From: an uncultured Candidatus Saccharibacteria bacterium | Lineage (GTDB): Bacteria; Patescibacteriota; Minisyncoccia; Phycocordibacterales; UBA9973 | Direction of reading: 5' to 3' | Assembly: GCA_964502615.1 (NCBI GenBank) | Contig: CAZCXF010000004.1 | Coordinates: forward strand, 7,199-71,198 | Length of the DNA: 64,000 nt | Shown here: piece after piece, positions 1-64,000 of the stretch | How positions within the stretch are numbered: the stretch's first letter is position 1 | Layout of the letters: each line of letters opens with the position of its first letter | Translations under genes and position numbers: made by a program | The notes under the pieces: model-generated | The model's database searches: none | What the model was told of the DNA's origin: nothing | Seen by the model: the letters and a program-made list of their open reading frames with translations, nothing else

Positions 1-114
1 CAGCAAGGTTGGGTATTTTTTCTCTCAAGAGTAGTTGATGAGAAAAATATTAATATGAACACATTGGTGAGTGGTTTTGATCAATGGATGAGTTGGTCAA
101 TTAACTACTCATAA
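1..114 (+). CDS. C-terminal fragment of an upstream gene running off the window start (…NINMNTLVSGFDQWMSWSINYS*)
   Basis: Open frame from position 1 to TAA at 112-114, followed at 124-149 by a strong intrinsic terminator. No homology recognised. Confidence 0.25.
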   Translation, partial: QQGWVFFLSRVVDEKNINMNTLVSGFDQWMSWSINYS

Positions 115-123
115 ACAAAGAAA

Positions 124-149
124 CCGCCGGTTCCCCGGCGGCCCTTTTT
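124..149. terminator. Bidirectional rho-independent terminator (CCGCCGG-TTCC-CCGGCGG, then CCCTTTTT)
   Basis: Perfect 7-bp GC stem with a 4-nt loop. T-run on the + strand and A-run/T-rich tract on the - strand. Sits between the + strand fragment end and the khpA stop. Confidence 0.6.
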
Positions 150-161
150 ATTTAAACTGAA

Positions 162-494
162 TTAAATTCCTTTCAAATCTTCTAGTGCTGAATCAACAGA
201 CTTTGAAGCTTCACTTGCTGACTGTTGTACAGGAGCCTGGTGAGTACTACCTTCTGGTTCGTTAATTTTTAGGTTTACGCGAGCATTATTTTTCATACCA
301 ATTACTCGAAGTAATGTACGTATAGCCTTTGCTGTATTACCCTGACGGCCAATAATTTTACCCATATCCGCACTATTTACTGTCATTGTAATGAGTACAC
401 CCATTTCATCAACTGTTCGGTCAATCACAACATCTTCTGGATGATCAACCAATGCTTTTACTATATATTCAAGAAACGCTTTATCATCTGCCAT
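162..494 (-). CDS. khpA: KH-domain RNA-binding protein KhpA (YlqC/UPF0109 family)
   Basis: 110 aa with the KH GXXG motif 'IGRQGNTAKAIRTLL'. Conserved position directly downstream of rpsP. Confidence 0.8.
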   Translation of the reverse strand: MADDKAFLEYIVKALVDHPEDVVIDRTVDEMGVLITMTVNSADMGKIIGRQGNTAKAIRTLLRVIGMKNNARVNLKINEPEGSTHQAPVQQSASEASKSVDSALEDLKGI

Positions 495-593
495 ATTAAT
501 AGTCTTATCGTGTTATTCTTAAAATCTTGCAGTGTATCGACTACAACCTGCTTGCAGTATATTATAACATAACAACATTTTTTCTGGCAATAT

Positions 594-619
594 AAAATCA
601 CCCGTTTTAGGGTGATTTT
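594..619 (-). terminator. Perfect 10-bp stem-loop immediately after the rpsP stop (AAAATCACCC-6 nt-GGGTGATTTT); possible attenuator or partial terminator between rpsP and khpA
   Basis: Perfect inverted repeat seen in sequence. The stem ends in U-rich sequence on the transcribed (-) strand. Confidence 0.4.
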
Positions 620-620
620 A

Positions 621-926
621 TTAAGCTTTTTTGAGTTCTTTGCGAGCTTTGGTAGGGGTCTTTTTAGACAATACATTTTTCTTCTTGCCATCAACTAACT
701 TTTGGTGGACTAAGAAATTGTGCACTGTAGCTGAAGTTTGAGCTCCATTTTTGATCCAGTGAGATATTCGATCAGCTTTAAATAGAACTTCCCCTGTTTT
801 TAGATTGTATGAACCTAGAATTTCTTTAAATTTTCCACTTTTAGCTGAATTTTTTGAATCAGTTAAAACAACTCTGAAAGAGGCATCATTCTTGCGTCCA
901 ACCCTTTGTAATCGTATTTTTAACAT
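621..926 (-). CDS. rpsP: 30S ribosomal protein S16
   Basis: N-terminus 'MLKIRLQRVGRKNDASFRVVLTDS' is the S16 signature. 101 aa. Confidence 0.9.
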   Translation of the reverse strand: MLKIRLQRVGRKNDASFRVVLTDSKNSAKSGKFKEILGSYNLKTGEVLFKADRISHWIKNGAQTSATVHNFLVHQKLVDGKKKNVLSKKTPTKARKELKKA

Positions 927-989
927 GAGCGTATCCTACCATAAAGGATTATATGAATCAAGCCCGAATGTCTATGCTATACTGTTTAT

Positions 990-2966
990 ATGAAAAATAC
1001 TGAAAAAAGAAAGAAATTCCAGAAATCACATAAAAACAAAAGCGGTAAAATAGGCCATTCAAATAGAACTGTTGAGGGTATCATACACATATCTCATAAA
1101 GGTATCGGTACTGTCCGCATTCCCCATACAAATGAAACAATAGAAGTTGATCATAATTTTTTAAAGACAGCTTGCCAAGGTGACACAGTGAAAGTGATAC
1201 TCCACCCTAAAAAAAGAGACGCTGATCAAACAGGAGAAGTTATAGAGATTATTAGGAGATCAAAAATAGGTTTCTCTGGAATATTAGAGCGTGAACACGA
1301 GACATATTTTTTGATACCTAGTGATTTAAAAATGTATGCGGATATCGTAGTTCCAGAGGACAAGTTAAATGGAGCAAAAATTGGCCAAAAAGTTTTCGTA
1401 ATAATAACAGATTGGAAAGACCCTAAAAAAGCACCTATCGGTGAAGTAAATAAGATATTGGGTGAACCTATGGAGCACAATGCCGAGATGGAAGCTATTG
1501 CTCTTGAAAAAGGATTTGATGCATTATTCCCTCCCAGTGTCGATATGGAAGCCAAAAAAATTGCAAAAGATGGAATAAAAGAGAGTGATTTAAAAGGGCG
1601 TAAAGACATGAGAACAACTACGACTTTTACTATTGATCCAGAAGATGCAAAAGATTTTGACGATGCATTATCGTTTAAAAAATTATCGAACGGACATGTT
1701 GAAGTAGGAATTCATATAGCTGATGTGTCTCACTATGTCAGAACTAATACTTCGCTTGATAAAGAAGCTCGCAGACGTGGTACATCTGTGTATTTAGTCG
1801 ATCGTACAATACCAATGCTTCCAGAAGAGCTATCAAATGGACTATGTAGCTTAAATCCAGATGTTGATCGACTAACATTTTCAGTTATTTTTGAATTAGA
1901 TTTACATGGAAAAATTCATAAAGAGTGGTTCGGTAGGACTGTAATTCATTCAGACAAACGGTTTACCTACGAAAATGCACAAAAAATCTTAGACGATGGT
2001 CATGGGCAATTCTTCAACGAATTATCAACTTTAAATAACATAGGTAAAAAACTATTAAAAAAACGTTTTCTAGAGGGCGCAATCTCCCTTGAACAAGAAG
2101 AGGTTAAATTTAAGTTAGATAAAAATGGTGTGCCATTATCGGTCTACACTAAAGTACGTGGTGATACTCATAAAATGATAGAGGAGTTCATGCTCCTTGC
2201 TAATAGGCGCGTGGCGGAGTATATGTCTTCTAAAAATAAAGGCAAGGGTGGAGTATTCCTTTATAGAATCCACGATAAACCAAATAAAGAAAAAATGCAG
2301 GATTTGGTTACTTTTTTAAAAAGACTTGGATATCATGTAAAATTAAAAGATGGAATTATTCCTTCTGAAGAAATAAATGCTTTGATTGGAAAACTTGAGC
2401 ATAATCCCCTCCGCGATACAGTTCACAGTATTATTATAAGGACAATGGCTAAGGCTATATACTCTACTAAAAATATTGGTCATTTTGGACTTGGATTTAA
2501 ATTTTATACTCACTTTACATCTCCTATCCGTCGTTACCCAGATATAATAGTCCACCGTCTTTTAAATTCATTTTTGAAAGATGAAATTATTCCAAAAGAG
2601 CGTTGGTTTGAATATGAAGAAATGAGTACTGAAGCTTCTCATCGTGAGAAAGAAGCAGCAGAAGCAGAACGCACCTCAATCAAATACAAACAAGTTGAGT
2701 ATATGTCCACACGTATAGGAGAATCCTTCATGGGTATAATAACTGGGGTTACCGAGTGGGGGCTTTACATTGAAGAAGAAAAGACTAAATGTGAAGGTAT
2801 GGTACGCATGCGGGATTTGAAAGATGATTATTATGAGTTTGATAACAAATTCATGAGTATAAGAGGAAGAAAAACTCATAAGAAGTATACTTTGGGAGAT
2901 AAAATGAAATTCAAAGTTAAAAATGTCGACAGAAATAAGAAAACCATAGATTATGAAATACTTTAA
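990..2966 (+). CDS. rnr: Ribonuclease R / RNase II family 3'-5' exoribonuclease (RNB catalytic domain plus C-terminal S1 domain)
   Basis: RNB motif 'HFGLGFKFYTHFTSPIRRYPDIIVHRLL'. C-terminal S1-like 'GIITGVTEWGLYIEEE…GMVRMRDL'. Confidence 0.9.
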   Translation: MKNTEKRKKFQKSHKNKSGKIGHSNRTVEGIIHISHKGIGTVRIPHTNETIEVDHNFLKTACQGDTVKVILHPKKRDADQTGEVIEIIRRSKIGFSGILEREHETYFLIPSDLKMYADIVVPEDKLNGAKIGQKVFVIITDWKDPKKAPIGEVNKILGEPMEHNAEMEAIALEKGFDALFPPSVDMEAKKIAKDGIKESDLKGRKDMRTTTTFTIDPEDAKDFDDALSFKKLSNGHVEVGIHIADVSHYVRTNTSLDKEARRRGTSVYLVDRTIPMLPEELSNGLCSLNPDVDRLTFSVIFELDLHGKIHKEWFGRTVIHSDKRFTYENAQKILDDGHGQFFNELSTLNNIGKKLLKKRFLEGAISLEQEEVKFKLDKNGVPLSVYTKVRGDTHKMIEEFMLLANRRVAEYMSSKNKGKGGVFLYRIHDKPNKEKMQDLVTFLKRLGYHVKLKDGIIPSEEINALIGKLEHNPLRDTVHSIIIRTMAKAIYSTKNIGHFGLGFKFYTHFTSPIRRYPDIIVHRLLNSFLKDEIIPKERWFEYEEMSTEASHREKEAAEAERTSIKYKQVEYMSTRIGESFMGIITGVTEWGLYIEEEKTKCEGMVRMRDLKDDYYEFDNKFMSIRGRKTHKKYTLGDKMKFKVKNVDRNKKTIDYEIL

Positions 2967-3663
2967 GTTTTTCAATATATTTTTATTATGCTTTATCTTT
3001 GCTAGCTTATTCGTTAGTGTTGCTAATGCTGATAACAGTAAAAAAAATGGTTACTATATAAATAAGAACTTTGACTTAATTCCAAATGATAAGGCAATGA
3101 ATAAAAAAGTTGTCCTAATCACAATCGATGATGGCCCTGGTAAAACAGACAGGGATCTAATCAATACTCTTAAAAAACATAATGCAAAAGCTATCTTCTT
3201 TATTAATGGAATTCATGATAAAGATTATAAAAGTAATATAAAAATGTTATTTGATGAAGGATTTTCAATAGGTAATCATACCTGGAGCCATGCGAATCTT
3301 AAAAAATCCAAAGAGGATACTATAAAAAAAGAGATTGATGATAACACAAAATTAATAGTAAAACTTACAGGTCAAAATCCAAGATTTTTCCGCCCACCTT
3401 ATGGTGCAATAAACACTTTTACTAAAAACTTAGTAAAAAAAGAAGGTATGCTATTTATGAATTGGTCTGGTGCAGCAAAAGATTGGGAGAAAAATACGAA
3501 GGATGAGAAAGTCTTTTCAAAAAATGTATTGAGCGATCTTCACGATGGAGAGATAATACTTTTACATGGGCACCCTTGGACAACAAAATACCTAGATAAC
3601 CTTATGACTAATATCGAAAAAAAGGGTTATTCTTTTGTTAACCCATCTGATATCACAGAATAA
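2953..3663 (+). CDS. Secreted polysaccharide deacetylase (NodB / CE4 family)
   Basis: Signal peptide, then 'VVLITIDDGPGKTD' (the TFDDGP motif) and 'GNHTWSHANL' (the HxxxH motif). Confidence 0.8.
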   Translation: MKYFKFFNIFLLCFIFASLFVSVANADNSKKNGYYINKNFDLIPNDKAMNKKVVLITIDDGPGKTDRDLINTLKKHNAKAIFFINGIHDKDYKSNIKMLFDEGFSIGNHTWSHANLKKSKEDTIKKEIDDNTKLIVKLTGQNPRFFRPPYGAINTFTKNLVKKEGMLFMNWSGAAKDWEKNTKDEKVFSKNVLSDLHDGEIILLHGHPWTTKYLDNLMTNIEKKGYSFVNPSDITE

Positions 3664-3668
3664 TAATC

Positions 3669-4535
3669 ATGAATATTAAAAACATAACAATTATATTTGT
3701 AACTTCTATCTTGGGTTTCATCTGCGGTTTTTTTACTACAACAGAATATATAAAACCCATATTATTAGAAAACCAACAAATAGTTAGCGAGCAACCTGCA
3801 GCTGCATTATTGAGTGATAAAGAAAATGTTCAAGTTATTATGCCAGAGCAAAAACCACCAACTCCTACCCAGACAAATAACTCTGAAGTAAAAAAACCTA
3901 AAAATCCAGATTGCCCAATACCGAAAAAAGATTACCCTGATTACACATACTTAGACGTTGGACAAAAAGTAGCAATACCAGATAAAACATATATACCATC
4001 AGATTTAGTACTACTAGATAAGAATATAACTACTGCTACTAGTTGCTTGAAGAAAGATGCGGCTTTAGCTATAGCTGAGCTAATCTCCTCAGCAAAAAAA
4101 GATGGATATGATATAAAAGTCTCTTCAGGGTTTAGAAGTTATACAACACAAAAAGCTATTTTAGATAATAATATAAAGAATGGAAACAAAAATGCTCGCA
4201 GACTTATAGCTAAACCAGGGTATTCAGAACACCAACTTGGAGTGGCTGTTGACTTAACTGGTGCTTCAATAAAAAATATTTCTGCTGCAGCTAAATTTAA
4301 AAATAGTGTTGAGGACAAATGGTTAGAAACTCACGCAAGTGAATATGGATTTATAGAAAGTTATCCTGAAGATAAAGAAGAAATTACTGGGTATATGAAC
4401 GAAGATTGGCATTATCGTTATGTTGGTATAGACAACGCAAAAGAAATAATAAAAAATAAACAAACAATCAATGAATTCTTAAAAGATCGCAAAGACAAAG
4501 AAGTACAGGAACTAAAAAATAAAATCACACAATAA
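3669..4535 (+). CDS. Membrane-anchored D-alanyl-D-alanine carboxypeptidase (peptidase M15B / VanY family)
   Basis: 'SGFRSYTTQ', 'GYSEHQLGVAVDL' and 'EDWHYRYVG' zinc-binding motifs of VanY-like peptidases. N-terminal TM helix. Confidence 0.75.
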   Translation: MNIKNITIIFVTSILGFICGFFTTTEYIKPILLENQQIVSEQPAAALLSDKENVQVIMPEQKPPTPTQTNNSEVKKPKNPDCPIPKKDYPDYTYLDVGQKVAIPDKTYIPSDLVLLDKNITTATSCLKKDAALAIAELISSAKKDGYDIKVSSGFRSYTTQKAILDNNIKNGNKNARRLIAKPGYSEHQLGVAVDLTGASIKNISAAAKFKNSVEDKWLETHASEYGFIESYPEDKEEITGYMNEDWHYRYVGIDNAKEIIKNKQTINEFLKDRKDKEVQELKNKITQ

Positions 4536-4556
4536 TTTGCGTGATTTTATTTTGCA
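4521..4556. terminator. AT-rich hairpin flanked by an A-run and a T-run between the convergent M15 peptidase and smc genes
   Basis: AAAATCAC…GTGATTTT stem followed by TTTATTTT. Overlaps the two stop codons. Confidence 0.4.
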
Positions 4557-6793
4557 TAAACACTTGCATCTTCAAGATGTATTGAGAGGAGTTTGGAAGC
4601 TCCAGATGAATCCATTGTAACGCCAAAGAGAACCTGAGCTCGAGACATAGTCTCTCTGTTGTGAGTTACAACTACGAGCTGTGAATACTTTGATAAGTTC
4701 TCAAGCATATTCCCATATTTTCTAGAGTTTGCTTCGTCCAATGCAGCATCTGTCTCATCAAGAACAAGAAATGGAGGTGGGTTCACTTGAGATATAGCAA
4801 ACAGAAGCGCAATGGAAGCAAGGGATCTCTCCCCTCCAGAGAGCATGTGTAAATCTTTTACCTTTTTATGTGGAAGGGTTACATTTATCTCAATTCCCCT
4901 TTCAAAACCGAGCTCTTCTTCCTCCTCAGTTTCTTCTTCGTCTTCTTCGTCACGTACTCTTGATTTTCTATGTTCCATTACGACAGAAAGAAAGGCAGAT
5001 CCCCCACCAAACATAAGAGAGAAGAAATCTTGAAACTGCTTATTAATTTTTTCAACACCATATTTAAATTCGGTATCAAGTTTTTCTTTTAACTCAGCAA
5101 TTAACAATCTACAATCCTCAACACCTTTAGTTAAATCTATAATTTCACGAGCAAGGAATTGATCTCTCTCTTCAGCTTCTTGATATTCTTTCAAAACATT
5201 AGCTCCGCTTCCAGAACCAATATCTTCTAATTTAATCTTTATACGCTCAATTTTACGTCTTAGTTCCTCTTGAAGAGGTCGCGCAACTTCTTCGCTAACC
5301 TCTATATCCATATAAGAAGTAACCTCATGTCCTATTAGGACTTTCGCTTCTTCTAGTTCCATAAGAAATGCATTATTAACCATGCTTAACTTCTCTTCTT
5401 CAAAAGACAATGAATGCATGGAAGATGTGGCTACGTTTTTATGTCCAAGAAGTTCATATAATACTCGTTCACCTTCTCTTAGGCTCAACTCCATATCTTT
5501 CTCTTTCTCTCGTAGATTAGAAATTACGGATAATATTGATTCTTCTTTTTTAGTTATATTTTGGAGTTCAGAGACAATAGACTCTTTGACTCCTTTCATT
5601 TCTTCATATTCTTTCTCTATTTTTTCATCTACTTTATCGGAAGTACCTAAACTATTGAGACTTTTAATTTTTTGCTTTAATTCTTTCAAAATATTAGTTA
5701 TATCACCAATATTTTCAAGTTGTAATGCGTGATCAATACGTTCACTAATATGATCAATTATTGAATACCACTCAGAGGCTGGTATTGTCTTTTGTTCTTG
5801 TTCTTCTGCACGATTTATCTCTCTTTCAATTCCTTCAATAACTCCTTCTATACGACCGAGCTTGCGGACAAGTTCATCTTTTTGTCTACGTAAATCTAAT
5901 AGTTTTGACTCCTCATCTTTTATTTGATTTGAATATTCATTTTCAATACTATTGTTATTTTTCTCTTTTTTTACTGCTTCAATATTACTATCAATCGATT
6001 GAATTTGTTTCTCTAGATCGTGCCTAAGATCCTTTAACCTTTTTGATTCTTTTTTTATATAGAAATTTTCAGCAGAAAAATAATTTTTATATAGTCCTTT
6101 TAAATCTTCACGCATTTCGCGAGCTTTCTCAATAACTTGTACTTGTTTCTTTAAAAAAGCCAGATGCGGTGTAAGCTCACGCCTTGAAGCTTGTACTTCT
6201 TTCATGTTTATAATTGTTTTATCAAGCTTTCTTTCTGATTCGCGAATACGGTATTGGTAGACTTTCAATCCAAGCGCATCTTCTATCATTGCACGTCTAT
6301 CTTTATTTGAAGCATTTAGAACTCTATCAGCTTCTCCTTGTGAAATTATATGATGGCCTGAGCTTCCAATATTGACCGAAGCAAGAAGATCTATTACGTC
6401 TTTAAGACGAACTTCTGTATCATTTATACTATACACATTGCCACCATCTGTAAAAACTTCACGTGATATTGAAACTTCATCATAATCAAGTGATACACCT
6501 AAACCACTATTTGAAAAAGAAAAAATTTTTTTACTATTATCAAAAGTTATTGTTACCTTGGCGTGGTTTGCAGAAGGCATAGCTTTTGAACCTTTAAAGA
6601 TAAGATCTATTCCTCCCTTGCCACGCAAAGATTTCATTGATTGCTCTCCTAACACAAAACGTATAGCCTCTACAATATTGGACTTTCCAGATCCATTCGG
6701 TCCAACAACAGCTGTTATAGGAGTAGTAAATTGCACGGAACTTTTCCGTCCAAAAGATTTAAAACCTATGAGTTCTATGGACTTAAGAGTCAT
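4547..6793 (-). CDS. smc: SMC-family chromosome segregation ATPase, shortened to 748 aa
   Basis: N-terminal Walker A 'VVGPNGSGKSNIVEAIRFVLGEQS'. Long coiled coil. C-terminal signature 'LSGGERSLASIALLFAI' and Walker B 'FLVLDETDAALD'. Confidence 0.8.
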   Translation of the reverse strand: MTLKSIELIGFKSFGRKSSVQFTTPITAVVGPNGSGKSNIVEAIRFVLGEQSMKSLRGKGGIDLIFKGSKAMPSANHAKVTITFDNSKKIFSFSNSGLGVSLDYDEVSISREVFTDGGNVYSINDTEVRLKDVIDLLASVNIGSSGHHIISQGEADRVLNASNKDRRAMIEDALGLKVYQYRIRESERKLDKTIINMKEVQASRRELTPHLAFLKKQVQVIEKAREMREDLKGLYKNYFSAENFYIKKESKRLKDLRHDLEKQIQSIDSNIEAVKKEKNNNSIENEYSNQIKDEESKLLDLRRQKDELVRKLGRIEGVIEGIEREINRAEEQEQKTIPASEWYSIIDHISERIDHALQLENIGDITNILKELKQKIKSLNSLGTSDKVDEKIEKEYEEMKGVKESIVSELQNITKKEESILSVISNLREKEKDMELSLREGERVLYELLGHKNVATSSMHSLSFEEEKLSMVNNAFLMELEEAKVLIGHEVTSYMDIEVSEEVARPLQEELRRKIERIKIKLEDIGSGSGANVLKEYQEAEERDQFLAREIIDLTKGVEDCRLLIAELKEKLDTEFKYGVEKINKQFQDFFSLMFGGGSAFLSVVMEHRKSRVRDEEDEEETEEEEELGFERGIEINVTLPHKKVKDLHMLSGGERSLASIALLFAISQVNPPPFLVLDETDAALDEANSRKYGNMLENLSKYSQLVVVTHNRETMSRAQVLFGVTMDSSGASKLLSIHLEDASVYAK

Positions 6794-6794
6794 A

Positions 6795-7490
6795 CTAATC
6801 TAGCCATTCTTTAGCTTCTAATGCGAGTCTTGCTGCAGCTTGTTCAGCTTCTTGTTTTGATTTGCCCTTACCTTCAGCAACTTTATCATCTGCAAAATAT
6901 ATACCTACAGTAAAATGCTTATCGTGATCTGGTCCTGATTCGCTTATAACCTTATAAGATGGAGTAACTCCTAAATATTCTTGGGCTTTTTCTTGTACTA
7001 AACTTTTTGCATCTCGCCAAAGTTTTTTTGAAACAATAGTATCAATCTTACCGAAAAGGGATTTCGAAATAAATTCAAGTGCTTTATCGTAACCTTGGTC
7101 AAGATATACTGCTCCAACATATGCCTCATAAGTATTAGCAAGAATATAACTACGAGCACGTCCTACGTCCTTTGCTTCACCTTTTGATAGTAACAAATAG
7201 TCATTCATTCCTAAGTCTTGAGCTACTTCACCAATAATGACGGCATTAACGAGGGCAGACCTGTAAGCTGTTAACTCCCCTTCATCACGATCTGGATATT
7301 TTTTATATAAATGATCAGTAACTATAAGTTCAAGGACTGCATCTCCTAAAAATTCTAGGCGCTCGTTGTGAGAAAGTTTTAGACCAGTATTTTCATTTAT
7401 ATATGAACGGTGAATAAAAGCTTGTTCGAGAAGCTTTTTGTCTTTAAAAATAATCTTTGTCTTTTGTTCAAATTGTGATAAATCAACCAT
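6795..7490 (-). CDS. rnc: Ribonuclease III
   Basis: Signature 'ERLEFLGDAVLELIV' plus a C-terminal dsRBD. 231 aa. Confidence 0.9.
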   Translation of the reverse strand: MVDLSQFEQKTKIIFKDKKLLEQAFIHRSYINENTGLKLSHNERLEFLGDAVLELIVTDHLYKKYPDRDEGELTAYRSALVNAVIIGEVAQDLGMNDYLLLSKGEAKDVGRARSYILANTYEAYVGAVYLDQGYDKALEFISKSLFGKIDTIVSKKLWRDAKSLVQEKAQEYLGVTPSYKVISESGPDHDKHFTVGIYFADDKVAEGKGKSKQEAEQAAARLALEAKEWLD

Positions 7491-7494
7491 AGTA

Positions 7495-8406
7495 TTATTC
7501 AGCCTTAGTTAGTATTTCTATTGCTTTCGTAAGAAGTGGAATCATATTGTCGTACATTTTTAAGCCTGTGATTTCTTCCATTGGAAACCATTTAGCATCG
7601 TCGAGTCCTCCTGATTTATTTTTCAGTTCTATATATCCATAATCAGCTTCGGCAAGGAAAAAAGTTACTTGTTTCCTAATTTTACCCTTTTCAGGATGTG
7701 TAGCGATATATTCATTTTGTCCTAGCATTTCTTTTATTTTTATTTCAAGACCGAGTTCTTCTTTTATCTCTCTTACTGCTCCTGCTTCAACGTCTTCATT
7801 TTCTTCTACACCACCCTTTGAAAGAGTCCAGTATCCAAATACATCATGTACAAATGCAAAATATATATTTCCATTATCCTTAGAATATATAACTGCCCCA
7901 GCTTTTTTTTCTATTGGAAATTTACTTGGATCAGTTTCGTGATTCTTAATTTTATTTTTTGGCTTACCGACATCATCTTTACCTGGTTCACCAAGCTCCT
8001 TGTACACTCCACCCAAAACTCCATTTATAAATTTACTAGAATTCTCTCCGCCAAAGCTTTTGGCAAGCTCGATAGATTCATTGATAGCAACCTTTGGCGG
8101 AACTTGAGTTCTGTCTCCAAAAAGCAACTCATATAAGCCTAAGCGTAATATATTCCGATCTACTACTGAGATCTTTTCAATTGGCCAATCTGGAGCTGCT
8201 TTTTCAATTATTTCATCAATAATAGCTTTCTTTTTGACGACACCAAGAAAAATTTCACTCATAAAAGAAGAATCATCAAGTCCAGGACCGAATTCTTCTA
8301 TATTATGATCTAGCATTTCCTCTGGAGTTACATCTTTTTGTGCACCAAAATCCCACTCAAAGAGCGTTTGTAGAACAATTGAACGTGAAAGGTGCCTGTT
8401 TGCCAT
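7495..8406 (-). CDS. NusB-like N-terminal domain fused to a C-terminal NUDIX hydrolase domain
   Basis: N-terminal ~140 aa NusB-like ('ILRLGLYELLF…AINESIELAKSFGGENSSKFINGVLG'). C-terminal Nudix box 'GGVEENEDVEAGAVREIKEELGL' (GX5EX7REUXEEXGU). Confidence 0.75.
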   Translation of the reverse strand: MANRHLSRSIVLQTLFEWDFGAQKDVTPEEMLDHNIEEFGPGLDDSSFMSEIFLGVVKKKAIIDEIIEKAAPDWPIEKISVVDRNILRLGLYELLFGDRTQVPPKVAINESIELAKSFGGENSSKFINGVLGGVYKELGEPGKDDVGKPKNKIKNHETDPSKFPIEKKAGAVIYSKDNGNIYFAFVHDVFGYWTLSKGGVEENEDVEAGAVREIKEELGLEIKIKEMLGQNEYIATHPEKGKIRKQVTFFLAEADYGYIELKNKSGGLDDAKWFPMEEITGLKMYDNMIPLLTKAIEILTKAE

Positions 8407-8428
8407 TGTTTAATAAAGATCTACGCTT

Positions 8429-8469
8429 TAGTTGCAAGGGTCTAGTATAAATACTAGAGCTTAGCAACT
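8429..8469 (-). promoter_or_regulatory. About 40-bp imperfect inverted repeat (15 of 18 bp pairing, perfect core CTAGTAT-AAA-ATACTAG) in the leader of the nusB-nudix/rnc/smc transcription unit
   Basis: Seen in sequence between the rpmF stop and the nusB-fusion start. Duplex length is suitable for an RNase III substrate or an operator. Confidence 0.3.
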
Positions 8470-8480
8470 AACGCCTAAAA

Positions 8481-8699
8481 TTACTTAGCGCTAGCTTTCT
8501 TTTTTGCTTGTTTCTTTTCTACCTTCTTGACCACATCGATAACCTTGCGACCACGGTAAAATCCACAGTTTTTGCAGACTACATGGGTCTCTTTTGGTGC
8601 CTTACAGTGTGCACAAACAGCAAATGTCTTTGCCTTTAATGCATGATGGCTTCGGCGGTTACCAGTATGGGCACGAGTATGTCTCATTCGTATTACCAT
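8481..8699 (-). CDS. rpmF: 50S ribosomal protein L32
   Basis: 72 aa, basic, four-Cys zinc ribbon ('CAHC…CKNC'). 'RRSHHAL' is L32-like. Confidence 0.85.
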   Translation of the reverse strand: MVIRMRHTRAHTGNRRSHHALKAKTFAVCAHCKAPKETHVVCKNCGFYRGRKVIDVVKKVEKKQAKKKASAK

Positions 8700-8744
8700 A
8701 TAGACAGTATAGCTATTTTCGAAGAAATTGCAAATATGCTATGA

Positions 8745-10499
8745 TTGCTAAATATGGAAAATACTGAAAAATTATCACATATTCGCCACACATTGGCTCA
8801 CTTACTTGCGCAAGCTGTTTTGGAACACTACCCCGATGCCTTACCTACACTTGGCCCTGCAATTGATAATGGATTCTATTACGATATCGATTTTGGTGCA
8901 GATAAATTCACAGATGAGGATCTAGAGAAAGTTGAAAAAACAATGCTAAAAAACCTGCCAAATTGGATAGAGTTTAGCCATAAAGAGGTTAGCAAAGAAG
9001 AAGCATTGGGTTATTTCAAAAAAAATATTTATAAAGCAGAGTTAATAAACGAAATATCTGATCGTGGTGAAAAAATCACTCTATATACTTGTGGTGACTT
9101 CACTGATCTTTGTCGTGGAGGACATGCAAAGAATCCAAATAAGGAAATAAAATTAGACTCATTTAAACTCGACCGAGTTGCTGGTGCATACTGGCGTGGT
9201 GATGAAAAGAATAAAATGCTAACCCGTATATACGGCCTTGCTTTTAATACCAAAGCTGAGCTTGAAGCATATGAAATTCAACAAGAGGAAGCTAAGAAGA
9301 GAGATCACAAGAAACTAGGCATTGAGCTAGATCTATTTACATTCTCAGACCTAGTAGGACCTGGACTTCCACTTTGGACCCCAAAAGGAACTATATTGCG
9401 CAATTTGCTTGATGCATATGTGTGGGAGCTTCGCAAAGAAAAAGGTTATGAGAGAGTTGAAATACCTCATATCACAAAAAAAGATTTGTATGAGAAAAGT
9501 GGACATTGGGATAAATATAAAGATGATTTATTTCGTATAACTACACGTGAAGGACATGAATTTGCAATGAAGCCGATGAACTGTCCACATCACACTCAGA
9601 TCTACTCTCGTAAAATGTGGAGTTATAGAGAACTACCTCAAAGATATGCAAACACTACAACTTGCTACAGAGACGAACAGTCTGGAGAACTTTCAGGCCT
9701 ATCTCGAGTAAGGGCTTTTGCTCAAGATGACGCCCATGTATTTTGTAGAATGTCACAAGCACAAGAGGAGTTCTTGAAAATCTGGGACATTGTTGAAAAG
9801 TTTTATAAGACATTCGGTTTTAATTTAAGAGTACGTATTTCAAAACACGATCCAGAACATCCAGAAAAATACTTAGGAGACAAAGAACGCTGGGTATTTG
9901 CTGAAAACATGCTTGAAGAAATTGCTAAAGGAAAAGGGGTTGATACATTTCCTGGCATAGGTGAGGCTGCATTTTACGGACCAAAGCTTGATTTCATGGC
10001 CAATGACGCTATTGGACGCGAGTGGCAAGTTGCAACTATACAACTTGATATGAATATGCCAGAGAGATTTGACCTAACTTGTACTAATGAAAAGGGAGAA
10101 AAGGAGCGTATTGTAATGATACATGCAGCAATCATGGGATCAATTGAGAGATTCTTGTCTATATTGATAGAACACACTGCTGGTCAATTCCCTGCTTGGC
10201 TTAATCCAATACAAGTAGCTATAATCCCAGTCAAGGAAAATCATTTCGAAGAAACAAATAAAATAGTACAAACTCTTTCAGAAAATGGTATAAGAATTGA
10301 GCATATAGATTATAACGATAGTCTTGGTAAACGCATTCATGCTGCAAAGAAAATTAACACTCCTTATATTATAGTTGTTGGAGATAAAGAAAAAGAATCA
10401 GGACTTCTCACAATAGAGAAACGTGATGGATCAAAAATACAAATGTCACTCCCTGATTTTATAAATCACATCAAAGAAGAAATTAAAAACCGCTCCTAG
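8745..10499 (+). CDS. thrS: Threonyl-tRNA synthetase, short form lacking the N-terminal TGS domain
   Basis: 'HIRHTLAHLLAQAV' (second additional domain), class II core and a C-terminal anticodon-binding domain. TTG start at 8745, with an alternative ATG at 8754. Confidence 0.9.
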   Translation: MLNMENTEKLSHIRHTLAHLLAQAVLEHYPDALPTLGPAIDNGFYYDIDFGADKFTDEDLEKVEKTMLKNLPNWIEFSHKEVSKEEALGYFKKNIYKAELINEISDRGEKITLYTCGDFTDLCRGGHAKNPNKEIKLDSFKLDRVAGAYWRGDEKNKMLTRIYGLAFNTKAELEAYEIQQEEAKKRDHKKLGIELDLFTFSDLVGPGLPLWTPKGTILRNLLDAYVWELRKEKGYERVEIPHITKKDLYEKSGHWDKYKDDLFRITTREGHEFAMKPMNCPHHTQIYSRKMWSYRELPQRYANTTTCYRDEQSGELSGLSRVRAFAQDDAHVFCRMSQAQEEFLKIWDIVEKFYKTFGFNLRVRISKHDPEHPEKYLGDKERWVFAENMLEEIAKGKGVDTFPGIGEAAFYGPKLDFMANDAIGREWQVATIQLDMNMPERFDLTCTNEKGEKERIVMIHAAIMGSIERFLSILIEHTAGQFPAWLNPIQVAIIPVKENHFEETNKIVQTLSENGIRIEHIDYNDSLGKRIHAAKKINTPYIIVVGDKEKESGLLTIEKRDGSKIQMSLPDFINHIKEEIKNRS

Positions 10500-10510
10500 G
10501 AGCGGTTTTT
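10490..10510. terminator. Rho-independent terminator CCGCTCC-TAGG-AGCGG + TTTTT, shared by the convergent thrS and 10513..10968 genes
   Basis: Overlaps the thrS stop. GC stem plus T-run. Confidence 0.6.
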
Positions 10511-10512
10511 AA

Positions 10513-10968
10513 TTATAAATAATTTATTTTAATACCTAATTTTTTGGCTTGATCATGTTCCCAGTTTGCACCTTTTGATGTTTGCCAATTATTCATAAAA
10601 TAACACTCTTTTATTAGCCCAGATTTAAATAATGGTTCGTAAAAATCATACAGTATAGCCTCTGGGTATTTATTTAGATCAACTTTCATTTTTATAACCT
10701 GCATTGGCCATTCAAATGGCATCTGATCAAAAACATTCAAACCTTTATTTTGTAAATTTTTAATTGTTGAATCAAACGCATTCAAATTGTCTTCAACATT
10801 ACCCAAACCACCAGTACCAATAGGACCACAAACTTGGACTACTGGTTGTGGCATACGATTAAGAACTCTTTGTGCTATAAAGTATAATTCCTTAAAATCT
10901 TTTGCAGCTTGTACCGCTAAAATATCTTCTTCTGTCCAATATTGTTTCGTTATATTATTTATTTGCAT
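10513..10968 (-). CDS. Hypothetical protein with a DUF4406-like (nucleoside 2-deoxyribosyltransferase-like) core
   Basis: 'VQVCGPIGTGG…NLNAFDSTIKNLQNKGLNVFD' resembles the DUF4406 motif 'VYISGPMTG…FN…G..V.NP'. Weak call. Confidence 0.3.
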   Translation of the reverse strand: MQINNITKQYWTEEDILAVQAAKDFKELYFIAQRVLNRMPQPVVQVCGPIGTGGLGNVEDNLNAFDSTIKNLQNKGLNVFDQMPFEWPMQVIKMKVDLNKYPEAILYDFYEPLFKSGLIKECYFMNNWQTSKGANWEHDQAKKLGIKINYL

Positions 10969-11971
10969 TTTTACTTAAAACTTTCTTTTTTATCTTATTT
11001 TCAATAGCAGCCTGGCGTAAATCTGGTATATCATCGTCTTCATCCATTATTTCAGTTCCTATTATTTCTTCAATAACGTCCTCGACTGTTATTACTCCTT
11101 CAAACCCTCCGAACTCATCTAAAACTATAAATAGGTGGGTTTTTGTTTTTATAAATTTGTTTAATACTGAATCGAGAGGATCAGATGGATGTACAAAGTA
11201 TATTGTTTTCTCCATCAAATCACTTACTTTTTGTGGTAATTTTATTCCTATCAAATCCTTTAAATAAAGCATACCCATAAATTGATTGGTGTCGTCTGTT
11301 GCCACAGGTAGTCTAGAATAACCTGAATCTTTCAAATCAAGTAAATATTTTTCATCAATAATATCGTCCACATGAAGAGTTTTAACAACAGTATTAGGAG
11401 TCATAACGTGTTCAACTTTTTTGTGTGAAAATGAAAAAGCTCCACGAGCAATACGTCTCTCGTCTTGATCTACTTCTGTACTAGTTGCAGCATCGTCTTC
11501 AATAATAGATAAAATATCGCGTTTAGTATAACGAGTAGGACCTTCCTCTCCAAGCAACTTATTTAAACACCAAGCAATTGGGTAACAAATCGGTGAAGCA
11601 AACCACATAATAAATCGTATTAGTGGAGCAGTCTGGGCTCCAAATTTTAGTGCATGTCTAGATACGGCTGCTTGAGGTAATATCTCACCAAAAATGAAGA
11701 GCAGTATTGTAGATAGCATTCCTGCAACTACCCCGTGGAGCATATCTCCAAGTAAAATTGCAAAAAATGAACTTGCTGCTGCATTTCCTAAAAGAAGTGT
11801 TGTCAGTAGCAACATTCCATTTTTACGGATTCTATAAACTTTCTCTGCATCTTTATCACCATGTTCTATCTTTCTTTTGAGAGTAGAAAGATCTAGGCTC
11901 ATAAGCCCAATTGTTAAACTTGAGAATAGTGCGGCAAATGATACACAAATTAGAGCAAGAATTATATACAT
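10955..11971 (-). CDS. CNNM/CorC-family transporter (DUF21 transmembrane domain plus CBS pair)
   Basis: N-terminal multi-TM DUF21 and tandem CBS domains. A typical HlyC/CorC architecture that lacks the C-terminal CorC_HlyC domain. Confidence 0.8.
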   Translation of the reverse strand: MYIILALICVSFAALFSSLTIGLMSLDLSTLKRKIEHGDKDAEKVYRIRKNGMLLLTTLLLGNAAASSFFAILLGDMLHGVVAGMLSTILLFIFGEILPQAAVSRHALKFGAQTAPLIRFIMWFASPICYPIAWCLNKLLGEEGPTRYTKRDILSIIEDDAATSTEVDQDERRIARGAFSFSHKKVEHVMTPNTVVKTLHVDDIIDEKYLLDLKDSGYSRLPVATDDTNQFMGMLYLKDLIGIKLPQKVSDLMEKTIYFVHPSDPLDSVLNKFIKTKTHLFIVLDEFGGFEGVITVEDVIEEIIGTEIMDEDDDIPDLRQAAIENKIKKKVLSKNANK

Positions 11972-11975
11972 TTAA

Positions 11976-14078
11976 TTAAATATCGAGTTTTGCCATCTTG
12001 GCGTGGGACTGGATGAAAGCTTTACGAGGAGGAACTTCTGAACCCATAAGCATATCAAAAACCTTATTCGCATCTTCAGCATCATTTATAGTGACTTGTT
12101 TGAGTATGCGTTTTGAAGGATCCATTGTAGTTTCCCAAAGTTCTTCGGCATTCATTTCTCCGAGACCTTTGTAACGCTGTACATGTATCTTTACTGCTTT
12201 CTTTGTTTTAGATTTTTCATCTTCTTCTTCAATTTCTACTTCAACTTCATTTTCTCCCTCATTTGCAGATTCTTGAAGTAATTCTTCTATAGAAGGAGCA
12301 TCTTTTCCTAGCAAACGGTCGCGTTCTTCATCAGAATAAGCGTAAGATATCTCTTTACCTTTTTTAATTTTAAACAATGGAGGTTGTGCAATATAAACAT
12401 AACCTGCATCTAGTACTGGTCTAAAATATCTATACATGAGAGTTAGTATAAGAGTTCTGATATGAGCACCATCCACATCCGCATCGGTTGCGATTATCAA
12501 TTTATGATAACGAATTTTTTCAATATCAAAAGTATCACCGATTGATGTTCCCATAGCGATAACAAGATTTTTTATTTGTTCACTACCAAGCATTCGATCA
12601 AGGCGTGCACGCTCAACGTTTAAGATTTTTCCACGAAGCGGTAAAATCGCTTGAGTTTTTCTATCACGACCCATTTTAGCAGTACCACCTGCAGAGTCCC
12701 CCTCTACTATAAATATCTCAGATTCTTCTGCACTTTTTGATTGGCAATCTGCAAGTTTTCCAGGTAGTGTCATACCTTCAAGAGCTCCTTTTCGTAATAC
12801 TGAGTCTTTAGCGGCTTTAGCGGCTTTACGAGCACGAAGAGCAAGGATTGATTTATTAATGATTGCTTTTGCTTCATCTGGGTTCTCTTCTAAAAACCCA
12901 GTAAAAGCATCTCCAAATACAGTAGCAACTGCTCCTTGAGCCTCTGTAGATCCCAATTTTGCCTTAGTTTGGCCTTCAAATTGAATCTCGCGCAATTTTA
13001 CTGAGACAACAACCATAAGACCTTCTAGAACGTCATCTCCAGTAAAAGCGCCATCTGCTTCTTTTATTAAGTTATTCTTCTTACTATAAGTATTTAAAAC
13101 GCGAGTTAGAGCTGTTTTAAAACCGGTTATATGTGTACCACCTTCTGGGTTATAAATATTGTTAGCAAATGGAACTATGTGAGAGTTAACATCATCTACG
13201 TATTGAAGTGCCACTTCTACTCCAACTTCATCTACTTCTTTTTCAACATAAAAAACAGTTGGGTGTATAGCTTTTTCAAGTTTGTTATAAAACTTTACAA
13301 GTGATACCAATCCTCCTTCAAAGTAAAACGTTGTACTAGGAACTTCCAGAGAAAGTTCTTTGAACCAGAAAACTTTATCATCACTAAGAGCTTCTGCTCC
13401 TTTGGTAAGTATTGATTTAGCAAAAGATTCATCTCTCGCATCGATAATATCGATACGTAGACCTTTAACCAAATAAGCTTGCTGACGTAAATGGTTTACG
13501 ATTGTATTCCAATCAAATTTAACTTGTTTAAATATTTCCTCGTCAGGACGAAAAGTAATAATTGTACCGTTATTTTTAGAAGTGCCAATTTTTTTTACAG
13601 CTGCTTTACGTTTACCTTGTGAATATTCTTGAACATATTTTCCTCCATCACGATGAACAACAGCTTGAGTATATATAGATAGAGCGTTAACAACAGATGC
13701 TCCAACACCATGGAGACCACCAGAGACTTTATATCCACTATCGTCTCCTCCGAATTTTCCTCCGGCGTGAAGTGTGGTCATTACTGTTTCAAGTGCAGAG
13801 ACTTTTGTTTTTGGGTGAACATCCACTGGAATACCACGACCATTATCTGCAACTCTTACAGAATTATTTGGAAGTAGTGTAACTTCAATATGATCTGCAA
13901 ATCCTCCCATCGCTTCATCGCGAGAGTTATCGAAAATTTCCCAAATTAGGTGGTGAAGTCCATCAACCCCAGTTGAACCAATATACATTCCAGGGCGGCG
14001 ACGGACTGGCTCAAGACCCTCTAAAACTGAGATCTGATCTGCTCCATATTTAGCATTTTTTTCATCCTTTTTAGCCAT
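11976..14078 (-). CDS. gyrB: DNA gyrase subunit B (type IIA topoisomerase ATPase subunit)
   Basis: 'LEGLEPVRRRPGMYIGST', GHKL ATPase and TOPRIM domains, and a C-terminal GyrB tail. The ORF track extends to a TTG at 14087; the ATG at 14078 (MAKKDEK…) matches the GyrB N-terminus. Confidence 0.85.
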   Translation of the reverse strand: MAKKDEKNAKYGADQISVLEGLEPVRRRPGMYIGSTGVDGLHHLIWEIFDNSRDEAMGGFADHIEVTLLPNNSVRVADNGRGIPVDVHPKTKVSALETVMTTLHAGGKFGGDDSGYKVSGGLHGVGASVVNALSIYTQAVVHRDGGKYVQEYSQGKRKAAVKKIGTSKNNGTIITFRPDEEIFKQVKFDWNTIVNHLRQQAYLVKGLRIDIIDARDESFAKSILTKGAEALSDDKVFWFKELSLEVPSTTFYFEGGLVSLVKFYNKLEKAIHPTVFYVEKEVDEVGVEVALQYVDDVNSHIVPFANNIYNPEGGTHITGFKTALTRVLNTYSKKNNLIKEADGAFTGDDVLEGLMVVVSVKLREIQFEGQTKAKLGSTEAQGAVATVFGDAFTGFLEENPDEAKAIINKSILALRARKAAKAAKDSVLRKGALEGMTLPGKLADCQSKSAEESEIFIVEGDSAGGTAKMGRDRKTQAILPLRGKILNVERARLDRMLGSEQIKNLVIAMGTSIGDTFDIEKIRYHKLIIATDADVDGAHIRTLILTLMYRYFRPVLDAGYVYIAQPPLFKIKKGKEISYAYSDEERDRLLGKDAPSIEELLQESANEGENEVEVEIEEEDEKSKTKKAVKIHVQRYKGLGEMNAEELWETTMDPSKRILKQVTINDAEDANKVFDMLMGSEVPPRKAFIQSHAKMAKLDI

Positions 14079-14088
14079 AAATACCAAG

Positions 14089-14115
14089 TAATTATAGCAT
14101 TTTAGGCTATAATTA
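14089..14115. promoter_or_regulatory. Perfect 10-bp inverted repeat (TAATTATAGC-7 nt-GCTATAATTA) in the gyrB promoter region, with a TATAAT hexamer in each arm
   Basis: Seen in sequence. The minus-strand TATAAT lies 12 nt upstream of the gyrB ATG, suggesting a near-leaderless transcript. The palindrome may act as an operator. Confidence 0.3.
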
Positions 14116-14137
14116 GCCAGTCGATTTTATGCTTATT

Positions 14138-14641
14138 TTAAGGGTTATTATAGCAACCTTTTTGAGTCTGGCTACCATTACCAACAGAGGACCCATCATA
14201 GGTACCACTACTACCCACACAATAATCATGTCCAGTTGGATTACTACCTAAATATACTGGTGTATTTAGACTAGTAGAAATAGAATATTTTTGAGAAGTA
14301 GGATTATTTGCACCCACGTAAAATCCTCCCGCCGAATCTTTAACAATTCGCTTACATACTGCTTGAGCATCACTTGCATAAGCACTAGAGGTAAATCCTA
14401 AATCACAATCCTGAGCAGTATAAAAATATGTTGCCGGAGACTCAATGTTTGCATAACTTCCGTTGTCAGCGTATTCTTGTAAAAGTATTTTTACAAACTC
14501 AGTGAATTCTCTTCTAACTGAGGCATCTTTTGCATTATTCCGTGCATTAGATGACATAGCCATTACTACACTTGCAAGTATTGCAATGATAGCCACAGCA
14601 ACAAGGAGTTCGATTAACGTAAAACCTTTTTGAGTTTTCAT
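14138..14641 (-). CDS. Type IV pilin / pseudopilin with an N-terminal prepilin cleavage-methylation motif
   Basis: 'KGFTLIELLVAVAIIAILASVV' is the canonical G|FTLIE class III signal peptide. 167 aa. Confidence 0.75.
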   Translation of the reverse strand: MKTQKGFTLIELLVAVAIIAILASVVMAMSSNARNNAKDASVRREFTEFVKILLQEYADNGSYANIESPATYFYTAQDCDLGFTSSAYASDAQAVCKRIVKDSAGGFYVGANNPTSQKYSISTSLNTPVYLGSNPTGHDYCVGSSGTYDGSSVGNGSQTQKGCYNNP

Positions 14642-14683
14642 ATAATTTATTAACTACTGTCTATTAATAATTTTTATAATCTA

Positions 14684-15760
14684 CTAGTTAACTTCTTTTA
14701 TTTTATTTTTAATATCTTGTTCGAGATTTTTAACTTCTTTTAATTCTCCTATGAGACTAGCACTAGCAGATTCGAGTTCTGCTATTTCTTCTTCTAACTC
14801 ATTAATTTTACTTGTTTTTTGAGGATACCTATAAACAAAGTTTGCTCTTTTCTTTCTTAAGAAAATAAGGAGTAAGATAAATATTATAATTACAAGAGAA
14901 ATTATAACTATTGAGTTCATATTGCTTTTAAAATCAAAAGAAAATATGCCAGGGTTAATCTTTTCATTTGGTAAAGAAATCCATTTATCTATTATCTGTT
15001 GGTGTTCTTTTGCACTTATTTTTTGTAGACCTTTAGCTAATATAGAGCTCAATACAGTTTTATCTTTGGGTACGATAAAAGCCATTTTAGAATCAAGAGT
15101 AAGGCTACCAACCACTTTAATACTTCTCATTGATTGCTTTGATAATAGATATGTTAAAGATGCAGAATTAATAACAGTAGCATCTACTTCATTTAAGGCT
15201 ACTTTTTGTAATGCAAGTTCACCGTCTACAACTTCTTCTGTTATAACTCTTGGATAATTTTGTTTAATATAAGAAACAACCGGAGAACCTTTAATAACTG
15301 CTACGCTTCTATTATTGAAATCATCCAGTGTCATACCTTCGCGTGAGTCATAATCTTTGCGTACCGCTATAACTACCGGAAAAATTGCGTATGGTTCACT
15401 GAAAATAACCGGTAAATCTTGGTTTTTATCAATCTCTAGAGTCGATATATAGTCAACCTTAGGTTCGTTCATACTTAAGATTATGTCAGATCTGGTACGA
15501 GGAGTTATAAAATCAACTTTTATATCAAGCTTCTCGGCTACAAGTTTAATATAATCTACAAAAATTCCTTGTGATATATAAGAAGAATCATTGAATGAAA
15601 AAGGGGGGTTATTCCTCTCAGGAATAACAGAGATTGTATTATTCCTAGATGATAACCATATGTTTTCCTCACTACTTAGAAGATCTGATTGGGCGTTTGC
15701 GACCAAAAAAGGATTGGTAAAAAAAAGAGCTAATATAATATATATAGGGAATAATTTCAT
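14684..15760 (-). CDS. Secreted SBP_bac_3-like (family 3 solute-binding) domain, then a single TM helix and a short cytoplasmic coiled coil
   Basis: Signal peptide and ~250 aa periplasmic-binding-fold region. TM 'IVIISLVIIIFILLLIFL'. C-terminal heptad 'INELEEEIAELESASASLIGELKEVKNLEQDIK'. Confidence 0.55.
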   Translation of the reverse strand: MKLFPIYIILALFFTNPFLVANAQSDLLSSEENIWLSSRNNTISVIPERNNPPFSFNDSSYISQGIFVDYIKLVAEKLDIKVDFITPRTRSDIILSMNEPKVDYISTLEIDKNQDLPVIFSEPYAIFPVVIAVRKDYDSREGMTLDDFNNRSVAVIKGSPVVSYIKQNYPRVITEEVVDGELALQKVALNEVDATVINSASLTYLLSKQSMRSIKVVGSLTLDSKMAFIVPKDKTVLSSILAKGLQKISAKEHQQIIDKWISLPNEKINPGIFSFDFKSNMNSIVIISLVIIIFILLLIFLRKKRANFVYRYPQKTSKINELEEEIAELESASASLIGELKEVKNLEQDIKNKIKEVN

Positions 15761-15774
15761 GTTGTAATTATAAT

Positions 15775-16857
15775 TTAAGTTTCAATTTTTTTTATCTTCT
15801 CCTTTATATTTTCTTCAAGAGCTTTAACTTCATTTAATTCGTACATCAATCCCTTGCTTGTATCTTCAAGTTCAATAATTTCTTCTTTTAACTCCTCAAC
15901 TGCATCTAATTTAGCGTGCCTTCTTAGAGAAAAGTGTCCGTGCTTCTGTCTTAAAAGTAAAATTATTATTATAAAACAAAGAAGAATATATAATATTATT
16001 GTACTTAAATTACTCTTTACATAAGGTACAAAAGAACTTGCGGATTTTATTTCACTTGGTACTACTACCCATTTTTCTGTAATAACTTTACGATCATCAG
16101 TGCTTATTTGTTGCAATCCTTTATCTATAATTGATTGTAAGATTTCTTTATCTTTAGGAACTGCAAAAGATAGTTTATATTCAAATCCGGTACTTCCAAC
16201 GATCTTTACACTGTTTAGTACTTGTTTAGAGAGATAATATGACAGAGATGTTACATCTATAATTGCTGCATCAACTTCTCCCAATACTACTTGTTGTAAG
16301 CCTAGTTCATCGTCCGTCACAGATTCAATAACAACTCTTGGATTATTGGTTCTAACAAAATCTTCAACCGCATATTTACTACCAATAGCAACTTTTTTTC
16401 CAGTTAAATCGGCAAGAGTTAAATTACTTCCAATATCTATATCTTTCCTCACGACAATGACAGCGGGGCTCGTAATATATACATCAGAAAAATATAAAAA
16501 TTCACTTCGATCTTTAGTTTCTGACAGAGATGTAATAACATCACCTCTACTATCTTGTTTAACATCATCTAGGATCTGAGAAAGTGAGCGAGCTGGTAAA
16601 TACTCAATTTTGGCTCCCAACTTTTTAGCAACCATTTCAATATAGTCTATTGATAAACCCTGTGGGATTCTGGAAGAGGTTTGATATGAATATGGAGGAA
16701 AATTTTTCTCTGGATATACAACTATAGTGTTGTTACGAGACTTAAGCCACAAGTTTTCTTGGGGTGTTAATATATCACTATTAGCCATTATTATATTAGG
16801 GGAAATTGATATAAGGCCGAAAATACTTAGAAATACCAAGTGGCGGAATCTCTTCAT
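15775..16857 (-). CDS. Paralog of 14684..15760 (SBP_bac_3-like ectodomain + TM + C-terminal coiled coil)
   Basis: Collinear with its neighbour at ~40% identity, e.g. 'NLWLKSRNNTIVVYPE' vs 'NIWLSSRNNTISVIPE'. Confidence 0.55.
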   Translation of the reverse strand: MKRFRHLVFLSIFGLISISPNIIMANSDILTPQENLWLKSRNNTIVVYPEKNFPPYSYQTSSRIPQGLSIDYIEMVAKKLGAKIEYLPARSLSQILDDVKQDSRGDVITSLSETKDRSEFLYFSDVYITSPAVIVVRKDIDIGSNLTLADLTGKKVAIGSKYAVEDFVRTNNPRVVIESVTDDELGLQQVVLGEVDAAIIDVTSLSYYLSKQVLNSVKIVGSTGFEYKLSFAVPKDKEILQSIIDKGLQQISTDDRKVITEKWVVVPSEIKSASSFVPYVKSNLSTIILYILLCFIIIILLLRQKHGHFSLRRHAKLDAVEELKEEIIELEDTSKGLMYELNEVKALEENIKEKIKKIET

Positions 16858-16876
16858 AGTTTACATAATACCATAT

Positions 16877-18022
16877 CTATTCCCTTTTTTCAGCAGGAAC
16901 GGGAGATATTGGGGCTTGAGATAGAATCTTATCCTGACGCTCCAACTCATGCTCTGTAAGTTGTATTTTCTCTTCTTCTAGACCCATTTTACGTTTTAGG
17001 ATACGCATACGTCTTGATGAATACCAAGGTATAAAGTATATAAGCATTATCAAACCAACTATTGGTATAAGCAGTATTAGTATATTGATGAATATAATTA
17101 GTGCTTTTATGATTTTACTATCATTTACAAATAATCTGACCCCGAGTCCTGGCTTATTAATATTGTTGTCATTATCTACCAAAAATGGTGTTGCATTATA
17201 GACACCCGCAACTAGATTGTTAGGTGTAATATATTCAAATAATCCTTTGTCGTTGTTTTTAACCAAGACATCAGTTAGACGTTTCTTTTTGGATTGTATA
17301 AAGTCCATAAACTGCTCACCAAAAGACTTACTAGAAACTTCTTCAAAAGATAATTTGGTTAGGGCATTAGGTTCTCCTTTTCCTTTCAAATAAGCACTAT
17401 CCTTTGAAAGTACTGATTGCGAATATTCGGTTATCACAGGCAACGCCAGCAATTTATTATTATTTGTCTTAGCAATTGGCCTTATTAAGTCGAGAGCTCC
17501 AGAAGCTATAATATTAAAACTTGTAGAATTTAATCCATTTATTATATTAGTTCCGAGTCCATCATTTGCAAGTATTGATCCTTCATTAAAAGACACTGTT
17601 GCATTACCAGTCTTCTTAGCTTGAAATACTATGTGAAAAATACTACCTCCTTGTCCAGTGTATCCAGGATTTAATATCACTCCTTCAAAAGATATTTTAT
17701 TTCTACTAACATTTGGATCATGTGTCCATATATTCAAAATACTATTATCCCTTGAAATAGAACTTATTTGTATCAAATCCCCAGGGAATGTAATAGACCC
17801 TGAGACAGCGTTTATTGCTTGGTCTGGTGATTTAACTTTGACATCGATTGTTATATTTTCTCCTTCCGATACCGTCGTCTGAGATTTACTTAGAAAAAGT
17901 GATGCTTGGCCTGCATATACAGGAGTAGCAATAAATACTACTAATATTAGAACACTATATATTATAGTTCTTACGTAGTATTTCATCTTTTTCTTTTTAC
18001 CACAAAAAACAGAAAATAGCAA
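16877..18022 (-). CDS. Membrane-anchored surface protein with an N-terminal cohesin-like domain
   Basis: Signal/TM, then 'ISFEGVILNPGYTGQGGSIFHIVFQAKKTGNATVSFNEGSILANDGLGTNII' resembling the cohesin beta-sandwich C-terminal strands. C-terminal TM anchor 'IIFINILILLIPIVGLIMLIYF'. Confidence 0.4.
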   Translation of the reverse strand: MLFSVFCGKKKKMKYYVRTIIYSVLILVVFIATPVYAGQASLFLSKSQTTVSEGENITIDVKVKSPDQAINAVSGSITFPGDLIQISSISRDNSILNIWTHDPNVSRNKISFEGVILNPGYTGQGGSIFHIVFQAKKTGNATVSFNEGSILANDGLGTNIINGLNSTSFNIIASGALDLIRPIAKTNNNKLLALPVITEYSQSVLSKDSAYLKGKGEPNALTKLSFEEVSSKSFGEQFMDFIQSKKKRLTDVLVKNNDKGLFEYITPNNLVAGVYNATPFLVDNDNNINKPGLGVRLFVNDSKIIKALIIFINILILLIPIVGLIMLIYFIPWYSSRRMRILKRKMGLEEEKIQLTEHELERQDKILSQAPISPVPAEKRE

Positions 18023-18852
18023 GATATTAATATAATAAATACTCCTAGCAATTGAAGTGATGATAGCAAACCAGGTATCTCAACACTAGATTCTCTAATA
18101 TTACCATTGAAATCCAGAGCCCGGACAATGATTGATCTTTTTACTATTCCCTTTGATATCTCAAAAGGGCTCACAACATCCTTCCAATAGCTATGTGAAT
18201 CTTTTATTTGATATTTTTCTACTCCAGAAATAGTATCAGTAGTAAAGAAAGATATCATCGATGGCGTTTTAGAGAAAAATCCTGAAGGAATGTATTCAAC
18301 TACAAATGGTTCCGGTGGCTCTTTATCCCCGCTACTATTCTCAGTAAGATTTATTTTTTGATCTTCTGGTATGTTAATTAAAGTCGTTGCATTGTTTCTG
18401 ACATGGCCTAGGGGCGTTCCAAGGCCATCATTTTGTAGAATACTAGAATCACTAATAGTAAATTCACCTGTGCCATTTATTTTTGGAGAAAACAATAACT
18501 CAGTTATAGGTATAGGTTGTAATCCAACTTTATCAGGGTCATACAAGCCTTCAACTCCACCAGGAATAATCCCAGAAAAATGAATTTTACCTCCGTCATC
18601 TTTTGGAGTTTGAAGCCATAATTTTTTTATACCACCATCTTCTTTGTAACCTTTAAATACAAAAAGCTCTTTGGGATATTCTATTGTAATATCCATAGAG
18701 TTAACTGATACCCCTCCAGAATTTAGATTTACCAATACACTAAATTGACCTGTGCTTTCTATTTTATTTGGAGCAACAATAGAAACATCAGCTGCATATG
18801 CAACCAATGTACTACTTAGAAATATTGCAACTATTAGTAAAAAATTTTTCAT
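17983..18852 (-). CDS. Second membrane-anchored cohesin-like protein (paralogous domain)
   Basis: 'KIHFSGIIPGGVEGLY…GTGEFTISDSSILQNDGLGTPL' shares the 'IL(A/Q)NDGLGT' motif with the upstream protein. C-terminal TM anchor. Confidence 0.4.
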   Translation of the reverse strand: MKNFLLIVAIFLSSTLVAYAADVSIVAPNKIESTGQFSVLVNLNSGGVSVNSMDITIEYPKELFVFKGYKEDGGIKKLWLQTPKDDGGKIHFSGIIPGGVEGLYDPDKVGLQPIPITELLFSPKINGTGEFTISDSSILQNDGLGTPLGHVRNNATTLINIPEDQKINLTENSSGDKEPPEPFVVEYIPSGFFSKTPSMISFFTTDTISGVEKYQIKDSHSYWKDVVSPFEISKGIVKRSIIVRALDFNGNIRESSVEIPGLLSSLQLLGVFIILISCYFLFFVVKRKR

Positions 18853-18875
18853 ATCTTTATTATTTTAATAATACA

Positions 18876-19772
18876 TTAACCAGTCCAATAAAAAGCGAGA
18901 ATTGAAAAATCGACTAGATTAATAATATTGTCATTGTTAGTATCCACGCACCTTGGTGGGTTATCCTTACCATACCAGAAAGCTGCAACTGAGAAATCGG
19001 TAATGTTAATGACTTGGTCTGCGTTGCAATCTCCAGGAATATTGTTGGTTAGATCAACGCTTAAAATATTTGCTTCTCCTATTGTAAACTGAATTACTTT
19101 ACTTATTTTTTTATCATCATGATAATTGACGTGTAGATTGTAACTTCCCTTTTTAAATCCTAAGAGTGGTAAAACAAGTTTATATTTACCATCACTTCCA
19201 CTAGTTAGGTTGAATATCTTATTTGGAACTCCTTCTATGACAACATCTAAAAATTGGTTAGGTAATGAATAACCCAGTACTCCTAAATAATCACCTTGTT
19301 TTACTTCTGTCTTATCTGTAGCAATCGTTGGCGGGAAACGAATACCGCTAACCTGAGTAAGATAATCGATTTTTGCAACAATTGGATAATTAAGTAGGAT
19401 TGATTGCCTATTTGCTTTATCTATCGCATAAAGTGTATATAAGACATTTGATTTATACAATTCGCTAAAAGTTATACTAAAATATCCACTATTATCGGCA
19501 ACTGTGGTTCCTTTTGGGACTCCATCTTTCCATACGTGAACAGTAGCACCTGGATAAGCCCAACCAGAGAAAACAATTCCACTAAAGCGCCCACTATGAC
19601 ATCCACTACAATTATCATCAAGTGGTGTTGCGAAACCACCTACAGTTGCTGTAACAGATACATTTTCAGGAGAACTTACAATAGTAAAACCAAATACTGG
19701 TTGAATAGAAATCAGTAAAAAAAATATAAAGGAGATAAATTTTATAACATTTTTTTTATACATGATTGGCAC
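18876..19772 (-). CDS. Secreted protein with an Ig-like beta-rich body and a C-terminal type I dockerin-like double Ca-binding repeat
   Basis: 'DCNADQVINITDFSVAAFWYG…DTNNDNIINLVDFSILAFYW'. Both repeats match D-x-N-x-D-x3-N-x2-D followed by a hydrophobic helix. Confidence 0.6.
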   Translation of the reverse strand: MPIMYKKNVIKFISFIFFLLISIQPVFGFTIVSSPENVSVTATVGGFATPLDDNCSGCHSGRFSGIVFSGWAYPGATVHVWKDGVPKGTTVADNSGYFSITFSELYKSNVLYTLYAIDKANRQSILLNYPIVAKIDYLTQVSGIRFPPTIATDKTEVKQGDYLGVLGYSLPNQFLDVVIEGVPNKIFNLTSGSDGKYKLVLPLLGFKKGSYNLHVNYHDDKKISKVIQFTIGEANILSVDLTNNIPGDCNADQVINITDFSVAAFWYGKDNPPRCVDTNNDNIINLVDFSILAFYWTG

Positions 19773-20787
19773 CGTTTGGTGTATTCATACCAAGACGAGC
19801 CTTCTGTATAATATGTCGATTGTAACGTCGAATCAGTTTCTTACCACCCCAGAATACAATTATAAAGATAACAGCTAGACATATAAGCAATTGCCAAGGA
19901 AGTACGAAGAAGAAAACTGTCTCAGTTGCACGAGTTGCATTTGTACCATATAAAACATTTAATTTTGCAAAGTAAGGTCCAAAAGCATAGTTGTGCCATT
20001 CATAAAGTGCTTGATCAAAGAAATTAGCTATTAAACCAGTTGGAGCTATATAATCTTTTGATCTTGGTTTTTTAACCCAATCAACATTAAATTTTCGAGT
20101 ACTTTTAGGGAGTATATTTCCTCCACCTGGATTAGCATCAATAGTATCTTCTGGTATGTAAATTAAGTCATGCATTTTTATCTTACCAACTGGTTTTATT
20201 CTGTCTCCTCCATCATTTTTAAAACGATAACTAAAAGATACTGGTAATGTAGTATAAAAGATTTTTTTATCTTTCATTGAGAAATCAAGTAGTCCTCCCT
20301 CTTCTTTCACATCTCCGTTAACCGATAGCAATATCAATATTCCAGCTCGAGCACCGATTGAAAGTCCTGCCCCTTCTGTATCTGGAGTCGTACTCCAAAA
20401 TATTGCAGCGAAATGTCCTCCTGGCTCAGCGTTTTTAGGAATATTAATATGGAAGTTTAAAGTTTTAGATTCTTTAGGTTTTAAAGTTACAGAAGAATCT
20501 GTAGTCATCCAAGTTCCTAGATCTTCTTTAGCATTAACAAATGAAGGGTTACCAGATTCTCCAGAAGCTTCGAAGTTAGCAAATGAAGAGTAATATGTGA
20601 TTAGACCATCACTTTCATTAGTAAGGATTATTTCTTTAGTAATAGACTCACCAGGATTACCTGTAACTTCTATTCTTACGGGAGAAAGTGTAATAGCATA
20701 CGCACTACCTCTAAACCCAAGGAACAAAGCAAGGGTTAGAACCAAGAAGGTAATCTGTCTTCTTTTGTTGAAGTAAGTACGAGTCAT
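19756..20787 (-). CDS. Secreted, C-terminally TM-anchored Ig-fold protein (DUF916/CscA-like or PapD-chaperone-like)
   Basis: Signal peptide. 'ITLSPVRIEVTGNPGESITKEIILTNESD' resembles the first strand motif of pilus chaperones and DUF916. C-terminal TM 'LLICLAVIFIIVFWGG' plus a basic tail. Confidence 0.4.
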   Translation of the reverse strand: MTRTYFNKRRQITFLVLTLALFLGFRGSAYAITLSPVRIEVTGNPGESITKEIILTNESDGLITYYSSFANFEASGESGNPSFVNAKEDLGTWMTTDSSVTLKPKESKTLNFHINIPKNAEPGGHFAAIFWSTTPDTEGAGLSIGARAGILILLSVNGDVKEEGGLLDFSMKDKKIFYTTLPVSFSYRFKNDGGDRIKPVGKIKMHDLIYIPEDTIDANPGGGNILPKSTRKFNVDWVKKPRSKDYIAPTGLIANFFDQALYEWHNYAFGPYFAKLNVLYGTNATRATETVFFFVLPWQLLICLAVIFIIVFWGGKKLIRRYNRHIIQKARLGMNTPNGANHV

Positions 20788-20797
20788 TAAATTTAGA

Positions 20798-22009
20798 TTA
20801 GAATGTAGCAGTTGCTATAAATGTAAGAGTGTCGGCGTAGTCATTGTGAGCAGGAACAGCGCCGCTTATTGAAGCATTAACTGCAACCTGAGCACGACCA
20901 CCTGCAAGGAGACCGGATGATGAAACCATGTTATCTCCAGTTGTAGTTAAACCTTTAACATCGTTAGTACCACCATCTGCTGCACATGTACCAGCGTTGT
21001 AAGGTGCTGCTTTTGAAAGAGTTCCCGTTGTTTGAGTTACAGATATAACACAAAGACCATAGTTTGTTGTGTTTGTAGCCATTGCTGCAGCTGTGTTTGT
21101 AATCTTATCTGCAGGAGTCGAAGTAGACACTAAACCGTTTGCACCATTTGCATTTTTAACAGTCACCACTACTCCACTAGGAGCATTTGTATCAAGGTCC
21201 ATCATTATTCTATTAATACCATCAGTTGCTCCAGAAACTTTAACGTCTGATGTACTTAAAGATCCAAGTGGTACATTGTATGGTGCACTAGTATTTTCAC
21301 TACCAGCTGTACCTACGTCTAGATCAAAAGTAAGTGTAGAATTAACTGTCGCAGTAACATTTACTTGGTCATCATCTACTATACCGTAAGCAATTTGACT
21401 TGAGTGTGAATTAACGAATGTTGTAAAACAAGCTGCTCCAGATTGTTCGTCACACATTTTAAAGTCAATATTTGTAGCAGCAACAGATGAAGGATTTGTA
21501 AGTACTCCTGTACCTCCAGTCTCACCCTTTATTGTAAATGTAATAGCTGAGGCAGTTGAGGAAGAAGTAAAAGTTGATGCAGGTTTAACAGTAAAAATTA
21601 AATTTGTAGTATCTATTGCGACACACACACTTTGAGCAGTAGTAGCAGTACAAGTAATAGTACCTGCACCTGCAGACACAGCATCTATAGTGTGAGAACC
21701 GTTACTATCAGAGAAAGCAAAGTCAGATGTTTGCCATGTTCCACTTTGAGAAAAGGTTGCAGGAAAGTCTACTTGAAATCCATCAAGATTACCTCCTGTT
21801 ACATCAAAGTCTACTCCAGTAGGCATTGTAAATGTTACAACATGGTCTGCATTAGCACTTATTTTAAGACGAGTTGCTGTATCTTTTGATGCAGTAAAAC
21901 TCGCAGCAGTTGCCAATTGTGGACCAAATGAATAAACGACTATAAGTGCAATTGTTAGAAAGGCACTTAAAAATTTAGAGAACGTAGATTTTATAATGTG
22001 TGTGCTCAT
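20798..22009 (-). CDS. Secreted Thr/Ser/Ala-rich beta protein ending in a Csu/SCPU-pilin-like (or WxL-like) C-terminal strand 'AHNDYADTLTFIATATF'
   Basis: Signal peptide. The C-terminal motif resembles the CsuA/B terminus 'GDYKDTLLVTVNF'. Confidence 0.45.
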   Translation of the reverse strand: MSTHIIKSTFSKFLSAFLTIALIVVYSFGPQLATAASFTASKDTATRLKISANADHVVTFTMPTGVDFDVTGGNLDGFQVDFPATFSQSGTWQTSDFAFSDSNGSHTIDAVSAGAGTITCTATTAQSVCVAIDTTNLIFTVKPASTFTSSSTASAITFTIKGETGGTGVLTNPSSVAATNIDFKMCDEQSGAACFTTFVNSHSSQIAYGIVDDDQVNVTATVNSTLTFDLDVGTAGSENTSAPYNVPLGSLSTSDVKVSGATDGINRIMMDLDTNAPSGVVVTVKNANGANGLVSTSTPADKITNTAAAMATNTTNYGLCVISVTQTTGTLSKAAPYNAGTCAADGGTNDVKGLTTTGDNMVSSSGLLAGGRAQVAVNASISGAVPAHNDYADTLTFIATATF

Positions 22010-22125
22010 TTTGAATAAATGATTTTATTGATTAATAATAATTAAATTTTCTACCCTTATTTTACCACAACAAGATACGAAATCCTATATATAAACTATA
22101 AGATGTGGATAACTTTGGCCTTTAG

Positions 22126-23217
22126 TTAAAAGGTCCCTGTGGCGATAAAGGTCAATGTATCTGCATAATCATTATGGGCTGGAGTCGAAGTACTATTTTC
22201 TGCATTTACTCTAATTTCTGACCGTCCACCAACAATACCAGATGATACAGTAAGAATATTCCTAGATGTATTATCAACTAGACCAACCGAATTAACGTGT
22301 CCACTTGTGCATGGTGATCCATCATAAGGATTTGCTTTAGTTAAAGTACCTCCTGAAGATTGAGTAACTGAACCGACACAGAGTCCATATCTTGCAACAT
22401 TGGGAGCCATTGTTCCAGTAGTTGATGGAATTGAATCAGTAGGTACAGATGTTGATTTTAGAGCACCATTCTTAGATAAAACTGTAACAGCTGCACCACC
22501 AGATGCATTTGTATCTAAATCTACCCATATAGAATTTATAGTACTATTATCAGAATTGCTTGCCTGGGCTGTCGACAATGTACCGAGAGCTACATTATAT
22601 GGAGCAACTGTATTAGTATTTGAAGTAGAAGTATCAATATCAAATGTAATGGTCTGAGGTATAACAGTTGCGCAAACTTTTCTTGTGTATGCAGTTGTGT
22701 TCCCTACTGTTGCATTATCAGCTGGGTTTGCAGGATTTCCAATCATAGAAAATAAAGTTGTATCGTAACCAGTGCAGTTTGTATCTTGATAAGCAATAGT
22801 TATAGTATCGTTTCCAGCTGCATCAGATAAACATGCACTTTGTCCATACGTGTTAACACTTGTTTCCTGTACGTGAGCATTTGTTACAGCAGATAGTCTT
22901 ACAATTCTCTGAAAATTTCCAGAGCAAGAATTCCCAATAGCTGAAACGCTACTACAACATACAACATTGCCGTCATAATTTGCATTTGATTGACTCGGAA
23001 GTTCTGCGTGAGCATTTGTCGAACCTGACATGCGAAGTAATGTAGTGAAACCACTTGTATTACAAGATGACTGTGATACTACGTTGCAAGAAAGCGCCGC
23101 ATATATACGCGAAACTGGATAAAGAGCCGACACAACAAAAACGATTATTAATATAAAATTAAAACGTTTTGTCTTTAAGTGGCCCTGTTGTTTTTTCTGG
23201 TACTGGTGGTGGTACAT
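22126..23217 (-). CDS. Paralog of 20798..22009 (identical C-terminal 'AHNDYADTLTFIATGTF'); the true start is probably an internal Met
   Basis: Shared blocks 'APYNV(P/A)LG(S/T)LST', '(M/V)DLDTNA(P/S)', 'YGLCV…VTQ' and the same C-terminus. The 5' end overlaps 23159..23677. Confidence 0.45.
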   Translation of the reverse strand: MYHHQYQKKQQGHLKTKRFNFILIIVFVVSALYPVSRIYAALSCNVVSQSSCNTSGFTTLLRMSGSTNAHAELPSQSNANYDGNVVCCSSVSAIGNSCSGNFQRIVRLSAVTNAHVQETSVNTYGQSACLSDAAGNDTITIAYQDTNCTGYDTTLFSMIGNPANPADNATVGNTTAYTRKVCATVIPQTITFDIDTSTSNTNTVAPYNVALGTLSTAQASNSDNSTINSIWVDLDTNASGGAAVTVLSKNGALKSTSVPTDSIPSTTGTMAPNVARYGLCVGSVTQSSGGTLTKANPYDGSPCTSGHVNSVGLVDNTSRNILTVSSGIVGGRSEIRVNAENSTSTPAHNDYADTLTFIATGTF

Positions 23218-23677
23218 CTTTTTTATTATTTATAGGAGCGACTTCAATAATTTTATCTATACTTGGTCTATACAAAACGGCCTTACCAGCTTCTGTAAAA
23301 ATTAGTACTTTGTCGTCTTTCTGAGCACCTGAGAAGAAAGCTTGGTCTTTTAATTTTACTGGATCAGATACAGTAGCTATAGTAGGTTCTTCTCCAGTGG
23401 GTATTAGATATAGTTTTGCCACTTTACCTAACAAATCTTTTGCTTCTTTTCTAGCACCTTCTTGAGTGCTCTTTTCTAGATTGTGTAATTTATAGTAAAA
23501 ATACGCGCTCAGAGCGACTGCAACTATTAGAATTATGAATATAACCATATTAAGAAACTTTTGTTTGGTCATGGAAGATCTTTTTTTAACGATTTTTGTT
23601 GCAAAAACACTATCTTGTGATTCATATAAGTCAGAATCATCTGATTTACTATTCCGGAAGTCAATAGACATAAACAT
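23159..23677 (-). CDS. Hypothetical single-pass membrane protein
   Basis: TM 'FLNMVIFIILIVAVALSAYFYY'. No homology recognised. Confidence 0.35.
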   Translation of the reverse strand: MFMSIDFRNSKSDDSDLYESQDSVFATKIVKKRSSMTKQKFLNMVIFIILIVAVALSAYFYYKLHNLEKSTQEGARKEAKDLLGKVAKLYLIPTGEEPTIATVSDPVKLKDQAFFSGAQKDDKVLIFTEAGKAVLYRPSIDKIIEVAPINNKKDVPPPVPEKTTGPLKDKTF

Positions 23678-23734
23678 ATTATAAGTTAAATAACTAATTT
23701 CAGCAATGACTATATTCGGTGTATACTAAAAATC

Positions 23735-24982
23735 ATGAGGGAAGTGAACAAAAATAAGCCAAAAAAGTGTTTAATTTGTAATAGCTATAATCTAGCCCTT
23801 TATCTTGATCTAGGTCAAACAGCCTTGGCAAACTCTTTTTTGAAGAAATCTGACTTAAAGAAAAAAGAATCCAAATTCCCTCTTAAAGTATATTATTGTA
23901 AAGATTGCCACCTTGCTCAGCTTGGCCATATTGTAGATAGAAAAGTCTTATTCCAAAAATATGCCTGGTTTTCATCTGCATCCCCCCAACTTGAAAAATA
24001 TTTTGAAAAATACGCAAAGAACGTATATAGTAGATTCCCTAATCAAGCTAAAAAATATGTATTTGAGATAGCAAGTAACGATGGAATTCTTTTAAAATAT
24101 TTTAAAAAGTTAGGTGTAGAAGTTCTTGGTATTGATCCTGCTAAAAATATTGCCCGCGTTGCAAACAAAAACGGTATAAAAACTTTACCAGCATTCTTCA
24201 ACTTAAACTCAGCTAAAAAAATTTCAAAACAATTCGGCAAAGCAGGTATAATATCTGCCAACCATGTCATCGCTCATGTAGATGATCTGCACAATATAAT
24301 GAGTGGGGTTAAAGATTTGTTAGACGAAAACGGAGTTTTTGTATTTGAGGTGCAATATCTAGGGGACTTAATTAAATACAACGAATTTGACAATACATAT
24401 CATGAACATACTTTTTATTTTTCTTTATCACCACTAATAACTCTTTTAAGTAAACACAATCTATCTATATTTGATGTAGAAGAAGTAGAAGCTCAGGGTG
24501 GATCTATCAGAGTATATGCGAGCCACTCTTCTTCCATGTTACCAAAAAGCAATAATGTAAAAAGGATTTTAACTAGAGAAAAAAATCGGGGTTTGTATAA
24601 ATTAAAAACATATAAAGACTTCAGTAAAAAACCAGAAACAATAAAAAAAGACTTGGTGGAATTATTAAGTAGATTAAAAAAACAAGGGAAAGTTATAGTA
24701 GGTTACGGAGCATCAGCCAAGGGTAATACTCTCCTTCAATACTCTAATATAGATAAAAAATATATAGACTATATAATAGACGACGCGCCTATTAAACAAA
24801 GTAAGTTTACTCCTGGAACACATATACCAATATTTGCTTCAAACCAATTAAAGAAAAAAACTCCTGATTATATACTTATACTTTCTTGGAATCACGCGAA
24901 GTCAATTATGGAAAAAGAATCTTGGGTTAAAAAGAGGGGTGTAAAATTTATATTACCAGTTCCTAAAGTAAAGATAATATGA
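23735..24982 (+). CDS. SAM-dependent sugar C-methyltransferase of the TylCIII/NovU type (zinc-ribbon + methyltransferase + C-methyltransferase C-terminal domain)
   Basis: N-terminal 'CLICNSYNL…CKDCHLAQL' zinc ribbon typical of Methyltransf_13/14 dTDP-sugar C-methyltransferases. 415 aa. Confidence 0.7.
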   Translation: MREVNKNKPKKCLICNSYNLALYLDLGQTALANSFLKKSDLKKKESKFPLKVYYCKDCHLAQLGHIVDRKVLFQKYAWFSSASPQLEKYFEKYAKNVYSRFPNQAKKYVFEIASNDGILLKYFKKLGVEVLGIDPAKNIARVANKNGIKTLPAFFNLNSAKKISKQFGKAGIISANHVIAHVDDLHNIMSGVKDLLDENGVFVFEVQYLGDLIKYNEFDNTYHEHTFYFSLSPLITLLSKHNLSIFDVEEVEAQGGSIRVYASHSSSMLPKSNNVKRILTREKNRGLYKLKTYKDFSKKPETIKKDLVELLSRLKKQGKVIVGYGASAKGNTLLQYSNIDKKYIDYIIDDAPIKQSKFTPGTHIPIFASNQLKKKTPDYILILSWNHAKSIMEKESWVKKRGVKFILPVPKVKII

Positions 24983-25791
24983 AGAAAAAGTTAAAAATAT
25001 TAGTCACAGGAGGAAGTGGGATGGTAGGAAGCCAAGTAAAATTTGGTATAAAGCCAAGCCATAAGGAGCTTGATATAAATAACTCTACATCTATAGAAAA
25101 AGCTGTAAAAAAATACAAGCCAGATGTCATACTACATTTAGCGGCTTTTGCAAATATGCTCGGTTGTGAAGGAAGTAAAATAAAAGCGAAAAAAATAAAT
25201 GTTACAGGAACACAGAATATAGCTCGTGCCTGTAAGAAAAACGACATGAAGCTAGTCTATATGTCCACTTGTGCTGTCTTTGATGGTAAAAAGAAAACAC
25301 CTTATAAAGAAAGTGATCGAGCTAAAACCTTAAATGTATACGGCGAAACAAAACTTGGGGGTGAAAAAATTATACAAAAAATACTTCCGAATGCCTTGAT
25401 AGTACGCACGGGCTGGCTATTTGGTGGCAATAAAACTGATAAAAAGTTTGTGCAACTAACTTACCAAAAATTTAAGAATGGTGAGGAGGTAATGGCAACA
25501 TCCGATCGAAAAGGTTCGCCTACATACGTGAAAGATTTATTGGATACAATAGAAAAATTGATATACCAAAACAAAAGTGGAATATATCATGTAGTAAATT
25601 CTGGTACTGCTTCATACGCTGATATTGCAAAAGAAATCAAAAAAGTAGGTAAATTTAAACAAGAAATCAAGAAAGTTTTGGCGCGTGATATAGAAAATAA
25701 AAAACTAAAAAGGGGTAAGAATGAATCTCTTGCTTCTTCAAAAATAAAATTAAGATCTTGGAAAGTTGCCCTAAAAGAGTATCTTAACTAG
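24979..25791 (+). CDS. dTDP-4-dehydrorhamnose reductase-like NAD(P)H sugar reductase (RmlD family)
   Basis: 'ILVTGGSGMVGS', 'YMSTCAVFDG', 'PYKESD', 'NVYGETKLGGE', 'IVRTGWLFG', 'SDRKGSPTYVKDL', 'YHVVNSGTASYADIAKEI'. Confidence 0.75.
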   Translation: MKKKLKILVTGGSGMVGSQVKFGIKPSHKELDINNSTSIEKAVKKYKPDVILHLAAFANMLGCEGSKIKAKKINVTGTQNIARACKKNDMKLVYMSTCAVFDGKKKTPYKESDRAKTLNVYGETKLGGEKIIQKILPNALIVRTGWLFGGNKTDKKFVQLTYQKFKNGEEVMATSDRKGSPTYVKDLLDTIEKLIYQNKSGIYHVVNSGTASYADIAKEIKKVGKFKQEIKKVLARDIENKKLKRGKNESLASSKIKLRSWKVALKEYLN

Positions 25792-25792
25792 T

Positions 25793-25821
25793 TTGACTTT
25801 AAGTCAAAAATATGTTATAAA
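25793..25821 (+). promoter_or_regulatory. Sigma-70-like promoter TTGACT-17 bp-TATAAA for the DUF218 gene; the -35 lies in the 16-bp perfect palindrome TTTGACTTAAGTCAAA
   Basis: Seen in sequence. The downstream gene has a GGAGGTG SD and a TTG start at 25894. Confidence 0.35.
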
Positions 25822-25893
25822 ACAAACAAGACATAAACATACATTCATATCTACCCTTCTTAACTGATGGGTATACAAAGACGGAGGTGAACA

Positions 25894-26589
25894 TTGAAAA
25901 ATATAATTAATCGCCTAAAGAATAAGATTCTAACGGCAATCCAGTCATCTGCAAAACGCATCGATCTGCAAATCAAGCTTTCGCTTATGATTATGAGCGA
26001 TAGGCCAACCAAACAAGTTGATGTTGCTTTGCTCTTTGGCCGAGCCAATGGAGATGACAACAATAATTTTTTTGGTCTTGTGGTTTACCTTTACAAGATT
26101 GGTCTCATAAAGAATATCTTGATAAATGGATCCCGTGGAGAAAGACAAGGCAAAACAATTCCTGGCGAAAGCTGGGCTGGTGGTGAAGTCTGGGCTGACA
26201 GGTTGCAAAAGCTAGGTATAAGTAAGAATGCAATTCACTTCTTTAAACCTGCTTATAATACTGCAGATGAGGGAAGAAAAATGCTTGCTTATGCTAAAAA
26301 GCAGGGATGGAAAACTGCGGTTTCAATAGCACAACCACACCAGTTGCTTCGTTGTATAGCAGGATTGGTCCGTTCTATGAAAACAGAGGAGTATCCGATG
26401 CGTGTATATTCAGCTGCACCACAGAGTGTAGATTGGTTTGAAAAATGTGCTGGTTCACAAGGACTATATGATATGCCTCGGCATGATCACATTGGGCTTG
26501 AGTATTCCAGAATCCAGCAGTACGTTTTTGATCTTGCTACGCTTGGTCAGGTCTTTGAGTACTACCAAACCCGTGAGTTAATCACGTAA
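25894..26589 (+). CDS. DUF218 / YdcF (ElyC/SanA-like) family protein
   Basis: 'NTADEGRKMLAYAKKQGWKTAVSIAQPHQLLRCIA' matches DUF218 'NTxENA…VTSxxHMxRA'. Confidence 0.65.
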   Translation: MKNIINRLKNKILTAIQSSAKRIDLQIKLSLMIMSDRPTKQVDVALLFGRANGDDNNNFFGLVVYLYKIGLIKNILINGSRGERQGKTIPGESWAGGEVWADRLQKLGISKNAIHFFKPAYNTADEGRKMLAYAKKQGWKTAVSIAQPHQLLRCIAGLVRSMKTEEYPMRVYSAAPQSVDWFEKCAGSQGLYDMPRHDHIGLEYSRIQQYVFDLATLGQVFEYYQTRELIT

Positions 26590-26612
26590 AAAATAGAATC
26601 TTATTTTATTTG

Positions 26613-26660
26613 CCCCCAGATTAGTTTGTTTATAAAACAGACTGATCTGGGGTTTTTTTA
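26613..26660. terminator. Bidirectional rho-independent terminator (CCCCAGATTAGT…ACTGATCTGGGG + T7) between the convergent DUF218 and gtrA-like genes
   Basis: 12-bp stem with one mismatch, flanked by an A-run and a T-run. Confidence 0.6.
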
Positions 26661-27067
26661 TTGAACACAAACTTCTCGTATACAAAAAAGTTCCAACATG
26701 CAAGAATTGCTAAAGTAAAAACTTTTGAGAGCATTTTGTCGATATGTAATATTTCTACAAAAAAAAGCATTAATAATATATTTATACCGAGATTCACCAT
26801 TGATACTAAGAAAAAAAGAATTGCTTGTTTCTTAGTCTCACTCTTACTAGTATTTTGAAAAGTAATATACTTCTGCAAATAGAACCCCACAAAAACTGAA
26901 AGCACAAAAGATGTTATCGATGCTAATAAATACCAAACATGAAACCAATTTAAAAATATATAAAAAAGTACTAGATTAGATAAAGCTGCTGTTCCTCCAG
27001 CTAGTATAAATAGTATTGCTTTATATATTTTTTTATTTAGCATTGAGCCTATTTTTGTAAAATTCAA
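26630..27067 (-). CDS. GtrA-family membrane protein (polyprenyl-phosphate-sugar flippase-like)
   Basis: 145 aa, 4 TM. 'LFILAGGTAALSNLVLFYIF…YLLASITSFVLSVFVGFYLQKYITF' is typical of GtrA. Confidence 0.75.
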   Translation of the reverse strand: MNFTKIGSMLNKKIYKAILFILAGGTAALSNLVLFYIFLNWFHVWYLLASITSFVLSVFVGFYLQKYITFQNTSKSETKKQAILFFLVSMVNLGINILLMLFFVEILHIDKMLSKVFTLAILACWNFFVYEKFVFNKKTPDQSVL

Positions 27068-27998
27068 AAGTCTTCTTTATCCCCTCTTCAAAATTAGTTT
27101 TGGCCTTGAAGCCTAGCTCATCTCGAAGCTCATCTGTATTTATAGAATATCTAAAGTCATTTCCCTTTCTGTCTGGTACATATTCGATACTAGATTCATC
27201 CACTCCTCCCAGTGCTAGTATTTTATCTGTAATCTCTTTATTAGTCAGTTCGTTGTTGGCACCTATATTATATATTCCCCCCGATACTCCTTTGTGGAAA
27301 ATTATATCAATAGCTTCTACATGATCCCCTACATATATCCAATCCCTTACATGTTCACCTTTTGCATGAAGTGGAACTTTCTTACCTTCAAGCAAAAGTT
27401 TTATAAACTTAGGTACCAACTTTGTATAATCTTGATTGGGACCATAATTATTTGTACATCTAGATATTATTGTATCTAAGCCATACATTTCATGATAAGT
27501 GCGCACGATCAAATCGGCAGAAGCCTTTGATGCACTATATGGATTATTTGGTAAGAGAGGTGAATTTCTATCAAAAGATTTATCGCCGATTTTTAGTGAT
27601 CCATAAACTTCATCCGTTGATATCTGGAAAAATCTATTAATTTTATATTTGCGAGCAAGTTCAAGCAAGTTGTGAGTACCTAAAATATTTGTCTCTATAA
27701 ATAGTCTCGGGTCTTCGATACTTGCGTCTACATAACTCTCTGCAGCAAAATGTATTATGTCAGTTATCTGATAAAGGGAGAATATTTTTTCAAGTGAAAC
27801 AGTATCTCTTATATCTACTTTCTCAAACTTATAATTCTCTTCTTTATCTACCGTGACATTCGCAATATCTCCTGCAGAAGTTAGGCAATCGATATTTATA
27901 AAAAAGTAATTCTTATATTTAGGTACATAAATATTTAGGAAATTACTCCCTATAAATCCCATGCCTCCTGTGACCAAAATTGTTTTATCGTATTTCAT
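27033..27998 (-). CDS. rfbB: dTDP-glucose 4,6-dehydratase
   Basis: 'ILVTGGMGFIGSNF' and 'YSASKASADLIVRTYHEMYGLDTIISRCTNNYGPNQ' catalytic YxxxK. 321 aa. Confidence 0.9.
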   Translation of the reverse strand: MKYDKTILVTGGMGFIGSNFLNIYVPKYKNYFFINIDCLTSAGDIANVTVDKEENYKFEKVDIRDTVSLEKIFSLYQITDIIHFAAESYVDASIEDPRLFIETNILGTHNLLELARKYKINRFFQISTDEVYGSLKIGDKSFDRNSPLLPNNPYSASKASADLIVRTYHEMYGLDTIISRCTNNYGPNQDYTKLVPKFIKLLLEGKKVPLHAKGEHVRDWIYVGDHVEAIDIIFHKGVSGGIYNIGANNELTNKEITDKILALGGVDESSIEYVPDRKGNDFRYSINTDELRDELGFKAKTNFEEGIKKTFEFYKNRLNAK

Positions 27999-28004
27999 AG
28001 GTTA

Positions 28005-28745
28005 CTATTTGTGGAAAAGTTTTGTCTTAAAGCCCAGTTTCGCCAAAACATAATAGAATAATACTCCAAAAGTAGCAAATGCGTAAACAATGCTTCTTTT
28101 TATACTTATAGATGTATGTTCTTTCATATATAGTCCTCTGACTGGTACTTCTCCTATTTTGAATTTTTTATATACGATCTGAGCAATTATTTCAAAGCTA
28201 AATAAATAGTCATTAGAAGTATGGGTTAAATCTACACTTTGTATTGACTCTTTGCTATATACTCTTGCTCCAGTGTGGAGCTCGCTAGTACGAACTCCTA
28301 AGATTATCCGATCAATAAAAGTAAGAGATAGGTTGGCTATATATCTTATTAATGGCATCTTATCTTTGAGTGGTTGCCTTAAATCTGTAAATCGTGACCC
28401 AAGCACTAAACCATAACCATTTTTTATTTTTTCAAGTGCGGGTTTTATAAAAGATATATCATACTGACCATCACCGTGTATTTCTACTATATAATCTGCT
28501 CCAAGTTCAAGCGCTTTATTCATCCCGTATTTCATATTACCTCCATAACCAAGCTTAGGATGAGAAAAACATTTGATTCCAAGTTTCTTGGCAACTTCTT
28601 CAGTATTATCTCCAGATTCATCATTTGTAATAAATACTTCATCGAGTACGTCCATTGGAAGCTTTTTTTGTAAATCTTCCAAAAAATTTGCACACTTATA
28701 TGTAAGGATTACTCCTATTACTTTTTTATGATTATTTATTTCCAT
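28005..28745 (-). CDS. Family 2 glycosyltransferase (polyprenyl-phosphate sugar synthase, GtrB/Dpm1-like)
   Basis: 'VIGVILTYKCANFLEDL…ITNDESGDNTEEVAKKLG' GT-A DxD-region motifs. C-terminal TM. Confidence 0.75.
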   Translation of the reverse strand: MEINNHKKVIGVILTYKCANFLEDLQKKLPMDVLDEVFITNDESGDNTEEVAKKLGIKCFSHPKLGYGGNMKYGMNKALELGADYIVEIHGDGQYDISFIKPALEKIKNGYGLVLGSRFTDLRQPLKDKMPLIRYIANLSLTFIDRIILGVRTSELHTGARVYSKESIQSVDLTHTSNDYLFSFEIIAQIVYKKFKIGEVPVRGLYMKEHTSISIKRSIVYAFATFGVLFYYVLAKLGFKTKLFHK

Positions 28746-30792
28746 CTTGTAACTTTGATTCTTCTTCAGCGATAATTTCTTGCCATTTTTTTACATCTGG
28801 ATTATTTGGTTCTATTTCCATCTCTTTTTTTACCATCTCTTTTGTTCTTGCCAACTGTCCAGTTCTAAGATACGCAAGAGCAAGATAACTATAAGATTCC
28901 CAAGTTCCCCAACCATTTTTTATTGCGTTTTCTAAATATATAGCCGCTAAATAAGGATTTGAATTAGCTTGATCAGCTTTTCTTAATTCTGTTCTACCAA
29001 GTACCATCCATACCTTCCCTCGAGTTGGATCCAAAGAAACAACTTTTTGATAGAATTGCATAGACAGATCAACTCTACCTACCAGATTACATATATCTGC
29101 AGCAGCTATCAAATCTTGAGTTTTGCCAGAAGTAGATAGAAAATCTATTTTGCTTAAAATATTATCGTTTGTTATCTGATATTTATCTATAACTTTTTTA
29201 TTTTCTATATTGTTTTTAACCAATATAACTACACTATTATCTAAATATACCCAAACCCAGCTAGGATCGTATATTCTTCTATAAATAAAATCCCGCGCTC
29301 CATCTAGGGCGTCATAATGATAAAAAATAATAGTATTAAAATTGTAACTTTTGTCCAATTGTTTCCAACTATCCTCGTTCCTGATTGCCGGTAAATATAT
29401 ATCACTAAAAAAAGAAGCGGAGTAAGCATCTCCAAAACGATTATCAGTGAAAACTTTTTCTTTTGGATATAGTGTTCCTATTAAATAACTTCCTATATCA
29501 GTATCATTAAATATAGGACCCTTTAGATTATTGGCTTTAAAAAATTTAATTGGATCTTCAGAATATCTGGTCAGGCCTATCCCTTGTTCCATCGAATTCA
29601 TTAATTTAGTCTGACCAGCAAAAATAAGATAAATTATTAGAACAGGAAAGAATCCAAAAAAAGTATATCTTATTAAATTCTTAAAATTTGGCAGTTTTGA
29701 ATATAATTTTTCTTTCAACCAAATAAATGGACCATTTAAATTGCTAACAACTGCAGGTAAGAAAATTATTGCAAACAATGGTAAACCTCTTACTATAATA
29801 AATGGCAAAATAGTTGAACCAATAGAAGCTAAAAAATAGAATATGTAGTTATCTCCCCAAATTGGTAAGTGGTTCTTCTTACGGTAGATAAATGCGATTA
29901 CGAAACTTAAAAACAAAACTAGTATCGAAGGGAAAAATACTGTAGCAGATATTGTATCCCATCCAGGCGCTAAATTATGAGCATTTATTATAGGCGTGAT
30001 CTCTCCACTTGAGATTGGAAAAGTGGCAGAAGTATTGACCATCAATGAGAAAACAACACCCCATAATCCAAATGGGTTTATAAAAGATACCGCTATCAAA
30101 GATACAAATACAATTGAGAGTTTTTTAATTATTTGATTTTTAAAGATTTTCTTTCTATTTAGAATTAAATTTTGAACCAGAAAACCCAAAACCATCATAA
30201 TACCTACCCCAAACAAGAGATGAGTATTAACCCATATAAGCTGTATCGGTATTAACCAAAAAATCCTTTTACTATTGGGATTCTTCTGTAAATGTAGAAG
30301 TAAATAGAGGAATAGAACAACAAATAGAAAACTAAATATCTCTGGCCTGAAAGCAGTACGATTTATAAGTATAAATATTGTGGGTATTGAGAGTAATGCG
30401 GTAAGATAAAAACTTTTATTTTTTTGGGTTAGATAAAAAAGTAATCCAAACATCCCAAGTAGAAGGATGATTTTAAATATAACCATACCACCGAAACCAA
30501 CTGTCAGATAAAGAACATAGGCAAGGACTCCATAGAGCCAGTGATGATTTGCAAAGTGTTGATTGGGTTCTGTATATGAGTAAACATTTTTTGTAAAAAC
30601 ATCATAATTCCCCGCTAACACATCTACTCCGTTTTGCATTTGGCGAGGTAAATCTTGTGCTACTGGTAAACTGATTTTATACACAAGAAAAGATCCATAC
30701 AGTGCTATGAGTAGTGTAAAAATTATTATCTTGAAAGATTTCGAGTTAAGCATCGGAAATTTATTAAGCGATTTATAACTTTCTGGAATCAA
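28732..30792 (-). CDS. Polytopic membrane protein (~12 TM) with C-terminal TPR repeats; probable GT-C-fold glycosyltransferase (TMTC/PMT-like, GtrC-analogous)
   Basis: Many TM helices, then 'FYQKVVSLDPTRGKVWMVLGRTEL…YSYLALAYLRTGQ' TPRs. Operon context with GT2 and GtrA. Confidence 0.45.
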   Translation of the reverse strand: MIPESYKSLNKFPMLNSKSFKIIIFTLLIALYGSFLVYKISLPVAQDLPRQMQNGVDVLAGNYDVFTKNVYSYTEPNQHFANHHWLYGVLAYVLYLTVGFGGMVIFKIILLLGMFGLLFYLTQKNKSFYLTALLSIPTIFILINRTAFRPEIFSFLFVVLFLYLLLHLQKNPNSKRIFWLIPIQLIWVNTHLLFGVGIMMVLGFLVQNLILNRKKIFKNQIIKKLSIVFVSLIAVSFINPFGLWGVVFSLMVNTSATFPISSGEITPIINAHNLAPGWDTISATVFFPSILVLFLSFVIAFIYRKKNHLPIWGDNYIFYFLASIGSTILPFIIVRGLPLFAIIFLPAVVSNLNGPFIWLKEKLYSKLPNFKNLIRYTFFGFFPVLIIYLIFAGQTKLMNSMEQGIGLTRYSEDPIKFFKANNLKGPIFNDTDIGSYLIGTLYPKEKVFTDNRFGDAYSASFFSDIYLPAIRNEDSWKQLDKSYNFNTIIFYHYDALDGARDFIYRRIYDPSWVWVYLDNSVVILVKNNIENKKVIDKYQITNDNILSKIDFLSTSGKTQDLIAAADICNLVGRVDLSMQFYQKVVSLDPTRGKVWMVLGRTELRKADQANSNPYLAAIYLENAIKNGWGTWESYSYLALAYLRTGQLARTKEMVKKEMEIEPNNPDVKKWQEIIAEEESKLQDGNK

Positions 30793-31759
30793 ATTCCTTA
30801 TAGATTACTCCTGAAAGATCTTGGATTATTTTAGTTAGATCATTAAAATCATTACCTCGAGTCATTATACATATGAGATAAGGATTTTTAGGATAGTAGA
30901 CTATGCCACAATCATGTAGTTGTTTTTTGTTGTTAGGTAGATCGGAGCGTTCTCCGAATTTATGCGCAACTTTTAAATTTTTAGGAACTCCTTTTATTAT
31001 GCCATCATTAAAATCAGTATCACTTAATATAGATAAGGCTTTTTCAGATGTCTCTTGTTTATTGAAGAATGAAGAGTGGAAAAGCTGAGTAAATATACCT
31101 GCGTATGATTTAACTGTTACAGTTTGGTCATAGTCATTTTTGGGGTCTACAATACCCAAATCTACATCTGTTTCAAGCAATAAATCTTCTTTAGGACTAG
31201 CAATACTCAAATATTTTAAGAGGCCAAAATACGCACGGTTGTCAGAATACTTTATCATTCTTCTTAAGAGGTCATCTATTGAGTATTCTACGTCTTCCTG
31301 TATTAACGCTTTCGGAGAAAAAAATTGTTCTGAATAGTCCTCTATTTTAGGAAAGGCTATTTTTCTATCTAGGAAATTATCATGCCTATCTTCGTTAATT
31401 CTAAGATATGTTATAAGTAAGGGTAATTTTAGAAGACTAGCGGGAGAAAATTGTATATGTTCATCTATGCCCATTGTTGGGCCATTTATAAGGTCACGAA
31501 AATATATTGATACATTATCGGCTTTTTTTTCTGCAATCTTTGTCGCAATCATATTCTCTAGGTCATTTTTTAATTTTATATAGTTACTTTTATTAACTAC
31601 ATATTTTTGCATACATTTTAGCTTTGGGTTTATATGTTCAAATTTGGAAGAAACACAATTTTGACTATTATTTATTGAACTGCTAGTAAAAAACCCAGCA
31701 AAAAAAATGATGGTAAATAAAAATAACTGTAAGATTATTCTTTTAAAATTCTTACTCAT
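30773..31759 (-). CDS. Secreted class-A beta-lactamase-fold serine hydrolase (PBP/beta-lactamase-like)
   Basis: SxxK 'PASLLK', SDN 'YSDN' and a KxG-like 'HKFGE'. Signal/TM N-terminus. Confidence 0.5.
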   Translation of the reverse strand: MSKNFKRIILQLFLFTIIFFAGFFTSSSINNSQNCVSSKFEHINPKLKCMQKYVVNKSNYIKLKNDLENMIATKIAEKKADNVSIYFRDLINGPTMGIDEHIQFSPASLLKLPLLITYLRINEDRHDNFLDRKIAFPKIEDYSEQFFSPKALIQEDVEYSIDDLLRRMIKYSDNRAYFGLLKYLSIASPKEDLLLETDVDLGIVDPKNDYDQTVTVKSYAGIFTQLFHSSFFNKQETSEKALSILSDTDFNDGIIKGVPKNLKVAHKFGERSDLPNNKKQLHDCGIVYYPKNPYLICIMTRGNDFNDLTKIIQDLSGVIYKEFDSRKL

Positions 31760-31762
31760 AAA

Positions 31763-34700
31763 TTAGGTTGTTGTTGGTGGCGGAGTGTTGTCAGCTGGTG
31801 GTGGGTTACTACCTCCATCTGTTGGTGGTTGCGTATTGTCAGCTGGTGGTGGGTTACTACCTCCATCTGTTGGTGGTTGCGTATTGTCAGCTGGTGGTGG
31901 GTTGTTACTGCCTCCATCTGTTGGTGGCGGATTTGTTGGAACTGGATCAGGAGTAAGGCCTGTTTCCTCTAAGATACTTTCAAATATTTTTGGGTCTTTT
32001 ACTGAAAATACTGTCCATGAGAATCTTATATCTCTATTCGGTGTTTTATTCAAAAGTATTGTGAACCCTGTTTGGTCTTTATCGACTACTATATATCTTA
32101 TATCTTCTCCAAACAAACTCGCTGCGGCACTATCATCAACATTGTCATCTTTTTCAAAAGTCATAGATGCGTTTACAACTGGAGTTGAAATATATGGCTT
32201 ATCAAATACTATTTTTGCTCTCCTGTCCCCTGCTTTTATGAGTGCATAACCAGCAGTATCTTTATTAAACAATGGCGGTAATGAAAATTCCGCTTGCTTG
32301 CTGAAAACAACATCACCATCAAATGTTGTTGTATTGGAGAAGAAGGATAAGCCATTAAATTTCGCTTGACCTGCAAATGAACTATCACCTGTAACTGAGA
32401 GCATATTCATTGTAAATCCATTTACATTTCCATCGGCATCTTTAGTCAAGAAACTTTCGATAACTTTTAGCCTTGTATCGAGGTCTGTTCCACTTGTTGT
32501 AAGCCCTGCGATAGTAGTACTTGCAGTAGTAAGATCTTCTTGCAATTTTTTAATATCTGCTTGAGCAATAGTCAAAGCACTAGATAGTGTATTCATACCC
32601 TCCGCAGTTAGAGTAAAGGCTTGTTGTCCCTCAGCAAGAGAATTAATCTGATCGGTAATTGCTTGTACTCCGGATATATCTCCCAATTTAATATCGTGTG
32701 CTGTGACAGTACCTTTAAATGTTGCATTGCCAAGACTATCAAATACGATAGCTGGATTTACACTATTTGAAGTATTTGTACCATCTTTAGTACCTATTAT
32801 AAACTTACCATTTTCGTTTAGTATTAGATTTATATCATCACCCGTAGCAGATTTGAGAGTATTTGTTGCAAGTACATCCGTCGTAATTTTTGGAGTTATT
32901 ATTTCAACTGCAGCAACTAGCCTATCTGCATATAAGTCAGACATGTCTAGTGTATTTGCATTAGGATCTACCGTTGGACCTGGAGCAGTGCGTGATGCGA
33001 CAACATCGCTTAACAATTTAGCAAGAACTTTTTGACCAAATTCCTGTTTATCAGCAACTGGGGCTTCTGGAGTATTTGGTGTATCACCTGTATTTGGAGT
33101 AAGACCACTTAGTAGAGTAGAGTCTTCAGTTATAGATTCCAACTTCTGACCGTTGTAGTATCCAGGTTGAACGAACAATATAACCACACCCATACGATCT
33201 GGATCAACATTTGGATCATCAACTGCAGGATTCCAACCAGTCAAAGCTTGACCTATAACATGACCTGCTTTTGTAGCCTTCATAGCCCAGCCTGGATGCG
33301 AGGATGTTGTAAGATAATCACCTGGTTTGATAATACCATTCATAGCAGATACTTTTACTGGAACACGTCCAGCCAAGGCAAGGACAACACTCTTTGCTCC
33401 TTGTCTTAGCATTCCTGAACCCATCACCATATCTGGTTGAGTTGATATAACTCCAGCAACATTAGAATCGTATTTTTTACTACTCATTTTTACACCGGCT
33501 TCAAGATCAGGATCAAATGATACGACATCAGCAGCTTCAATAAGTGGATCATTAGTTGCATAAAATTCTCCGAGGTCGGCACCAGATGCTCCACGAATTT
33601 CAATAATACGTACTTCTCCACGGCCTCCGTTACCTCCAGCACCTCCGGTAACTCCAGGACCTCCACCTCCTCCACCACCACCAGGATTTCCTCCGTTACC
33701 TCCAGCACCTCCAACTCCAGCAGCAGCATTGTTCGCTCCTCCTCCACCTCCTCCGTATCCAGCAGTACCAGTAGAGTTTGCATCTGCAGAGTTTGCACCA
33801 TTTCCTCCAGCTCCTGCTGCGGCTCCTCCTCCAGCTCCTCCTCCTCCAGCAACCCAGTTTTGAGTTCCTCCAGATTTTCCTCCAGCTCCTCCTGCTGATG
33901 CAGCGTTGTTTCCAAGAACTTGTCCTCCAGCTCCTCCTCCACCTCCTCCCCATATTGAAGTTCCTCCAGCTCCTCCTGTAACAAGAGCAGCGTTGTTTGA
34001 TCCAGCAGTTGAACCTCCTCCACCTCCTCCGTATATTGCAGAACCTCCGGCACCAGCGGCAGTGTTTGTAGCTGTACCTCCTCCACCTCCTCCGAATTGA
34101 CCTCCGGATGCGTTAGCAGCACCTCCGTTTGGACCTCCTCCAGTACCTCCAGTTGCAGATGGAGAGTTTGAACCGACAGCGCCAGTACCTCCTCCACCTC
34201 CTCCACCAGACCCAGCAGCAGCTATACCTCCCTTACCTCCTCTACCTCCACCATAAGCTTCAATAAATACAGTTGATGTAGCAGAACAAGCCGCATTTAC
34301 AGAGACACATGCAGTATCTCCAGCAGTACCGTTTGTAGCACTTGCACCTCCAGTCACAGCTGCAGGAGCTTGAACGTTTACAGCAGATGAAGTAAAGTTT
34401 GCACCATCAAATGTTTTTGTAACATATGCTCCTCCTCCACCTCCTGAACCTCCCATACGAGGGTTTGCTACTGCAGCTGCCTGTCCTCCACCTCCTGAAC
34501 CTCCTCCTCCGATTGCTTCAATAATCAAAGATTTAACACCTGCTTTTTTGGTGTAAGTAGTGTTTGAAGTAAATACGTTGTAGTTTACATCACCACAAGT
34601 TGCGACAGTGATAGTACCGTTTGTATCCATATTCATACAACCGTTTGCTGATGGTTTGTCAGGAAGAGTGATTGTATAGTCTGTAGTTATTGAAGCTGGT

Positions 34701-37700
34701 GCACTTATACTAACTGAATTTGTTCCGTTACCTGTATTTGTTTCAAACATTCTTACACCAACATCCCAACCAGCACCGATTGATATCGCACTTTCCGTTG
34801 CAGATGTACCTGTTATATTTGCAATTGTTAGACCATTGAATAAATCAGTAGAGCTTACTCCTGTAGATATTGGTGTGAATGCAAGATTTATACCAGATAT
34901 TGTTCCACCAGATGTCATGTCTCCTGCTTCCCAAGCAATAGAAAGTGCTTCTGTACTAGCTGTAACCATTCCAGTTGTTCCACCGGTAAGATCTATTTTC
35001 ATTGCATCGGCTGTTGGAATAGTTCCATTTGTTGTATTTTCAATTGTAAATTGAGTATCTGCAGCATCTCCATATAGAAGGTTTAATCTGTCAGAAGCAG
35101 TTGTTTTATTTATCACGCCTGCTGATGAAGTAAATGATCCTGCTCCACCTCCAGTAGCATCAGTAGCACAACTCCAGACTGAAGTTGATTCAGTCCATTT
35201 TAATATTTCTCCGTCTGCACAACCTTGAAGCAAACCTATTGCTGTAGTATTTCCTACTTCAAGACCAGAACCGTTAGATGTAGAACCAGTACCGTCTGAA
35301 CTTGTCAGAGTAAGGGCTGTACTTGCATCGATTGTTCCTGCTGCAGTCGTAAGAGTTATATTACTTGAACCAGCTTGAATAGTACCTTGGGTATCCAAGT
35401 TACCACTAGTTGCAACTGTAAAGTTTGTAAAGCCAATCAAATTTGTACCAGCCGTTGTTCCCCCGATAACTGTATCCCAACCAGAACCAACTCTAATAGC
35501 AGTTTCTGTCGCAGTTCCAGCAGTTATACCTCCTATGTCCAATCCTATTTGAGTTCCAGCAGAACCAGAAGAAGCTCCGTTTATCAGTATTCCTGTAGAT
35601 GAAACAACAGAAGTAGAAGCAGTATTATTTACTCTTAATCCATTCCAAGTACAGGTCGCTCCACCAGTACACGCAGTAAATGTTGGTGCACCCACATTTA
35701 TAGCATTGAGTGTTTTTACCCCTGAAGTTGCATTGGTTGTGTTGAAATTTGAATCAATATTAATACCATTTGTAGTTGAAGTAAGTGCACCTCCTGTTGC
35801 CGAACCATTACTTACTGAAAGGTTAACAAGGCTTCCTGTCTGACCATTTGCATGACTATATGTTGCACCAGAGACATTGATTGCCCCTCCGGTGGTAAGT
35901 GTTCCATTAGAAATTCCGACATCGAGAGCATACCCAGTAGTGAGGTTGTTAGCAGAGATTGATTGCACTTTACCTGAACTTGCACTGTTTGCAGTTATAT
36001 TGAATATTCCTGTACCAGTGTAAACACCAGTATTTGTAATTCCAAGGTTTGTACCTGTAGTTGCATTAGAATCTATATCAAAGAGTGCATCTGGAGTAGT
36101 ATCAGCTATACCGACATTTCCAGAAGTATCAATTGTAAGAGGAACTATTCCACCAAATGGATAATAAATAAAGAATTTACTAGCAAGACTGAGGGCTGTT
36201 TCATTTGTATTTCCCACTCCAATGCTCCACTCCTGTCCACCCGCGATTGCCATTTGAGTATATCCATTTGTTGCGGTAGATGTATTTAGAATTTTAGTAA
36301 CAGGAGTATAAGCAGCACCATCATTTGTGAAATATCCAGCAAAATTATTATTACCTCCAGTAGCCTGACCATATACTCCGTAATTGTCTGCTCCACCACT
36401 TGATGCGTTACCATATACACCGATATTTACCGGAGTTCCGGCGGTTCTCGTATGACTATTGTCGAAATATCCAGCGTAAGTCGTAATTGTAGTCCCAACG
36501 TTACCAGCCAAAGTTACACTTAATCCTTTTTGTCCGTTTGCAGCAGTAGTTCCGTTTGAAGAAAGTGATAGCAATGATCCTGATGTAAGCCCATTCCCTG
36601 TAATACTTGCAAGCGTACCAGTTGTTGCAGAGTTAGCAGTAAGATTAAATATCCCAGTTCCTGTATAGACACCAGTGTTCGTGATGCCGAGATCAGCACC
36701 GGTTGTATTTGTGGTGTTGAGTGTTACAACATCATTTGCTGTTGTTGCTGAGAGTGTTGTACCAGAACGTGACCAATATCCGATAGCACCAGATGTAGGA
36801 GCAGTTGTAGTGAGAGTTCCGTTACCACCTGAAGTATATAGTGGACCGTTAGAGGTTAGAGCTGAGAATTGAATTGTTCCAGAAGATATAATACCGGCTG
36901 CTGAAGCAATAGCCCCAGAAGAGTTGACTTGGAATTCAGATCCTGGGCCTACAGTAAATAATGAGTTCGGACTAATATCACCTCCAATATTTAAATTATT
37001 ACTTGTGTCTATATATATAGATGTTCCTGCATTAGAACCTATCTGTACTGGATAATTACCTGATGAACCAAACATTGATCCGCCTCCATCAGCATAAATA
37101 TATGCTTCGGCATTTGTACTTGCATCACGAACTGAAATTGAAGAGGAACCATTATTTTGGAAAATTGCTAATTCAGTACTTGCTATGTCTGATACATCAT
37201 TACCTGCACCGACATGGAGTTTATATTGAGGAGCTGTATTAGCTATACCCACATTCCCCGCATTAAATATAGCCGCATAATTATTATCCGCACCTGATGC
37301 TGTTGCGTATAGACCAATCGCAGTTGATGCTCCCGCAGTATCTCCTGTCGCTGCGAAATATCCACCGTAAGTATTTACTGTTCCTGCAGCTGTTCGGCCT
37401 GTGTTGTCTGCCGTGTTGTATGAACCATATAAAGTATAAGTACCAGTTGCAGTATCTGCACCTGTTTTTGAGGCGTTGTTATAGATACCATATGCTGTCT
37501 GACTTACTGATGCCCCTGCAACTACAGCAGAAGATGTCCAGAAATTTTGAAGTCCGTATGATGCAGTGAGTGCACCTGTTCCTGTTTGTGTGGTTGAGAA
37601 TCGTGCTCCAGGTACAAAATCACTGCTAGATGTTGCGTTTAGTCTTAACACACCACTTGAACTTGAAGCTGTCGCATTTGTAAATGTAAACCCGCTAGTA

Positions 37701-40700
37701 CTTGAAGTTGTAAATTCAGCATTTCCTGCAACAGTAAGAGCGCTTGTTGCACTAGTAGTTTGTATGCCAACATTTCCTGCTTTATCAATTATAAATGGAC
37801 TACTATCTGTATATGTACCATCATCATTCACTCGAAATGCTAGAGCATTGGTACCAGTTTGCGCAGTTGTAACATTAAGTGTTGTACCCTCTCCACCTGC
37901 AGCACCAAGTAGTCCGAGTTTAAGCGCAGTACCATCGACATCAACATCAGCATTGTTGTATTCTATCTTTGCAAGGTCTCCTGTCCAAGAAGTTCCCGGT
38001 GCACCTGTTGCAGAAATATTAAGAAGTCCACCAGTTGTAAATGCTGTTGAAGTCGAAGTGAGATTAAATAATGTACCAGTCGTCAAAGCATTTGCTGTCC
38101 AGGTAAATGGATTCTGTGTTGAAGCAGTAGACCAATCCCATTGTTGTGCATAGTTTGTGTTGTCGATTGTATTTGTACCAGTTGCAAGAGTAATGGTATT
38201 GAGTGAAGTACTTCCTGCTCCTCCACAAGCACCAGCTGAAATGAGTCCAACGTTATCAGTCTTTATACACTGAGTTCCTCCACCTCCATAAAACGGTGCA
38301 GTAATTTGTCCATTATAATCAATTGCAAACTTAGAAGTTGCATTATTTTTAATATTCAGAAGATTCCCTCCTGTTTGTGCACCTGATGTATCAAATTTAT
38401 ATGCATCACCGGAACCAGAAGCAGTGATACTTGCAGAGAGAGTGTTGTAACCAATAGTAAGATTATTTGAAGCTATAGAATATGAACTTGTTCCGTAAAC
38501 ACCTCCAGCCACAGCTAGATTCTTGTTTATAATAACAATGTCTGCGGAACTATATACTATGTTTGCATCAGAAACACCGATTGTTGACGTATCATTTCTA
38601 GCAATATTTATTCCACCTGGACCTGCAGATATTAAACCATTTGATGATGCAATTTTTGCTTTCACAACACCACTTGCAGTTGAGTAAAAATCTCCAGCTT
38701 GATCTGTATCCCCTGTCACTTGAAGTTTGTAGGCACCAAGATCAGAAGTTGAACCGATTTGAAGTTCACCAGCAGTATTAAATCTTCCTCCTTCGTTAGG
38801 GCTGTCGAAGGAATCATCGTAATAAAAATACAGAGCTCCAGAATTACCACCGCCAATACCTGCAAAAGTATTATTTCCTCCGTTAAGGAACAATATACTA
38901 TCTGTACTAACTCGAGCACCCCCAGATCCACCACCATTTGCATTTAGACGTATTACTCCACCAGCTATATTTATATTACTTGAAGAAGCCCAGACAGAGT
39001 CACCACCTGATGAGTACAATGATCCAATTGTCCCTGTACCGAAATCTGTTTGACCTGTGATTTTAGTATTTCCAGTAACTTGCAGTGCATATGTACCAAG
39101 ATCAGTCATTGAACCAATTTGGAGTTCGCCAGCAGAGTTTATTCTCATTCTCTCTCCTGCAGTTCCGGTCGAGAATGCAAGGGTATTTGCTCCAGGACTC
39201 CAAATACCTGTATCTAAATCTCCGTTAAATGTATATGAGGGTGCAGTAGTTCCTCCAAGCTGGTTAGCAATAACTCCTGTTTGGGTAATATATAAACCAG
39301 AACCATTCTGTAATGTAAGATTAGTAGTGTCTAGAGTAACTGGAATTGTAAATAATACATGATTTGCACCTGAAATGGTAGCTCCGGCACTTGCATTTCC
39401 TGTAATACTTAAATATATAGGATCATTGCGAAGTAAAATAGAAACACCGCCTGTTTCAGTCCCTGCTACTTTGAAATAACTTCGCGTGCCATCACTAACA
39501 TCAAGTATTCCTGTTGGAGTTGCTGTACCAATTCCTACCCTCCCTCCCATAAACGCTGCCGCATATGTTGTATCTGCAGTGTTGGCGGTTGTAGCGTCGA
39601 CATAAAGACCGGTGACAGTGTTAGCAAGTGAGCCAGCATCGGTAAATGAAATATGTTGGCCATAGAGAGTGTCTGCATTTGTTGCTTGGTTGTTTGTGAG
39701 AGCAAGTTTTTCTCCATAATATGTCTCTGATGCTGCAGAGCCAGAAACTGTCACAGTGTTTAAGAATCCAGATGAACCAGTTGTAGTAATAGCGGAACTA
39801 GTGAGAGCAAGTGGTGCACCAGTTGCTGCGTTAGTAGAGATAGTTACAATATCGTTAGCGGTGGCAGGAGAAAGTGTGGTGCCACTTCTTGACCAGTATC
39901 CGATCGCGCCAGAGGTTGGGGCAGTAGATGTAAGATTTTTTGAGCCGTCTGTATAAACAGCAGAAGAAGCAGTGAGACCAGAGACATTTAATGAATCGAC
40001 AATTGCGTTGCCTGTGACTTGAAGCTTAAATGTTCCAAGGTCAGAGGTTGATCCGATTTGTACTTCTCCTGTCTGGAAAATATGTCTCGTAATACTACTG
40101 TTACCATACGCAGCAGTATTAGAACCAAAGCCGGTGGTGTTATAGCCGAGTACTATTTCGTTGGTATCCCCATCTGCTAGAGCTTTGGTGCTTGCTCCTA
40201 AATAAACAGATGTGTTAGAGGTCTGGTTTGAAGTTGAGCCATCTGCAATAACTCCTCCGGCAAAATACCCTAGAGCGGCATTATAGTAACCTGAGGTGTT
40301 TCTTTCGAGAGCATAGATTCCAAAGGCTGAGTTGGAATAACCTGTGTCGTTAAGTTTGAGAGCATACATTCCAAAAGCTGAGTTGGAATAACCTGTGGTA
40401 TTGGTGGTGAGAGCTTGGACTCCGAAACCAGAATTATAATAGCCGGTAGTATCGGAATTGAGCACTTGGACTCCGAAACCTGAATTATTTGAGGCCTGAT
40501 ATGTTGCTGTCGCTGTGCTTCCCATTGTCAAATTACCGGCACTTAATCCTACAAAAGTATTACTACCGTTTGGTCTTGCGCCACCTCCAGTTGGATGCCT
40601 GTAGTTATGAATAAAAGGTGTTCCATCTTTATAGATAATTCCATTTGAAGCATTAGTGTCTGTTTGTTGATCTGCTATTCTAAAATTACCTGTGATTTCT

Positions 40701-43093
40701 AGTTGAGCTTGTGGTGTTGCTGTACCAATCCCCACATTACCTTGATCGAAAATCGCAGCGTAATTACCACCAGTTGCACCAGATGCAGTTGAGTAAAGAC
40801 CGACGTTGACTGCACTTGCACCAGTTCGTGTATTTGAAAAATATCCACCATATGTAGTTTGTGCACCAGTAAGCGCACCAGTGAGTGCAACATTTAATCC
40901 TTTTTGCCCGGTAGTTGCGGCGGCACTCGATGAAGTTAGGGAGAGAATATTTCCAGAAGTTGCTGAATTAGCAGTTATCAATCCAGCGTTGCCTGTTGTC
41001 GCTCCAGATGTAGTTAAAAAATCACCGTTGTTATCAACTTGAAATTGAGAAGAGGAACCTACAGAGAATAAATTAGTTGGGCTTACTGTACCTACACCAA
41101 CACTACCTCCACCAGAAGGAACTACGATTGCATAGTTATTATCAGCTCCTGTTGCTGTTGCGTACAAACCATAAGCTGTTCCTGCAGGGGCAGTTGCTGA
41201 AAAATATCCTCCGTAAACATTTGGCCCACCTCCTGTTCCTGTGGCTGTTCCGTAAATAGCATATTGAGTATTGTTACTTGCAGAAGTACTACTATACAAA
41301 CCGTAATTTATAGCACCAGTACCGTCATGACCATTTGAAATGTAAGCTCCGTAACTTGAAACAGAACTAGTAGCATTAGTTCCGGTAAGAGCAATATTTA
41401 ACCCTTTCTGATTTGTAGCAGCTGCTGTTCCACTTGAAGAAATATTTAAAAGTGACCCAGATGTTAGTGTTGAAGAAGCTAAATACATACCAGTTCCAGA
41501 AGTGAGTGAATTAAAGTTTCCAGCAAATGCAGAAGTTGTTGTCGTACCTGTTGTCACTCCAGAGTTGATAGTAAATGTTCCTGCACCTGCGAGAGTATTT
41601 GTTAATGATTGACCAGATGTTGGAGCAAATGTTATAGCGCCAGTGTCGAGGAATGATGCAATGGCTGTACCGTTGTCTTGGATTAATAAATCTCCAGTTG
41701 ATGCCAGATTAAATTTTATATCAGCAGTACCATTTGAAGTTACTCGTAGTGGTGAGGCAGTAGAAGTTGCGAGTGTTGAGATATCTACTAGTGATTGGTT
41801 TCCAGCACCATTTGCAGCTGCAGTGGTTTCACCAAAAGTAAATGCTGTTTTTGCTGCTGTAGTTAGTGCCCAGTTCCAAACAATTGCATTGTCACCGTTA
41901 CCAATTGTTGCAGTTGTGTTTGCTGCGGCGACATTGTTAAGCGGAACTGTGAAAGATGATGATGCAATCTTCTCGACTACTCCAGTAGAAGTGTTACGTG
42001 TTAGAACTTCATATCCACCAGCAGACGCTGAAGGTGAGGTTGCTAGAGTTAGTATTCCAGTACTTCCAATTCGAAGCTTTTCACTCACAGCTGTACCTCC
42101 ACTTTGTGTTAGAAAAATCAAGTCACCACTTTCTGAGCCTGCTGTGTTTCCAAGATTAGTAATCTGAATACTTGCTCTTGCTATTTGCCTTGTACCATTG
42201 GCAGCTGAGAATAGCAAACCATTCGAATTTGAATTAGTCATGAAAATACCACTGTTACCAGCTGTATTGCCTCCGTTACCGAAGTAGAAAGGATATGAAA
42301 GATCAGAGCCAGCATTAGTGAGTCTGAGTAGAACAGTAGTATTACCTTGGTTATTTATTTGATTGGTAACAGTAAGGACACCGTTGGCTTGAATATAGTT
42401 TGAGAACGTCTTATCTCCAGCGAATGTCTGTGTTCCTGTTGTAACTACACCGCCAAACGATGCAGATGCTGGTTCAAGATTAAGAACTGAGCCTGTAATT
42501 GTAGCGCCGTTTGCATTCGGAGATGATCCAATTGCAGAAAGTGTTGTTACTCCTGTTGCAGTTGATCCTTCAATTATGTTTCCAGTTGAATCTACTTGCA
42601 AAGCAAAAGTCGGAGTACCAGTAAACGTACCAGCTCCGTATTGTGCGAGTTTAAACTTACCACTGTTCAAAAATCTTCCGACTTCTGTCGCACCGTTGTT
42701 TCCAGTTTTGAAAATAATATCTGCACCAGTTGTACCAACTCCAGAAGTTGATTTGAAAGTTAGTGTATCTGTAGTACCAGTACCTCCGATCAAAGTTGAT
42801 CCACCAGATAGACCGATATTGTTTGCAATGAGTGTAGCGTTAACAGTTGGACCAGTGTAAGTAACAAGTGAACCTGCGTCGTTGAACTGAAGGTGTCCGT
42901 CACCAATCTCAGCCCATGGGTGACCAGGGTTTGGAGTAGTAGCTGTTACGATACCAACGATTGAGAAAGCGAGGAATAGGAAAAGTACTGAGTAGACAGC
43001 ATAGTGAAGAGAAAATCTAGGGTGAATTTTCTTCGCAATTTTTGTTAGAAATCGTATGTATTTTTGATTGTTGTTTTCGGACATAAAATACAA
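31763..43093 (-). CDS. Giant (3776 aa) N-terminally anchored Thr/Gly/Ser/Ala/Asn-rich beta-repeat surface protein, with tail-fibre-like G-N-V-G-I-G-T-x-x-P motifs, a poly-Gly region, a conserved globular domain and a C-terminal Pro-rich repeat
   Basis: Single uninterrupted 11.3 kb ORF. N-terminal TM 'VYSVLFLFLAFSIVGIVTA'. Recurring 'GNVGIGTATPQAQLEI' / 'GRVGIGTATPTGILDV' motifs and internal duplications ('TAPTSGAIGYWSRSGTTLS' twice). Gly-rich GGGGxGG block. C-terminal 'PPTDGGSNPPPADNTQ' x3. Confidence 0.7.
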   Translation of the reverse strand: MYFMSENNNQKYIRFLTKIAKKIHPRFSLHYAVYSVLFLFLAFSIVGIVTATTPNPGHPWAEIGDGHLQFNDAGSLVTYTGPTVNATLIANNIGLSGGSTLIGGTGTTDTLTFKSTSGVGTTGADIIFKTGNNGATEVGRFLNSGKFKLAQYGAGTFTGTPTFALQVDSTGNIIEGSTATGVTTLSAIGSSPNANGATITGSVLNLEPASASFGGVVTTGTQTFAGDKTFSNYIQANGVLTVTNQINNQGNTTVLLRLTNAGSDLSYPFYFGNGGNTAGNSGIFMTNSNSNGLLFSAANGTRQIARASIQITNLGNTAGSESGDLIFLTQSGGTAVSEKLRIGSTGILTLATSPSASAGGYEVLTRNTSTGVVEKIASSSFTVPLNNVAAANTTATIGNGDNAIVWNWALTTAAKTAFTFGETTAAANGAGNQSLVDISTLATSTASPLRVTSNGTADIKFNLASTGDLLIQDNGTAIASFLDTGAITFAPTSGQSLTNTLAGAGTFTINSGVTTGTTTTSAFAGNFNSLTSGTGMYLASSTLTSGSLLNISSSGTAAATNQKGLNIALTGTNATSSVSSYGAYISNGHDGTGAINYGLYSSTSASNNTQYAIYGTATGTGGGPNVYGGYFSATAPAGTAYGLYATATGADNNYAIVVPSGGGSVGVGTVSPTNLFSVGSSSQFQVDNNGDFLTTSGATTGNAGLITANSATSGNILSLTSSSAAATTGQKGLNVALTGALTGAQTTYGGYFSNTRTGASAVNVGLYSTASGATGGNYAAIFDQGNVGIGTATPQAQLEITGNFRIADQQTDTNASNGIIYKDGTPFIHNYRHPTGGGARPNGSNTFVGLSAGNLTMGSTATATYQASNNSGFGVQVLNSDTTGYYNSGFGVQALTTNTTGYSNSAFGMYALKLNDTGYSNSAFGIYALERNTSGYYNAALGYFAGGVIADGSTSNQTSNTSVYLGASTKALADGDTNEIVLGYNTTGFGSNTAAYGNSSITRHIFQTGEVQIGSTSDLGTFKLQVTGNAIVDSLNVSGLTASSAVYTDGSKNLTSTAPTSGAIGYWSRSGTTLSPATANDIVTISTNAATGAPLALTSSAITTTGSSGFLNTVTVSGSAASETYYGEKLALTNNQATNADTLYGQHISFTDAGSLANTVTGLYVDATTANTADTTYAAAFMGGRVGIGTATPTGILDVSDGTRSYFKVAGTETGGVSILLRNDPIYLSITGNASAGATISGANHVLFTIPVTLDTTNLTLQNGSGLYITQTGVIANQLGGTTAPSYTFNGDLDTGIWSPGANTLAFSTGTAGERMRINSAGELQIGSMTDLGTYALQVTGNTKITGQTDFGTGTIGSLYSSGGDSVWASSSNINIAGGVIRLNANGGGSGGARVSTDSILFLNGGNNTFAGIGGGNSGALYFYYDDSFDSPNEGGRFNTAGELQIGSTSDLGAYKLQVTGDTDQAGDFYSTASGVVKAKIASSNGLISAGPGGINIARNDTSTIGVSDANIVYSSADIVIINKNLAVAGGVYGTSSYSIASNNLTIGYNTLSASITASGSGDAYKFDTSGAQTGGNLLNIKNNATSKFAIDYNGQITAPFYGGGGTQCIKTDNVGLISAGACGGAGSTSLNTITLATGTNTIDNTNYAQQWDWSTASTQNPFTWTANALTTGTLFNLTSTSTAFTTGGLLNISATGAPGTSWTGDLAKIEYNNADVDVDGTALKLGLLGAAGGEGTTLNVTTAQTGTNALAFRVNDDGTYTDSSPFIIDKAGNVGIQTTSATSALTVAGNAEFTTSSTSGFTFTNATASSSSGVLRLNATSSSDFVPGARFSTTQTGTGALTASYGLQNFWTSSAVVAGASVSQTAYGIYNNASKTGADTATGTYTLYGSYNTADNTGRTAAGTVNTYGGYFAATGDTAGASTAIGLYATASGADNNYAAIFNAGNVGIANTAPQYKLHVGAGNDVSDIASTELAIFQNNGSSSISVRDASTNAEAYIYADGGGSMFGSSGNYPVQIGSNAGTSIYIDTSNNLNIGGDISPNSLFTVGPGSEFQVNSSGAIASAAGIISSGTIQFSALTSNGPLYTSGGNGTLTTTAPTSGAIGYWSRSGTTLSATTANDVVTLNTTNTTGADLGITNTGVYTGTGIFNLTANSATTGTLASITGNGLTSGSLLSLSSNGTTAANGQKGLSVTLAGNVGTTITTYAGYFDNSHTRTAGTPVNIGVYGNASSGGADNYGVYGQATGGNNNFAGYFTNDGAAYTPVTKILNTSTATNGYTQMAIAGGQEWSIGVGNTNETALSLASKFFIYYPFGGIVPLTIDTSGNVGIADTTPDALFDIDSNATTGTNLGITNTGVYTGTGIFNITANSASSGKVQSISANNLTTGYALDVGISNGTLTTGGAINVSGATYSHANGQTGSLVNLSVSNGSATGGALTSTTNGINIDSNFNTTNATSGVKTLNAINVGAPTFTACTGGATCTWNGLRVNNTASTSVVSSTGILINGASSGSAGTQIGLDIGGITAGTATETAIRVGSGWDTVIGGTTAGTNLIGFTNFTVATSGNLDTQGTIQAGSSNITLTTAAGTIDASTALTLTSSDGTGSTSNGSGLEVGNTTAIGLLQGCADGEILKWTESTSVWSCATDATGGGAGSFTSSAGVINKTTASDRLNLLYGDAADTQFTIENTTNGTIPTADAMKIDLTGGTTGMVTASTEALSIAWEAGDMTSGGTISGINLAFTPISTGVSSTDLFNGLTIANITGTSATESAISIGAGWDVGVRMFETNTGNGTNSVSISAPASITTDYTITLPDKPSANGCMNMDTNGTITVATCGDVNYNVFTSNTTYTKKAGVKSLIIEAIGGGGSGGGGQAAAVANPRMGGSGGGGGAYVTKTFDGANFTSSAVNVQAPAAVTGGASATNGTAGDTACVSVNAACSATSTVFIEAYGGGRGGKGGIAAAGSGGGGGGGTGAVGSNSPSATGGTGGGPNGGAANASGGQFGGGGGGTATNTAAGAGGSAIYGGGGGGSTAGSNNAALVTGGAGGTSIWGGGGGGAGGQVLGNNAASAGGAGGKSGGTQNWVAGGGGAGGGAAAGAGGNGANSADANSTGTAGYGGGGGGANNAAAGVGGAGGNGGNPGGGGGGGGPGVTGGAGGNGGRGEVRIIEIRGASGADLGEFYATNDPLIEAADVVSFDPDLEAGVKMSSKKYDSNVAGVISTQPDMVMGSGMLRQGAKSVVLALAGRVPVKVSAMNGIIKPGDYLTTSSHPGWAMKATKAGHVIGQALTGWNPAVDDPNVDPDRMGVVILFVQPGYYNGQKLESITEDSTLLSGLTPNTGDTPNTPEAPVADKQEFGQKVLAKLLSDVVASRTAPGPTVDPNANTLDMSDLYADRLVAAVEIITPKITTDVLATNTLKSATGDDINLILNENGKFIIGTKDGTNTSNSVNPAIVFDSLGNATFKGTVTAHDIKLGDISGVQAITDQINSLAEGQQAFTLTAEGMNTLSSALTIAQADIKKLQEDLTTASTTIAGLTTSGTDLDTRLKVIESFLTKDADGNVNGFTMNMLSVTGDSSFAGQAKFNGLSFFSNTTTFDGDVVFSKQAEFSLPPLFNKDTAGYALIKAGDRRAKIVFDKPYISTPVVNASMTFEKDDNVDDSAAASLFGEDIRYIVVDKDQTGFTILLNKTPNRDIRFSWTVFSVKDPKIFESILEETGLTPDPVPTNPPPTDGGSNNPPPADNTQPPTDGGSNPPPADNTQPPTDGGSNPPPADNTPPPTTT
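31787..31930. repeat. 48-bp perfect tandem DNA repeat (x3) at the 3' end of the giant gene, encoding PPTDGGSNPPPADNTQ
   Basis: 'TTGTCAGCTGGTGGTGGGTTACTACCTCCATCTGTTGGTGGTTGCGTA' repeated head-to-tail. Confidence 0.8.
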
Positions 43094-43155
43094 CTATATT
43101 ATATCATAGTTGTATAGCGAAAACACTCGAAAAACTGTTAGATTTATTGATTTTT

Positions 43156-43298
43156 GTGGAAAACTGTGGATAACTTTTGTGAGAATTCCTGAAAAAATAA
43201 TTTTCCCAAAATCAATCAAAACTGATGCCTTATTTTAGCATATTTTTGGTCAAAATTCGAGCCTATTCCCCTACTTTTTTATATTAAATTGTGGATAA
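43156..43298. promoter_or_regulatory. Cluster of DnaA-box 9-mers in the AT-rich region upstream of the giant gene: two perfect TGTGGATAA boxes and one 1-mismatch TGTGGAAAA box
   Basis: The TTATCCACA reverse complement is seen at 43166-43174 and 43290-43298. The TTTTCCACA reverse complement is at 43156-43164. Confidence 0.35.
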
Positions 43299-43328
43299 CC
43301 AAAAATGGTTATTTTAAAGTAAAAATAG

Positions 43329-45185
43329 TTACCTAACAACATAACCGAGTGAAGATAATTTTTCAGTTATTTTTGACATAATTAGATTTATTTCTTCAGT
43401 GGTGAGAGTGCGATCGTATGACTGGAAAATTAGTCGGAACGCATAAGAAACTTTATCATCCTTTTTGAAAGTATCTACTAAAATCGGATCTTTGATTAGG
43501 AGTTCAGTTCCAAATTCATGATAAATTTTTGCAAGTTCATCAGCAGAAACATTTTCTGGCACCCAAACAGCAATATCACGAGTTGCAAAAGGATACAAAC
43601 TCCACATTTTGAAATAATTCATAGCGGAGGTAGGTAATACTTTTTCTGAGTCGGCGTCGGAGCCCCCGGAGAGAGGGTTAAGACGCGAAGAGAGAGTATT
43701 ATCTACCGTAGATCCGAGAATTTGAAGAAAACTTTCTTCAAATTCATCCAATTTCATTTCTTTTATTTCTTTTTTATTTGCAAATCCTACGTGTACTTCT
43801 TCCCCATTTTTGGTAAATACTGTTCCAATTTCAAATATTTTTATTTCATTTAAATTTAAATATGGAGCATTTAATTTATTTAATTCATAAGATTCTTTTA
43901 ATCCGTCTGTCAGATTGGTCCTTAAGAATTTTTTATCCGAAGCTGAAGCTAAAACTTCAACTACCCCAGTATTAGCAAATGCATAAGTCATGACCTCAAG
44001 ATAGCCATTTGATGCTAAAATTTCTCGTGCTTTTGAGATTTTTTGGTATGTTTCATTTTCTTTTAAATCTACTTTAATCCTTGGTAATACTGGCTTTATT
44101 TTGTCATAGCCTATTATACGAGCTATTTCTTCGGCCATATCTTCCCGGTTTGTAAGATCTAGCCGCATTGGGGGTATAGATACAGAAAAGTTATCTTCTG
44201 ATTTTGTAAAATCAAATTTATATCGTTTCAAAATGTCTTCAATTTCACTATCTGATATCTTAAGACCCAATAAATTTTCTATATATTTTTTTGAGAATTC
44301 TAAGTTATGGCTTTCTTGTTTTTTAGGATATACATCTACAATTTCTTCAAATGTCGCTTCTGGAAAAAGTTCAATCAGCAGTGCAGATAATGCAAACATA
44401 CCAAAATCACAAAGCTCTGGTGACAAATCATTTTCAAATCTTTTTGCAGAATCCGATAGTTGTCCGATTCTTCTTGCAGTTTTTCTGACTGATGTTGGAT
44501 TAAAGTTTGCAACTTCAAGAACAATATCAGTTGTTGTATCACTTATCCCAGATTCATGTCCTCCTTTTACTCCACCGAGTGCAAGATTAATTCCACCAGA
44601 AGTAATGACTAAATCATTTTCTTTTAGTTTGGCAGTTACTCCTTCTCTACCGACAAGTTTTAATTCATCACCTTCTTTTGCATTTGTTATTTTTATTTTC
44701 TCATATACAATTTTTTGTAAATCAAATGCGTGAGTTGGTTGACCACAATCATACATGACAATGTTTGTGGCATCCACGATATTATTTATACTTCTCTGTC
44801 CTATAGATTCTAGGTGTTTTACCATCCACTCTGGTGATGGGCCAACTTTTATATTGCGAACTATTCGAGCACTGTATCTCCTACAATTCTCTGTTTCTAT
44901 TTCGACTTTTAGATTTGTAGGTTTTGAAGCTGGAGTCTTATACATAGGGGTAGGATCTTTGAATTCTATTCCCAAGAGTCCAGATAGCTCACGAGCGACA
45001 CCTTGATGGGAAAGCAAATCATGCGCACGGTTTGGCAAAATTCCAAGATCAAAGAGAAAATCCCCGTCTGGTAATTTTTCAACTGATTCAACTTCGCAGA
45101 GATGGTAGGTAAAAATATCTGCCAAACGATTTGGTTCTGGAATTTCTGGCACATATGCTTTTAACCAATTGTAAGAAATTTTCAT
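43329..45185 (-). CDS. pheT: Phenylalanyl-tRNA synthetase beta subunit, shortened to 618 aa
   Basis: 'MKISYNWLKAYVPE' PheT N-terminus. B3/4 and B5 domains. Confidence 0.85.
   Translation of the reverse strand: MKISYNWLKAYVPEIPEPNRLADIFTYHLCEVESVEKLPDGDFLFDLGILPNRAHDLLSHQGVARELSGLLGIEFKDPTPMYKTPASKPTNLKVEIETENCRRYSARIVRNIKVGPSPEWMVKHLESIGQRSINNIVDATNIVMYDCGQPTHAFDLQKIVYEKIKITNAKEGDELKLVGREGVTAKLKENDLVITSGGINLALGGVKGGHESGISDTTTDIVLEVANFNPTSVRKTARRIGQLSDSAKRFENDLSPELCDFGMFALSALLIELFPEATFEEIVDVYPKKQESHNLEFSKKYIENLLGLKISDSEIEDILKRYKFDFTKSEDNFSVSIPPMRLDLTNREDMAEEIARIIGYDKIKPVLPRIKVDLKENETYQKISKAREILASNGYLEVMTYAFANTGVVEVLASASDKKFLRTNLTDGLKESYELNKLNAPYLNLNEIKIFEIGTVFTKNGEEVHVGFANKKEIKEMKLDEFEESFLQILGSTVDNTLSSRLNPLSGGSDADSEKVLPTSAMNYFKMWSLYPFATRDIAVWVPENVSADELAKIYHEFGTELLIKDPILVDTFKKDDKVSYAFRLIFQSYDRTLTTEEINLIMSKITEKLSSLGYVVR
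43629..43707 (-). mobile_element. Copy A of a 63-bp-core palindromic repeat inserted in-frame in pheT; adds '…PLSGGSDADSEKV…' to the protein
   Basis: Core ATACTTTTTCTGAGTCGGCGTCGGAGCCCCCGGAGAGAGGGTTAAGACGCGAAGAGAGAGTAT is near-identical to 46097-46159. Flanked by complementary arms. Confidence 0.55.
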
Positions 45186-45188
45186 AAA

Positions 45189-45584
45189 TTATTTTGACAC
45201 TACTATTAACCCAGAAACAACTGGTGCGACAATGTGAAACCATGGGTGGAATTTTTTATAATTACCAAATTTAAATCCATACCAGAAAAATATTCCTGTT
45301 AATGAAAGTGCAATAGTAAGTGGAACTTGGAATTGATTATTTACTTTAGTAAAAATAAAATAATACATGTAGATATAAGCACCAACTGCAAAAAACCAAT
45401 CAAAATCTCTTATTGCATGAAGTAATTTTGTTCTCTTGGAATTATTCTCTCTTAAATAATGAAAGATGGGTGAGAAAATACTAATTCCTAGCGCAAAGAA
45501 AAAATACAACCACTCATGTACTATTGCGGAAGCTATGACTGGAATGAATAGAAAAATATTGGATGTGATTATAAATTTCTTCAT
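45189..45584 (-). CDS. Hypothetical 4-TM membrane protein between pheT and pheS
   Basis: 131 aa and hydrophobic. No homology recognised. Confidence 0.4.
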   Translation of the reverse strand: MKKFIITSNIFLFIPVIASAIVHEWLYFFFALGISIFSPIFHYLRENNSKRTKLLHAIRDFDWFFAVGAYIYMYYFIFTKVNNQFQVPLTIALSLTGIFFWYGFKFGNYKKFHPWFHIVAPVVSGLIVVSK

Positions 45585-45587
45585 AGA

Positions 45588-46364
45588 TTAAAATTGGTTC
45601 AATCGTAAATCACCCTGATAAAATAAGCGTACATCTGGAATATTCCAACGTATCATAGCAATACGATCAAGTCCTCCGCCGAACGCAAACCCTTGAACTT
45701 TTTCTGGATCAAGTCCAGCATTACGAAGAACATTTGGATGAATCATTCCTCCACCCATCATCTCAAGCCATTTGCCGTTGAATTTGGCGTGTACTTCTAC
45801 AGATGGTTCTGTGAACGGGAAGAAACTTGGACGAAATTCAATCTCAATATCCTCCCCCAATGCTTTTTTATAAAACTCTACTAGTACTGCTTTCATATGA
45901 GAGAGATTTACATTCTCACCGATCATACATCCATCAATCTGAAAAAATTGCATTTCGTGAGTGATATCTGTCGCTTCATTTCGAAAAACTTTTCCGATTG
46001 ATATTGATGCAATTTCTTTGATTCCTTCTTTTGCTGCACGTTCGAGAGTTCGCGCGGTAACATTTGTCGCATGCGTCCTCATAACATAGCTAGCGGATAC
46101 TTTTTCTGAGTCAGCGTCGGAGCCCCCGGAGAGAGGGTAAAGATGCGAAGAAAAAGTATCCGCTAGTTTTGTTTTTATATAAAAAGTATCCTGCATATCA
46201 CGAGCAGGGTGATCTTTAGGTACATTGAGTGCGTCGAAATTATACCAAGTCGTTTCAAGTTCGGGGCCTTGTGCTATTTCAAAACCAAGTTTTCCAAACA
46301 CTTCGTATGCTTCATTTTGTAGAATTGTTAGTGGGTGTAAGCTCCCTTTCTGGAATTCTCGCAT
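45588..46364 (-). CDS. pheS: Phenylalanyl-tRNA synthetase alpha subunit, catalytic core only (258 aa, no N-terminal helical arm)
   Basis: 'KDHPARDMQDTFYI', 'MRTHATNV' and class II motifs 2/3 'FRPSFFPFTEPS' / 'GFAFGGGLDRIAM'. Confidence 0.85.
   Translation of the reverse strand: MREFQKGSLHPLTILQNEAYEVFGKLGFEIAQGPELETTWYNFDALNVPKDHPARDMQDTFYIKTKLADTFSSHLYPLSGGSDADSEKVSASYVMRTHATNVTARTLERAAKEGIKEIASISIGKVFRNEATDITHEMQFFQIDGCMIGENVNLSHMKAVLVEFYKKALGEDIEIEFRPSFFPFTEPSVEVHAKFNGKWLEMMGGGMIHPNVLRNAGLDPEKVQGFAFGGGLDRIAMIRWNIPDVRLFYQGDLRLNQF
46091..46165 (-). mobile_element. Copy B of the same palindromic repeat (75 bp = 25 codons, perfect 15-bp terminal inverted repeats TAGCGGATACTTTTT / AAAAAGTATCCGCTA) inserted in-frame in pheS
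   Basis: Shares the 63-bp core with copy A at 60/63 identity. Same orientation and reading frame. Encodes 'PLSGGSDADSEKV' between the conserved DTFY and RTH motifs of PheS. Confidence 0.55.
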
Positions 46365-46405
46365 AAATAGAATATAGCATTTTTAAGCTTTTTTTCAAAA
46401 AATGA

Positions 46406-46633
46406 CTATTCCTCCCGTAAGTAAAGAATATATTCCTCACCTTCTTTTTTAAGACCAAGATTTGTATGATGTTCATCCTCAAAGTGTGCGTGAGTTCCTG
46501 TACGTGCAACTTGAAAAAAAGTTTCAGCTTCATCTCGAGATAAAACAGATTCTAAATAGTAAACTGCGTGACGAAGTCTTTCGTGACTGTCATCATAAGA
46601 AACATTATGATCGTGTATTGTTGTATGTGCCAT
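46406..46633 (-). CDS. Small His/Glu-rich hypothetical protein (75 aa)
   Basis: Intergenic ORF between pheS and the helicase gene with no overlapping gene. No SD, which is common in this window. No homology recognised. Confidence 0.25.
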   Translation of the reverse strand: MAHTTIHDHNVSYDDSHERLRHAVYYLESVLSRDEAETFFQVARTGTHAHFEDEHHTNLGLKKEGEEYILYLREE

Positions 46634-46656
46634 AATAAAACTAACTTAATTAATAA

Positions 46657-49600
46657 TTATTTGATCATCTCTCGCAGATGACAAAATTCGCAATCTTTTT
46701 CTTCACACTTTTTATTCCAGAAAGAAAGTGACAAAATCTCATCAGTAACTTTTACAATCAATTCTTCTAGATCTTTAACTTCACTGTCAGAAATTTCAAA
46801 AACTTCTTTGTGGTATTTACCATTTTCACTTGGTTCAATAAAATCAATAATTCCTGATTGCATATTGTATTTACCGTCATTCCAATATTTTAAAAGTAGT
46901 TTATAAAAAACAAGCTGCCTATAATAATCACCATTTGCATTCTTTGTCTCACCCATAAGTTCGTTGCGAGTTTTGGGTTTACCAGTCTTATAATCAACAA
47001 CATTCACAATATCTCCATCTATGAACTCAAGTTTATCCAATACCCCAGTTAGCCTTATATTATCGCGTAAAATAACGCCATTTATACGAAATTCAGATAT
47101 AGTATTTACCTCAAAATTCCCATTATAGGTATCGTACCAACCAGAAAGTGCCTTTTTACCTTTCTCTAAAACTTCTTCATATTCACTTTCCCCTATTGGC
47201 TGATTAGACAGGGCATATTTAAATGAATCGATTAAGAAATCTTTACCTACATCTTCTTCTTTTAAGGAATCGAAGAATTTTTGAAGTGCAGCGTGAACTG
47301 CTGTACCATAAGATAAATATTTTTCTGGAGCTTGTGGAATTCTAACTAAATTTCTATAAAAATATTTCCAGGGACACGTTAGATAATTATTGAGTGCAGA
47401 TACTGATAAACCATTTTTAATAAATAAGTCATTAACAAAATCTTTATCTCCTTGGTTGGAACTTTCGGATTTTACTTCTTTTAACAATATTTCTTTATTA
47501 GATTTTGCTTCATCTTCGTATTTTTCAGTGTTCAACTCTTCTATTAAATTTTTATCCATTTCAAGAATAAAAGGGCTTGGTAGTTGATCACGACCATCAA
47601 AAGATGTCTTAGAATAAGTCATGCAAACCCAATATTTAGCACGAGTAAGTGCTACATAAAGAAGTCTCCTGTCGTCAGAATCTCCATCACCTAAAACATC
47701 TGGTATAGTATTGCCAATATTATCTTTTTTTATAGATAAATCATAAACACTATCAAGTAGTGGCAGTCTATCAATTTCTCTGCGTCCTCCAAAATGGCCG
47801 GCGTAGCAATTCACAATATATACATATCCAAATTCGAGACCTTTTGACCTGTGAACTGTCATCATTCTAACTTTTCCAGTTGGAATCCTAGCTCTGCGTT
47901 TCTTTATAAACAAATTGTGTTTATTTACTGTATCTAGGTAGGCAAAGAAATCATCGAGTGTTGCCTTGCTATTTGATTCAACAATAAGTTTTATCTCATC
48001 TATTAAAGTATTCACAACATCAAGTCGATCTTCTTGATTGTTGCTTGATAAGATATCTTCGAGCATTCCTGTATCGCGCAAAACTTCTGGAATAAAAGAC
48101 ATTAAATCTGTATTGTGACTTCTGCTTACTAGATTAGAGAACATCGTTGAGAAATTTAAAAACTTATCAACATCAACAACTCCGGCATCGACAAGGAGTT
48201 TCTTGTCAGAAATTATCTCCCACAATCCAATTCTTTTTTCGCTTCCATGATTCTTTAAATTATCTGCCTTACGAATAACTCTATATACATCAAGTGGAGA
48301 AAATCTAAACAAGTCTTGGTGTAATACATATGATAGTGAGACACCGTATTCATGTTCACGTAAAGCTCTTAATATTAAAAGTATTTTTTTGATATCAGGT
48401 TCTCCAAATAAATCGAGGTCCGATTCAATAACATATGGTACGCCTAGAGCATTTGCTACATCTGCAAAAACCTTGGCATCGCTATTATTACGATATAAAA
48501 TTGCAATTTCGCTTGGTTCTACGCCCTCCTCTATTTTTTTATTTATATCTGAAACAACAAAGAAGGTTTCAGCCCAAGTAGTTTCAAATGGATATAAATG
48601 TACTAATGAAGCGTTTTTATCTTTTTTAAACTGCGACATTAAAGATATATCGCCAGATGAGAGTAAACTACCAGAAGCATCTAGAATATTCTGCGTTGAG
48701 CGATAGTTATCAGTAAGTGTTATTAATTTAGCACTAGGATAGAGGGTCTTGAAGTAGTAAAAATTCTCAAGTGAAGCTCCTTGAAACCGAAAAATAGCTT
48801 GCTTATCATCCCCCACTATAAAAAGGTTGGGGTTCGGTGCGTGATATGAAGCAAGCAACTCTAGTATTTTATTTTGAGCATTGTTGGTATCTTGATGTTC
48901 ATCTACTAAGAAATATTGGTATTTTTCTTGCAATATTAGAAGTAATGATTCATCAGACTTGAGTGCTTTTAAAACCTCCATGATCATATCAGAGTAATCA
49001 TATATCTTGTTTGATGATAGATCTTCTTGATATGTTTTGTATATTAAAGAAAGCTCTTTATTCTTTTTTATTTTTTTCTCAATCTTTTGATATTCCCCTT
49101 TCATCTTTCCTGCATGAGGTCCTTTAGTATGAAATTTATCTGGCAAAATATCGAAGGCATCCTCTTCTCTTTTTACTAAATCAATAAATAAATCTTCATC
49201 TATACCTTCGCGTTTGAGCTCATTGATTGATGCTAAAATATCACGAACATAATAATATCTATCTCCAAATGGTGAGAGTACTTCAATAGAATGGTCTTTG
49301 GTTTTTTTATCAATAATCTTTTCAATTAATGATATTTGATCAACTTCAGTGGAAGGTTTCGAGCCAACAATTTTTGGGAAATGTTCCGGATTTTCACTAA
49401 TAATACTCTGGCAAAATGAGTGGAAAGTAGTTATAACAACTTGATAAGCTCGAGTTCCTATTAAGTCCGAGAGTCGTTTACGCATAGCGCTAACACCTGC
49501 ATCAGTAAAAGTAATAGCTAAAATATTTGAAGGGTCCGTATCTGTTTTTTTTAGTATATTACCTATTCTAAGTGTCAAAACTTGAGTCTTACCAGTACCA

Positions 49601-49707
49601 GGACCAGCAACCACCATAACAGGTCCTTCTATCGTGTTTACAGCCTCAAGTTGAGCTTTATTAAGCTTTTTATAGGACTCTTCGAAGGTAATATTGCTCA
49701 TATACAC
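46657..49707 (-). CDS. UvrD/PcrA-family helicase fused to a C-terminal RecB/Cas4-like PD-(D/E)xK nuclease domain with a Cys cluster (AddA/AdnB-like helicase-nuclease)
   Basis: Walker A 'VVAGPGTGKTQVL'. UvrD motifs. C-terminal 'DYKTGKPK…YYRQLVFYKLLL' plus Cys residues (CPWKYF … CEEKDCEFCH). Confidence 0.8.
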   Translation of the reverse strand: MYMSNITFEESYKKLNKAQLEAVNTIEGPVMVVAGPGTGKTQVLTLRIGNILKKTDTDPSNILAITFTDAGVSAMRKRLSDLIGTRAYQVVITTFHSFCQSIISENPEHFPKIVGSKPSTEVDQISLIEKIIDKKTKDHSIEVLSPFGDRYYYVRDILASINELKREGIDEDLFIDLVKREEDAFDILPDKFHTKGPHAGKMKGEYQKIEKKIKKNKELSLIYKTYQEDLSSNKIYDYSDMIMEVLKALKSDESLLLILQEKYQYFLVDEHQDTNNAQNKILELLASYHAPNPNLFIVGDDKQAIFRFQGASLENFYYFKTLYPSAKLITLTDNYRSTQNILDASGSLLSSGDISLMSQFKKDKNASLVHLYPFETTWAETFFVVSDINKKIEEGVEPSEIAILYRNNSDAKVFADVANALGVPYVIESDLDLFGEPDIKKILLILRALREHEYGVSLSYVLHQDLFRFSPLDVYRVIRKADNLKNHGSEKRIGLWEIISDKKLLVDAGVVDVDKFLNFSTMFSNLVSRSHNTDLMSFIPEVLRDTGMLEDILSSNNQEDRLDVVNTLIDEIKLIVESNSKATLDDFFAYLDTVNKHNLFIKKRRARIPTGKVRMMTVHRSKGLEFGYVYIVNCYAGHFGGRREIDRLPLLDSVYDLSIKKDNIGNTIPDVLGDGDSDDRRLLYVALTRAKYWVCMTYSKTSFDGRDQLPSPFILEMDKNLIEELNTEKYEDEAKSNKEILLKEVKSESSNQGDKDFVNDLFIKNGLSVSALNNYLTCPWKYFYRNLVRIPQAPEKYLSYGTAVHAALQKFFDSLKEEDVGKDFLIDSFKYALSNQPIGESEYEEVLEKGKKALSGWYDTYNGNFEVNTISEFRINGVILRDNIRLTGVLDKLEFIDGDIVNVVDYKTGKPKTRNELMGETKNANGDYYRQLVFYKLLLKYWNDGKYNMQSGIIDFIEPSENGKYHKEVFEISDSEVKDLEELIVKVTDEILSLSFWNKKCEEKDCEFCHLREMIK

Positions 49708-49739
49708 ACATTATACTCCGACTATAGGTAAAACGAAAA

Positions 49740-51497
49740 ATGCGATATAATCGGTTAATGCAAATACTATATTCATACCTCAAAAAGTACTGGAAGATCC
49801 TTCTTTTGGCCCTTTTCTTAGCCACTATAAACCAAGTTTTTTCACTACTTGATCCACTTATCTTTCGTCATGTTATTGATGGATATGCCACCAAATACGA
49901 TCAATATACATTTTCGCAATTTATAAAAGGTGTTAGTATATTGCTCGGCGCTGCGGTTGGAGTTGCTTTTGTATCAAGGGTTGCTAAAAATTTCCAAGAT
50001 TTTTATGTAAATACTGTAACTCAGCGTATTGGAGCAGAAATGTATGCTGATGGAATAAAACATTCACTAGAACTTCCCTACCAACAATTTGAAGATGAAC
50101 GCAGTGGTGAAACTCTGGGTAAAATCCAAAAAGCACGTACTGATACAGAGAGATTAATTAGTTCATTAATTAATGTTGTATTTATAACCATAGTTGGTTT
50201 TGTGTTTGTCATGATATATGCCACAAAAGTTTACTGGCCAATAGCTCCTCTTTATTTGTTTACTATTCCTGTGATTGGAGGTGTGAGTCTAGCTCTTTCT
50301 AAAAGAATCAAGAAAGTTCAAGAGAAAATCTTTGCAGAGACAGCAGCTTTAGCTGGTGCAACAACCGAATCCCTTCGTAATATTGAACTTGTTAAAAGTC
50401 TTGGGCTATCAGAACAGGAAATAAACCGACTCAATAATACTACTGAGAAAATACTGATACTTGAATTAAAGAAAGTAAAATATATACGGAGTTTAGCTTT
50501 TGTTCAAGGTACTATTGTAAACTTTGTACGCACAACCATACTATTTATAATGTTATATTTGATATTTTCACAAAAGATTACATTTGGTGAATTCTTCTCT
50601 CTTTGGATTTACTCTTTCTTCTTATTTCAACCACTGCAAGAATTAGGAAATATAATCAGTACTTATAGAGAAAGCCAGGCTTCACTTTCAAACTTCAAAA
50701 ATATTATTGAAACTCCAATTGAACAAAAACCAAAAAACCCTGAAAATATTTCAACTATTGAATCTTTGGTTTTTGATGATATAGCATTTAAACATAAATC
50801 AGCAACTAGTGAAGCCCTTGGTGGAGTATCATTTGAAGCACAAAGAGGAGAAACTATTGCCTTTGTAGGACCATCTGGATCAGGCAAAACTACTCTAGTA
50901 AAACTATTAGTTGGACTATACCAACCACTACGAGGAGACATAAAATACAATAATATTTCATATAATAAAATAAATATCGATACCGTACGCTCTCAGATTG
51001 GCTTTGTAACCCAAGACACTCAACTTTTCGCAGGTACTATTCGTGAGAATTTACTTTTCGTAAACCCAAATGCTACAGATGCTATGTGTATGGAAGCACT
51101 TGAGAAAGCTGCGTGCCAGACATTGCTTTCTCGAGCGGAAAAAGGTCTTGATACAGTTATTGGTGAAGGTGGAGTAAAAGTATCTGGTGGTGAAAAACAA
51201 CGCTTATCAATAGCTCGTGCATTACTACGCAAGCCAAAATTACTAGTATTCGATGAAGCAACATCTTCTCTTGATTCTATAACCGAAGAAGAAATTTCAA
51301 AAACTGTGCAATCAATAAGTGAAGCAAAAGAACATATAACTGTTCTTATTGCGCATCGTCTTTCAACTATTATGCATGCAGATCGTATTTATGTACTTGA
51401 AAAAGGCAAAATAATTGAATCTGGTTCACATAAAAATCTCATAGACCAAAAAGGATTATATGCGGCTATGTGGCGTCAACAGATTGGAGAAAAATAG
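49740..51497 (+). CDS. ABC exporter, fused permease and ATPase (MsbA/Type I exporter family)
   Basis: 6-TM domain. 'GPSGSGKTT', 'LSGGEKQRLSIARALL', 'LVFDEATSSLD'. Confidence 0.85.
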   Translation: MRYNRLMQILYSYLKKYWKILLLALFLATINQVFSLLDPLIFRHVIDGYATKYDQYTFSQFIKGVSILLGAAVGVAFVSRVAKNFQDFYVNTVTQRIGAEMYADGIKHSLELPYQQFEDERSGETLGKIQKARTDTERLISSLINVVFITIVGFVFVMIYATKVYWPIAPLYLFTIPVIGGVSLALSKRIKKVQEKIFAETAALAGATTESLRNIELVKSLGLSEQEINRLNNTTEKILILELKKVKYIRSLAFVQGTIVNFVRTTILFIMLYLIFSQKITFGEFFSLWIYSFFLFQPLQELGNIISTYRESQASLSNFKNIIETPIEQKPKNPENISTIESLVFDDIAFKHKSATSEALGGVSFEAQRGETIAFVGPSGSGKTTLVKLLVGLYQPLRGDIKYNNISYNKINIDTVRSQIGFVTQDTQLFAGTIRENLLFVNPNATDAMCMEALEKAACQTLLSRAEKGLDTVIGEGGVKVSGGEKQRLSIARALLRKPKLLVFDEATSSLDSITEEEISKTVQSISEAKEHITVLIAHRLSTIMHADRIYVLEKGKIIESGSHKNLIDQKGLYAAMWRQQIGEK

Positions 51498-51499
51498 AC

Positions 51500-52249
51500 T
51501 TAAATTATACTCTCAAAAAAGTTTTTTAGTTTTATATGATTTTCACTTGAAGTAAATAATTCTGGTTTTTTAGAGCTATCACTTGGAGTAATATTATTTT
51601 CTTCAACTAATTGTTTCGCTCGCCTAACAACTGCTGGCGCAGGATCAACAATATGAACCTTGTCTTCTACAATTTTTTTAATACGATTTATAAGAAATGC
51701 ATAGTGAGTGCATCCAAGAACTAATTGATCAATATTTTTTTCAAGTAACGGCTCTAAATATGTTCGCAAGAGAACTTCCGCTTGGTCAGTATCAGCTTCC
51801 CCACCTTCAACAAGCTCAACTAATCCATATCCTATAACAGTATGAACTTCTACATTAGATGCAAATTTTTCAATACTATCTTGGAGCTTCTGTCCCTCTG
51901 CTGTTACTTTTGTCGCAAGTACTCCTATGTGACCCGTTTTTGAACTCTCACTTGCAGGTTTGACTGCAGGCTCAATTCCCACAAATGGTATAGGATATTT
52001 TTCTCTAAGTTCACTTATTGCAGCTGAAGTAGCAGTATTACAAGCTACTACTATTAGCTTGCAGTCTTTTGATAGTAGAAAATCGGTAATAGCAAATGAA
52101 AACTGTTTTATCTCATCTGGAGTATGAGATCCATATGGCAAGTTTGCTTGATCGGCAAAATATATAAAATTATATCCTGGGAGTTCACGTTCCAAGTATT
52201 TTAGTATCCACAAGCCTCCAAGCCCTGAATCAAATACGCCAATATTCAT
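51500..52249 (-). CDS. murI: Glutamate racemase
   Basis: 'IGVFDSGLGGLWIL', 'VVACNTATSAAI', 'GCTHYAFL'. Confidence 0.85.
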   Translation of the reverse strand: MNIGVFDSGLGGLWILKYLERELPGYNFIYFADQANLPYGSHTPDEIKQFSFAITDFLLSKDCKLIVVACNTATSAAISELREKYPIPFVGIEPAVKPASESSKTGHIGVLATKVTAEGQKLQDSIEKFASNVEVHTVIGYGLVELVEGGEADTDQAEVLLRTYLEPLLEKNIDQLVLGCTHYAFLINRIKKIVEDKVHIVDPAPAVVRRAKQLVEENNITPSDSSKKPELFTSSENHIKLKNFFESII

Positions 52250-52253
52250 ATGA

Positions 52254-52937
52254 CTATTTTACCACAATAAGGTCTTTTGGTGATTTTGTGAGTGAAACAC
52301 AGCCCTTTTTAGTTATGAGGCATGTATCTTCGATACGGATGCCTAATTTGTTTTTAATATAAATCCCCGGTTCGATAGTTATAATCATATTCTCTTTTAA
52401 AATAGGTTTTGTGAGTTTGTAGTATAGTTTTGGTTCTTCATGTATTTTGGTACCTACTCCATGGCCAAGCATATGTATAAAATATTTCTTGTATTTACCA
52501 AGTGAATTACGAACAACTTCATCAACATCTGCACAATTCACATCTTTAGCTGCTATATTAATACCCAATTCTTCTGATTGTAAAAGTAATTTATATATAT
52601 CTTTATCTTCTTTAGTTGGAACACCTGCATAAATAGTCCGTGTCATATCTGACATATATTTTTCATATATCACCCCAAAATCAATAATGACAAAACCAGA
52701 CATTTTATTGTCTGTAGATTTTGGATGGATTTCATTTCCTGCTCGTTTACCTGAAGTGACAATCGGAGGAAAACTTGATTTAAGTCCTCTTTTTTTAATT
52801 TCATCGACTATAAAATCCCGAAGTTCAATCTCTGTTTTAAAATTAAAATTCTTAATGATGTTCGAAAAAATAGCATCCGTTATCTGACATGCTTTTTTAA
52901 TTTTTATGATTTCATCTTTTCTCTTTACTTGTGCCAT
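52254..52937 (-). CDS. M24-family metallopeptidase (pita-bread fold; Xaa-Pro / methionine aminopeptidase-like), compact at 227 aa
   Basis: 'DFGVIYEKYMSDMTRT', 'HMLGHGVGTKIHEEP', 'ITIEPGIY…IRIEDT' metal ligand motifs. Confidence 0.7.
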   Translation of the reverse strand: MAQVKRKDEIIKIKKACQITDAIFSNIIKNFNFKTEIELRDFIVDEIKKRGLKSSFPPIVTSGKRAGNEIHPKSTDNKMSGFVIIDFGVIYEKYMSDMTRTIYAGVPTKEDKDIYKLLLQSEELGINIAAKDVNCADVDEVVRNSLGKYKKYFIHMLGHGVGTKIHEEPKLYYKLTKPILKENMIITIEPGIYIKNKLGIRIEDTCLITKKGCVSLTKSPKDLIVVK

Positions 52938-52938
52938 C

Positions 52939-53367
52939 TTATTCTTTCTTTTCTAGATCTAATGCACAGGAATTTAGACAAAAATGTTTACCAGTTTTTG
53001 CCTCCATATCATCAAATATATGTCCGAGGTGTGATTTGCATTTGGCACAGACAACCTCTGTCCGATACATTCCGTAGCTTGTATCTTCTCTATACTCAAC
53101 AGAATCTGGTATTGCTTGATCAAAACTTGGCCAACCTTCTAGCCATGGATGTGTCGTATCGTATTTTGCATCAGATAGAAATAATGGATTTCCACAGACT
53201 TTGCAATTATAGGTTCCTTTGGCTTTTTCATTATGATATTTACCAGAAAATGGAACTTCAGTACCTTTTTCTTGAGTAACGTGATACTCTTCTGGTGTTA
53301 ATTTTTTCTTTAATTCTTCTGTATCCATATATTTAGTATAGATTATTTTTGTAAATATGCGAGCCAA
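52939..53367 (-). CDS. msrB: Peptide-methionine (R)-S-oxide reductase MsrB (zinc-binding form)
   Basis: 'RTEVVCAKCKSHLGHIFDD' catalytic signature plus a second CxxC 'CKVCGNPLF'. Confidence 0.85.
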   Translation of the reverse strand: MARIFTKIIYTKYMDTEELKKKLTPEEYHVTQEKGTEVPFSGKYHNEKAKGTYNCKVCGNPLFLSDAKYDTTHPWLEGWPSFDQAIPDSVEYREDTSYGMYRTEVVCAKCKSHLGHIFDDMEAKTGKHFCLNSCALDLEKKE

Positions 53368-54026
53368 TAATCACGCTTATAAATACGATTATTAAATGTA
53401 GCGTAGTTGGTTTTCTTATCTAACTTCAGGATCTTAAAAAACTTTCCATACATTTTTATAAAATCATCGCGACTGAATACTCTTTCAGTTAAACCAATTT
53501 CTTTTATAATATAGGTGTCATATTCTTTACCTGGATTATCTTTTAAAAGATTTTTAACATTTTTATTTCCATCCTTACAGAGTGCCCTTACAAACATATA
53601 ACCACTATTTTTTAATACTCTATGCGACTCCTTCAAATAAGTTTCTCTTCCTTTTTCGTCTAATGAATTTGAAGATGTGACATCAATAATAATATCAACA
53701 GACTCATCTTTTATTTCATATGGCTCACCAATATCTCCGAGGCGATAATCAACATTGAGTCCCGAGCTTTGTGCTCGTTCTTTTGCAACATTAAGAGCAG
53801 TTTTTGAAATTTCAATTCCTATTACAATATTTCTTTTTTCTGCTAGATAATTTGAATTACGACCAGTACCACAACCCAAATCAAGAATGGTTTTATTTTC
53901 AACGCTATACTTTTGATCTTTTTTTAAGAATTTAAAAAAACGCAATGTATCAGCATTAGGTCCGTCATTCTTCGTGACTAATTTTGGATTTCTATATTCT
54001 CTATCCCAAACACTTCCTTGGTGCAT
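53343..54026 (-). CDS. Class I SAM-dependent methyltransferase
   Basis: Motif I 'ILDLGCGTGRNSNYLA'. Post-I acidic residue 'IGIEIS'. Confidence 0.7.
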   Translation of the reverse strand: MHQGSVWDREYRNPKLVTKNDGPNADTLRFFKFLKKDQKYSVENKTILDLGCGTGRNSNYLAEKRNIVIGIEISKTALNVAKERAQSSGLNVDYRLGDIGEPYEIKDESVDIIIDVTSSNSLDEKGRETYLKESHRVLKNSGYMFVRALCKDGNKNVKNLLKDNPGKEYDTYIIKEIGLTERVFSRDDFIKMYGKFFKILKLDKKTNYATFNNRIYKRDYWLAYLQK

Positions 54027-54027
54027 A

Positions 54028-55275
54028 TTATGCTTTAGTTATATCTCTAGGATAAAATATATTCATTGTCCAATCTACAATAATTTTTATTTTTTTAGAG
54101 TGTGAGAAGAACTTAAATAAGTAAACTGTTCTCCATAAAAACCATGCAAATGGGCCAGAAAATCTCATACCGTAAATATCTGCCACGGCTTTCCATTGAC
54201 CAACTGAAGCAAGTGTACCTTTTGATTTATATGAGAAGCTGAGGAGTTTTTTAGAGTGGATTAGTTTTTTAATATTATGACCTGTAAGTAGACCTTGTTT
54301 TACAGCTACCTGTGCAAGCATTGGTAAAGGTTTACCGTCAGGGCCAGCAAGGCTTGCAATATCACCTATAGCGAAAACATTTGGGTGATCTGGCATTTGT
54401 AATGAAGAATTAACCACAATACGACCCCAGTTATCCAGCGCAATTGGATGAATGAATTTTGGTGTGTTTGGTTTAACTCCAGCTGTCCAAATAACATGAT
54501 TAATAGGCAAAACTGAATCGTTTGTAAATATAATCTTGTCTTTTTGCACTTCTTTAACCCCAGTATTTAGCATTACCTTCACTCCAGATTCTCTTAGTGA
54601 GGAGAGAGCTTTCTTTCGCAAATCTTCATGAAATGGAGATAGGACATTTACATCTCGATTAATCAGATATAGAGATATATCTTCTGGGTCAATCAAATCA
54701 TGATAATAGCGATCGAAAGTATCTAAACATAATTCGGCCATCTCGGAAATTAACTCAACTCCTGTTGGTCCTCCTCCTACAACTGCAAACGAGAGTGCAT
54801 GGCGACGGTCTTTTTCATTTTTTATCTCCGAAGCTTTTTCAAATGTATCGATAAGAAGATTTTTTATTTTTATTGCATCACCTAAATCTTTTAGAACCAT
54901 ACAATATTTTTCAGCTCCAGGTGCATTGAAAAAATTAGTAGTAGCACCAAGTGCAATCACCAATACATCATAAGGTAATTCACCTATTGTAGTTTTTACT
55001 ATTTGATTATCGCAATCAATAGAAACAAGTTCTGCAATATGCAAGTGATCATTTGTTTTGTATATTATCTGTCGTATTGACTCAACCACTTGTTGATCAG
55101 ATAAGCTACCAGTGGCCACTTCATGTAGAAGCGGAGTAAAGAGAAAGTAGTTTGTTCTATTTACAATTGTTATGTCTATTTCATTTTTATCAAAATACTT
55201 ATAAAGGCCTTTATATGTATAAAGACCCCCAAATCCACCTCCTAAAATTACGATTCGTTTCTTGTGTTTAATCAT
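54028..55275 (-). CDS. Type II NADH dehydrogenase (NDH-2) / FAD-dependent pyridine nucleotide-disulfide oxidoreductase
   Basis: Two Rossmann GxGxxG motifs, 'RIVILGGGFGGLY' and 'VVGGGPTGVELISE'. 415 aa with a C-terminal membrane-association helix. Confidence 0.75.
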   Translation of the reverse strand: MIKHKKRIVILGGGFGGLYTYKGLYKYFDKNEIDITIVNRTNYFLFTPLLHEVATGSLSDQQVVESIRQIIYKTNDHLHIAELVSIDCDNQIVKTTIGELPYDVLVIALGATTNFFNAPGAEKYCMVLKDLGDAIKIKNLLIDTFEKASEIKNEKDRRHALSFAVVGGGPTGVELISEMAELCLDTFDRYYHDLIDPEDISLYLINRDVNVLSPFHEDLRKKALSSLRESGVKVMLNTGVKEVQKDKIIFTNDSVLPINHVIWTAGVKPNTPKFIHPIALDNWGRIVVNSSLQMPDHPNVFAIGDIASLAGPDGKPLPMLAQVAVKQGLLTGHNIKKLIHSKKLLSFSYKSKGTLASVGQWKAVADIYGMRFSGPFAWFLWRTVYLFKFFSHSKKIKIIVDWTMNIFYPRDITKA

Positions 55276-55345
55276 ACTCTAATAATCAATTCTATGATAA
55301 ATTGAGCTTAATAACAAATTGACTATCTAAAATAATATTGTCTTG

Positions 55346-55432
55346 CAGAGGGTAGGAGATTCGAACTCCTGAGACCCTTTCGAGCCTACTACCTTTCCAA
55401 GGTAGCGCACTAGACCGCTATGCGAACCCTCT
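55346..55432 (-). tRNA. tRNA-Ser (anticodon GGA), long variable arm, CCA not encoded
   Basis: Manual fold: acceptor AGAGGGT/ACCCTCT, anticodon stem CTACC/GGTAG with loop TTGGAAA, T-arm AGGAG-TTCGAAT-CTCCT, and an 18-nt variable arm. Confidence 0.75.
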
Positions 55433-55461
55433 AGCTTCTAGAAATACTACTAGAATTTAGC

Positions 55462-56307
55462 TTATGATACAACTTCAGTATTAGGGCTATCAGGCAAGTT
55501 AATATAAGCTATTAGTGAGAAAATTATTATTTTTACAATAAGGGGGTACCCAATTCCAAAAACTATTGATAGCAACTCAAGGAAGATTAATAGTGTTGCA
55601 ACATGGATACCTACTTGGTATGACTTTTTATAAGATAATTTTACTTTTTTAAATTTTGCTATTATCCAAACTATTAGAGCATAGATCAAGAGCATAAACA
55701 CAGTACCAATAAACACACCGACAAAAGATAGAGCAAAAACTCCTGGTGGTACTATAAAGTAGAAAATTGGTATAATCTCAAACAATTTAGACTCTTTCTC
55801 TAAAATTAACTTTTTAGTTATCTCTATGTCACCTATTTTTGAAATCGGCGTAACTTGCAAAGAATTCTTATCTTTTATAAGAACTAGGTCATTTTTTGTA
55901 ATTAATCCAACCGTCGAATATTTAAAGAATTCTTCCGTACTAAAAGGTTCTTTTGTATTTACAACCAATAGGTTTTCTATTTTATCTGATTTACTATCCT
56001 GCATATCCAGCCATTCTTGGGGTAGTTTCATTTTATATGGCTCAGGTTTATTAATAGAAGCATTACCACTTTTTAAAGTAATTATTAGATCCTCAGGATA
56101 ATTAGTAACAACTTTTGAAATATTGTCTTTAACAAACGAAACCATGCTAGGCATCTTAGCTATAAACACTAGTGTAGTAACTAAGGAAACCAGTAATATT
56201 AATTTGGCCAAATACCTAAGTGATGATTTAAAACTACGCTCTGATATTATTTTTTGGTAGTAAGCTTTATCTAATACGCTACTCTTTATCTCTTGAAATA
56301 TATTCAT
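55462..56307 (-). CDS. Hypothetical polytopic membrane protein
   Basis: 281 aa with several TM helices. No confident family assignment. Confidence 0.4.
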   Translation of the reverse strand: MNIFQEIKSSVLDKAYYQKIISERSFKSSLRYLAKLILLVSLVTTLVFIAKMPSMVSFVKDNISKVVTNYPEDLIITLKSGNASINKPEPYKMKLPQEWLDMQDSKSDKIENLLVVNTKEPFSTEEFFKYSTVGLITKNDLVLIKDKNSLQVTPISKIGDIEITKKLILEKESKLFEIIPIFYFIVPPGVFALSFVGVFIGTVFMLLIYALIVWIIAKFKKVKLSYKKSYQVGIHVATLLIFLELLSIVFGIGYPLIVKIIIFSLIAYINLPDSPNTEVVS

Positions 56308-56326
56308 AGTATTTTAAAAAAAATAA

Positions 56327-57223
56327 TTAACTCGACATCCCTCTTAAAATTTTAATTCTCTCTTCAACTGGAGGATGAGTTGAAAATAAGTTACCAATCT
56401 TTTTACCAAAAGTTCCACTTCCAAAAGGGTTTGCAATATATAGATGTGCAATAGCAGTTGACTGCCTCATCATAGGCCTCTGGTAGCTTCCAATTTTTTC
56501 GAGTGCAGAAGCTAAACCTTCGGGATATCTGGTAAGTAGCGCACCTGATGCATCAGCTAAATATTCCCTTTTTCGAGATATAGCAAGCTGTATAAGAGTA
56601 GCTAAAATTGGAGCAAGAATTGATAAAACTATACCGATTATCATAAGGAGGCCGCTTCCCTTATTATCATCATCTCTATGTCCTCCAAAAAATGTCATAC
56701 GCATAAGCATGTCAGAAACTATTGAAATAAACCCAACAAGCACAACTGCGACAGTTGAAACAAGCATATCGCGATTGCCAATATGAGAAAGCTCGTGAGC
56801 GATTACCCCTTCGAGTTCAGTCTTGTTCATCATAGAGAGCAATCCAGTCGTAGCAGCAACTACTGCATGATTCTTGTCTCTACCAGTTGCAAATGCATTC
56901 GGTGCCGGATCGTCAATCACATAAATTTTTGGCATTGGAAGACCTGCTGTAATGCACAGATTCTCAACTGATGTATATAAGTCAAAATATTGTTCACGAG
57001 TTGCTGGATGTGCACCTGCAATCCTAAGTGCAATTTTATCTGAATACCAGTAACCAACAATATTCATGACTACTGAAAAAATTACAAAGAAATATAAAAT
57101 ATTTGGGTTGCCATATATACGCGCAAAGACAAATCCAAGAGCTATGACAATTATTAAAAAACTACTCATGAGTAACCATGTCTTACCTACATTCTTTGAC
57201 TGTTGTGTGTATAGTGTAGCCAT
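56327..57223 (-). CDS. htpX: Zinc metalloprotease HtpX (peptidase M48)
   Basis: 'HELSHIGNRDM' HExxH in a 4-TM protein of HtpX size (298 aa). Confidence 0.85.
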   Translation of the reverse strand: MATLYTQQSKNVGKTWLLMSSFLIIVIALGFVFARIYGNPNILYFFVIFSVVMNIVGYWYSDKIALRIAGAHPATREQYFDLYTSVENLCITAGLPMPKIYVIDDPAPNAFATGRDKNHAVVAATTGLLSMMNKTELEGVIAHELSHIGNRDMLVSTVAVVLVGFISIVSDMLMRMTFFGGHRDDDNKGSGLLMIIGIVLSILAPILATLIQLAISRKREYLADASGALLTRYPEGLASALEKIGSYQRPMMRQSTAIAHLYIANPFGSGTFGKKIGNLFSTHPPVEERIKILRGMSS

Positions 57224-57226
57224 ATT

Positions 57227-57820
57227 TTATTTTATAACAATTGGTATAAGTATTTCTTTGGTTGGGGTACCTACTTTCTCTGGATGATCTCGAGGGTCAT
57301 CTGCAGTAATTACTATATAGGCCTTACCTTTTGGTAAATTAGTAAAATCTATCGATCCTTCGATAGAAACTGGTCCGGACGTCATCCAATCACTAGTTGC
57401 TTTCTTGGTCACATCATATTTAATATTTATATCTTTTTTATTAGCATCAACAACAGATAAACCAAAATTCCCTTCAAAAAAATAACCGCCCTTTAAAACT
57501 CCAGTAAATTTTGTAAGCCCAGAAACTTCTTGACCTGGCTTAATAGAGAAAGATACTAAATCGCCCTTATTCCCTTCAATTTCAAATTTACTTAATGGTT
57601 TACCATCATATCCTAAAATTTCATTTAATTTTGGATTTTTTATAGTTAAATCATCCCAGTACTCTGCATCCTTAGAAGTCATATTATCACTTGGAATTCC
57701 AAGATATTTTTCACGATCTTGATACATCCATCGAAGCGCAATTACCATTAATATTATTAATATTAATAAAAGTGCAGTGTTTAATTTTGACCCAAAAAAC
57801 CAAAATTTTTTATTATCCAT
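57227..57820 (-). CDS. Hypothetical N-terminally anchored extracytoplasmic protein
   Basis: TM 'LLLILIILMVIAL', then a soluble beta-rich domain. No homology recognised. Confidence 0.35.
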   Translation of the reverse strand: MDNKKFWFFGSKLNTALLLILIILMVIALRWMYQDREKYLGIPSDNMTSKDAEYWDDLTIKNPKLNEILGYDGKPLSKFEIEGNKGDLVSFSIKPGQEVSGLTKFTGVLKGGYFFEGNFGLSVVDANKKDINIKYDVTKKATSDWMTSGPVSIEGSIDFTNLPKGKAYIVITADDPRDHPEKVGTPTKEILIPIVIK

Positions 57821-57824
57821 AAAC

Positions 57825-58313
57825 TTATTTAAGGTTTGATTTATATTCGTCTATTTTATATTTATATTTTCCTCCTAAAGCTTTACCGAGTAAATCTAGT
57901 GTTGAATCTTTCAATTTACCCAACTTCCCACTAGTTAAATTACTTATAATATACTCAGTGTATGTACTATCAACCTTTAAGGCTTCTTCAACAATCTTAT
58001 CTTTATCTACAGGACCTCTTTTTTCTATTAAATTTAGACAGTCAAATAGTGTGTAAATATTTTTAGTTTCTAAACATGCTTCAATAAGATCTTGGGAAGA
58101 TAATTGACTGATCAATGGATTCTCTTGCATATTTCCTTTAATCTCTTCTTCTGTTGCAGTTGAAGCATTTGTTTTTAGATATGCTTCCATACGTCCAGGA
58201 TATGGAATATAAAAAAGAGATCCACTTGTGCTAGAACTCAGAATTTCTTTTGCTTTTTCTTTAGCTGTTTTCTCTTCTGGTTTTCCACCAGAAAACATTT
58301 TATTGTCAGTCAT
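57825..58313 (-). CDS. Hypothetical protein
   Basis: 162 aa and soluble. No homology recognised. Confidence 0.3.
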   Translation of the reverse strand: MTDNKMFSGGKPEEKTAKEKAKEILSSSTSGSLFYIPYPGRMEAYLKTNASTATEEEIKGNMQENPLISQLSSQDLIEACLETKNIYTLFDCLNLIEKRGPVDKDKIVEEALKVDSTYTEYIISNLTSGKLGKLKDSTLDLLGKALGGKYKYKIDEYKSNLK

Positions 58314-58319
58314 ATTATT

Positions 58320-58868
58320 TTAAAATTTAACTGCTACTGGTTCTTTTTGTTCACTTCCCTCTTCTAGCTGGAAGAAATCCATTTTTGTAAAATGAAACAT
58401 GCTCGCAATAACATTACCTGGGAACATTTGTATTCCAGCATTTAAGTCACGAACATTGCCATTGTAAAATCTTCGCGCTGCTTGAATTTTGTTTTCAGTA
58501 TCACTAAGTTCGCTTTGAAGTTGTAAAAAGTTGGTATTTGCTTTCAATTCTGGATATGCTTCTGAAATTGCAAAAAGGGATTTAAGAGTTCCTGATAGCA
58601 TATTCTCAGCTTCTCCTTTTTGAGCTGGTGTACCTGCGCTCATAGCCTTTGCGCGAGCTTCTGTAACTTTCTCAAAAGCAGTGCTTTCGTGGGTAGCATA
58701 ACCTTTTACAGTATTCACTAGGTTTGGAATAAGATCATATCGACGCTTTAGTTGGACATCAATATCAGCCCAAGCTTCTTGTGCACGAGTACGAAGATTG
58801 ATAAAACCGTTATATTTCATTATAAAATATAGGACTAAAACTACGAGTATTATTAGGGGTATCATCAT
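58320..58868 (-). CDS. LemA-family membrane protein
   Basis: N-terminal TM, then 'NGFINLRTRAQEAWADIDVQLKRRYDLIPNLVNTVKGYATHE', the LemA signature. Confidence 0.8.
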   Translation of the reverse strand: MMIPLIILVVLVLYFIMKYNGFINLRTRAQEAWADIDVQLKRRYDLIPNLVNTVKGYATHESTAFEKVTEARAKAMSAGTPAQKGEAENMLSGTLKSLFAISEAYPELKANTNFLQLQSELSDTENKIQAARRFYNGNVRDLNAGIQMFPGNVIASMFHFTKMDFFQLEEGSEQKEPVAVKF

Positions 58869-58911
58869 AAAATTTATGGGTTATTTGTTAATATTGTCCT
58901 CGTATTATATC

Positions 58912-58946
58912 AAAAAAGCCCTATTGTTACTACAATGGGCTTTTTT
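58912..58946. terminator. Rho-independent terminator (A6-GCCCTATTGT…ACAATGGGC-T6) after secF
   Basis: 9-bp stem with one bulge, flanked by an A-run and a T-run. Sits directly downstream of the secF stop. Confidence 0.55.
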
Positions 58947-58956
58947 GATATTGGAG

Positions 58957-59835
58957 TTACTTTTTCTTAGTAGTATTAAACATTACCAAGAGTGGAGATG
59001 CTAGGAATATTGATGAATATGTTCCAAAGAACATCCCTGCAGTAAGCATCATTGCAAATACCTTTGTTGAAGTTGGGCCAAAGAACACCAAACACAGAAG
59101 CACGATGATGACAGTAGAAGAGGTTGCAATAGAGCGAGTGTAAACTTGCTCAAGACTTTTACCCACTGTTTCTTCAAATGTTTTAAAGTGTCCAACACGA
59201 ATATTTTCACGAATACGATCAAATACAACTATGGTATCAGAAACTGAAAGCCCAAGTACTGTAAGTATTGCAACAACAAAGAGAGTATCAACTTCTGTTC
59301 CATAAAAATGTGATAGTGCTGCAAAAGCGCCTACTGGAATCATTATGTCATGTATAAGAGTTATGATTGCAATCATTCCATATTTCCAAGAAGAAACTGG
59401 TTTAGAAACTTTTCTGAAAGAAAATGCAATAAAGAAAATAATTCCTAGTGATACCAATATAAATGATAGTACTGATTTACGTACAAGCTCTGCTCCTACA
59501 GATGGACCAATTGAGGTAAAACTCTTTTCAGTCGCATCTTTTCCAAGAGAATTCAGTATTGCTCCTCGTTCATTTTCTGATACTGCTCTAGTCTTAATAC
59601 TGTAACCAGTTTCTCCTGTTGGTTGGATTATTATTTCACCTAAAGATAGGGTTTTTAGTTGTGTATCAACAACACTTTGTTCTGGACGAACACCTTTATA
59701 TTCTACTTCTGTAAGTGAACCCCCTTTGAAATCAATTCCTAATTTTAAACCGAAATACCCTATTGATCCTAAAGATAGTATAACTAGAATTATAGAGATA
59801 ATAACGAATATTTTTTTGTGTTTAATTATTGGCAT
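58957..59835 (-). CDS. secF: Protein translocase subunit SecF
   Basis: 6-TM SecD/F family, 292 aa, directly downstream of secD. Confidence 0.85.
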   Translation of the reverse strand: MPIIKHKKIFVIISIILVILSLGSIGYFGLKLGIDFKGGSLTEVEYKGVRPEQSVVDTQLKTLSLGEIIIQPTGETGYSIKTRAVSENERGAILNSLGKDATEKSFTSIGPSVGAELVRKSVLSFILVSLGIIFFIAFSFRKVSKPVSSWKYGMIAIITLIHDIMIPVGAFAALSHFYGTEVDTLFVVAILTVLGLSVSDTIVVFDRIRENIRVGHFKTFEETVGKSLEQVYTRSIATSSTVIIVLLCLVFFGPTSTKVFAMMLTAGMFFGTYSSIFLASPLLVMFNTTKKK

Positions 59836-59838
59836 ATA

Positions 59839-61227
59839 TTATTTTGACTGCACGCGAGCAGAACTTATCCCCGACCCAAATAAAAAGTTGGTAAATTTAC
59901 TTGTTTTTGTAATATTTAGAGTTTTAAGGAAAAGACGAGTAATAGATATTGCAGAAATCATAGAAACAATAACACCGATTAGAAATGTTAGAGCGAATCC
60001 TTGTATAAGTGGAGTTCCAAACCAAAATAGAATTATTGCAGTAATAATACTTGATGAATTTGAATCACGAATAGAAAGCCATGCACGTGTAAATCCATTT
60101 TTTGTTGAATCCATTATAGTACGGCCTCCTCTTAATTCTTCTTTTATACGTTCAAATATAAGGACATTTGCGTCAACGGCAATACCAATCGAAATGATAA
60201 ATCCGGCTATACCTGCAGCAGTGAGAGTAACTGGAATGAACTTAAATAGAGCAAGCATTAGTACTACATATATAGACAAAGCTATAACGGCAACCAATCC
60301 TGGTAGTCTGTACCAAATGATAAGGAATATTGCAATTGCAAGAAATCCTATTAATGCAGCTTTTACTCCAGCGGCTGTTGCTTGTGCTCCAAGAGTAGGA
60401 CCGATAGTTTGTGTTGAAATCAAATCAATAGGAACAGGAAGGGCGCCAGAATTTAAACGTCCAACTAAGGTCTTTGCCTCTTCTGGTTTAAAGTTCCCAG
60501 TGATTTGAGCCTTACCTCCAGTGATTGGCTCGTTAACAGTTGGAGTAGATATTGGTTGACCATCTAAGAATATTGCTACTGGTTTACCAACATTAGCTCT
60601 AGTAATTTTTTCAAAAAGTTTTGATCCTTCGTCGTTGAACTGAAGTGATACTTGTGGTTGACCTGTTGTCTGATCAAACTCAAGAATTGCTTTTTGTAAA
60701 TAGCGTCCAGTTAGTTCAGTAGATACATAAGGATCTGGAATCTTAAGCGGAGAAGCATTTCCATCTTTATCGATAGTTATTTCTTGTGGGGCATTTGGGT
60801 TTGGATTTACAGTTTTAAATTCTAGAAGTGGAGTCTGGCCAATCATAGCAACTGCTTTTGAAACATCTGTAACTCCAGGTAGGTCAACAATTAACCTCTC
60901 TTCACCTGCATTTGAGAATCCCCCATCTTGCACAGCGACAACTGGCTCTGAAACACCAAAGATATTTATACGGCGTTCAATAACATCGCGAAGTGCGCTC
61001 ATTGAGTCTTTGACTTCGGTTGCTGAAACTTTTGAAACATCTGCATGGTAAACCAAGTGAGTACCACCGGATAAGTCCAAGCCTAGTTTGAATGGATATT
61101 TAGCAAAACCAGTGGCTTCTTTGCCTGGTTCAAGCTTTCTATGAGCAAGTTCTGATTTATATACAAAAAAACCGACCCCTACACCTAGGAGTAATATAAG
61201 CAATGCTGTAATTCTTGTTTTCCACAT
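59839..61227 (-). CDS. secD: Protein translocase subunit SecD
   Basis: N-terminal TM, a large periplasmic domain, then 5 TM. 462 aa. Conserved secDF order. Confidence 0.85.
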   Translation of the reverse strand: MWKTRITALLILLLGVGVGFFVYKSELAHRKLEPGKEATGFAKYPFKLGLDLSGGTHLVYHADVSKVSATEVKDSMSALRDVIERRINIFGVSEPVVAVQDGGFSNAGEERLIVDLPGVTDVSKAVAMIGQTPLLEFKTVNPNPNAPQEITIDKDGNASPLKIPDPYVSTELTGRYLQKAILEFDQTTGQPQVSLQFNDEGSKLFEKITRANVGKPVAIFLDGQPISTPTVNEPITGGKAQITGNFKPEEAKTLVGRLNSGALPVPIDLISTQTIGPTLGAQATAAGVKAALIGFLAIAIFLIIWYRLPGLVAVIALSIYVVLMLALFKFIPVTLTAAGIAGFIISIGIAVDANVLIFERIKEELRGGRTIMDSTKNGFTRAWLSIRDSNSSSIITAIILFWFGTPLIQGFALTFLIGVIVSMISAISITRLFLKTLNITKTSKFTNFLFGSGISSARVQSK

Positions 61228-61239
61228 AATAGGGTTATT

Positions 61240-61761
61240 CTATCGGGTTTTAAGGAAATATGCAACCAAGAAGCCCAAGGCATATCCGCCAATAATATCA
61301 AGGGGGAAATGCACTCCAGAGACCACCCTAGATAGCCCTATTAACACCATTGCCAAGAAACAAATATATCCTAATCTCTTATTTTTAAAGAAAACTGCAA
61401 AAGCAAAGGCAGCAATAGTTGCAGAGTGCCCTGACGGAAAAGCATACCCACTTTCTGGAATAAGCGTATGCACATTACTCATAGCGACAAAAGGGCGATC
61501 TGATTGTATTAATAATTTCAATAAATTAGCCAATATATAACCTGAAACTGTGGTAACAGCTATAACAATAACCATTCTAGATTTTCGATATATTGATTTT
61601 AAGTTAAAATCATCAAAAATATGGCTTTGCAATAATAAAATAGCTGTTACCACAACAATAAATATATAAATAAAAGGCTCAGCAAAAAATATAACCAGAG
61701 AATCAAACCAATTAGATTGGAAAGCAAAGCTATGTAGAAATATAAAAATGGAACTATTCAT
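61240..61761 (-). CDS. PAP2-family phosphatase (undecaprenyl-diphosphate phosphatase-like)
   Basis: 'KLLIQSDRPF', 'PSGHSATIAAFAF', 'SRVVSGVHFPLDII' PAP2 motifs. Confidence 0.8.
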   Translation of the reverse strand: MNSSIFIFLHSFAFQSNWFDSLVIFFAEPFIYIFIVVVTAILLLQSHIFDDFNLKSIYRKSRMVIVIAVTTVSGYILANLLKLLIQSDRPFVAMSNVHTLIPESGYAFPSGHSATIAAFAFAVFFKNKRLGYICFLAMVLIGLSRVVSGVHFPLDIIGGYALGFLVAYFLKTR

Positions 61762-62593
61762 AAATATTTTTTGAGCTAGCTAATACATTTGATAGTAACA
61801 TGGCCACTGTTACAGGACCTACTCCACCCGGAGTAGATGTAACAAATGAAGCAATCCCAGAAACTGAATCCATGTCTAAATCTCCTACAACTCCCCCGTC
61901 TTCCTCTGATGTACCAGCATCAATAATAGTAGCACCATTTTTTATTTTATCTCCTGTTATAAACTTTGCTTGCCCAATCGCAGAAATAATAATATCGGCA
62001 TTTTTTAAAATTTCATCTTTATTCTCTGTATTTTTGGTTATAGTATCAATATCAAGTCCGCGAGCTTGAAGTAAATGAGCCACTGGTCGTCCTACTAAAT
62101 TACCTTGACCAAGTATAGCTATTTTTTTATTTTTTAAATCTGGATGTATAGATTCGAGAATTTTAATACAGGCAAGTGCTGTGGGATATTTTATAAACCC
62201 AGTGTTTTGATAAAACGCACTACTTGCATCTTTACCAAGACAATCCACATCAAGACTTGGTTTTACAGCATCCAAAACTCGATTTTTATCAATATGACTT
62301 GGTAATGGTAACTGAACAATTATTCCACACATATGGGGAACATTGTTTAAATCATTTATCTTTTCGATTAATTCTTCCGTTGTTATAGATTCGTTGAAAT
62401 TAGCAGCTTTGAATTTTATCCCTACTGATTCTGCTGTGCGAGCCTTTATACGAACATAGCTTGCCGAAACCAAATCATCCCCTACTAAAATATCGCAAAA
62501 TATTGGAGAGAACGGCAACAACAAAACCTCCTCTTTTATTTTAGACAAGATATCTTCCTTTATTTTTTGACAGTCAATTATTTGTGTTTGCAT
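61754..62593 (-). CDS. folD: Bifunctional methylenetetrahydrofolate dehydrogenase/cyclohydrolase
   Basis: 'ILGQGNLVGRPVAHLL' and 'TPGGVGPVTVAMLLSN' FolD signatures. 279 aa. Confidence 0.85.
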   Translation of the reverse strand: MQTQIIDCQKIKEDILSKIKEEVLLLPFSPIFCDILVGDDLVSASYVRIKARTAESVGIKFKAANFNESITTEELIEKINDLNNVPHMCGIIVQLPLPSHIDKNRVLDAVKPSLDVDCLGKDASSAFYQNTGFIKYPTALACIKILESIHPDLKNKKIAILGQGNLVGRPVAHLLQARGLDIDTITKNTENKDEILKNADIIISAIGQAKFITGDKIKNGATIIDAGTSEEDGGVVGDLDMDSVSGIASFVTSTPGGVGPVTVAMLLSNVLASSKNIYE

Positions 62594-62595
62594 TT

Positions 62596-63714
62596 TTATA
62601 TTCCGAGAAATTCATTTCTCATATCATCTCTATGAGCTACGCGTCGATAGCGATTCATGCCCATAAGTATACCGAGTCCAATAAATTCTGTAAGTATGTG
62701 AGAGCCACCATAACTCATGAAAGGTAAAGTAATACCTGTAACTGGCATTATACCTATATTCATACCTATATTAATAATAAAATGACTCATAAAATAAATA
62801 GCAAGCCCTACACCGAAAAGTATCTCAAAATTAGTTGTACCAAGTAAAGCTATATGAAGTATGCGCCAAATTATAAGACCTAGTAACAATAATAGTATGA
62901 TAGAACCTACAAATCCCCACTCCTCTGAAAATGCTGCAAATATAAAGTCGTTTTGGTATTCTGGTAAAAATTTTAAGCGAGATTGTGTTCCAAAACCAAC
63001 CCCCTTCCCAAGAGTCTGTCCACTACCCACAGCAATGGTTGATTGATAAACATTGTATCCAGAACCGTGAACGTTAGAGAGTGGTTGAACAAAGTTATGT
63101 ATTCTTGCCTTTTGATATGGTTTGAGAAAAAATGCCCACATTATCACAAATATTATAGCCCCTATTCCTAGAACAAAAAGAAGATGTTTTCTTGATATGC
63201 CCGAAACTAGAATCATACCTAGCCAAATAAAAAATATAATCACTGCTCCTCCGAAGTCTGGTTGAAGTAAAATTAACAAGAAAGGTATAGCAGCATAAAT
63301 CCCTGAAATAAAAATATGCTTAAAATTATCTATCTCTATATGCCTGCGTGAGAAGTATTTTGCAAGCATTAAGATGACTACGAGTTTCATCATATCGGAA
63401 GGTTGGAAAGAAAAAAATCCAAACGAGAACCAGCTCTTTGCTCCATTTGAAATATGACCTCCAATAAAAAGAAAGAGTAGTAGTAGAGAAAACACAGAAA
63501 ATATAGTAACCAAAACCTCTGTTCTTTTTAAAAATCTAAAATCAAGATATGAGAGTATGAAGAATACCAAAAAAGAAATACTAATCCATATTATTTGATG
63601 TGAAAAGTATGGAGTCTCTTCGGTAAAAGATTTCATTGTTACAAGTCCAGCACCAAGTACAGGTAATAGAAAAACAAAGAGAAGCCAGTCAATCTGTGGT
63701 AAGCGTAATTTCAT
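62596..63714 (-). CDS. SEDS-family peptidoglycan polymerase (FtsW/RodA)
   Basis: 10-TM. 'VGSGQTLGKGVGFGTQSRLKFLPEYQNDFIFAAFSEEWGFVGS' SEDS signature. Confidence 0.85.
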   Translation of the reverse strand: MKLRLPQIDWLLFVFLLPVLGAGLVTMKSFTEETPYFSHQIIWISISFLVFFILSYLDFRFLKRTEVLVTIFSVFSLLLLFLFIGGHISNGAKSWFSFGFFSFQPSDMMKLVVILMLAKYFSRRHIEIDNFKHIFISGIYAAIPFLLILLQPDFGGAVIIFFIWLGMILVSGISRKHLLFVLGIGAIIFVIMWAFFLKPYQKARIHNFVQPLSNVHGSGYNVYQSTIAVGSGQTLGKGVGFGTQSRLKFLPEYQNDFIFAAFSEEWGFVGSIILLLLLGLIIWRILHIALLGTTNFEILFGVGLAIYFMSHFIINIGMNIGIMPVTGITLPFMSYGGSHILTEFIGLGILMGMNRYRRVAHRDDMRNEFLGI

Positions 63715-63720
63715 AAAGTT

Positions 63721-64000
63721 TTAAAATGAAGCACTAAAAGGATTAATCTGAACCAAAATATCTTTTGTTGCTACATCAGTTGGCAATGGATTTGGCCAAG
63801 TAAACAAAACAGGTGTCTTGTTATTGCTTGGAAGACTATCTTTATGAGTTTTCGATACATTTATTGCATTGTGATTTATATCGTATAAAATAGCTACAAC
63901 ATCAAACTCTGGTAATTCATATACTGATTCATTGTTTACAACTGCGGTTAAAGTTGGACTTGTTTTATCATCTCCTAATATTATATTCTCTACTTTGATA
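63721..64000 (-). CDS. C-terminal 93 codons of a gene continuing beyond the window end (…LFTWPNPLPTDVATKDILVQINPFSASF*)
   Basis: Manual translation of the minus strand gives an open frame from the window edge to TAA at 63721-63723. Directly upstream of the SEDS gene. No homology recognised. Confidence 0.3.
   Translation of the reverse strand, partial: IKVENIILGDDKTSPTLTAVVNNESVYELPEFDVVAILYDINHNAINVSKTHKDSLPSNNKTPVLFTWPNPLPTDVATKDILVQINPFSASF

Follow-up and report, generated by a model that had tools for sequence, protein, structure and literature searches.

The hiding of selfish DNA in protein loops was described for Rickettsia in 2000, and the families of Rickettsia palindromic elements (RPE-1 to RPE-10) are defined by a whole-length consensus. 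RPEs are short palindromic repeats of a reduced genome that lie in-frame in unrelated housekeeping ORFs, are read through and sit where the protein fold tolerates them, with no associated transposase known (PMC10969869). In the REP/BIME and RAYT (TnpA-REP) system, imperfect palindromes with strand-asymmetric pairing, GTAG/CGTC-tagged ones included, are dispersed at low to high copy numbers, and the enzyme presumably recognises the hairpin that one strand forms (PMC3733652). Bacterial MITEs (Correia/nemis, ERIC, RUP, BOX) are small, non-autonomous and stem-loop-forming, and lie between and sometimes within genes, with occasional in-frame fusions (Delihas review, PMC2229807). Hairpins of eukaryotic organelles (sponge RHEs, PMC2800124; Nematomorpha coding palindromes, PMC6649704; yeast GC clusters and 'byps') are G+C-rich and invade A+T-rich, gene-dense genomes, also within coding genes.

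In the window (the whole 64-kb stretch of DNA analysed here), a first-pass annotation had described one palindromic element inserted in-frame in both pheS and pheT, and the repeat was recovered at the places it gave. The 25-mer GCGTCGGAGCCCCCGGAGAGAGGGT was present twice on the + strand, at 43654 and 46114, with none expected by chance (100 shuffles of the window), and a repeat search of the window returned a direct repeat of 81 nt and 85% identity (43619-43699 vs 46079-46159). The two copies, A in pheT and B in pheS, lie 2.46 kb apart and are the only copies found in the window with covariance model R1. Their shared part is 63 nt long and identical at 58 positions (92%) rather than the 60 first counted, and its GC content is 54% and 48% in the two copies against 35% in the window. 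All five differences between A and B are structure-neutral and keep the hairpin; one exchanges a G:C for an A:T pair by compensatory change (46113/46144 vs 43653/43684), and another falls at a T/A position that is variable (A or T) throughout the element family, designated family 1. Both copies encode the peptide PLSGGSDADSEKV in frame in minus-strand ORFs, as the first-pass annotation had read.

Copy A spans 43620-43707 on the + strand, antisense to pheT (R1 78.4 bits, E 2.8e-15), and consists of a 5' tail (CATAGCGGA), arms at 43629-43647 and 43689-43707, and an apex at 43650-43688 in which the inner helix GCGTC/GACGC is followed by TCGGA-GCCC...GGGT-TAAG; on the minus strand it encodes ...VDNTLSSRLNPLSGGSDADSEKVLPTSAM. 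Copy B spans 46086-46166 on the + strand, antisense to pheS (R1 86.2 bits, E 3.7e-17), and its 81 nt comprise the tail ATAG and a 77-nt hairpin, with an apex at 46110-46148 made of the inner helix AGCGTC/GATGCG and then TCGGA-GCCC...GGGT-AAAG. The copy B arms (46090-46107 and 46149-46166; CTAGCGGATACTTTTTCT / AGAAAAAGTATCCGCTAG) are perfect over 18 nt, not the 15 bp first given, and extend to 25 nt at 92%. The + strand folded at -47.0 kcal/mol in copy A and -47.7 kcal/mol in copy B, compared with -32.6 and -39.8 kcal/mol for the respective mRNA strands, and the better-folding element strand is thus antisense to both the pheS and pheT mRNAs.

pheS (45588-46364, minus strand) encodes the short form of the PheRS alpha subunit (258 aa; Pfam tRNA-synt_2d, E 1.4e-84), in which copy B encodes residues L67-Y93 (27 aa), located in the loop that separates DTFY from V(L/M)RTH. 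Its 7999 homologues are mostly 231-234 aa long and insert-free, and an orthologue of 85% identity (L026) has an empty site that reads IKEKPDQVLRTH. Set against this empty orthologue and the solved PheS structure 2rhq, the insert measures 81 nt and 27 aa, which replaces the 63 or 75 nt first proposed; in the alignment to 2rhq, query residues 66-92 have no counterpart, a gap exactly at the insert, and AlphaFold2 assigned pLDDT < 50 to residues 67-90, so a disordered loop is predicted. An example of a tryptic peptide expected if the insert is translated is LNPLSGGSDADSEK. pheT (43329-45185, minus strand) encodes the PheRS beta subunit (618 aa; Pfam B3_4, B5, tRNA_synthFbeta at 363-463 and FDX-ACB at 529-616), and its insert, at about residues 494-522, occupies the interdomain linker that precedes FDX-ACB.

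The empty site in close PheS orthologues, and relatives that lack the peptide, uphold the earlier view that the repeat arose by insertion and not by shared ancestry. The accompanying statement that PheS and PheT are not homologous did not hold: PheS and the catalytic-like module of PheT are known to be anciently homologous, and a weak Pfam cross-match was obtained. Because the 92% DNA identity lies at non-equivalent positions, this homology cannot explain the repeat. A metagenome scan with PheS returned only relatives of at most 74% identity, with the family-1 core in none of them. In the comparisons of filled with empty sites, all between diverged orthologues, no target-site duplication was definable and no direct repeat was evident.

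Further copies of family 1 were recovered with the 20-mer CGGAGCCCCCGGAGAGAGGG from the apex, which matched 25 loci in 596 Gb of GTDB species representatives (~1 match expected by chance), all in Patescibacteria MAGs and with 1-4 exact-core copies per MAG; viral contigs gave no match to the 20-mer. Of 29 copies, about 20 lie within long ORFs and the remainder in tight intergenic gaps. All copies embedded in ORFs preserve the frame and are free of stop codons; about half are sense and about half antisense to the host gene, and at least four reading frames are used (RVGAPGERVKR, SEPPERGLSA, NPLSGGSD, LPSLRGLRH). By sequence inspection the hosts include glycosyltransferases, MurB, LigA, ArgS, UvrC, UvrA, LeuS (twice), TsaD, PheT, IleS and PheS, while the intergenic copies separate distinct genes (e.g. 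NusG|L11 and DnaB|RecR) and none splits a gene. A search for further host proteins by peptide profile (six 40-aa segments) gave 22 candidates, none significant. The elements of the window and of five loci had no match in Rfam 15, small ribozymes, group I/II introns and HEARO included, whether scanned at the gathering threshold or with E relaxed to 10, and a literature search brought up no account of elements of this kind from CPR.

Elements of family 1 are ~80-95 nt long. The long basal stem is free in sequence with its pairing kept, usually contains an A/T-rich run (AAAAT/ATTTT) and often has a purine-rich GAA/GAA internal loop near its base; purine-rich internal loops recur between copies. 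A short G+C inner helix follows, and then the conserved apex (UCGGA, GCCC, a variable loop, GGGU and WAAG), with CGTC inside some apexes and TGTC in most. All 17 outer-stem pairs covary, and 89% of outer-stem cells are paired, compared with 63% after shuffling and 33-50% with partner columns slid, at a maximum identity of 76% in any stem column. Because the copies were sought with the 20-mer, its apparent invariance is in part a product of the query, and independently found copies have a variable apical loop; the same apex motif was present in PheS-site copies found without the 20-mer, and the apex columns beyond it that are at least 90% conserved are G35, G37, T38, T59, A61, A62 and G63 (alignment A3). 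In 26 of 29 copies the more stable fold is that of the element strand, not of its complement, and G:T wobbles (66) on that one strand outnumber A·C mismatches in 1x1 loops (3), irrespective of host-gene direction. The apex internal loop was also inspected as a kink-turn or loop-E, and its sequences fit neither consensus.

Stem identity is higher within genomes than between them (0.61 vs 0.39, p = 2e-5). Copies A and B are each other's closest relatives (0.79, compared with 0.71 for the window pheS copy and its orthologue L027) and would probably derive from a local jump or from within-genome copying. The same two sites are used repeatedly. At the PheS site, different relatives carry three family-1 subfamilies as well as hairpin families 2 and 3; at the PheT site, family 2 is present in L019, L026 and L111 and family 1 in opposite orientation in L019, and in the window copy A sits on a family-2 remnant. 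This remnant (43708-43748, + strand; GTAGATCCGAGAAT plus the right arm TTGAAGAAAACTTTCTTCAAATTCATC) is homologous to the right half of the family-2 elements that L019, L026 and L111 carry intact at this pheT site, encodes DEFEESFLQILGS of PheT and forms a local hairpin at 43718-43745. Allelic recombination between lineages could also account for the repeated use of the same sites; L111 was considered as a pre-insertion allele and rejected, being a recombinant within pheT that carries family 2. An origin of the outer stem by inverted copying of the target was likewise considered. This is suggestive in pheT, where TATCTACC and family-2 TATGGACA agree at 5/8 positions, but fails the frame arithmetic in pheS (63 + 7 nt cannot be divided by 3); pairs that would close the stem past the GAA/GAA loop were not significant (p = 0.06, with some motif mis-assignments), and the idea was set aside as unsupported.

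In behaviour, family 1 parallels RPEs and MITEs as the first-pass annotation had suggested, with copies in unrelated genes, both orientations and several frames. Like RPEs, its elements are palindromic, lie in-frame in ORFs and can be accommodated by the host protein; they differ in belonging to another phylum (Patescibacteria), in a much lower copy number, in length (RPEs are ~100-150 nt) and in a free, covarying stem with only the apex conserved. Because all 25 genome matches were Patescibacteria, membership in an RPE consensus family is very unlikely, and the likeness is claimed as analogy only. REPs are similarly imperfect, strand-asymmetric and dispersed palindromes, but they are 20-40 nt long and extragenic with a terminal tetranucleotide tag, whereas family 1 is mostly intragenic and its conserved part is apical. 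A RAYT gene is linked to REPs and none was seen for family 1, for which tblastn with an IS200 TnpA query, a weak test, gave no match in 750 kb of fetched DNA. With MITEs family 1 shares several dispersed copies per genome (two in the window, up to four per MAG), a small size, stem-loop formation and an apparent lack of autonomy. MITE terminal inverted repeats are conserved and match a parent IS, and MITEs have target-site duplications; the arms of family 1 vary between copies, no parent IS was seen and no duplication was identifiable. The earlier description of the arms as terminal inverted repeats therefore falls, since the family has no conserved termini. Integron attC sites share a free stem sequence with conserved pairing, bulges and one active strand, and the recognition by structure and not sequence that is proposed for family 1, but there the conserved boxes are basal and the apex variable, the reverse of family 1, and attC flanks cassettes beside an integrase whereas family-1 copies lie inside housekeeping genes with nothing of the kind seen. 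The organelle hairpins come from eukaryotic organelles, are unrelated in sequence and are in some cases bypassed by the ribosome and not translated. A DNA-uptake sequence, dif or a Chi-like signal was rejected on copy number.

We regard family 1 as a non-autonomous, structure-dependent mobile hairpin element of CPR, an analogue of RPEs, with a probability of about 0.8. The reading draws on the repetition, phylogenetic spread, covarying hairpin, strand asymmetry, in-frame positions and empty orthologous sites described above, and on the predicted disordered loop. Mobility itself we infer, because no near-identical pair of filled and empty alleles was seen: the 90% protein clusters contained only filled or other-element variants, and the nearest empty site is that of the 85% identical orthologue. 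Both inserts are most likely transcribed and translated within PheS and PheT as disordered peptides.

It is unlikely that the hairpin is instead under selection at each site for a function in cis at the RNA or DNA level, such as that of a terminator, an attenuator, a binding site for an RNase or protein, or an antisense small RNA. Conservation of the apex motif and inner helix beyond the search 20-mer, compensatory changes even between the window copies, the recurrent purine-rich internal loops, and several intergenic copies that fill co-directional gene gaps or resemble bidirectional terminators (L017, L004) would fit such a role, but orientation to transcription is even (~14 sense, ~14 antisense), both window mRNAs are complementary to the better-folding strand, the host genes are unrelated, close orthologues manage without the element and no Rfam family was matched. 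Removal of the element as an intervening sequence (a mini-intron that is excised and religated, ribosomal bypassing like mitochondrial 'byp', or an intein-like process), which would leave mature PheS and PheT without the peptide, is highly improbable: frame and freedom from stops, needless if the element were excised, are kept in every ORF-embedded copy, non-ORF copies lie between different genes and not within split ones, both orientations occur, which is incompatible with a splicing signal read in RNA, 27 aa is far too small for an intein, and no ribozyme or intron was matched in Rfam. These observations outweigh the precedent of the many removed insertions known in CPR rRNA genes (PMC11270868) and the great stability of the hairpin (-33 to -48 kcal/mol).

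The occurrence of the same 13-aa peptide in both subunits of one enzyme, and of one element family in both subunits in L030 and L019 likewise, could suggest a selected protein feature (an interaction or localisation motif) of PheRS, with the DNA repeat a by-product of gene conversion. We give this still less credence, as the same DNA is read elsewhere in at least four frames into unrelated peptides, PheS-site relatives read PLSGGSD or LPSLRGLRH, conservation tracks nucleic-acid pairing and not codons, and the insert is disordered by prediction. An artefact (assembly chimera, library-preparation hairpin or contamination) has in its favour the general risk of metagenome assembly and nothing further, and is scarcely believable: six other assemblies, independent of this one and drawn from two sources (JGI, Logan), have the identical pheS sequence, element included, which excludes an assembly artefact and with it the chimera that the first-pass annotation had named as a way to fail; many studies contributed the 25 MAG loci with related copies, which likewise answers its reservation that no further copies might exist; and the reading frames are intact.

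As a mobile hairpin, family 1 would insert anywhere and in either orientation. CPR genomes are nearly all coding and essential, so the surviving copies would be those with a length that is a multiple of three and no stop codon, placed in permissive surface loops, linkers and short intergenic gaps. In its active form the element strand would be single-stranded, as ssDNA or RNA, and a putative trans-acting enzyme would recognise its shape and apex. Element orientation showed no bias relative to local GC skew (14/29), which gives no positive support for a replication-fork-coupled ssDNA mechanism. More tentatively, and in our view doubtfully, families 1 and 2 to 4 may together form a previously unrecognised CPR class that moves as a folded single strand, through a putative enzyme acting on ssDNA or RNA, and prefers existing hairpins. 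Terminal repeats would not define such elements; their hallmarks would be a stem that is free in sequence but covaries, internal loops rich in purines, and an apex that is conserved. They would land in, or replace, pre-existing hairpins. This preference would explain the repeated targeting of the same PheS and PheT loops, the position of the window pheT copy on a family-2 remnant, and some intergenic copies that crown terminator-like stems.

CPR bacteria have very small, gene-dense genomes, and the presence of family 1 in their essential enzymes (five aminoacyl-tRNA synthetase genes, DNA repair and cell-wall genes) indicates that selfish DNA persists there hidden in protein loops. Family 1 accounts for some of the lineage-specific insertions of CPR proteins that had lacked an explanation, and cautions against reading such insertions as adaptive, and the covariance model now provided allows its copies to be annotated. 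The covarying stems, the conserved apex and the tolerance of wobbles on one strand point to a structure-recognising mobilisation mechanism of a kind not yet known from this phylum.

The minus-strand ORFs of PheT (43329-45185, 618 aa) and PheS (45588-46364, 258 aa) each contain a near-identical G+C-rich segment, in an A+T-rich window (35% G+C) from a Patescibacteria (CPR) genome whose nearest relatives in the set of fetched loci carry the label Candidatus Paceibacteria (L019). The two segments form a direct repeat of 81 nt at 85% identity, and one 25-mer occurs exactly twice in the window, with a chance expectation of none. The first-pass annotation had put the identity of the common part at 60 of 63 nt; the count obtained here is 58 of 63. 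Its claim of in-frame insertion with a common peptide was upheld, as each copy keeps the frame and codes for PLSGGSDADSEKV (predicted insert-region peptides LNPLSGGSDADSEK in PheT and LADTFSSHLYPLSGGSDADSEK in PheS). The five differences between the copies comprise one compensatory G:C to A:T pair, two A-to-G changes giving T:G, one further A-to-G in the 3' arm, and a loop position at which family 1 has either A or T, family 1 being the hairpin element to which both copies belong. A covariance model of family 1 (R1) detected only these two copies in the 64 kb window, 2.46 kb apart, which suggests a local jump or local copying.

Both insert positions are compatible with the protein fold. Among 120 listed of 7999 PheS homologues, most are 231-234 aa long and read IK-EKPDQ-VLRTH at the insert position, and an 85% identical orthologue (L026) has an empty site at the DNA level, relative to which the window pheS has 81 nt extra or replaced (46086-46166, encoding L67-Y93). 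Alignment by phmmer to the solved S. haemolyticus PheS (2rhq) matched residues 2-65 and 93-255 and skipped 66-92, and in the AlphaFold2 model residues 67-90 lie between two strands, have no secondary structure and score pLDDT <50. The PheT element (43620-43707, about residues 494-522) lies after the catalytic-like module (Pfam match to 463) and before the FDX-ACB anticodon-binding domain (from 529).

Several other features of the window were recorded. A hydrophobic ORF of 131 aa that matches nothing in Pfam (45189-45584, minus strand) separates pheS from pheT; it is present in the fetched loci L026 and L111-L116 and absent from L027, L029 and L030, where pheT directly follows pheS. Directly downstream of pheT is a giant 3776-aa ORF (31763-43093, minus strand) of higher G+C (~42%), with long Gly/Ala/Thr/Ser-rich repeats, a poly-Gly region at about 33600-34500 and, near its 3' end, three tandem 48-nt repeats (31772-31933, motif PPTDGGSNPPPADNTQ); in L111 the position is taken by another gene, of 1868 aa. 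An inverted repeat with perfectly matching 15-nt arms (TGTGGTAACAGCTAT / ATAGCTGTTACCACA, 61549-61654, arms 76 nt apart) within a 173-aa membrane-protein ORF (61240-61761, minus strand; arms encoding VVTAI and IAVTTV) could be chance or another coding palindrome. The sole Rfam match at gathering threshold was a tRNA (55346-55432, minus strand), which at 87 nt is of the long-variable-arm type.

The first-pass reading of the segment as a repeated element was borne out by further copies. The apex 20-mer CGGAGCCCCCGGAGAGAGGG matched 25 loci in one-genome-per-species GTDB contigs (596 Gb), with ~1 expected by chance; all 25 were in Patescibacteria MAGs (labelled Saccharibacteria, Paceibacteria, Giovannonibacteria or 'Patescibacteria group'), with at most four copies per MAG by this 20-mer, and no match was found in viral contigs. 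In the resulting set of 29 copies, which takes in two orthologous PheS copies, about 20 lie within long ORFs, approximately half sense and half antisense and in at least four frames. Hosts identified by inspection were glycosyltransferases, MurB, LigA, phosphohexomutase, ArgS, UvrC, Mur ligase, UvrA, LeuS (two genomes, same site), TsaD, a CCA/HD enzyme, IleS, PheT and PheS. The other copies occupy short gaps between different co-directional genes (e.g. NusG|L11, DnaB|RecR, FtsQ-like|Dus, RuvX|tRNA-binding protein) and do not involve split genes. Stop-free frames averaged 2.9 per 80-nt hairpin, versus 2.0 in shuffles, and 3.1 in ORF-embedded copies.

A long hairpin is present in every family-1 copy. 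In a gapless alignment, 17 of 17 outer-stem pairs had changes on both sides, and 89% of outer-stem cells were paired, compared with 63% in shuffles and 33-50% when partner columns were slid. Within the stem, an A/T-rich run (AAAAT/ATTTT), often a GAG bulge, and a 3-5 bp G+C helix lead to the apex; many copies have a symmetric GAA/GAA loop near the base (5' GAAGC ... GCGAA 3'), of which the window copies have the 5' half only (ATAGC). Invariance of the apex 20-mer is imposed by the search pattern; independently of that pattern, alignment columns beyond it are at least 90% conserved, TCG(G/A)A-GCCC...GGGT-(A/T)AA(G/A) is kept in 7 of 7 PheS-site copies found via protein homology, and the same apex pattern recurs in two diverged copies that the covariance model detected. 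The apical loop varies among those PheS-site copies (CGGAGAGA, CGTAGAGA, CGCAGAGA, TGCACAGA) and is a short G-CTTG-C extension in L117 and L118. Copies at L002:170-261 and 328-423 and at L015:2013-2108 and 7030-7130 were also compared; the stems of the second, diverged L015 copy closely resemble those of another copy, most clearly in comparison with L017. L015:7030-7130 and L002:170-261 each depart from the usual apical loop (CCCACCCGTACTCGGGAAGGG and GCCCCTTTGGGG), so the apex loop is exchangeable while the CCC/GGG helix is kept.

The two strands of the element are unequal. In 26 of 29 copies, the strand with GGAGCCCCC forms a more stable fold than its complement (means -56.5 versus -48.4 kcal/mol), and G:T pairs in its stems number 66 (49 if the conserved inner U-G is left out), against only three A·C 1x1 mismatches. 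In the window, the strand that folds better runs antisense to pheS and pheT alike (-47.7 and -47.0 kcal/mol, versus -39.8 and -32.6 for the mRNA strand). Since orientation is even with respect to transcription and no bias was found with respect to local GC skew, the constraint belongs to the element and not to the host mRNA.

Comparison of stems gave evidence of spread inside genomes. Mean stem identity was 0.61 within a genome and 0.39 otherwise (p = 2e-5); it was 0.79 between the two window copies and 0.71 between the window pheS copy and its L027 orthologue. In L020, the LeuS copy is more like the other copies of that genome than like the LeuS copy of L016. These two MAGs of different lineages have family 1 at the same LeuS position and frame (RVGAPGERVKR), each with its own genome's stem type, which is consistent both with independent hits and with homogenisation inside each genome.

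Family 1 is best explained as a hairpin element that is non-autonomous and moves over evolutionary time scales. Its single-stranded form (ssDNA or RNA) would be recognised by shape, from which paired stems of free sequence, conservation of the apex and the internal loops, and tolerance of wobble pairs by a single strand are expected, and copies would survive where in-frame, stop-free insertion is tolerated. Such recognition would be its likeness to REP/RAYT, IS200/IS605 ends and integron attC sites. A weak test for a mobilising enzyme (tblastn with an IS200 TnpA sequence against 750 kb of fetched DNA) found none; filled and empty sites, compared only between diverged orthologues, yielded no target duplication, and 90% protein clusters checked for near-identical empty alleles yielded no very recent insertion.

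Other readings of the hairpin are disfavoured. A cis-regulatory signal is at odds with the even orientation and unrelated host genes, an excised intervening sequence with preservation of frame in every ORF-embedded copy, and a selected peptide with translation in at least four different frames. That the repeat is an artefact, a concern raised at first pass as assembly chimerism, is excluded by agreement among six independent assemblies, which have the same pheS sequence and element. The parallel drawn at first pass with Rickettsia palindromic elements, which occur in-frame in unrelated housekeeping genes where the protein fold permits (PMC10969869), holds for behaviour, which family 1 shares in all these respects; membership of that group is very unlikely, and family 1 is outside strict-sense MITEs, REPs and attC sites and matched no Rfam family in scans of the window and five loci. 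Literature searches of incomplete coverage turned up no account of elements of this kind in CPR bacteria, so that an earlier description is possible.

The PheS loop carries differing elements in differing relatives, all antisense to pheS: family 1 of subfamily a (stem ATACTTTTTCT; window, L027), b (stem AGAATCAG; L028, L117-L119) or c (stem GGCACAG; L120), family 3 (core TGTCTGGTGAACCTACCCGAGGAC, peptide GPRVGSPDTE; L029) or family 2 (core TCTGGCC...GGAGATCCGAGGAC, peptide ...SSDLL...GQT...; L030). Stem changes among orthologous subfamily b copies are fully compensated, e.g. CAG/CTG to TAT/ATA in L117. At the PheT linker, L019, L026 and L111 have intact family 2, which in L030 and L019 is present in both pheS and pheT and in the L019 linker adjoins a sense-orientation family 1, and the pheT genes of L027 (865-2721) and L029 (3772-5616) have a fourth hairpin family of ~100 nt (arms GAGAATC.../...GATTCTC, core CACGGATATTTTTCTGCTGAAAAATTCC..., peptide ...EHGYFSAEKFL...). 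L111 pheS is identical to that of the window, and the 3' part of its pheT is recombinant. The L111 pheT (4680-6518) is identical to that of the window (43329-45185) over the first ~1364 nt, past which 144 aligned positions differ (gaps counted), and it is followed by a different gene; the pattern resembles a recombination breakpoint situated immediately upstream of the hot spot for elements. The window pheT retains a fossilised right half of family 2 (43708-43748, encoding DEFEESFLQILGS, core ...GGAGATCCGAGGAC), and its family-1 copy fills the place of the absent left half. Given this turnover at the PheS loop and the PheT linker, these are permissive sites at which elements are gained, nested and replaced.
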